Positions 1 to 32,000 of a stretch of DNA of 32,000 bases are shown here, piece after piece (positions within the stretch are counted from its first letter, which is position 1; each line of letters starts with the position of its first letter). The stretch lies in the NCBI GenBank assembly GCA_048886185.1, contig JBHLKY010000008.1:123047-155046 (forward strand), given 5' to 3'. The translations under genes and the position numbers were made by a program. The stretch comes from Candidatus Hermodarchaeota archaeon (GTDB lineage Archaea; Asgardarchaeota; Heimdallarchaeia; Hodarchaeales; Hodarchaeaceae). A model generated the notes under the pieces. That model saw nothing but the letters and a program-made list of their open reading frames with translations. It had not been told where the DNA came from and made no database searches.

Positions 1-31
1 AAAAAAATTAAAAAAAGAAGGAGGGGGGAGA
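1..31 (-). terminator. Pyrimidine/oligo-T tract after the surface protein gene; likely archaeal intrinsic terminator
   Basis: Minus strand reads TCTCCCCCCTCCTTCTTTTTTTAATTTTTTT immediately after the TAA at 32-34. Confidence 0.5.
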
Positions 32-1831
32 TTACTGGCGTCGTTTGCGGGACAATGCATATAGCGGAAGGATAGCTAATATAGCAAAAAGAATTTCGAA
101 TCCTGGTACACCATCACTTGGTTCTTCCCCAGGTCCACTTGTTTCTTCTGAAGATTCCCCATCAACAGCAGCCATTGCAGCTACAGCGGAATACGTGGGA
201 TCGTGGTAAATTTCTCCACCGTGCCAATCTGGAAACTCGGTTGCTGTAAAGAAGAGCATATCACCCAGATAATCATCAACGCTATCTGCTATACTTGTAA
301 GCTGCAATGATAATTGTTTGGCCACCCAATCTGTGAAAAGATATGCCATACCAAATTCAACAATGAAGTATCCTTTGCCAATATCTTTGGTATCCCAATT
401 ACCCCATTGGGTTTTATCAATAATATGGACTATAACTTCATGATCAGTTGTCGGATCGAATTCAGGCCACAGATCATCTAATCCGAGAAGTTTATAGGTG
501 TCTTTGTCCTCATAACGATGGAAATAATAGGTATTACCACCGGAATAGATGCTAAGATCTTTACTCGCAGCACCAGTATTATCATTGTAACCAGCAGTTA
601 TCTCTTCAGCTCCAAAAGTGTTTGTAGCAGTCGCTACTGTCAAACCAAATCCGTTTGCCATGTTCATCCGTAACTTGGCATCATCACCCACGTAAAATGC
701 CAGATCAGGTAGCCCAACTGTAACTTCCACTGGGATAGTGAGGCTGATATATGGAGAGAGGTCAATATTTTGCAATGTTGTAGGAACAGTAAATGTATAA
801 CTAGGAGCAGCAACGAAAGGATTATTGGCAAATGGACCAGTAGGAATAGTGTCCTCATTCACTACTAGGAAATTAGTTTCTCCAATATAATAGTGAGTTG
901 TTATACTGCCTTCGACATAAGTGTTTGCACCTTCAATGATGTCGGTTTCAAATTCATATTCAAATGCAAGATAATCGAGAACAGAGGCAGCTACAAGATC
1001 TTGGCCAAAAACAACTCCACCAGGAGCATCGTTGATGTAATTTGTGTTATCGAAAATATCGATTCCCCGAGGTTTCGCTTCAATATTTTGCCAGAGAACC
1101 AACATATTAGTATAGTTGATACCGAACTTGTAACCAGTTTCAGTCTCCGTGAAAGTAGGAGTGTAGTCAAAATTACCCACCCGATAGGGGGTCTTTCCTT
1201 CCAAGTTTTGATTTATGGCATAAATTAATTCTTGAAAGCTAAAAGTATAACCTAGGTAAAGATCATCAGAGAAATCCATTGTCCGATCATTAGGACTTGA
1301 TGAATAGGCTATCAGGGCCATAAAGTTATTGGTAACAAAAGTATCTTGTTCACCCATAAACTCGGGGGTCGTGAAGTGTTGTACTAGCTGCTGAAAAGGA
1401 GCAGTGGCGTTTATGTGGAAAATAGTCTCATCTAATGCGGGTCGCAATCCTGCATTGAAAAATTCATCATAAGCCTCAATAGCAGTTACTACATTCGCTT
1501 TTAACAGATCACGAAATGTGAGATCATGTTCATATTTCTCTAATGCAGAATAAGCGGTTTCAATCCCCGATTGATTCATGTATGCCATAAGGAATTGCCA
1601 GTCTTCGTTAGGATCAGCTGAGTCATCATCAACCTCAGCACTGCTATCAACTAGATCAGTAATTAGTAGGGGGTCTTTTGGTTTTGGATAGAGATCTACT
1701 TCGACTGCAAAGGATGTTTCGCTGAATGAATGCCCTACGAAGTCTGCTGTTGAAGCTCTGGCTGGTGTTGTGAGAATCAGAACAATCAGTAACGTTATTA
1801 CTGAAATTCCAATCATAAATTTCTTTTTCAT
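32..1831 (-). CDS. Secreted cell-surface (S-layer-like) glycoprotein with PGF-CTERM-type sorting signal, 599 aa
   Basis: N-terminal MKKKF plus hydrophobic signal peptide ending near ARA-S. Acidic body with N-x-S/T sequons (NQS, NAT, NYT). S/E/G/P linker, then VPGF, a TM helix and RKRRQ. SD-like AAGGTGA lies 9 nt before the ATG. Confidence 0.85.
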   Translation of the reverse strand: MKKKFMIGISVITLLIVLILTTPARASTADFVGHSFSETSFAVEVDLYPKPKDPLLITDLVDSSAEVDDDSADPNEDWQFLMAYMNQSGIETAYSALEKYEHDLTFRDLLKANVVTAIEAYDEFFNAGLRPALDETIFHINATAPFQQLVQHFTTPEFMGEQDTFVTNNFMALIAYSSSPNDRTMDFSDDLYLGYTFSFQELIYAINQNLEGKTPYRVGNFDYTPTFTETETGYKFGINYTNMLVLWQNIEAKPRGIDIFDNTNYINDAPGGVVFGQDLVAASVLDYLAFEYEFETDIIEGANTYVEGSITTHYYIGETNFLVVNEDTIPTGPFANNPFVAAPSYTFTVPTTLQNIDLSPYISLTIPVEVTVGLPDLAFYVGDDAKLRMNMANGFGLTVATATNTFGAEEITAGYNDNTGAASKDLSIYSGGNTYYFHRYEDKDTYKLLGLDDLWPEFDPTTDHEVIVHIIDKTQWGNWDTKDIGKGYFIVEFGMAYLFTDWVAKQLSLQLTSIADSVDDYLGDMLFFTATEFPDWHGGEIYHDPTYSAVAAMAAVDGESSEETSGPGEEPSDGVPGFEILFAILAILPLYALSRKRRQ

Positions 1832-2205
1832 ATTTAAAAATCACCTTTAATTGAACCCTCGTCCATGAAACTCATGCCATTTTGCTATGAATTGCATAAG
1901 ACGTCGAGTACTAAGTCTATGAACTATACAATTATCATCCTTTAAAAAAATGTGCGAAACAAAAATCCGCCAAAAAAAGAAATAAAGCCATCATAGTTCG
2001 TTAAGAATTCTTTTTTAAGCGGTCAACCAGGCTATCTAAGCACTAGAAGATGGATGCACATATTATTTATCGGCAAATAGGTTGTACAGTGGTTTCAAAC
2101 AAACCCAAGAGGTTATATGAATATGAAACTTCCTTTAATTTAAATTATGCTTTAACTAGTGAACTTTACTTGAATTACTGGGTTTTCGTGATGATTTTCT
2201 TCTCT

Positions 2206-3837
2206 CTAATTCCTTAAAAAGAAATCTCTACCCCTTTTAACACGTTTTAAGACCATACAGATAATTAATAATCCCAAAATTCCTGAAGCTATTGGAATAG
2301 AAGTAATTTCACTCAATTTCGTTTTTTCTGTCGGAAGTGAAGCGTTTTTAACTGCAAATTGCATTAAATGCAAAGAAAACTGAATACCTGACCACTCTTT
2401 AACTTGAAACTCTTGCGAATATCTTGCTGAAATCAAATCTAATCTGGATTTTTCGACCAATTCGTTGGTTCCCATTATAGACACATTAGGATCAGAAATA
2501 AATCGTTTCACGCTTTCCACAACCATTTCATTTAGTAAAAAGGTTTCTTGTAAAAATAATGGATTATTAGCAAATTTATTTCGCTGATTCAATGAAATTA
2601 CTTGTGTTTCAACGGGAATTAAGGATATTTTCTCAGTACTGTCTTCTTTTTGTATCGCAAAATTCCGACCCTTAACCAAAGCAGAGAATAATTTCTGTTG
2701 TTTATAAATTGCTGAAATCTCTTCTTTTACAGGAAAAGTACTTTCTGAAAGTCCGATTATGGTCTTGTTCTGGCCATCTACAACTATCTGAAGATTATTC
2801 ACTGGCTGTGTTCCATTCAATACACCAATATTTTGAGCTGTAATGAGAGAAAAAGATATCTCAGGGAATAGTTTTAGTCGATCCCGGATATTAGACCCAT
2901 GATACCAAGAAAATGTTTCATGAATTGGAATAAAATCCCTAAAATTATCTTGTATTTCGTACTCAAAAGCATTAATCCAAGTCTGATCAGGTGGTAGTTC
3001 CTCATTAATAATAAGATTCATCACATTCCCTATTGTAATTTCAGAGAGAGTTTCCACCCCTGAAGTTCCATAATGATCATATTTTCTTATTATGATTGTG
3101 AATATGATTTTTTCAAACTGAACTATCATTAAATGATCTGAAAGGTTAACAGCTGATTCAATAAAATCATCAAGGGCGATGCTATTGTTTTGAAAAAGAA
3201 AGGTGATGTTAGAAAAGGTAAGATCAATTTGAAGTTCGTTTGAAGAATCTTGAACCATAATTGAGGTTTTTACTGAAGAATCATAAGTGACATTTTGATT
3301 ATCTGGAATTAAAAACTCCAAAAAGTCTGATGGAACATTAGCATATCCATATTGGTAATCTTCAAGATCTAAACTGCTTTCATTTATTTTAAGTGCCATT
3401 CCGAGAAAGTCTTGGCTTAAGATAATATCTTCACCTGAAGGAAGTGAAAACTGGTGTAAATACTTAGAAAATGGAACTACTGATTGCCAACTAATTAAAT
3501 CGAGTATAATATCTTGAGTGCGATTTACTCGCTCTAATGCTAAAAATACGGAGTTTATTCCTTCATCCTCATGTCCTACCATATTTATAATATTATTATA
3601 ATCACTAGCATTGGCTAAGGAGGTTTGTTTTAATAGATCAGCCAATAGCCGTAATGATTGGTCATTAGGATCATAATCGAATTTAATTCCAAAAAGGTCT
3701 TTTTCAAAGTAAGAGTCAAGTTGAATGAATTGATATTCTGTTCTTCCAACACCTGATAATACACTTCCTAGGGCTATGAAGATTAATGAAATGCCTAATA
3801 AACATGTTTTCCATGATAAATGACTCTGGATTTGTAT
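2206..3837 (-). CDS. Diverged paralog of the surface protein, with signal peptide and C-terminal TM plus basic tail. About 543 aa if started at ATA 3837; the ORF track starts it at TTG 3645.
   Basis: The frame is open from 3837 and adds IQIQSHLSWKTCLLGISLIFIALGSVLSGVG, a signal-peptide-like segment. C-terminus IPIASGILGLLIICMVLKRVKRGR. Colinear motif similarity to 32..1831. Start position uncertain. Confidence 0.7.
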   Translation of the reverse strand: MQIQSHLSWKTCLLGISLIFIALGSVLSGVGRTEYQFIQLDSYFEKDLFGIKFDYDPNDQSLRLLADLLKQTSLANASDYNNIINMVGHEDEGINSVFLALERVNRTQDIILDLISWQSVVPFSKYLHQFSLPSGEDIILSQDFLGMALKINESSLDLEDYQYGYANVPSDFLEFLIPDNQNVTYDSSVKTSIMVQDSSNELQIDLTFSNITFLFQNNSIALDDFIESAVNLSDHLMIVQFEKIIFTIIIRKYDHYGTSGVETLSEITIGNVMNLIINEELPPDQTWINAFEYEIQDNFRDFIPIHETFSWYHGSNIRDRLKLFPEISFSLITAQNIGVLNGTQPVNNLQIVVDGQNKTIIGLSESTFPVKEEISAIYKQQKLFSALVKGRNFAIQKEDSTEKISLIPVETQVISLNQRNKFANNPLFLQETFLLNEMVVESVKRFISDPNVSIMGTNELVEKSRLDLISARYSQEFQVKEWSGIQFSLHLMQFAVKNASLPTEKTKLSEITSIPIASGILGLLIICMVLKRVKRGRDFFLRN

Positions 3838-5325
3838 TTAGGCCCCCTCCAAATGACTTTTTATCCAAGATAACCGCTTTGGACCAATTACATACCTAGA
3901 TCGCTTTTTTTCTTGAAGCGAGATAATGATTCCCAATTCAGTCAATCTTTTGATATGATGTTGAACACTAGAGTGATGAACATCAATTTCTTGGGAGATC
4001 TTTGACAATGATAATGGCTTTCTCTTTCTAATTAAGACACGACAGAGTTCTTTAGCAACGTCACTCTTTAATGCTAAGGCAATTTCTGATATATCAACAG
4101 ATTTTAAACCAACTAAATAAAAAATGTGATATTTACCAATTTTCTCGTGTGTTATTAAATGAAAATCGTCTAGTGCCTGCAAATGCCACAGTAAGGAAGA
4201 AATACCACACCCCACTTCTCGCTGGATTTCACGTAAATGAGCTCCTTGTTCCCCCTTCACCTCAAGGTAGTCTACAATCTCACTTCTTAGTTGATTTTCT
4301 AGGAGTTCAGTCTCGCTGATTCGTCGTCTTTGTGGTGAGTATGTAATATGAGCAATGAACAAAAAAACACTCATAAAAACTCCGACCACGATTTCACGAA
4401 TCTTAGAAACAACTCCTAGCTTTATTAGAAGAAAGATGGAAATTAAACCTGTGATCAGCACAAATCCAATTGCTGCTATCTGTTCCATTCCTCCTAGTTG
4501 TGGTGACACATTAGTTTCTGAGGGTAATGTACCTAGTGTCAGCCGTGCAAACTGACCTAATAGCTCAATCATATTTTCAGGTGAATCTAAATCCATTCCA
4601 AGTGATTTAAATTTAAGTTTTTTAACATCTGAAGCCATATCAATAGAAAAACTTCCTACAATTACATGAGTATCTACAGCCCATATTCCTGACTTCATAA
4701 CTCCCAAGACTGGTTCTTCTTCAGGTGGGATAATCTCTGCTAACATCTGTGTTTGGTTGTTTACCTCCACCCATGCCGTACTTCCTTTGAAATTAAAGGA
4801 GGTTGTACTTAGATTCAACAAAGATAATTGTTCTTCAGCTAAATTCAACTCGTGTTCCACATACGATCCATTAAAGGGGTATACTATTGGTGAATAAGCG
4901 GTAATTCCTAAATGGGCCAAATCTTGGAGAGGTGTTTCACTAAAATAGCGATTCAGTACAAACAATCCTCTTCCCATTTGTTTCCATTCATTTAAATCAC
5001 TGATGAATGTTAAATCAATAGATAAAGGGAATTCGTTAATCCACCAGATTGAAACAACGCTTTCATTTTCAAAAATGAATGAAGGATCAGTTTGTATTGT
5101 TGTAATATTATAATAGTCCGCTGCTCTCCCTGTTACTCCCACCATCTCTTGGCTTAACTTTTTATCCGTATCTGATCCGAAAAACACTGCAATTTTGCCT
5201 TTTTCAGACTCTTCATTTCCTATTACTCCCATAACTATAAAATTGCAACTTATTAGAATAATTTCTATTATTAAAATGATTATTGTTACTGTTCGCCTAT
5301 TAAATTTCAGTTTCGGCCAGTCCAT
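3838..5325 (-). CDS. Membrane-anchored transcriptional regulator: signal/TM, extracytoplasmic domain, TM, two ArsR-like winged HTH domains (COG3398-like)
   Basis: Hydrophobic N-terminal helix and TM IAAIGFVLITGLISIFLLI. wHTH1: LRSEIVDYL..GAHLREIQREVGCGISSLLWHLQAL. wHTH2: LSLSKISQEIDVHHSSVQHHIKRLTELGII. ATG at 5325 preferred over TTG at 5349. Confidence 0.75.
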   Translation of the reverse strand: MDWPKLKFNRRTVTIIILIIEIILISCNFIVMGVIGNEESEKGKIAVFFGSDTDKKLSQEMVGVTGRAADYYNITTIQTDPSFIFENESVVSIWWINEFPLSIDLTFISDLNEWKQMGRGLFVLNRYFSETPLQDLAHLGITAYSPIVYPFNGSYVEHELNLAEEQLSLLNLSTTSFNFKGSTAWVEVNNQTQMLAEIIPPEEEPVLGVMKSGIWAVDTHVIVGSFSIDMASDVKKLKFKSLGMDLDSPENMIELLGQFARLTLGTLPSETNVSPQLGGMEQIAAIGFVLITGLISIFLLIKLGVVSKIREIVVGVFMSVFLFIAHITYSPQRRRISETELLENQLRSEIVDYLEVKGEQGAHLREIQREVGCGISSLLWHLQALDDFHLITHEKIGKYHIFYLVGLKSVDISEIALALKSDVAKELCRVLIRKRKPLSLSKISQEIDVHHSSVQHHIKRLTELGIIISLQEKKRSRYVIGPKRLSWIKSHLEGA

Positions 5326-5468
5326 GAACTCGATACACCAATAATTCAATACCCCTATACAAATAAAAAAAATCTTTCTGAATTAACTTTTCACAATCAA
5401 AAAAAAGATAGAAATGGAAGACTGAGTTTATACTTGAAAATTTAATTTAAATTCAGAGGATGATTTTA

Positions 5469-5975
5469 ATGTCAGATCGACTATTCCACACCTATCTCAC
5501 CGCCCCTTGGAAAAAGGAGTATGTTGAGCAAAAAAAAGACCCTCATCAGTGCATATTGTGCGCTATTGCCCAAAAAACAGCAGGAGTAAAATCTTGGGAA
5601 GTTTTTAGAGATGATCAGATTATGATTTTACTCAATCGTTTCCCTTATAATCCTGGGCATCTTTTGGTTTCCCCTTTGGACCATTATGAACAATATGAAG
5701 GAATATCAACAGAATTAGTCTCTCATCTTGCATTAGTGTTACAAAAATGCATAAAATTATTGAAATTAACTCATCAGACAACAATGTTCAATATTGGTTT
5801 AAATCTTGGCGAACTTGCAGGAGGAAGTGTGAAACATTTACACTGGCACGTTGTACCACGTTACCCTGGGGACCTTAATTTTATGGAGATGTTAGAAACT
5901 AGAGTTCTTGTTGAAACACTTGAACAAACAATGTATAAGTTGAAACAAAACATTAATGTTTTACAATCAAAATAA
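5469..5975 (+). CDS. HIT family nucleotide hydrolase (Ap4A hydrolase-like)
   Basis: APWKKEYV, CILC, NRFPYNPGHLLV and the histidine triad HLHWHVVPR. GAGGA lies 8 nt upstream of ATG 5469. Confidence 0.9.
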   Translation: MSDRLFHTYLTAPWKKEYVEQKKDPHQCILCAIAQKTAGVKSWEVFRDDQIMILLNRFPYNPGHLLVSPLDHYEQYEGISTELVSHLALVLQKCIKLLKLTHQTTMFNIGLNLGELAGGSVKHLHWHVVPRYPGDLNFMEMLETRVLVETLEQTMYKLKQNINVLQSK

Positions 5976-6180
5976 ATAATCCTATTCTTTTTTTACAATT
6001 ATTGTATGAATTTTCAGGTAATAAAGGGAATTACGAGGATTCAAAATAGATTACTTTTCCAATATGAAGATAATAATATTTCAATATTATGAAAAGTTTA
6101 AGTAATATGCTAAATCATGTTCTTACTAGTCAAGATTTGACATGATAAAATTTTGAAAAAACATTGGAGATAAAACAACC

Positions 6181-6603
6181 ATGAAAATCCAAAGATTACT
6201 AAGAAAGAAACGTGCAGTCAGCCCTATTTTGGCTGCTATTTTACTGATTGGACTCGCCGTAGCGGCAGGTGCCGTTCTATTCATTGTAGTTTTACCCCTG
6301 ATTTCTGAACCAGGCGGCTCGCTAGTATTTGATGAAACAGCGACGAAATTAACCAATAAAACAGCAAAAATAGCGCTTAAAAATGAAAAATTAAGTGAAG
6401 CTGCATCAATTACAAATATTACAATAATAGGTCCTGATAGAGCCAACTTCGCTTTTGTTGCATTCAGTATCAATGCAGGAAGTGGAAAAGTCAAGGATTA
6501 TACATTCGATGAGGAATTATCAGCTGGAAAATACACAATCACAGTCACATTCGATATTGGAGATGCAACCGATCAAACAATATCAATAGATTTGACTATA
6601 TGA
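6181..6603 (+). CDS. Archaeal type IV pilin/archaellin-like protein with class III signal peptide
   Basis: RKKRA|VSPILAAILLIGLAVAAGAVLF matches the PibD/FlaK-processed pilin N-terminus; a small beta-rich domain follows. Confidence 0.88.
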   Translation: MKIQRLLRKKRAVSPILAAILLIGLAVAAGAVLFIVVLPLISEPGGSLVFDETATKLTNKTAKIALKNEKLSEAASITNITIIGPDRANFAFVAFSINAGSGKVKDYTFDEELSAGKYTITVTFDIGDATDQTISIDLTI

Positions 6604-6607
6604 GTTT

Positions 6608-6640
6608 AATCTCTTCCTTTCTTCTTTTCTTTTTTCTTTA
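6608..6640 (+). terminator. Polypyrimidine/oligo-T tract after the pilin gene
   Basis: CTCTTCCTTTCTTCTTTTCTTTTTTTC directly follows the TGA at 6603. Confidence 0.5.
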
Positions 6641-6742
6641 AACAGACTCATGTCTGGGTTAACATAATATTCTAGCTAATGCAGCTCTTTCTTCATTACC
6701 ATTTAGAATTCCAGCTAGAAGATACTGTTTTGTACGGTTCAT

Positions 6743-7219
6743 TCAATTCAATCGTGAATCTTCTGCTTTACTCCGTACATACTTGTTGATAACCATTTTT
6801 CCATCTGTTAAGATTCTACGCATATTTATACTAAATTTTTTCCAATAATCAATTAATGTCTTTCGCTGTTCAACAGTTTCCACCATTTCAGTATTGAGAA
6901 AAAAAGAGATCTGATAACCTTCCTCAGGCTCACGAATCACCTTTAAACGTGCTCCCGCATTCCGCCATAATTCGTTTCGTATTCTGTCAAAAATAAATTC
7001 TTCTACTGGATCATTAAAGTGAAGTGTAAGGGAAAGAATTGCAGAGTTTCCCTGTCTTATTAATTGTCCTTCCTCAAAAGTAATAATTTCGCGAGAAACC
7101 CATTCACAGCCCTCACATTCAGGACAAAGAACACAAATAGGTTCAACTCCAGTTTTATCGCATGATACAGAGCGTAATATCAGATTAGATTCTAACAACG
7201 GCAATGAATTCTCAACCAA
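6743..7219 (-). CDS. ARPC4 (Arp2/3 complex p20)-like protein; eukaryotic signature protein
   Basis: NSAILSL..NDPVEE..REPEEGYQISFFL..LIDY..KMVINKYVRSKAE aligns by eye with eukaryotic ARPC4 as recalled: NSVRVSI..ADEIEK..RKPVEGYDISFLI..LVDF..KLSVNARARIVAE. Length similar (158 aa vs about 168 aa). Confidence 0.8.
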   Translation of the reverse strand: MVENSLPLLESNLILRSVSCDKTGVEPICVLCPECEGCEWVSREIITFEEGQLIRQGNSAILSLTLHFNDPVEEFIFDRIRNELWRNAGARLKVIREPEEGYQISFFLNTEMVETVEQRKTLIDYWKKFSINMRRILTDGKMVINKYVRSKAEDSRLN

Positions 7220-7256
7220 TTCAGGGATTATTCAATTGATTGCATTCCCATAACCC

Positions 7257-7268
7257 TTTATAATAAAT
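7257..7268 (-). promoter_or_regulatory. TATA-like element upstream of the ARPC4-like gene
   Basis: Minus strand TTTATTATAAAG about 40 nt upstream of TTG 7219. Confidence 0.4.
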
Positions 7269-7312
7269 CGTGTTGGAGGCTAAGTACTATTGCAGTCTAA
7301 ATTTGTGTTATG

Positions 7313-7741
7313 TTAAAATTCGCGTAATTTGAGCATTTTGGTTTTTGTTGAAGTCAGCAAATAATGCATTAACCCAAGCTTAACTTCTGATTTTGTGATC
7401 AGTACAAGAATGGTACTTCCTACCCTTGAAATTAAACCTAAACCCAGAGGAGTCTGAACATGAATGTAGTCTATTTTATTTCCTAAATTAAGTTGAACAC
7501 AAGCCCCAGCAAAAGTACTGACAATTCCAGCAACCATTGCAGATACTAATGTTTCAACCTCATCAGAAATAGGAGCTGTTCGTGCAGACATTATTGGAAA
7601 GCCCTCATCACTTACCAACAGTGCTTGCTGAACCCCTTGAACAGCACCAAGTTCATCTAAAACTTTCTGGACTTTTTCTGTTGAGGAGGTCTCACTATCT
7701 TTATCAATTGCTATATGACTATAGGTTACCATTTTTTTCAC
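7313..7741 (-). CDS. Roadblock/LC7 (MglB/LAMTOR-like) domain protein
   Basis: VLDEL..QGVQQALLVSDEGFPIMS..SAMVAGI..helix, then beta strands ILVLIT and C-terminal LGLMHYLL: the typical roadblock pattern. Start may be ATG 7732. Confidence 0.88.
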   Translation of the reverse strand: MKKMVTYSHIAIDKDSETSSTEKVQKVLDELGAVQGVQQALLVSDEGFPIMSARTAPISDEVETLVSAMVAGIVSTFAGACVQLNLGNKIDYIHVQTPLGLGLISRVGSTILVLITKSEVKLGLMHYLLTSTKTKMLKLREF

Positions 7742-7880
7742 TTTAGCAATCGCATCATACTTTTACAAAAATTCAGTGTTTAGTTTATTTTTAAACACCA
7801 TAATATTGGGAGGTGGAAATAAAGAGAAGAATTTATTATGATTTATCTGGGCGAGTCAAATTGACACAGAGGTTTCCAAA

Positions 7881-8063
7881 ATGAGTGAAAACATCCGAAT
7901 GCAAAGATGTAATCCTTGTCAAGTTGCTGTCATGCCTAGTCAACATGGAACAACACGTTTTCCATGTCCATCGTGCGGAATGATCCCTATAATTCGTTGT
8001 GAGCGGTGTCGAAAGTTGGGGAATAGATATACCTGTCCTAATTGTGGATTCACTGGACCTTAA
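7881..8063 (+). CDS. Small Zn-ribbon protein (COG2888/HVO_2753-like)
   Basis: Four CxxC motifs, ends YTCPNCGFTGP; sits in its usual position upstream of aEF-1beta. Confidence 0.9.
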   Translation: MSENIRMQRCNPCQVAVMPSQHGTTRFPCPSCGMIPIIRCERCRKLGNRYTCPNCGFTGP

Positions 8064-8127
8064 TATTATTTTATTTGACGTAATAACAAATATCCCAAAA
8101 TCAACGTTTTTAAGAACTTCCTGAGGA

Positions 8128-8421
8128 ATGAAAATGGCAAACGTGTTATCGATTTTGAAAGTAATTCCGACTTCCCCCGAAGTAAATCGTGATGAGCTTG
8201 TTTCTCGTGCACAAACAGAAGTAAGAGAAGGTTTAGATTTAGAAATTTTAAAGAAGGAAGAGGAGCCACTTTTTTTTGGATTATATGCAATTAAACTCTT
8301 CGTAAAGACAGCTGACTCTGATGAAGGAACTGAAACACTTCAGAAATTTGAAGATCGCCTTATCGCTTTGGAAGAAGTTGATAATTGCGAAATTGAAGTG
8401 CAAACAATAATTGACTATTAG
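8128..8421 (+). CDS. ef1b: Translation elongation factor aEF-1beta
   Basis: MANVLSILKVIPTSPEVN..EEEPLFFGLYAIKL..VDNCEI. Confidence 0.92.
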   Translation: MKMANVLSILKVIPTSPEVNRDELVSRAQTEVREGLDLEILKKEEEPLFFGLYAIKLFVKTADSDEGTETLQKFEDRLIALEEVDNCEIEVQTIIDY

Positions 8422-8573
8422 ATTCATTTGATTAAAGGGGATTGAACTCATTTTTGGGGTTAAACTATTTTTTTTTATTTTCTGTTTTACCAAGTACATT
8501 TACCTGGGATTAAAAAGAAATCAATTTTAAGCAAAGAATAGGATACCTAAATCAGAATTTCGAAAAGAGCAGA

Positions 8574-10781
8574 ATGATACAAAAGTTGAGAAATTTGACA
8601 AAAGAAGTTGTATTAAAGGTTGCTGAGGCAAGACAACGCGATGTTGGACGTGGAAAAATCCGCATGGATGATATCAATATGCGGGAAATTGGTATCACGA
8701 CTGGTGACGTTGTTGAGATTCGGGGCCGACAAAAAACAGGAGCAATAGCTTGGCCTGCCTACATAGAAGATCAAGGGGCAGGTATTGTACGAATGGATGG
8801 AATTATTCGAAGAAACGCGAAAGTCTCATTAGAAGAAAATGTTCGCATCCGCAAGGCTCAGATAAAAGTTGCTAAAACCGTTAATATTGCACCAACTCGT
8901 CAAATTTCCCTTGATTATGGATTTGAAGCCTTTGTCAAACGCAAACTATTAGGATACCCAGTTTCTAAGAATGATACAGTACTCATCCCTATTCTAGGTA
9001 GGTCAATACCATTTGTTGTGAATTCGACAACCCCTACAGATATTGTACTAATAACTGACACTACCAAACTTAATGTTTCAGAAAAGCCTGTTTCAGAAAC
9101 TGAAACTGGGATGCCAGGGGTTAGTTATGAAGATATTGGAGGCTTGTCAGATGCGATTCAACGAATTCGCGAAATGGTTGAGCTACCATTGAAACACCCT
9201 GAACTATTCAAAAAATTGGGAATTGATCCACCAAAAGGAGTTTTATTACACGGTCCGCCTGGAACTGGAAAAACACTCATAGCCAAAGCTGTTGCCAATG
9301 AATCTGAGGCACATTTCATTCCAATTCAAGGACCTGAGATTATGTCTAAATTTTATGGGGAATCAGAAGCGAGATTACGTGAAATTTTTAAAGAAGCGGA
9401 AGATAATGCTCCTAGTATCGTTTTCATTGATGAAATCGATGCCATTGCTCCTAAACGAGAAGATGTAACTGGAGAAGTTGAAAGACGCGTCGTTGCACAA
9501 ATTCTAGCCTTAATGGATGGATTAGAAAGTCGAGGAGAGACAATTGTCATTGGAGCGACAAATCGTCCTAATGCAGTAGACCCTGCATTACGTCGTCCAG
9601 GTCGTTTTGATCGTGAAATAGAAATCGGGGTTCCTGACAAAAATGAGCGTTTGGAAATACTTCAGATTCACACTAGAAGAATGCCAGGAATAGAAGATGT
9701 TGATACAGAAAAGCTGGCAGTAATAACTCATGGATTTGTTGGAGCTGATCTCGCTGCTTTAGGTCGTGAAGCTGCAATGAAGAAGTTGCGAGAAATCTTA
9801 CCTGAAATCAACTTAAGTGAGGATACCATCCCACCAACAGTTCTTGATAACCTAAAGGTTGAAGATCGACATTTTGAGGATGCATTAAAAGAGATTCATC
9901 CCTCTGCAATTAGAGAGGTATTTATTGAAGTACCAAATGTGAAATGGGAAAATATAGGGGGTATGGATTCCGTTAAACAAGAATTGATTGAAATTGTCGA
10001 GTGGCCGTTAAAACAAAAGGAAAGTTTCCAACGTTTGGGTATTAACCCTCCCCGAGCTGTTCTTTTATTCGGCGCACCTGGAACAGGAAAGACATTGTTA
10101 GCAAAAGCTTTGGCAACAGAGAGTCACGTGAATTTTATTAGCGTTAAAGGTCCCGAACTCCTTTCAAAATGGGTTGGAGAGAGTGAAAAAGCCGTTAGGG
10201 AAGTATTTCGCAAAGCACGAACCGCTTCTCCTGCACTTGTCTTCTTCGATGAAATTGATGCCGTTGCTACCCGAAGAGGATCTGGTGACTCATCTGGAGT
10301 CAATGAACGTGTAATTAGTCAGCTTTTAACTGAATTAGCGGGGATAGAACCTTTAAGAGATGTAGTGGTTCTTGCAGCGACAAACCGCCCCGATATGATT
10401 GATCCTGCGCTCCTCCGACCAGGAAGATTCGATCGAGTTGTTTATATTCCTCCTCCTGACGAGGAAAGTCGGAAATTGATATTAGAGATTCATACAAAGA
10501 ATATGCCATTAGCTGAAAATATTGATCTTAATCGATTAGCTAAAGAGACAGAGTTTTATGTAGGAGCGGATCTTGAAGCCATTTGCCGTGAAGCTGGCAT
10601 GATAGCTCTTCGAGAAGGACTTGATTCTAATATTGTTGAATGGCGTCATTTTGAGGCCTCACTCTCAAGAGTTCATTCGTCGTGCACTCCTGAAATGATG
10701 AAATGGTACGAAAATCAAGAATCCCAGTTCAGACGGAGAATAGCGATTGGTACACAGCCCACAGTACCCCTATTTGGATAA
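8574..10781 (+). CDS. cdc48: CDC48/VCP/p97 AAA+ ATPase
   Basis: N-domain ([15 protein letters not shown]). D1 has GPPGTGKT and FIDEID; D2 has GAPGTGKT and FFDEID. Both carry the [19 protein letters not shown]. Confidence 0.98.
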
Positions 10782-11006
10782 CACTATCATATTATTCCTG
10801 TAAGTAAAATCTTGAATACAATTAGAAGAACATCATAAAAAGTAACAAAAAATTCATTAATAGAAGCAATAAGAATTTTATAGTGTTTTTACTATTTATA
10901 GCACCCTAGAAACTGCTGAAATACTCTCCTAATCGATCCATGATGCAAATAATTGCTAACTTCAGTCTTTATAACTCTCTTATAAAATTCCACTAGGTAA
11001 AAGAAG

Positions 11007-11279
11007 ATGACAGTAAATAAACATCCATATTGGAGACCGTTTCCTTTAACTTTTTCAATTATGAATATTGTTGAACGTCGTGAGGGAGTATTATTAGAGG
11101 ATGACCTAATTCGCTTATTAAAAAATGATGTAGGAGAATTTTCAGATCGTGAATTGAACCAAGCTCTGATGAAATTAGAGATAAAAGGTTTATTGCATAT
11201 TCAGTCAATAAAAAAGAATCAAAGGATGATCAAAAGAGTTGACAAAGATCAGAAATTTCTTGCAGTTGGTGAGGATTAA
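11007..11279 (+). CDS. Small winged-helix protein of unknown function
   Basis: ELNQALMKLEIKGLLHI helix-wing pattern; 90 aa ORF filling the gap between cdc48 and ttuA. Confidence 0.6.
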   Translation: MTVNKHPYWRPFPLTFSIMNIVERREGVLLEDDLIRLLKNDVGEFSDRELNQALMKLEIKGLLHIQSIKKNQRMIKRVDKDQKFLAVGED

Positions 11280-11286
11280 ATCCTTA

Positions 11287-12234
11287 CTATAATTCTAAGG
11301 GATTTTCAAATCCATATTTATCTAGGAGCTGACAAATGGGACAAACCTCATGAGTGGATACTTCTCCACATTTTTGACATAGAAATGGAGGTACCGCTTC
11401 ATTCATTTGAGGAAAGAATTGGGAGATTGAATCGTGAAGATTTACTATATTTCTTAAAGTACTCGGCCTCTTTTCTTCCATTTCTGATAGAAAGATCCTG
11501 ATATTATTTCGCATAGCTGAAGCGGCATAAGGACAAGGATAAGAATGATAGTCTAAATTTTCAGCGAAAACATATTTAACAATTTCTGGTTCAGTTACGT
11601 GCACAAATGGCCGAATACGGGGAATTAATGTTTGGAACTTCTGAACAGGAAAACGAGAAAATCGAATGAATTTGTTAGAGTCTCCCCGTAGTAGATTCAA
11701 TAATATAGATTGTGCTTCATCATCTAAATTATGTCCAGTGGCAATTTTTGTTACATTGGCCTGTCTAGCTGCATAGTTCAGAGCCCTGCGGCGTAAAATG
11801 CCGCAAATTGAACACGCTGACTTGGTTTGTTTCTTAAATCTACTTTCGTCAATTATCTGATCTAGTGTTCTACCATAAATATCCTTAAAGGACAGAATAA
11901 TATGAGGAATCCGATACTTTTTAGCTATTTTTCGTGTAAGCTCCAAACATTCATCTCTGTATCCTTTAATTCCTTCATCGATTGTTAAAACACTCAAATT
12001 GCACTGAGGATGATTTTTCCGAAGCTTAGATAGAATGTTAAGAAGAGCAGTGCTATCCTTCCCACCTGAGTATCCTAAACCAATATGATCGTTTCTATTT
12101 AACATATTATAACTATTTATAGCCTTTCTCACTTTGTTTTCAATAAGTTCTATAAAATGTTTCTTACAATAGACTTTTTTGGATTGGAAATCCCGTGTGA
12201 AGGGGGGATTTTTACAACACTTTGAGAGTGACAT
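11287..12234 (-). CDS. ttuA: tRNA 2-thiolation protein TtuA/NcsA/CTU1 family
   Basis: PP-loop SGGKDS, CSICGILRR, TGHNLDDEAQ, CPY and C-terminal CxxC..CxxC zinc finger. Confidence 0.93.
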   Translation of the reverse strand: MSLSKCCKNPPFTRDFQSKKVYCKKHFIELIENKVRKAINSYNMLNRNDHIGLGYSGGKDSTALLNILSKLRKNHPQCNLSVLTIDEGIKGYRDECLELTRKIAKKYRIPHIILSFKDIYGRTLDQIIDESRFKKQTKSACSICGILRRRALNYAARQANVTKIATGHNLDDEAQSILLNLLRGDSNKFIRFSRFPVQKFQTLIPRIRPFVHVTEPEIVKYVFAENLDYHSYPCPYAASAMRNNIRIFLSEMEEKRPSTLRNIVNLHDSISQFFPQMNEAVPPFLCQKCGEVSTHEVCPICQLLDKYGFENPLEL

Positions 12235-12264
12235 ACTCCTACTTCTAAATAGACTTAAAGGGAA

Positions 12265-12552
12265 TCAACCTCGTATATTTATTATAAAGGGTGGACAAAG
12301 TTGATCAGCTTCTTTGATACCGTGCTTAACTGCCTCTTCAGCTATCTCTTGCACATTATACTTTGAAAAAGGAGATAATTCTAAAAATAATTCAATATTA
12401 ACGATTAACTCTCCTTTTTCTGTTGTTTCAAGGCTAATATCAATCAAATCTTGATTTAGATCTTCACCAATTTTATCTGTAAGAAATTGTTGAATCTTAA
12501 TATACAATTGGTCAAGTATATCCTCCATATCGTCAGTTGTCAATAAGTTCAC
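12265..12552 (-). CDS. DUF3194-like acidic protein
   Basis: Pattern DISLE..LIVNIELFL..QEIAEEAV and the usual position after prefoldin beta. Confidence 0.65.
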   Translation of the reverse strand: MNLLTTDDMEDILDQLYIKIQQFLTDKIGEDLNQDLIDISLETTEKGELIVNIELFLELSPFSKYNVQEIAEEAVKHGIKEADQLCPPFIINIRG

Positions 12553-12582
12553 ACAGTTTCTTCATGCAACTTTAAAAATAGT

Positions 12583-12966
12583 CTAATTAGTTGGTTCTAA
12601 ATCACCTAATTCCTCACTTAATCGAGTTTGTAACTCCTCTAAACGCTTAGTATTTTGTGCTTCCTGAGAAGAAAAGCTTTTTTGCTTAAGTTCGAGTAAT
12701 TCGGCTCGTTCTGTTAATTCTTGCAGAACATCACTAACCTTTTTGGGGAACATAACTGATCCTACAGTTTTCCATACCTCATTATTGGAATCTAGCTTTT
12801 GTAGTTCTTTTTTAGTCATTTCAATTTCTGAAAGTGTTCTAGAAATCTCTGCTTTTTGAATTCGTAAGTTCTGAACTGTTTGTTCGAGCTGTCGGAATCG
12901 TAAAATCAGTTCTTGTTTGGCAGGGGATAGTTCGCGATAGGCCATTTTTTCAACCACTAATTTCAA
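12583..12966 (-). CDS. pfdB: Prefoldin beta subunit
   Basis: Two coiled coils around the beta hairpin EVWKTVGSVMF. Confidence 0.93.
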   Translation of the reverse strand: MKLVVEKMAYRELSPAKQELILRFRQLEQTVQNLRIQKAEISRTLSEIEMTKKELQKLDSNNEVWKTVGSVMFPKKVSDVLQELTERAELLELKQKSFSSQEAQNTKRLEELQTRLSEELGDLEPTN

Positions 12967-13011
12967 ATATTTTGTTTAAGTATTTCCTCTTCAGTTATTG
13001 AAATCTAAATA

Positions 13012-13278
13012 TCAGTTAAAAGTTTGTTTTGACAAAGTCATTAGGGCTCTTGTAGTACTGGAGATCCATCGTAAAATTGATCCTATGGTTGCCTTTGCTG
13101 CATTTACATCATAAGCAGTGATATTTATGATTATTATTTGAGCTTCTAAAGCTATTGATGCTGTAGATCGCTCAAAACGCTGGTCCTGAATCTCGGGGAA
13201 AACAGATGAAAAAATAACTCGAGCTTGATCCTCAGAATCATAACGGATGGTGAAACAAATTTTAAGTGTGCTATTCAT
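13012..13278 (-). CDS. pcc1: KEOPS complex subunit Pcc1
   Basis: ARVIFSSVFPE..RS..IINITAYDVNAAKATIGSILRWI; conserved position in the superoperon. Confidence 0.85.
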   Translation of the reverse strand: MNSTLKICFTIRYDSEDQARVIFSSVFPEIQDQRFERSTASIALEAQIIIINITAYDVNAAKATIGSILRWISSTTRALMTLSKQTFN

Positions 13279-13813
13279 TGTTTACACATTCTGAAGAGAC
13301 GTGAATGGTAAAGAGATGTAGGGATTTCGTTGAGTTCTGTTGAACTGCGTGGCCAATAAGAGAGTTAAATTTATCTTTTCCAAAACTAATAACCAATTTC
13401 TTCTTCGAATGAACATTGTTTGAATCTGGAATGATCTGATGGAAAAAATCTGTAATTTGATCCTTGAATAGCTTATTTATATCTTCAGAAAAATTGATGC
13501 AGATTCGCTCAATATTTATTCGATATTTCTTGCTATGTTTACGTAATGAAACTATATTAGTCAACCTAATTGTAGCATCTATTAATTGAGGTTGGTTTCT
13601 TATTGAATATGCTTTAACTAAAATTGCGTTATTCTCATCAGATTCTTGAAGGATAAGTAAGTTACCTATCTTTTTATTCCAGCAATAAGTAAATAATCTG
13701 CTTAAACTCAATGTACCTCGATTCATTCTTTGGGAGTTGGGAAAAGAGAGGGAGATGACCCTACTCACACGACGTAAGCGATGATTAGGATTCCTAGAGG
13801 TTGTTATCAACAT
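13271..13813 (-). CDS. Brix-domain (Imp4-like) ribosome biogenesis protein
   Basis: MLITTSRNPNHRLRR..RMNRGTLSL N-terminal Brix motif. Confidence 0.85.
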   Translation of the reverse strand: MLITTSRNPNHRLRRVSRVISLSFPNSQRMNRGTLSLSRLFTYCWNKKIGNLLILQESDENNAILVKAYSIRNQPQLIDATIRLTNIVSLRKHSKKYRINIERICINFSEDINKLFKDQITDFFHQIIPDSNNVHSKKKLVISFGKDKFNSLIGHAVQQNSTKSLHLFTIHVSSECVNNE

Positions 13814-13883
13814 AAATTTTTTGACCCCTCACTCTCCATTCATAGAATTTGGTTTTATGATTTAGTAATAATTGGAAACAATA

Positions 13884-14159
13884 TTAGGATTCAGATTGAC
13901 CAGATAAACGCTTTGCTGTTCGAAGGGCTATTTTTCCTCCTGGAGTCTCTGGAGACCATGAACCACCTGCGAAACGAAAACCACAGAATTTACATTCCCA
14001 AATACCAATAGATACTCGGTGAACCTTCATGGTGTTACATGAAGGGCAAGGGTGTTTTATTTTTAAACCACTTTCAATTTTGCGAATCCTCTTCCGGACG
14101 CTAGCACCATATCGCGTACCAAACCTACCAGTGGATCCTACTTTTTTAGTTCGTCCCAT
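13884..14159 (-). CDS. rpl37ae: Ribosomal protein eL43 (L37Ae)
   Basis: KKVGSTGRFGTRYGASVRK, CPSC..IWECKFCG. Confidence 0.97.
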   Translation of the reverse strand: MGRTKKVGSTGRFGTRYGASVRKRIRKIESGLKIKHPCPSCNTMKVHRVSIGIWECKFCGFRFAGGSWSPETPGGKIALRTAKRLSGQSES

Positions 14160-14308
14160 TGTATTATCGGAGCTCCTTCTATTATCTGATCAATTTTTAG
14201 GAAAATGTTCTAACAATCATTAGGGGGTGCATAATGCTTAATATCAGTTTTTATCTGATATAGAAACGCCTTATGGTTCATATTTATTGTTATCGTCTCA
14301 AGATGTCA

Positions 14309-15163
14309 TCAAAAATCAAACTGAAACATTTCATTATGTTCAGAAACTTGTGATTTTTGCTCAATAAGTTCGATTAATTCTTTCGCACGACTTGATGCAG
14401 CTTCCAAGATAGCCAAAATTTCCTTTTCTAAGAAAACTCCCGACTCTCCTTTCTGCATTGAACATATCAAACCTTTATCAGTTATTGCTACAGAAAACCG
14501 AGTGTGTTTACCCCGATCTTCTAGCAGGTTAGGATCATAAATAATTGAGTCATCAATTTTGACATAAGTTAGACTCGTTACGTATCCATTTCTTGGAAGG
14601 GGTTCTGTCTCATCTAATAAGGTGACTTCTTCTGTTTCTTCATCAATTAAGACCTTATTTAATCGTGTATTTGCAAGGGCTGCCATTGCAGCAAGAGCTG
14701 ATGCATCAATCAAATTACCTCCATCATCAAGCGTGTATATATCAACAAAGAGAATCCAAACTGTTTTTCCAGGGACAACACATAATTTGGGATCTTTCAT
14801 TGGAATAACTTTACTTTCACGAATTCCACGATCAACAATACGAGCCATTTCAATCGCTTCGGGGCCTGGGGGCCCACTTTCACGCGAGGGGGAAGAAATA
14901 GGAGATAATTCAAGGTTTACAGTAATTACACCATCATTAGGTGTATCTGGAAATGGAGCCCCTAATTGAGCTTTTACACCAGCTAACACAACAGTTTCTC
15001 CCAATTTAACCATCGCTGAACCTTCAGCCTTTTTAATGACATTAGGTATAATTTGAATTGGACGACCCTCCCAAAAACCTCTATTATCAATACGTTCCCC
15101 CTTTACAAGTAAGTCAGTTAAATATTTTTTTTCTAAGTTACTAACGATTTCATCCGAGCGCAT
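14309..15163 (-). CDS. rrp42: Exosome subunit Rrp42
   Basis: RIDNRGFWEGR, KAEGSAMVKLG, PFPDTPNDG, DDGGNLIDA. Confidence 0.97.
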   Translation of the reverse strand: MRSDEIVSNLEKKYLTDLLVKGERIDNRGFWEGRPIQIIPNVIKKAEGSAMVKLGETVVLAGVKAQLGAPFPDTPNDGVITVNLELSPISSPSRESGPPGPEAIEMARIVDRGIRESKVIPMKDPKLCVVPGKTVWILFVDIYTLDDGGNLIDASALAAMAALANTRLNKVLIDEETEEVTLLDETEPLPRNGYVTSLTYVKIDDSIIYDPNLLEDRGKHTRFSVAITDKGLICSMQKGESGVFLEKEILAILEAASSRAKELIELIEQKSQVSEHNEMFQFDF

Positions 15164-15174
15164 AATCTTCTCTC

Positions 15175-15939
15175 CTATTCTTCTTCCTCACTTATTTCAT
15201 CTATGGGTTCTGCGATTTGAGTGTATTTTGCTAATAAAGCATTCCTCTGCATCTCATAAATATGGTTTATAGCAATTTTTGAAAGTTTAAGCCCCTCCTC
15301 TACTTCTTTTAAAGTAAATTGACCATCAGATTGAAGAAGTGTCAGTTCTCCAGTAGTAGGTATCATTGCGATTGGCATATCGCCCTCACCTTCCTTATCC
15401 TCAATATCAGAGAGATCAACAACAATCTTCCCATCAACCTTCCCAACAGCACATGCAGTAACCATACCTCTCATTGGAATACCAGCATCAGCTAATCCTA
15501 ATGAAGCTGCAGTCAGTGCTGCACAACGAGTACCTCCATCTGCATCTAATACAGTAACGAATATATCAATTGCTCCATTAGGAAATTTCTCTAAAAATAA
15601 TATTGTATTTAGCGATTCAGTTAAAATTTTACTAAGTTCATACTCTCTACGACGAGGAGCAGGACTTTTTCGCTCTCCAACTGAAAAAGTTGCTAGACGA
15701 TATTCAACCCGTAAAATTGCTTTATCTGGTTGAGCAAGATGTTTTGGATGTAGTTCTCTTGGACCATAAATGGCACATATTATTTTATTATTTCCCCAAG
15801 TTAGATAACAACTTCCATCAGCTCTATCTAGAACTCCAGTCTTCATAGTTATTGTTCTCAATTCATGAAGTCCGCGACCATCTAATCGTTTTCCATCTTC
15901 TAATAAAAGAGAGGGTTTTTCTTCATTCATTTTCTTCAC
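15175..15939 (-). CDS. rrp41: Exosome subunit Rrp41
   Basis: RLDGRGLHELR, ADGSCYL, GPRELHPKH, ADGGTRCAA. Start may be ATG 15930. Confidence 0.97.
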   Translation of the reverse strand: MKKMNEEKPSLLLEDGKRLDGRGLHELRTITMKTGVLDRADGSCYLTWGNNKIICAIYGPRELHPKHLAQPDKAILRVEYRLATFSVGERKSPAPRRREYELSKILTESLNTILFLEKFPNGAIDIFVTVLDADGGTRCAALTAASLGLADAGIPMRGMVTACAVGKVDGKIVVDLSDIEDKEGEGDMPIAMIPTTGELTLLQSDGQFTLKEVEEGLKLSKIAINHIYEMQRNALLAKYTQIAEPIDEISEEEE

Positions 15940-16663
15940 TTCTTTCAGATAATTTGATTCTTTCTGTTTCTAAAAATTCGCGAATTCGGTCAGTTAATCC
16001 ACTAGTGTGAGCTTCTAGTTCGATTTTTCGGATCGCACGCTCTACCAAGTTTTCAATCTCAGGATTAAAAGCTTTGATGACTATTCGGCCATTTTGTCCA
16101 ATAGTAAGTTGAGTATTGGTCATATTTTTTAATAATTGAATCATACTTCCTTTTTTTCCTATGATTCGTGGGATTTTTACAGGATCGACTTCAATCAAAT
16201 GGCCATTGTTAATTTTATGGAGACCCCGTCCCTGCAATGTGAGAACAGGATCACGCAGTCGGTCAAAATAAGTAATTTGAGCTTTTATTATATCACCTGT
16301 GTTTAAAATTCGATCAAGACTTTCCCTAAGAGCATCAAAATCCCTATCAATGACGTTACTAACACGAAGTGTTCCAACATAAGGTCCTCGGATATCCACA
16401 TTCCAAGAAGTGAGTCCCACTTTTGTGATTTTACCAATAACTATATCTCCTTCTAATGGAATATAACAACCCTCTAATGGAACTACTCCAACTCTATCTT
16501 TTCTAACTTGCACAAGCCCAATCATTGACGCGTAAATCTCAATCTCACTATTGACCTTCCGACGAAAAACTCCCCCACCTACTTTTAATCCAGAACCACG
16601 AGCTAGGATTTCACCAGGAATAACAAGTTGGTTTCTGGTCACTAATATCGACATTTTATCCAC
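15923..16663 (-). CDS. rrp4: Exosome RNA-binding subunit Rrp4
   Basis: LVIPGE, YIPLEGDIVIGKI (S1 domain), KIPRIIGKKGSMI (KH domain), GQNGRI. Confidence 0.96.
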   Translation of the reverse strand: MDKMSILVTRNQLVIPGEILARGSGLKVGGGVFRRKVNSEIEIYASMIGLVQVRKDRVGVVPLEGCYIPLEGDIVIGKITKVGLTSWNVDIRGPYVGTLRVSNVIDRDFDALRESLDRILNTGDIIKAQITYFDRLRDPVLTLQGRGLHKINNGHLIEVDPVKIPRIIGKKGSMIQLLKNMTNTQLTIGQNGRIVIKAFNPEIENLVERAIRKIELEAHTSGLTDRIREFLETERIKLSERSEENE

Positions 16664-16710
16664 TTCATTTTAAAATCTATTATCAAAGTATCATTATAAT
16701 AATTTGAAAG

Positions 16711-17445
16711 TTATAAGCGAATTCTTTCTATAATTTTGATCTCAGCACGACCCTTCGTCATGCTTTGAACTCTCTCCATGAATTCCCCTTGAATTCCAGC
16801 TGCAACAGTCACTACTGCAATCCAATGGCCATCATTCTGCCATTCATCTTTTTCAATTTGAGCGTCACGCTTAATTTCGCCATAAGCTTTTCCTGTGAAT
16901 TCTGGTGGAATTTTTATTGCAAGTTTAACAGTCTCCATGCTGATGGGGAGAACTCGCCTTAATTCTTGAATTATATCCTTGAGCTGACTCTCAGCAGGTG
17001 ATGATGGATCGATCATTATTTTTGCTTCTTTCATTGCATTCTCAATACGCAAAGGAGGATGTGGTGTCCGTGTTTTAGGATTAATACAGGTCTTTGCTAG
17101 TAACGTTATAATTTGCCTGCGCTTTTTTTCAAAAAATTCTTGTCTTTGTTCAGCTGTTAGATTAAGCTCACCCTTCGTAAGGATCTTTTCTGCAATTATA
17201 AGAGGATCTACTGTTTCGAAACAGTGCATAAGAACTTCATCAGGAGCTTTTTCTCCTTTACTAGCATTTTGAAAGATTTCGTCCATTTCTAAAATATCAG
17301 TAATGCCGATTGTATCATCCAATAGTCCCATTTTATATTTGAGAGCCAATTCTGGGTTAACTATGATTTCAAATCTATTTCCCTGGAATTTTGCACGTAC
17401 AACTGATTTTCCTGTTAAGTCAACCCTCCGAGCATCTCTTAGCAT
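16711..17445 (-). CDS. sdo1: Ribosome maturation factor SBDS/Sdo1
   Basis: FEIIV.P, IFQNASKGEKA, INPKTRTPHPPLRIENAM. Confidence 0.96.
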   Translation of the reverse strand: MLRDARRVDLTGKSVVRAKFQGNRFEIIVNPELALKYKMGLLDDTIGITDILEMDEIFQNASKGEKAPDEVLMHCFETVDPLIIAEKILTKGELNLTAEQRQEFFEKKRRQIITLLAKTCINPKTRTPHPPLRIENAMKEAKIMIDPSSPAESQLKDIIQELRRVLPISMETVKLAIKIPPEFTGKAYGEIKRDAQIEKDEWQNDGHWIAVVTVAAGIQGEFMERVQSMTKGRAEIKIIERIRL

Positions 17446-17456
17446 CCATAACTCTC

Positions 17457-18179
17457 CTATAATCGTTTAACAAGCGCGACTATATCTTCCTTAGTCATAT
17501 ATTCAATGGTATGGGTTTTCTTTGATATTACCGCAATTTCAACCATTTCTGCGTTTAATTCTCCTTCGGATACTTGGCTAAGTGCCTTTAAAGCAATTAA
17601 GTTTCCATCTTCCATTGTTTGAGCTATTTCTTTATATTCTCCTTCCAAGAATTCAATGATCGCTGGAGCACTTGAACCTATTGCAGTTGCACGGTAGCCC
17701 CAATAACTTCCGCTAGGTTCAGTCATGTACAACTGTGGACCATATATTTCATCACACCCGGCTATTAATAATGAAACTCCAAAAGGCCGTACTCCTGCAT
17801 GTTGGGTATACATCTGTTTAAGATTCGCTAGTCTACGAGTGAGAGCTTCAACGGTTATGGCTTCATTATAGGTAATACGATGGATCTGAGATTGAATACG
17901 CGCTTGATTAACAAGAACATGCGCATCAGCGGTTAATCCCGCAATAGCAGCGGCAATATGGTCATCAATAGCAAAGATTTTCTTGACCATATCTTTCTCG
18001 ACAAGAGATGTATGTAATCGTTTTTGTACGATTAAACAACATCCCTCAAATGTTTTTATACCAATAGCTGTTGTTCCTCGCTTAACTGCCTCAATGGCGT
18101 ATTCTACTTGGAATAATCTCCCATCAGGGCTGAAAATTGTACTCCCCCTATCATAACCTAATCCTTTCGGCGCAAACAA
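17457..18179 (-). CDS. psmA: 20S proteasome alpha subunit
   Basis: GYDRGSTIFSPDGRLFQVEYAIEAVKRG, GVRPFGVSLL; TTG start. Confidence 0.98.
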   Translation of the reverse strand: MFAPKGLGYDRGSTIFSPDGRLFQVEYAIEAVKRGTTAIGIKTFEGCCLIVQKRLHTSLVEKDMVKKIFAIDDHIAAAIAGLTADAHVLVNQARIQSQIHRITYNEAITVEALTRRLANLKQMYTQHAGVRPFGVSLLIAGCDEIYGPQLYMTEPSGSYWGYRATAIGSSAPAIIEFLEGEYKEIAQTMEDGNLIALKALSQVSEGELNAEMVEIAVISKKTHTIEYMTKEDIVALVKRL

Positions 18180-18305
18180 GGCTTTTCCACCAAAAAACGT
18201 AACTCTATTCCTTTTCCGCTTTCATTTCTTCCGAGATTAATTAGAATATATAACAATCTAGTTGAGTTCCTAAAAGGAAGGAGGCAAGAGAATCAACCAA
18301 ATGCG

Positions 18306-18347
18306 AGGACAGGATAAATATTAAATAGTAAGGACAGGATAAATATT
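18306..18347. repeat. Perfect 17-bp direct repeat, 2 copies, 25-bp period
   Basis: AGGACAGGATAAATATT at 18306-18322 and 18331-18347, in the psmA/aIF5A divergent intergenic region. Confidence 0.9.
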
Positions 18348-18428
18348 TATTTGGTGTTATCGTTCTGCCCTCCAACGCGGTGGATACGTAAAAATAACTT
18401 ACAGTATCACAAGAACGGTGCTTTGATC

Positions 18429-18866
18429 ATGTCATATGAACCTAAAAAAGTCGGTAGTGTAAAAATAGGGCGCTATATCATAGATCCAGACTCTAACGAA
18501 CCCTGTAGAGTCATTTCAATAGATAAAAGCAAACCTGGAAAACATGGAGCAGCAAAGGCGAGAATGATGATGATAGGTTTGTTTGATAACCAAAAGAGGC
18601 AATTAATATCTCCAGTCGATAAAAGAATTAATGTTCCAATCATTGAAAAACGTGTTGGACAGGTTACAAATATTGAAGCCAATACAGGTTTCATACATGT
18701 CATGGACAATGAAACCTATGATTCCTTTGTTGCGGATCCTCCTTCCGACGATGAACTAAAAACAAAGCTCAATACATTATTTTCAGAGGGGAAAACGATT
18801 GAGATTGAGTATTGGCTAGTTATGGATCGGAGGAAAATAATGCAAGTAAGAGAAATGTCTCTTTAA
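18429..18866 (+). CDS. eif5a: Translation factor aIF5A (eIF5A)
   Basis: Hypusination motif SKPGKHGAAKAR. ATG 18429 preferred over the TTG 18351 used by the ORF track. Confidence 0.96.
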   Translation: MSYEPKKVGSVKIGRYIIDPDSNEPCRVISIDKSKPGKHGAAKARMMMIGLFDNQKRQLISPVDKRINVPIIEKRVGQVTNIEANTGFIHVMDNETYDSFVADPPSDDELKTKLNTLFSEGKTIEIEYWLVMDRRKIMQVREMSL

Positions 18867-18899
18867 TCATCAAAAAACACTTTATGGGTTGTAAATCTT

Positions 18900-19760
18900 T
18901 TGGTGAGAGTATCGCGAATTGGTATTGTCTCCCAAGTACTCTATCAAGAAACAATCGATATTATTCACGACATTCTCTCTGTTGAGGAATGTTCCTCCAT
19001 CTCTTTATTCGTAAATCCTGAATTATTTGAATTTTTAAAGAAGGCCAACTCTGAAACATTTAAAATACTACAAAAAGAGTCATTGGAAGAAATGAAAGTA
19101 GATTGTATTGTTTCAATTGGTGGAGATGGAACAATATTACGAATTGCCCGAACAAGACCAGATATACCTATTTTGTCTATCAATAAAGGAAGAAAAGGAT
19201 TTATGACTGAAATAGAACCTAAGGATGTCATCCCAAGTTTCAAACTCTTTTTTTCTGGAAAATTTGATTTAATAGAGCACAGGAGAATTGAAGCATTGAT
19301 TGGGGAACATAGCCTAGGTTCAGCTATAAATGAAATCGTTATTACTTCTTTTGATTTGTTAAAGCCTATAGATTTTCGCGTTTTAATTGATGATACGATA
19401 ATCTCCAGTTCTCTTGCTGATGGAGTCATCGTTGCTACAGCATTAGGCTCCACAGGACATTGTCTCTCCAGTGGGGGGTGCGTATTAGATCCAACTCTTG
19501 ATAATATTCAAATTTCTTGGATTAATCCAATTAATCTTGCAGTCAGACCAATCATTTTGAATTCATCTCGTGATATTAAAGTTAGATGTGCAACCCGAAT
19601 TAATCCTATAAAATTGGTGATTGATGGTCAAATTAGTCTTGAATATGACTCTCCCATTGAAATTCTTTTTCGCTCTACTAAGGAAACAGTGAAATTCTTT
19701 CGTTCACGATCGTTTGTAACACGTTTGCGACAACATTTCAATCCAGAGATCAGGGAATAG
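18900..19760 (+). CDS. nadK: NAD kinase
   Basis: GGDGT, INKGRKGFMTE, AINE, ADGVIVATALGSTG. Confidence 0.94.
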   Translation: MVRVSRIGIVSQVLYQETIDIIHDILSVEECSSISLFVNPELFEFLKKANSETFKILQKESLEEMKVDCIVSIGGDGTILRIARTRPDIPILSINKGRKGFMTEIEPKDVIPSFKLFFSGKFDLIEHRRIEALIGEHSLGSAINEIVITSFDLLKPIDFRVLIDDTIISSSLADGVIVATALGSTGHCLSSGGCVLDPTLDNIQISWINPINLAVRPIILNSSRDIKVRCATRINPIKLVIDGQISLEYDSPIEILFRSTKETVKFFRSRSFVTRLRQHFNPEIRE

Positions 19761-19766
19761 TTATTA

Positions 19767-20297
19767 ATGACCTTGGAGACCAATACTTGGATATTAGATG
19801 CAACAGCATTTATTAGGATGGACTTTTCTCAGCTACAGGCCACCCCCAACGTTCTATTCTTTACAACTCAAAGTGTTGGCTCGGAATTGAAAGATTTTCG
19901 ATCACGTATGAATCTAGATTCTTTAAGATATTCAGGACGTTTAAAATTTAGTAATCCTCAAGACAAAATCATACAGGAGTTGAAAAAACAAATTCAAAAG
20001 GTAGATCCCCAAACAACGCTCTCTTCAACTGATATTGAAGTCCTTGCTTTAGCAATCCAATTGAAAGGAACACTAATCTCTAATGATCTGAACTTACAAA
20101 ATGCCGCCTATCATTTTAAAATTCCTATTAAAGTCCTTAGTGGGAAGAAAATTGTCTCTCCACGAAAGTGGCAGCTTAAATGTCAAGGTTGTGGAAAATT
20201 ATCTAATGATACATTTCAAATTTGTCCAAATTGTGGTGGATCTTTAAAACGAGTCCAAATCAAACCTGTAAACTTGGATTCAGAACTAATGGAATAA
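19767..20297 (+). CDS. nob1: Nob1 PIN endonuclease with Zn ribbon
   Basis: ILDATAFI, LSSTDIEVLALA, SNDLNLQNAA, CQGC..CPNCG. Confidence 0.93.
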   Translation: MTLETNTWILDATAFIRMDFSQLQATPNVLFFTTQSVGSELKDFRSRMNLDSLRYSGRLKFSNPQDKIIQELKKQIQKVDPQTTLSSTDIEVLALAIQLKGTLISNDLNLQNAAYHFKIPIKVLSGKKIVSPRKWQLKCQGCGKLSNDTFQICPNCGGSLKRVQIKPVNLDSELME

Positions 20298-20357
20298 CAA
20301 TAAAAAATTGTTGGAAAAATGAATTAACGAAGGTAATTCTTCACGAGGAAGACAAAC

Positions 20358-20558
20358 GTGCCAGAAGAACTAAAATCAAAAGAAGAGTTTATGACCACAC
20401 TGGGATTGGCTTCAACCTGTTATGTTAAACGACTAAAAAATACAGATATTGTGAAACTGAAACTCAGAACCAAAAAACGTCTTTATACATATAAAACAAC
20501 TCCCAAAGAAGCGAATGAGATAGTACAGAATCTGAATATCCCTGTTGAAGAAATCTGA
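20358..20558 (+). CDS. rpl38e: Ribosomal protein eL38
   Basis: MPEEL...VKLKLRTKKRLYTYK matches the recalled eL38 core VKFKVRCSRYLYTL. Confidence 0.88.
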   Translation: MPEELKSKEEFMTTLGLASTCYVKRLKNTDIVKLKLRTKKRLYTYKTTPKEANEIVQNLNIPVEEI

Positions 20559-20575
20559 GGGAAAAAGATTATCAA

Positions 20576-20851
20576 TTACTCTTGAATTTCTGATGTAATA
20601 GTTTCAAGTAGGGAAAGAACTTGCCAAATGGTGGTCCTCGCAAAGAGGGGACAGTTGGGATCCTGACTAATTTCGTCCAGAATTGAGATTGCTAAATTCG
20701 CACGTACCTCGGGTGGGTCATCATCCTGAGTATTCTTACCTGATATTGCCACGAAGGCTTCTTTCGCTGCTCTACGGATATTTTTTGGAACACTATGGTC
20801 AGAAGAGATCTGTTGTAACAGCATCTTTGAATTTTCAATCTTATCCTCCAT
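20576..20851 (-). CDS. UPF0147 family protein
   Basis: ISSDHSVPKNIRRAA..ISILDEISQDPNCPLFARTTIW. Confidence 0.9.
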   Translation of the reverse strand: MEDKIENSKMLLQQISSDHSVPKNIRRAAKEAFVAISGKNTQDDDPPEVRANLAISILDEISQDPNCPLFARTTIWQVLSLLETITSEIQE

Positions 20852-21697
20852 TTCTGATTACACCTGTCCTATAATTCTTTCAAACTGATGAGAACGTTGT
20901 TTTATCTCAAAAAAATGGCTGAGGATAGATAAGAAACCATCAATATCCAACCTACTAGCCATTGATACACAATAGTAAATTTTAGAAAAACCTTTCTTTT
21001 TGAAAAATGAATTGTTGTCAAACTCATATTTTAACACAATAAAAAAGAAAAAAAAGTATTTAGGAAAAATAAAAATACTTAATTTCTGTAATTGATCGTT
21101 TTTAGAAGCAGAGAACTAAATTGAATTATATTCTATAACAGTTATTATTTTTCTATTTCACAGAGAACGCTTAAAAGCCTTAAGATCATAAAGAAACTAA
21201 TCTACAAATGAAAACACATAAATCGTAATAATTTCGCTTTGAATCTTATAGAAAATACATTCGTCAATAATAAATCAATGTAACTGGTATTCAATAGAAA
21301 ATATTTCTTTTATTAATTTATAAGGGAAATTAAAAGGCTGCATAAAAATATCTGGAAATTCTAGTAATCTATCTATTATGATTAAGAGTAAACCAACTCA
21401 AGGAACCACTAAAGTATAGTCATAGCTCGCAGAGGAATTATATATAAGTTATCCTAAATTTAATATTACATGATTATCAACATAATCAGTTAGAACTATA
21501 TTATTACACATAACAAAATAAATAGTCATTGTCGCGTGGATGTGACTTGAAAACATCGATATGATAGCAATAAGGGTATCTACTTGAAAGATTCCAAGAA
21601 AAGAAAAATCATTAATACGCAGAAAATACTATAAATAATGAGTACCTAACGGTTGTTCCTGAATTTAAAAGGTTCCTACAGGCTTACAATCGGAGTA

Positions 21698-22174
21698 ATG
21701 AGGCAATTGGACATCGAAGAAAGTGAGATCGACCTTTTTGTGGTTTATGACCTCATTATAAGCGGAGGCGGGTTAATCTGTTCGCATTGTGGGAAAAGAA
21801 TTAGTATTGAGGAACTTTTTGAACAGAAAATTATTGTGGGTAATGATGACGGGTATATCACCCATGTTGATTGCTTACTTCGATATATAATGAAAGCAGA
21901 ACCTATTATTTCTTCAGGATTAGCGAATGGCCTTTTTTCAGAGGCTCAAGTACGTCAAGATCTATTATCTCGCCCTTTTGAATCTGTAATTCTGGATATT
22001 AGTCGAGCCTGTTCTTATAAAAGGTTATCTACATCAAAACAAAGTCACGAGTGTTCAAAATTTATTGCCTTTGAATCCAATCTGATCGAAGAAAGAAATA
22101 ATCACAACTTAGAACTCCTTCTATCTTATCTTGACAATACTTTAATTAATTCTACTTATTCCGACCTCAATTGA
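21698..22174 (+). CDS. Hypothetical protein with CxxC-x24-HxxC zinc finger
   Basis: CSHC...HVDC followed by a helical region. GGAG precedes ATG 21698 (the track starts at TTG 21653). Confidence 0.6.
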   Translation: MRQLDIEESEIDLFVVYDLIISGGGLICSHCGKRISIEELFEQKIIVGNDDGYITHVDCLLRYIMKAEPIISSGLANGLFSEAQVRQDLLSRPFESVILDISRACSYKRLSTSKQSHECSKFIAFESNLIEERNNHNLELLLSYLDNTLINSTYSDLN

Positions 22175-22233
22175 GCTGATTGAATCAGTAATCAACAATT
22201 AGATCCAGTATTAAACAAAGAATGGTGATGTGA

Positions 22234-22479
22234 ATGAAAGTTGATCTATCTAGTATACCAAAATCAGAATTGATAGATGACATTGCTGCATTGATTAAAG
22301 AAAAAGAGAATATAAAAGCAAAGAAAGAGGGAAAGACATTAGAAATTGAGGGGTTGCCCTCTAGAAAGATAAAATTTTATACAAAGAAAATTTTGGGCCA
22401 AGCTGATCTACAAGGACATTTTAAAGTCATCTCTCACGGAGATCACTTTGAAGTAATATTTTGGGAATTTCAGGAGTAA
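22234..22479 (+). CDS. rpl22e: Ribosomal protein eL22-like
   Basis: SRKIKFYTKKILGQADLQGHFKVIS..FEVIF resembles recalled eL22 [37 protein letters not shown] SD-like element upstream. Confidence 0.72.
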   Translation: MKVDLSSIPKSELIDDIAALIKEKENIKAKKEGKTLEIEGLPSRKIKFYTKKILGQADLQGHFKVISHGDHFEVIFWEFQE

Positions 22480-22544
22480 CTAAACGCAGTTTCAAAAATT
22501 AAATCTCTAGAGTTTATTCTTATTCTCCCTGAAAAGGGATTAAG

Positions 22545-23669
22545 ATGACAAATACGATGAAAAAAACTCCTTGGGGAAGCACTTATACTTTCTCTCTTTC
22601 AAGAGGGTGTCAACAATGCATTTCTGGAGAGAAACTGGTAGTTTTAGTTACAACAGAATGTACCAGTAGTTGCTTCTATTGTCCTCTAAGCTTGGAACGA
22701 AAGCTGTCTCCATACTCATTTGCCAATGAACGCCCAATAAAACAAATTGATGACCTGATTCAGGAATCATCCATTATGGACGCGAAAGGCGCAAGTATGA
22801 CTGGGGGGGATCCGCTAGAAGAACATTCTTTCTTCCAAACCTTGGAATTCTGTCGAATTTTAAGAAAAAAATACTCAGATAATTTCCACATCCATCTGTA
22901 CACCAGAGGAAGGGAAATCACATCAGAAATGCTATCTAATTTAAACCCCTATGTCGATGAGATACGATTTCACGTCATTAATCTAAATAATGATTACAAA
23001 CAGGTGAAACTAGCAACTCAATTTGATATCGATGTTGGAATTGAAGTACCAATAATCCCCACAAAGGGATTTAGTTATTATTGTGATCTTATTGGACGTT
23101 TTGAATCCATAATACCAGCAAAAAATCAATTCTACTTTGTAAACCTAAATGAACTTGAAATGAGTGAAACAAACTATAGAAATCTCTTAGTTCATGGTTT
23201 AGAATGTGACCAGGGTAATCCTGCAGCCATTAAAGGGAGTGCTGAATTGGGAAAACGAATCGTGAATTGGGCATCTACTTCAAGTTCAGTCCCTGTTCAT
23301 TTCTGTTCCTTGGCTACAAAGGACAGCATCCAATTACCAAACAGGTTGTACCGGATAGCCATGAATGTGAAACTTACTTCGGATGTTGTAATTTCAGAGG
23401 GCTCCGATAAAGGATTATTAATACGAGGGATGATACAGTCGCCATCAGTAGATTTAGATGAACTCCGACAAGTATTAATTGAAGAATTAGAAATCCCAGG
23501 AGAATTAATTCATATTGATGATCAAAAGAAACGGATTTTAACAAACGCAGCTATACTGGACGAATTGAAAGAGGAGATAAGGGAACTATTTCCAGATGCA
23601 ATATTAGGAATCACAGAGGAATATCCATCATATGATAACTTACAAACGACATTTATTCCTCTGGACTGA
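22545..23669 (+). CDS. Archaeal radical SAM protein (COG2108-like)
   Basis: LSRGCQQCISGEKLVVLVT, CTSSCFYC, SMTGGDP, NLNELE. Confidence 0.88.
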   Translation: MTNTMKKTPWGSTYTFSLSRGCQQCISGEKLVVLVTTECTSSCFYCPLSLERKLSPYSFANERPIKQIDDLIQESSIMDAKGASMTGGDPLEEHSFFQTLEFCRILRKKYSDNFHIHLYTRGREITSEMLSNLNPYVDEIRFHVINLNNDYKQVKLATQFDIDVGIEVPIIPTKGFSYYCDLIGRFESIIPAKNQFYFVNLNELEMSETNYRNLLVHGLECDQGNPAAIKGSAELGKRIVNWASTSSSVPVHFCSLATKDSIQLPNRLYRIAMNVKLTSDVVISEGSDKGLLIRGMIQSPSVDLDELRQVLIEELEIPGELIHIDDQKKRILTNAAILDELKEEIRELFPDAILGITEEYPSYDNLQTTFIPLD

Positions 23670-23753
23670 AAGAGAAAAGAAACAGAGCCAATCAAAAAGA
23701 ATATTATAACTAAATTTTATCCCCAAAAGTCATAACACAAATTTTGCTATAGC

Positions 23754-24887
23754 TTAACATACCTCACGCCAGTGAATCCCCAGTTGATCCGCATAATTAC
23801 GAGCGTGATCCATCTCCTGAGGAGATACTCGTTTATCTAGTGATTGATAGCGTGGGTCGCCGTGAATTTTATGTTCGGGCCTCCATTGCCCCATAATATT
23901 CACAAACGCTTGATCAACATTTTTGGAGCACCAATCTAAAATGGGGAGGGTATCAGTCTCAACACGTCCAGGCATTACAAGATGACGAACAATCATCTCA
24001 TGAAAACCATTATCATAAGCCATTTTGATATTTCTAGTTGCTATTTGCCAATACTCCTTAGCTTTCGTCATTTCATAAGCAAACTCATTTTTGTGAAATT
24101 TAAGATCAGGGAGCCAGAAATCCATAACATCGAGTAACAAATCCATTCCTTCAGATGATAGGAACATATTTGAGTTCCAAAGTTGGATTATATTTACCTG
24201 AAAATGAGTGAGAGCTTCAAGAATTGTGTGAATATTAGGAGTAGGATCCCCTCCAACCCAATTGATGTTTTTTGCTCCTTGTTTAGCAAGATTTTCCATT
24301 TTTTTACTCAAGAAGATTGGATTAACAAAGTTTTCCTTATTTAATTGATTAATATTCCCCCAGCTTTGAGAAATATCCCAATTCTGACAGAAACGACAGC
24401 GAAAGGTGCAACCAATAAAGAATATTGTCCCTGAGGGGATTAATGGGGGTTCTTCACCATAATGAAGAAAGGAAGAGGAGACTACACTCTTATCTGCAAG
24501 CCGGCAGAAACCTAATTCCCCCTTTGTTCGGTCTACATGGCATCTACGTTCACAAAAATGGCAGCTTTGAATAATCTTTTGAGAAATCCTAACCTTTAAA
24601 TCTAAAAAGGATGTTTCTGGAGTGAGAAGCTCCTTAATCGTTGTTTTACCCCCTAGCACCTTGAGTTCTAGCTTTATAAATAACTCTCGAGTCTTCTTAT
24701 GATGTTTCCACATGTCAGAGAGAGAGAGATCCTTAAGATTAAGGATATTAACAGGTGTTTTTTGCGCAATCAGGTATCGTGCTGACTTTTCTCCCCTTAA
24801 TACTCCTAAATAATGCGGGAAACGACGAGCTACAACAGGGTTCTCCCATATTGATTCTGTATTTATACGCAAAACTCTTAACATCAC
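23754..24887 (-). CDS. Radical SAM protein, PflX-like (COG1313)
   Basis: CHFCERRC.VDR, HYGEEPPL, GCTFRCRFCQNWDISQ, INWVGGDPTP, VRHLVMPG. Confidence 0.9.
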   Translation of the reverse strand: MMLRVLRINTESIWENPVVARRFPHYLGVLRGEKSARYLIAQKTPVNILNLKDLSLSDMWKHHKKTRELFIKLELKVLGGKTTIKELLTPETSFLDLKVRISQKIIQSCHFCERRCHVDRTKGELGFCRLADKSVVSSSFLHYGEEPPLIPSGTIFFIGCTFRCRFCQNWDISQSWGNINQLNKENFVNPIFLSKKMENLAKQGAKNINWVGGDPTPNIHTILEALTHFQVNIIQLWNSNMFLSSEGMDLLLDVMDFWLPDLKFHKNEFAYEMTKAKEYWQIATRNIKMAYDNGFHEMIVRHLVMPGRVETDTLPILDWCSKNVDQAFVNIMGQWRPEHKIHGDPRYQSLDKRVSPQEMDHARNYADQLGIHWREVC

Positions 24888-25000
24888 AATTCATCTGATT
24901 TCCCCACAATTGCTATATTATATTTTCGAAAGGAAAAAAACTTCAACTTGTAATTGATTAACCTTTAATAGAAGAGAAAGAGTAGTATGTTTACATCGAG

Positions 25001-25234
25001 GTGAATAAACTGGCATCATGCCCAGAATGTGGTGGCATATCGAAATGGAACCCGCCATTCTATGTCTGCAGCGTCTGTGGACTAGCCCTCCGTCGTCAAG
25101 AGTATGAGCGTATGGTACAACAGCAAAAAGAAGCTCTATGGGAAGCTCAATATGAAGAAGGCATTGGAGACCAAGATAAAAAACGGAAGAGAAATAAAGA
25201 ATATTTAGATTGGTATTTAGGTTCAAAAAAGTGA
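25001..25234 (+). CDS. Small Zn-ribbon protein with charged helical tail
   Basis: CPECGG..YVCSVCGL, then RKRNKEYLDWYL. Start is GTG 25001 or possibly CTG 25010. Confidence 0.7.
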   Translation: MNKLASCPECGGISKWNPPFYVCSVCGLALRRQEYERMVQQQKEALWEAQYEEGIGDQDKKRKRNKEYLDWYLGSKK

Positions 25235-25366
25235 GATATGTCGAATTTATAAGAAGAAAATTAGCTTAAGTCCACCCTATGATTAACAGCTGTAATTTTC
25301 CCTCGATTAACTCTTTGTACAGATTGATTTTAATTGAAAAAGTCACCTTCTTCTGAAAATATAGTA

Positions 25367-25441
25367 CGGGCTCTGTGAGATTCGAACTCACGACCTCTAG
25401 CTCCGGAGGCTAGCGCTCAATCCAAGCTAAGCTAAGAGCCC
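25367..25441 (-). tRNA. tRNA-Arg(CCG), intronless
   Basis: Acceptor GGGCTCT/AGAGCCC, anticodon arm CTAGC-CTCCGGA-GCTAG, T loop TTCGAAT. Confidence 0.95.
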
Positions 25442-25457
25442 ATGGACTATTCACTAA

Positions 25458-25590
25458 CGGACTCGGGGGGATTTGAACCCCCGACCCTCTGCTATCTTCA
25501 CAAACTTAATAATCCTTTGAATAGGAGGCAGATGCTCTGTATGTGACCACTCTTTTAGAGAGGGGTCTATCCAAGCTAAGCCACGAGTCC
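25458..25590 (-). tRNA. tRNA-Arg(CCT) with two introns: D-arm (about 25538-25567) and canonical 37/38 (25494-25521)
   Basis: Acceptor GGACTCG/CGAGTCC. Removing the 30-nt and 28-nt inserts restores D arm GCTT-AGCTTGGATA-GAGC and anticodon arm TCTGC-CTCCTAA-GCAGA. T loop TTCAAAT. Confidence 0.88.
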
Positions 25591-25609
25591 ACTTCTAATT
25601 AAACAAATA

Positions 25610-25706
25610 TGGCGGATCCGAGGGGATTTGAACCCCCGACCTGCGACTTAGAAGGCCGCCGCTTTTGACACACGAACGTGTTCTATCCAGGCTAAGCCAC
25701 GGATCC
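25610..25706 (-). tRNA. tRNA-Arg(TCT) with a D-arm intron (about 25665-25683) and encoded CCA
   Basis: Acceptor GGATCCG/CGGATCC followed by G-CCA. Anticodon arm GCGGC-CTTCTAA-GTCGC. A 19-nt insert with hairpin ACACG-TTCG-TGTGT interrupts the D arm. Confidence 0.9.
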
Positions 25707-25852
25707 ATAAATATCTCTATATTACCTCTAGAAGTGATGATTAGAGAACACAATCTTGATTTTAAATATTTTTTAACAAACTTCTAAGAGAGTTCGATTC
25801 GAAGCTATCTATTGAAAGAACCTAAAAAAGGTGTTATTTTTGTACAAGAACC

Positions 25853-27769
25853 TTAGCTTGGGAACCCTACAGTTTTGGTTGGTGGTGTAACTCTTTCAGG
25901 TTGAGAGGTAGTTATCGCAGAAACATGCTTCTTTTTATCCCACCCAATCAATGCTATTGATAAAACTTCATCAATATCTTCAACTGGGGTAATCTGAACT
26001 GATTCTCGGATTTTTTCATCCAGAACTACATCCTCAAAGTTCTTGGCTGGAATAATTATCTGATTGATACCAACGCTAGCTGCTCCCTCTATTTTTGCAG
26101 ATGTTCCTCCCACAGGAAGAACTTCTCCTCGTACTGAAAGGGATCCAGTCATTGCTAGATCTTGACGAACTGGTAGATTAAGTAGATCACTCATAATGGC
26201 AGTAGCAATAGTAACACTCGCACTATCTCCATCAATACCATGAACCCCTAGAAATTGGATATGAACATCCATCTTTGAGATATCTTTTCCAGTGTATTTT
26301 TTAATAAGAGCAGATACGTTTTGAACTGATTCTCTTGCTATTACACGAAGACTTCCTGTAGCAATTGTTTTCCCACCCACTCCTTGAGCAGGAACCACTT
26401 GAGCTTCTATTGGAGTTATATGTCCTCCACGAGCGCCCCCTGTTTGATCAGCGATAACTGCAAGCCCATTAACACGCCCAACTAACCCACCTGTGGTTTG
26501 AATTACTTGATATTCTTTTTTCTGTTCTATTTGTCTATCAGCTATCTGATTCTCTAGAGAACGAGCAAGATCTCGAGCACTTAAAACATGCCTTGGTTCT
26601 ACAAACGCAACTCCCTCTTCGCGCGCAATATCGCCAGCTGCTCTTATCAGTCCACCTAAATCCCTTAACCTAAGTGAAAGCCTATTTTTGCGATCTGCAC
26701 GTTTTTTCGCCTCTAAAACAACAGATAACACGGCACTTCGGGAAAAATGAGGAATTTTTCCATCTTTAGCAACTTCTTGAGCTGTAAAACGTACTAATTT
26801 TCGACGATTTTCCATAGTGTCTGGCATGGAATGATTTACAGCGATTTCATAGCCATATCCACGAATACGTGAGCGTAATGCAGGATGCATTCGTCGAACT
26901 GTGTCGATATTGCCCGACGCTACTAATACAAAATCACAAGGAACAGATTCAGTTCGTACCATTGCCCCACTTGAGAGTTCTGATTGTCCAGTAATAGCCA
27001 ACTGTTTTTCTTGCATTGCGGTTAATAGCTGTTGTTGGGTTTTTTGATTTAATGTAGCTACCTCATCAATGTAAAGAACTCCTTTATGCGATTTATGTAT
27101 TAAACCAGCTTCAACCCGATCATGTGCAGGAGTACCTAATCCGCCTGATTGAAATGGGTCGTGGCGAACATCTCCTAAAAGCGCTCCTGCATGAGCTCCT
27201 GTGGCATCATTAAATGGGGCGCTCGTACTTTCGGAATTATCCACTAATAGCTTTGGTACTAAATTTTCTCTTCTACTTCGGAACTGTCCGATAACAAAAA
27301 ATGCTACCAAAGCTACAAAAATACCCATAAGTATTGCATTAACATCTCCCCCACTTAGGAATAATGCAATAATAATGATTATTGCTGGAATCCCTAATAA
27401 CAGCATACTTCGTTGTTGATCAGCTTTTCTAGCTAATTGCTTGTAATGATCCACAATTTTTCGTCCTTCCATTGTTGGAACAGTCATTATACGAGGAGTA
27501 TGGGAATCATTCTGATTAGGAAGACATAAAATATCTTCCAATTCTTCTCGTGGCAATAATTCAGCTAGGGCTTGTCCCAACATCGATTTCCCTGTGCCTG
27601 GATCCCCTATTAAAAGTACGTTTCGTCGTTGAATCGCGGCTTTTTTAATAATTTCAACTGGTAATTCCTGACCAATAACCTGATCAACTAATCTCGAGGG
27701 AATTGGGATCTCTTGAGTTGTTTTGAAATCCATATCTACATCTATCAAATCAATATTCTTTTTTTCCAT
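25853..27769 (-). CDS. lonB: Archaeal membrane-anchored Lon protease (LonB)
   Basis: GDPGTGKS, two-TM insertion, YIDEV, catalytic DGDSAS and GGTSAKIEGA. Confidence 0.97.
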   Translation of the reverse strand: MEKKNIDLIDVDMDFKTTQEIPIPSRLVDQVIGQELPVEIIKKAAIQRRNVLLIGDPGTGKSMLGQALAELLPREELEDILCLPNQNDSHTPRIMTVPTMEGRKIVDHYKQLARKADQQRSMLLLGIPAIIIIIALFLSGGDVNAILMGIFVALVAFFVIGQFRSRRENLVPKLLVDNSESTSAPFNDATGAHAGALLGDVRHDPFQSGGLGTPAHDRVEAGLIHKSHKGVLYIDEVATLNQKTQQQLLTAMQEKQLAITGQSELSSGAMVRTESVPCDFVLVASGNIDTVRRMHPALRSRIRGYGYEIAVNHSMPDTMENRRKLVRFTAQEVAKDGKIPHFSRSAVLSVVLEAKKRADRKNRLSLRLRDLGGLIRAAGDIAREEGVAFVEPRHVLSARDLARSLENQIADRQIEQKKEYQVIQTTGGLVGRVNGLAVIADQTGGARGGHITPIEAQVVPAQGVGGKTIATGSLRVIARESVQNVSALIKKYTGKDISKMDVHIQFLGVHGIDGDSASVTIATAIMSDLLNLPVRQDLAMTGSLSVRGEVLPVGGTSAKIEGAASVGINQIIIPAKNFEDVVLDEKIRESVQITPVEDIDEVLSIALIGWDKKKHVSAITTSQPERVTPPTKTVGFPS

Positions 27770-28162
27770 TTGATCATTCCAACATTCTAGAAAGACGAAC
27801 TAACCACCAATGTAAGATTAGTATGTTTTTTGGGTATTTACTTCTTATGAACTCGAAAAAAGTTTTTAATTTTAAATAACTCTTTGCCCAGTTCCATGTT
27901 GCCTGGGTTGTTAAGTACTTTTAAATGACTAGGTTTTATGAATAAATTAACTTATTTAAATTCGTCCATTGTTAGATATTCATACATCCAGCCATTAATT
28001 TATATTATCTCCTTTCTAAAATAACAATTTAATCTTAATATATTGTATTAGGTCATAGATAACGTATAAGTTTTATAAATCAGTAGATCTGACAATAAAA
28101 AGTGAAAGGAATAATAAAAATTCCTATTATAATTAATATTACTGAAGTACAAGTTAAAGGAA

Positions 28163-29302
28163 TCAGTAATTTGACCCTTTTGACACGGTAAAGACAAGTA
28201 TCTTTCGTGTGAGTGAACGATGAACATATTGAAGAAAACTTCTATAAGGTGCGTTTAAAATTCGGGCTGCTTGCTCTTCTATTTTAATATGAGATGGCAT
28301 TGCAACCACTACTCGAGCTCGAGGGCTCAATAAGGGGTATATTTCATGAAAAAAATGAATTAATAATTTCTGAAGGCTAATACCACGAGTAGAAGATGCA
28401 GTACCATAAGGAGGATCTGTGACAACTGCAGAAATAGCTCCTTTCCTAATACTCAATTGAGTGGCATCTCCAAATACCAAAGACGTTAATTGATTAGCAA
28501 TTTTATCTGCCTTTAGGTTCTGATAAGCACCCCAAAGCATTTTACGATTTATTTCAACTCCAATACTTTGTATACCCATCCTTGAGGCTTCCACGAGGGC
28601 TCCGCCTGATCCACAGAAAGGATCCAATAACCACTCCCCTGGTTTCAAAGCTGCAAGATTTATCATTGTACGTTGTAACAGAGGATTCATCGAGCTGGGA
28701 TGAAAAAAAGGACGCTTATGTACGCTTCTTCCACGAACCTCCCTGCGAAGTGAATAAGAAATAAGATGTCCAAACCAAAATCCATGTTCACTAAGAATTG
28801 AAATGAATTGCTCTTCTGGATTATCAAGGTTAACATTTTTAGATGGATTCGTTTCAAGAATTTGAGCACCTATAAAACGAGAAAGTCTTTGAGTCAAATC
28901 TCGGTTTTGAAATAGTCCTTTAGGTTCCCCAATCCGCTTTGTAGTTACAGAGAAAGATCGATTAGGTGTTAAATCTTGAACTACAGATATATCAAAAAGT
29001 GAAATCAGCTCATTGAATGTTGATGGGGGATAGAGATGATAATCTATTTGAAATAGTTGGTGACAACAAAAATGACTCATAGTAACCCTTTTCATTAGAA
29101 GTGAAGCATTTTTTGAAAAAAGGTTTTCTTTTTCCTTAGAAAGAAACCAAAACTCAAGCACTCTAGAGTCTGGACTTATTTTCGTTTGAGTTGAAATACC
29201 TAGTGTAGAGAGAATACTTTCAAATTCAAATGCAGCTAACTCGGGATTTTCTCCAGATAACAAACAGAAATATCTTTGTACATGGAACTGGTTGTCTATC
29301 AT
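28163..29302 (-). CDS. trm11: tRNA m2G10 methyltransferase Trm11/Trm-G10 (THUMP plus MTase)
   Basis: LLSGENPELAAFE, KRPFFHPSSMNP, LDPFCGSGG, VTDPPYG. Confidence 0.92.
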   Translation of the reverse strand: MIDNQFHVQRYFCLLSGENPELAAFEFESILSTLGISTQTKISPDSRVLEFWFLSKEKENLFSKNASLLMKRVTMSHFCCHQLFQIDYHLYPPSTFNELISLFDISVVQDLTPNRSFSVTTKRIGEPKGLFQNRDLTQRLSRFIGAQILETNPSKNVNLDNPEEQFISILSEHGFWFGHLISYSLRREVRGRSVHKRPFFHPSSMNPLLQRTMINLAALKPGEWLLDPFCGSGGALVEASRMGIQSIGVEINRKMLWGAYQNLKADKIANQLTSLVFGDATQLSIRKGAISAVVTDPPYGTASSTRGISLQKLLIHFFHEIYPLLSPRARVVVAMPSHIKIEEQAARILNAPYRSFLQYVHRSLTRKILVFTVSKGSNY

Positions 29303-29316
29303 CTTTATTCTATCTT

Positions 29317-30426
29317 TTAAGAATAATGAGGTAACGATTCAGAGATGATCTTAGCTTTCTGAATAACATACTGTATATCAATCATTGAAATCTGTGATTT
29401 TCCTTGAAGAATTGCGTGATGAATCACATTTTTGATGATTTTTTCTTTAAGGTCTCTTCCTGACCATTTCTGGCTTTGTTGTACAATAACATCCCATTGA
29501 ATTTCGTGGAATTGAATAGGAGAGGTATCAGCATATTTCTCAAGGATTTTCTTTCTTTCATTAGCATTTGGTAATTTGAATTCAATTAACTCTTCAAAAC
29601 GACTTAAAATCGCAGAGTCAAGGAGTTTAGGTTGATTGGTAGATCCAATTGTCACAATACCTTGATTTTTCTCTATACCATCCATTTCACCAAGTAAAGC
29701 ACTAACTAGTTCAACAACATCTCCTCTGATACCTTGGTAATTACGTTTCAATCCAATGGCGTCCAGTTCATCAAGAAACACAATAGCAGGAGCCTTCTTT
29801 CTTGCTTCTACATATAAATTTCTTATCTTTCTCGCACCATCTCCAGCATAAATCCCCAGAAGGTCACTTGCTTTAACTAGAAACATAGTACATTCCGTAG
29901 CTTGAGATAGTGCTCTTGCCATCATGGTTTTCCCATTCCCAGGAGGCCCCCAAAAAAGAATATTGCGAGGAGCCCATTTCGATTGAATTAAATCAGGATC
30001 ATTCAAGAACTTCATAATGACTTGACATTTTTCTTTGGCATTTTCTTGACCAACTATATCAAAAAAATGCAATTCTTCTTGTATCTGTGTAATGGGAGGT
30101 TCAGGAGAATCTTCCGAAAATAAGATAATTTGCGTCCTCTTAGATATTTGCGACTCACTGGGTTCTACATGAATAGCACGGAACGCATAATCAGGGTATA
30201 AGAGCGAATCAAATAAAAAATCCCCTTCCTTAACAATCAATCCTATCCACTGGCTACGCGCATATTGTTGAAACAAAGTTGGATCATCAGTAGTTAAAAA
30301 TGGTGAAATATCTTCACTCCTAGCGCGTAGAGGATAACCTACCGGGAGGAGAGTCAATGATTTCATTTTTCTTGAGCGTTTAAGTGATGGATCCCTTTTT
30401 GGCAGTATTTTGGATTGATGTTCCAA
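29317..30426 (-). CDS. AMA-type AAA+ ATPase (COG1223-like)
   Basis: N-domain motif PVGYPL, WAPRNILFWGPPGNGKT, FLDELDAI, ILSRFEE; single AAA module. Confidence 0.85.
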   Translation of the reverse strand: MEHQSKILPKRDPSLKRSRKMKSLTLLPVGYPLRARSEDISPFLTTDDPTLFQQYARSQWIGLIVKEGDFLFDSLLYPDYAFRAIHVEPSESQISKRTQIILFSEDSPEPPITQIQEELHFFDIVGQENAKEKCQVIMKFLNDPDLIQSKWAPRNILFWGPPGNGKTMMARALSQATECTMFLVKASDLLGIYAGDGARKIRNLYVEARKKAPAIVFLDELDAIGLKRNYQGIRGDVVELVSALLGEMDGIEKNQGIVTIGSTNQPKLLDSAILSRFEELIEFKLPNANERKKILEKYADTSPIQFHEIQWDVIVQQSQKWSGRDLKEKIIKNVIHHAILQGKSQISMIDIQYVIQKAKIISESLPHYS

Positions 30427-30684
30427 GAGATTTAATCATCTCCACTTTTTCATGCTTTATTCCTCCCTTCAATAATTACTTTCAAATCCTTTTTCAAACG
30501 ACGAAGTTATTAATACATGTGCTTAGTTGTGGAACAACTTTTTATTTCTAGATTTAGTGGTGTATTCAGCCTAAATTCAAGTCACAATCAAACAACCAAA
30601 TTAATATTATTTGATACTCTCAAAATAAATCCATCTTTCGTCACACTAAGGCATTAAGACCATTTAAAATCAAATCAAGAAATC

Positions 30685-30758
30685 GGGTTCGTGGTCTAGT
30701 TTGGTAGGATCTGCGCCTGGGGCGCGCAAGATCGGGGGTTCAAATCCCTCCGAACCCA
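30685..30758 (+). tRNA. tRNA-Pro(GGG)
   Basis: Acceptor GGGTTCG/CGAACCC, anticodon arm TGCGC-CTGGGGC-GCGCA, T loop TTCAAAT. Confidence 0.95.
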
Positions 30759-30969
30759 TCTTACTCTTTTTCATCTACTTGAAAAATAGTGATTGAATTC
30801 TCTCAAGGAACATTGTTCTAGATATTCAGCTCATACCTATTAATGAATTATTCTTTTTGACTTTCTATGAAAAATATCCCTTTCATTTCATCATATTATG
30901 AGAATGACATTAGTTCATTTATTTTTTTTGTCGGATAAATTATTAAGACAAAGAAGGAAGCTATTTTTT

Positions 30970-32000
30970 ATGGAATCGATTTTAAAAGATGCTTTGAACG
31001 GATCTGGTTCGTTTAAAAATCTAGGTGAACCTAAAAAAGAACCTATTTCTTTATACCCACCCCCTAGAAACCTAGAAAGTGAAATAGCAGATATACTCAC
31101 AGAAAGGTTACCTCGGGTTCAAGTTATCGGCGTAGGTGGAGCAGGGAATAATGCTGTGTATCGTTTAATGAGTGCGGGAGTGGATGCGGAATGTGTGGCA
31201 GTAAACACGGATGCTCAGCACTTATTATCGACCAGGGCTCATAAAAAAGTACTAATAGGTAAAGATACCTCCCGTGGTTTTGGAGCAGGAAATAATCCTG
31301 AAGTTGGCGAGACGGCTGCACGAGAATCATTGGATGACATTAAAGACATGATAAATCAGGCAAACATGGTTTTTGTCACTTGTGGTCTCGGGGGTGGAAC
31401 TGGTACTGGAGCTGCTCATGTTATTGCCAAGCAAGCAAAAGAAAAAGGAGCTCTCACTGTATCAATTTGCACTTTACCGTTTCAAATGGAAGGAGTAAAA
31501 CGATACGAAAATGCTAGAATGGGGCTGAAAAAACTTTACGAAGCATCGGACACAGTTATAGTCGTACCTAATGAAAAGCTCCTTCAAATCTCCGATGATA
31601 TAACTATGATGGCTGCATTCAGAATTGCTGATGAAGTCCTCCTCCGTGCTGTTAAAGCGATTACAGAATTGATTACGAAACCACAGTTAATTAACCTTGA
31701 CTTCGCTGATGTTCGTAAAATTTTAACTGAGGGTGGAATGGCTATGATCGGTCTAGGAGAGTCTGATCATCAGCACTTGAAAGTTGATGAAGCTGTCTTT
31801 GAATCGCTAAAAAATCCACTACTAGATGATTTAGATATTAGTAGTGCAAAAAAGGGATTAATATGTGTTTCAGGAGGAGAAGGACTTGCTCTGAAAGATG
31901 CTGAAGAAGCAGTTATGAAGATTGCATCAGAAATTGACAATTCAGCCGAAATAATCTGGGGAGCTACTATAGATCCTGATTTGGGGAGCAAGATTAGGAT
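30970..32000 (+). CDS. ftsZ: Cell division GTPase FtsZ, 3' end beyond the window (absent from the ORF track)
   Basis: My translation from ATG 30970 gives VIGVGGAGNN, NTDAQHL, GAGNNPEVG, GLGGGTGTGAA and the T7 loop INLDFADV. Confidence 0.97.
   Translation, partial: MESILKDALNGSGSFKNLGEPKKEPISLYPPPRNLESEIADILTERLPRVQVIGVGGAGNNAVYRLMSAGVDAECVAVNTDAQHLLSTRAHKKVLIGKDTSRGFGAGNNPEVGETAARESLDDIKDMINQANMVFVTCGLGGGTGTGAAHVIAKQAKEKGALTVSICTLPFQMEGVKRYENARMGLKKLYEASDTVIVVPNEKLLQISDDITMMAAFRIADEVLLRAVKAITELITKPQLINLDFADVRKILTEGGMAMIGLGESDHQHLKVDEAVFESLKNPLLDDLDISSAKKGLICVSGGEGLALKDAEEAVMKIASEIDNSAEIIWGATIDPDLGSKIR

What the first reader, a model, noticed from the sequence alone, without database searches (positions are those of the whole stretch)
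6743..7219. ARPC4-like protein: an archaeal homolog of an Arp2/3 complex core subunit
Seen: R-E-P-E-E-G-Y-Q-I-S-F-F-L, an upstream NS..S strand, D-x-x-E helix start and a long C-terminal helix (K..IN..R..AE). Established: ARPC4 and the two halves of ARPC2 share this fold, and their long C-terminal helices form the scaffold that binds the mother actin filament. As I recall, an ARPC4-like protein has been reported in Heimdallarchaeote LC_3, so the family is not new, but its function is uncharacterised. Inference: a single-domain ancestor that may homodimerise to mimic ARPC2/ARPC4 and bind the side of Asgard actin filaments.
Basis: partly seen in the sequence, partly recalled or inferred. Interest (0 to 1): 0.85.

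Follow-up and report, generated by a model that had tools for sequence, protein, structure and literature searches.

The report
Stand-alone archaeal ARPC4-like protein with cysteine cluster
This is a real, conserved gene of a Heimdall-group (Hodarchaeales-like) Asgard archaeon whose protein is a true relative of ARPC4, a core piece of the eukaryotic actin-branching Arp2/3 machine. The family is already catalogued. In this genome it stands alone without the rest of the machine, carries a probable metal-binding cysteine cluster, and is predicted to pair with itself.

Summary
Observation confirmed. The ORF at 6743..7219 (-) exists and every quoted motif is in it. Homologues indicate the true start is the TTG at 7204, giving 153 aa.

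**Identity.** Pfam ARPC4 scores 35.6 bits against a cut-off of 22.2. The family profile hits PDB ARPC4 at E 4e-12. The AlphaFold model (pLDDT 90) superposes on bovine ARPC4 over 149 of 153 residues (Z 15.4; next best 5.5).

**Prior knowledge.** 'Arp2/3 subunit 4' homologues have been listed for Asgard archaea, and I found no functional study. This scan has also noted the family before on other DNA (31 notes, at least 13 genomes).

- The genome (96% complete) has one actin, a profilin-like gene and gelsolin-domain genes, but no detectable ARPC2, ARPC3, ARPC5 or second actin/Arp. The protein therefore cannot work in a canonical Arp2/3 complex.
- The N-terminal third, outside the Pfam match, carries a conserved cysteine cluster with a clade-wise ligand swap, most likely a structural zinc site.
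- A symmetric homodimer through antiparallel C-terminal helices is predicted (score 0.71, best control 0.00), echoing the ARPC2/ARPC4 pair. That pass may reflect likeness to solved complexes.
- The family is single-copy and patchy, in 95 of 400 Asgard genomes.

Actin binding remains untested.

The parts
6743..7219 (-). ARPC4-like gene. The maximal ORF is 158 codons from TTG 7219. The most likely start is TTG 7204 (153 aa). The stop is TGA at 6743-6745.
   Evidence: ORF list and translation. Homologues start at the 7204-equivalent codon. Some relatives have an open frame of exactly 153 codons.
7106..7162 (-). N-terminal cysteine cluster C20-x8-C29-x2-C32-x2-C35-x2-C38 in ORF numbering (C15/24/27/30/33 in the 153-aa protein). 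Probable metal (Zn) site. It lies outside the Pfam ARPC4 match.
   Evidence: C15, C24 and C33 are present in 50-51 of 51 aligned family members. In 132 members, C27 alternates with D/E/Q27 plus H30 plus C32. Model confidence is lower here, pLDDT 72-82.
6761..7048 (-). Region matched by the Pfam ARPC4 profile: residues 58-153 of the ORF against profile positions 68-162 of 167. It comprises a three-stranded sheet, helix 1, the PEEGYQISFF strand and the C-terminal helix.
   Evidence: Secondary structure of the model.
6755..6874 (-). Long C-terminal helix (model residues 111-150), carrying the K-x3-N-x3-R motif shared with eukaryotic ARPC4. It is the main element of the predicted symmetric dimer interface.
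   Evidence: DSSP of the model. Alignment to 1k8k_F. Interface residues 116-153 plus 67-87, with antiparallel contacts 131-146 and 138-138/142.
7257..7267 (-). TATA-box-like A/T element (TTTATTATAAA), about 40-55 nt upstream of the two candidate starts. Possible own promoter in the 93-nt gap after the Roadblock gene.
   Evidence: Read directly from the sequence. Inference only: no transcript data exist and no archaeal promoter model was run.

Best explanation
The gene encodes a stand-alone, single-domain homologue of ARPC4 (p20-Arc).

Shown here:
- It belongs to the ARPC4 family by sequence profile and by full-length predicted fold.
- It is single-copy and conserved.
- The genome lacks detectable ARPC2, ARPC3, ARPC5 and any second actin or Arp gene. 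It therefore does not act inside a canonical seven-subunit Arp2/3 complex.

Inferred with moderate support:
- An N-terminal cluster of four or more Cys/His ligands binds a structural metal, most likely zinc. This stabilises the N-terminal third, which has little regular secondary structure.
- The protein forms a two-fold symmetric homodimer. Helix 1 (residues 67-87) and the long C-terminal helix (116-153) pack antiparallel against the same helices of the partner. This reproduces the antiparallel ARPC2/ARPC4 helix pair that forms the backbone of Arp2/3.

Inferred by analogy only: the dimer binds the side of filaments of the genome's single actin, as isolated ARPC2/ARPC4 binds F-actin in eukaryotes. 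It would act as a side-binder, tether or bundler rather than a nucleator.

My odds: ARPC4 homologue about 0.97; not part of an Arp2/3 complex about 0.9; metal site about 0.7; homodimer about 0.6; F-actin side binding about 0.3. The confidence given is for the whole chain apart from the last step being only 'most likely among the alternatives'.
For: **Homology**
- Pfam PF05856 at E 9e-9, 35.6 bits against a cut-off of 22.2, residues 58-153.
- phmmer to 1k8k_F at E 4e-3. The profile of 51 family members hits ARPC4 chains at E 4e-12, against ARPC2 at E 0.85.

**Fold**
- AF2 model with pLDDT 90.2 and pTM 0.81.
- Foldseek: the top 9 hits are all ARPC4 chains, TM 0.67-0.71, followed by ARPC2 chains at TM about 0.5.
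- VIA-align: 1k8k_F at Z 15.4, rmsd 2.9 A, 149 aligned, model 1-153 on chain 11-167. The next hit scores Z 5.5.

**No complex partners in a 96%-complete genome**
- PF04045 gives no match and PF04062 none. PF04699 gives only 13 bits inside a 1278-aa frame.
- There is a single Actin-family match. tblastn with that actin finds nothing else below E 4.
- An actin system is present: actin, a profilin-like gene at 24.2 bits, and gelsolin domains.

**Metal site**
- C15, C24 and C33 are near-invariant.
- Ligand patterns in 132 members are CCDHCC (41), CCC-[D/E]C (50) and CCCC.C (13). Loss of C27 is accompanied by H30 plus C32.

**Dimer**
- Complex prediction score 0.71 (runs 0.69, 0.75, 0.71) against a best control of 0.00.
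- At least 91% of contacts are shared between runs, and partner pLDDT is at least 88.
- The mark was reached by 20 of 30 proteins solved as pairs and 1 of 23 solved as single chains.
- The interface holds family-invariant F70, I71, I75, L79, D134, G135, N140 and R144.

**Precedent**
- ARPC2 and ARPC4 C-terminal helices are antiparallel.
- Isolated ARPC2/ARPC4 binds F-actin with micromolar affinity and provides 60% of the mother-filament interface (PMC9894260).
Against: - No direct evidence exists for actin binding.
- No actin, profilin or gelsolin gene lies within 1.5-5 kb of the ARPC4-like gene in about 50 loci from many lineages.
- Whole Asgard families have no match to the ARPC4-like profile (0 of 135, 0 of 19, 0 of 14, 0 of 12). 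If these have actin, as the literature states for all Asgard phyla, the protein is not an obligatory actin partner. Their actin genes were not checked here.
- The dimer pass may be memory of solved ARPC2/ARPC4 structures, and it used my own alignment.
Zn versus Fe-S cannot be told from sequence.
- The eukaryotic N-terminus, which touches the mother filament, is replaced here by the Cys region.
- Sequence searches cannot exclude a fold-level ARPC2 equivalent.
Confidence: 0.4

Rival explanations
1. The protein is a homodimeric ARPC4-fold adaptor that has nothing to do with actin. It would be a small partner-binding platform of the 'secretion-chaperone-like' fold, working with regulatory modules such as Roadblock/longin or V4R/Bet3-type domains, for example in small-GTPase or trafficking-like regulation. 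The link to actin would have arisen only in the eukaryotic stem.
For: - A Roadblock/LC7 gene (Pfam E 1.9e-10) lies 93 nt upstream on the same strand. It keeps this position in 18 of the 20 same-genus loci examined.
- In small-genome (about 1.4 Mb), probably Odinarchaeial, genomes the ARPC4-like domain is fused behind an ATC_hydrolase/V4R-type domain.
- The next-best structural neighbours are type III secretion chaperones at Z 4-5.5. These are dimeric peptide-binding adaptors.
- There is no actin-related gene context, and the family is absent from whole Asgard families that the literature credits with actin.
Against: - The Roadblock adjacency is not seen outside the genus. The next family has an unrelated helical gene in that position, and other lineages have unrelated neighbours.
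- Fusions are lineage-specific.
- The only characterised relatives, ARPC4 and ARPC2, are actin-filament binders.
- Z around 5 to the chaperones is fold-level only.
Confidence: 0.25
2. The cysteine cluster is a redox-active or Fe-S site rather than a structural zinc site. The protein would then be a redox- or metal-responsive switch whose ARPC4-fold output changes with the state of the cluster.
For: - The window's clade has a CxxCxxCxxC arrangement reminiscent of ferredoxin-type motifs, plus a fifth upstream Cys.
- Some relatives have six cysteines.
- The organism comes from sediment metagenomes and has many Fe-S proteins nearby, for example the radical SAM genes at 22.5-24.9 kb.
Against: - The largest clade replaces one Cys by Asp/Glu and adds His. 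This is typical of Zn sites and unusual for 4Fe-4S clusters.
- There is no Pfam Fer4 hit.
- Ligand spacing varies between clades.
Confidence: 0.1
3. The protein is a subunit of a divergent, so far unrecognised Arp2/3-like complex whose other subunits are too diverged to detect by sequence.
For: - Sequence searches cannot exclude fold-level homologues.
- The genome is a 75-contig assembly, 96% complete.
- Some papers speak loosely of 'ARP2/3 proteins' in Hodarchaeales (PMC12077186).
Against: - Only one actin-fold gene of the actin family was detectable. A nucleating complex needs two Arps.
- No ARPC2, ARPC3 or ARPC5 signal was found.
- No conserved neighbours suggest co-subunits.
Confidence: 0.05

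Closest known systems
Eukaryotic ARPC4 (p20-Arc, Pfam PF05856; e.g. chain F of 1K8K, 4XEI, 3DWL, 8E9B)
   Same: - Same fold over the whole length: Z 15.4, rmsd 2.9 A, 149 residues, TM 0.71.
- About 20-22% identity.
- Shared motifs: N-S strand, D-x-x-E helix cap, P-x-EGY-x-ISF strand, and K-x3-N-x3-R on the long C-terminal helix.
- Similar size, 153 aa against about 168 aa.
   Different: - There are no partner subunits in the genome, so no Arp2/3 complex.
- The N-terminal third carries a conserved Cys/His cluster that the Pfam profile does not cover, and that I do not recall in eukaryotic ARPC4 (from memory).
- It is predicted to pair with itself rather than with ARPC2.
- Its function is untested.
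Eukaryotic ARPC2 (p34-Arc, PF04045)
   Same: - Its two globular domains share the fold (Foldseek TM about 0.5, E 1e-4 to 1e-3).
- Its long C-terminal helix pairs antiparallel with that of ARPC4. This is the geometry predicted here for the homodimer.
   Different: - ARPC2 has two domains and about 300 aa.
- The sequence signal is only marginal (E 0.85 with the family profile).
- No ARPC2 gene was detected in this genome.
Asgard 'ARP2/3 complex subunit 4' eukaryotic-signature-protein family (cited in PMC7522288, PMC7444086; listed in the 2026 structural-cluster preprint 10.64898/2026.10.28.762692)
   Same: This gene is a member. It shares 55-87% identity with many Heimdall-group and Hodarchaeales proteins that already carry a PF05856 label in public data.
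   Different: Nothing categorical. NCBI records still call the proteins 'hypothetical'. I found no description in the searchable literature of the cysteine cluster, the predicted homodimer, or the absence of other subunits in the same genome.
Fused ARPC4-like proteins of 373-394 aa in small-genome Asgard lineages (Odinarchaeia-like; P0086, L046)
   Same: They share the ARPC4-like core and the four-cysteine motif (C-x9-C-x2-C-x3-5-C).
   Different: Those proteins add an N-terminal ATC_hydrolase/V4R-type domain and a C-terminal zinc-ribbon-like tail. The window's protein is the bare core.
Type III secretion class I chaperones (e.g. ExsC 3KXY, InvB 2FM8, SicP 1JYO)
   Same: They share the general alpha/beta 'secretion chaperone-like' fold and are small dimeric adaptors.
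   Different: The similarity is fold-level only: Z 4-5.5, 5-13% identity, about 100 residues. They lack the long C-terminal helix and the cysteine cluster, and there is no sequence signal.

Membership tests
ARPC4 / p20-Arc (PF05856) | Sequence matches the family profile above the curated threshold | tested here: met
   35.6 bits against a gathering cut-off of 22.2, E 9e-9, covering profile positions 68-162 of 167. The whole-genome scan gives 34.5 bits. The family profile against PDB ARPC4 gives E 4e-12.
ARPC4 / p20-Arc (PF05856) | Single alpha/beta globular domain followed by a long C-terminal helix, superposable on solved ARPC4 | tested here: met
   The model has pLDDT 90.2. 1k8k_F scores Z 15.4, rmsd 2.9 A, 149 of 153 residues. 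Foldseek TM is 0.67-0.71 to nine ARPC4 chains.
ARPC4 / p20-Arc (PF05856) | N-terminal third homologous in sequence to eukaryotic ARPC4 | tested here: inconclusive
   The Pfam and PDB sequence alignments start only at residue 45-58. The structural alignment nevertheless spans residues 1-153. The archaeal region carries a Cys cluster. No eukaryotic sequences were retrieved for a profile-profile test.
Arp2/3 complex (seven-subunit actin nucleator) | Co-occurrence with ARPC2, the obligate helix-pairing partner | tested here: not met
   PF04045 has no match at E<=1 in the 96%-complete genome. The control genomes also gave no signal, so the search's sensitivity is unproven. The A2 family profile finds only one ARPC4-fold gene.
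Arp2/3 complex (seven-subunit actin nucleator) | Presence of two actin-related proteins (Arp2, Arp3) and of ARPC3/ARPC5 | tested here: not met
   There is one Actin-family match only. tblastn with it finds no paralogue below E 4. PF04062 gives no match. PF04699 gives only 13 bits at E 0.28. ARPC1, a generic WD40 protein, was not tested.
Arp2/3 complex (seven-subunit actin nucleator) | Binding to the side of an actin filament | not testable with these tools
   This needs co-sedimentation, TIRF or cryo-EM, or at least a multimer prediction with a filament.
ARPC2/ARPC4-type helix-paired dimer | Antiparallel pairing of the long C-terminal helices | tested here: inconclusive
   Predicted only. Score 0.71 against a best control of 0.00, with symmetric contacts 131-146, 138-138 and 135-142. 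The geometry matches the description in PMC9894260. The pass may stem from likeness to solved complexes, and no superposition was possible.
Structural zinc-binding (Cys4 / Cys3His) module | Four conserved metal ligands with compensatory replacement | tested here: met
   C15, C24 and C33 are present in 50-51 of 51 sequences. In 132 members the fourth ligand is either C27, or H30/C32 when residue 27 is D/E/Q.
Structural zinc-binding (Cys4 / Cys3His) module | Ligands cluster in space and bind metal | not testable with these tools
   Model coordinates are not exposed. Metal content needs ICP-MS or a PAR assay.

The most novel reading that the evidence does not exclude
The mother-filament clamp of Arp2/3, the ARPC2/ARPC4 pair, began as a symmetric, zinc-stabilised homodimer of one ARPC4-like protein. 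This homodimer would bind the sides of Asgard actin filaments in the complete absence of Arps. Filament side-binding would then predate branching nucleation, and ARPC2 would have arisen later by duplication and fusion of this unit. This Hodarchaeales-like protein would be a living example of that ancestral state.
Probability: 0.22. Interest if true: 0.8.

Novelty: new member of a known kind. Interest (0 to 1): 0.45.

Why it matters
Arp2/3-driven branched actin underlies phagocytosis, lamellipodia and endocytosis, and its origin is part of the eukaryogenesis question. Heimdall-group archaea, including Hodarchaeales, have been proposed as the closest relatives of eukaryotes.

This gene shows what the pre-eukaryotic state of one core subunit looks like. 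It is a lone protein, probably metal-stabilised and probably self-pairing, in a genome that has one actin, a profilin-like gene and gelsolin-domain genes but no Arps.

That makes a concrete question testable with ordinary biochemistry: did the ARPC2/ARPC4 scaffold exist as an actin side-binder before nucleation evolved?

The identification itself is not new. The value lies in the specific, testable structural predictions: the metal site, the dimer interface residues, and the absence of partners.

Tried and rejected
1. **Roadblock link.** The upstream Roadblock/LC7 gene keeps its place in 18 of the 20 same-genus loci examined. In the next family (Heimdallarchaeaceae-like, six loci) that position holds an unrelated helical gene of 146-151 aa. 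Other lineages have ferredoxin, TFS, ThiS or FtsX-like neighbours. I rejected it as a conserved partnership.
2. **The helical neighbour.** It has no Pfam hit and no homologue in this genome. The AF2 model (pLDDT 86) gave only non-specific helical-bundle matches at Z<=8 and no Foldseek hit below E 0.2. It is not recognisably ARPC3 or ARPC5.
3. **Actin-related genes nearby.** None were found within the roughly 50 fetched loci.
4. **Expression.** No RNA holder was listed; only sediment-metagenome DNA runs, which may be the source.
5. **Eukaryotic sequences.** A profile search of the 5.8-billion-protein set returned only archaeal members among the best 120. No eukaryotic ARPC4 sequences came to hand, so I made no phylogeny and no profile-profile alignment of the N-terminus.
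6. **Mother-filament contacts.** The supplement of PMC9894260 is not held. ARPC4 residues that touch the mother filament could not be mapped.
7. **Cys-Cys distances.** The distances and a superposition of the dimer on ARPC2/ARPC4 could not be computed.
8. **P0088.** This 1524-aa protein matched six times to residues 9-52. The matches are to a repeated E-E-I-C-x-A-C-P-E-C-E-G-C motif in an otherwise alanine/glutamate-rich repetitive protein. I treated this as a motif-level match, not a family member.
9. **Chance ORF or artefact.** Rejected on conservation.

Full report
**1. The observation**

- The minus strand carries an ORF from TTG 7219 to the TGA stop at 6743-6745, 158 codons.
- 73 homologues at E<=1e-28 were found among public proteins. 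Most are 152-153 aa and begin M-P-L-x-E-S, five codons inside this ORF.
- The window's own product is on record as 153 aa (P0002). Some same-genus relatives have an open frame of exactly 153 codons.
- The probable start is therefore the TTG at 7204.
- A TATA-like TTTATTATAAA lies at 7267-7257 in the 93-nt gap after the upstream gene. That is read from the sequence only.

**2. Identity**

- Pfam ARPC4 (PF05856) matches residues 58-153 at E 9e-9, 35.6 bits against a cut-off of 22.2.
- phmmer finds bovine and fission-yeast ARPC4 chains at E 4e-3 to 2e-2.
- A profile of 51 family members (alignment A2) raises this to E 4e-12, covering positions 45-152 against ARPC4 residues 56-163. ARPC2 reaches only E 0.85.
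- An AlphaFold2 model built on A2 has mean pLDDT 90.2 and pTM 0.81. It shows a three-stranded sheet, helix 66-81, strand 99-104 and a 40-residue C-terminal helix.
- In Foldseek, ARPC4 chains take ranks 1-9 (TM 0.67-0.71, E down to 8e-8), followed by ARPC2 chains (TM about 0.5).
- The independent VIA-align search gives 1k8k_F at Z 15.4, rmsd 2.9 A, 149 residues, model 1-153 on chain 11-167. The runner-up scores Z 5.5; it and most of the following hits are type III secretion chaperones.

**3. What the genome has around it**

- The window is contig 8 of a 4.84-Mb, 75-contig assembly rated 96% complete.
- Names attached to close homologues place it among Heimdall-group archaea, Hodarchaeales/'Hodarchaeota'.
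- The genome holds one ARPC4-like gene and one actin (442 bits). tblastn with that actin finds no paralogue below E 4.
- It also holds a profilin-like gene just under threshold (24.2 against 25 bits) and several gelsolin-domain genes.
- ARPC2 and ARPC3 give no match, and ARPC5 gives only 13 bits inside a 1278-aa frame.
- The protein therefore cannot be a subunit of a canonical Arp2/3 complex here. I file it as a member of the ARPC4 protein family, not of the Arp2/3 system.

**4. Distribution**

- With the family profile, 95 of 400 Asgard genomes have a match, almost always one per genome.
- The match is present in 20 of 21 other genomes of the window's family (all of the same genus), and in 27/31, 10/12 and 3/3 genomes of three other families of the same class. 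It is also present in several families elsewhere in the phylum.
- It is absent from families sampled 0/135, 0/19, 0/14 and 0/12.
- Small-genome lineages and one other family carry 373-394-aa fused forms. Where Pfam detects anything more, it is an ATC_hydrolase/V4R-type N-terminal domain.
- Public records call all of these 'hypothetical protein', although the PF05856 label is precomputed for nearly all.

**5. The N-terminal cysteine cluster**

- Residues 1-45 lie outside the sequence match to ARPC4 and have little regular secondary structure in the model. pLDDT is 72-86 over residues 11-40.
- C15, C24 and C33 (153-aa numbering) are present in 50-51 of 51 aligned members.
- In 132 members the six-position ligand pattern falls into three classes:
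  - C-C-C-gap-[D/E]-C, four cysteines, 50 members.
  - C-C-C-C-x-C, the window's clade with five cysteines, 13 members.
  - C-C-[D/E/Q]-H-C-C, about 45 full-length members plus 8 that lack the first position.
- Whenever C27 is lost, H30 and C32 appear.
- Such compensated ligand exchange is what a tetrahedral metal site would produce. Zinc is the most economical reading because of the His/Asp variants and the lack of any Fer4 signal. An Fe-S or redox role is not excluded.
- Earlier notes of this scan on other genomes mention the same 'four-cysteine knuckle'. The counts here are my own.

**6. Self-association**

- Two copies were folded with controls.
- The scores were 0.69, 0.75 and 0.71 (median 0.71), with a best control of 0.00. 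At least 91% of contacts were shared between runs and partner pLDDT was at least 88.
- The mark was reached by 20 of 30 proteins solved as pairs and by 1 of 23 solved as single chains.
- The interface is symmetric. It comprises helix 1 (67-87) and the C-terminal helix (116-153).
- Contacts such as 131-146, 135-142 and 138-138 imply antiparallel helices around a two-fold axis.
- Family-invariant F70, I71, I75, L79, D134, G135, N140 and R144 lie in the interface.
- In Arp2/3, the ARPC2 and ARPC4 C-terminal helices are antiparallel and bury about 2,300 A^2. The isolated heterodimer binds F-actin with micromolar affinity and supplies 60% of the mother-filament interface (PMC9894260).
- The prediction therefore reproduces the known pair with one protein playing both roles.
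- Because a like complex is solved, the pass may reflect likeness and not prove binding. It also used my own alignment.

**7. Context**

- The gene sits in a housekeeping region that includes:
  - a HIT hydrolase and a pilin-like gene;
  - Roadblock/LC7, an HVO_2753-type zinc finger, aEF-1beta and CDC48;
  - the Pcc1 / prefoldin / L37ae / exosome / SBDS / proteasome-alpha cluster;
  - aIF5A, LonB and FtsZ.
- The Roadblock gene directly upstream is kept in 18 of the 20 same-genus loci examined.
- More distant families have unrelated neighbours.
- No actin-system gene is nearby in any of about 50 loci.
- Gene context thus supports neither the actin reading nor any other.

**8. Literature**

- Asgard genomes are stated to encode 'Arp2/3 complex subunit 4' (PMC7522288).
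- ARPC4 is among the catalogue-matched Asgard-eukaryote structural clusters in a 2026 preprint.
- A 2025 note mentions putative ARP2/3 homologues in Hodarchaeales (PMC12077186).
- Searches for ARPC4 with Asgard or archaea found no functional or structural study.
- The library lacks most subscription-journal papers, so this absence is not proof.

**9. Verdict**

- It is a new member of a known, uncharacterised family, not a discovery of the family.
- The added points are the stand-alone status in a genome with a single actin, the ligand-swapping cysteine cluster, and the predicted ARPC2/ARPC4-like symmetric dimer. These are concrete and testable.
- Actin-filament side binding is the most likely function by analogy, at about 0.3. 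It is unproven.
- An actin-independent adaptor role is the main rival.

Noticed in passing
window 7313-7741 (-): A stand-alone Roadblock/LC7 gene (Pfam E 1.9e-10) lies 93 nt upstream of the ARPC4-like gene on the same strand, with no GTPase next to it. The pair is kept in 18 of the 20 same-genus loci examined but not in more distant families.
   Followed up: partly
L033:4470-4910 (+) and equivalents in L034, L035, L036, L050, L051: In a second family of the same class (names point to Heimdallarchaeaceae), a conserved all-helical gene of 146-151 aa sits directly upstream of the ARPC4-like gene on the same strand. It has no Pfam hit and no homologue in this window's genome. The fold search gave only non-specific helical-bundle matches (Z<=8).
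   Followed up: yes
L046:4524-5657 (+), L039:4404-5525 (-), protein P0086: ARPC4-like domains are embedded in proteins of 373-394 aa in small-genome Asgard lineages. P0086 and L046 have an ATC_hydrolase/V4R-type N-terminal domain. P0087 (435 aa) has a long low-complexity tail.
   Followed up: partly
window 6181-6603 (+): A 140-aa ORF has an N-terminal hydrophobic segment resembling an archaeal type IV pilin signal (Pilin_N E 0.75, DUF2178 E 0.007, both below threshold). It is convergent with the ARPC4-like gene. It is conserved in the genus but diverges fast (36-80% identity).
   Followed up: no
window 7881-8063 (+), 8128-8421 (+), 8574-10781 (+): An HVO_2753-type small zinc-finger protein, aEF-1beta and a CDC48/p97 AAA ATPase form a co-oriented block divergent from the Roadblock gene. 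The zinc finger is 85-100% identical across the genus.
   Followed up: no
window 32-1831 (-) and 2206-3645 (-): Two large ORFs (599 and 479 aa) have no Pfam match at E<=0.001. The next ORF, 3838-5349 (-), has only a C-terminal HTH_20/ArsR-type domain.
   Followed up: no
window 12265-18179 (-): The classical archaeal exosome/proteasome superoperon is present. It comprises DUF3194, prefoldin beta, Pcc1, an unassigned 180-aa ORF, L37ae, two RNase PH subunits, Rrp4, SBDS and proteasome alpha.
   Followed up: no
window 30898-31998 (+), runs off the window: An FtsZ gene (Tubulin domain E 1.5e-47 plus FtsZ_C) lies at the window's end. Further upstream, on the opposite strand, are a PRS2-type AAA ATPase and an RMKL-like methyltransferase.
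   Followed up: no
protein P0088 (1524 aa, from the representative search): A long alanine/glutamate-rich repetitive protein carries six copies of an E-E-I-C-x-A-C-P-E-C-E-G-C motif that matches the window protein's cysteine cluster almost letter for letter. Its origin and meaning are unknown.
   Followed up: no
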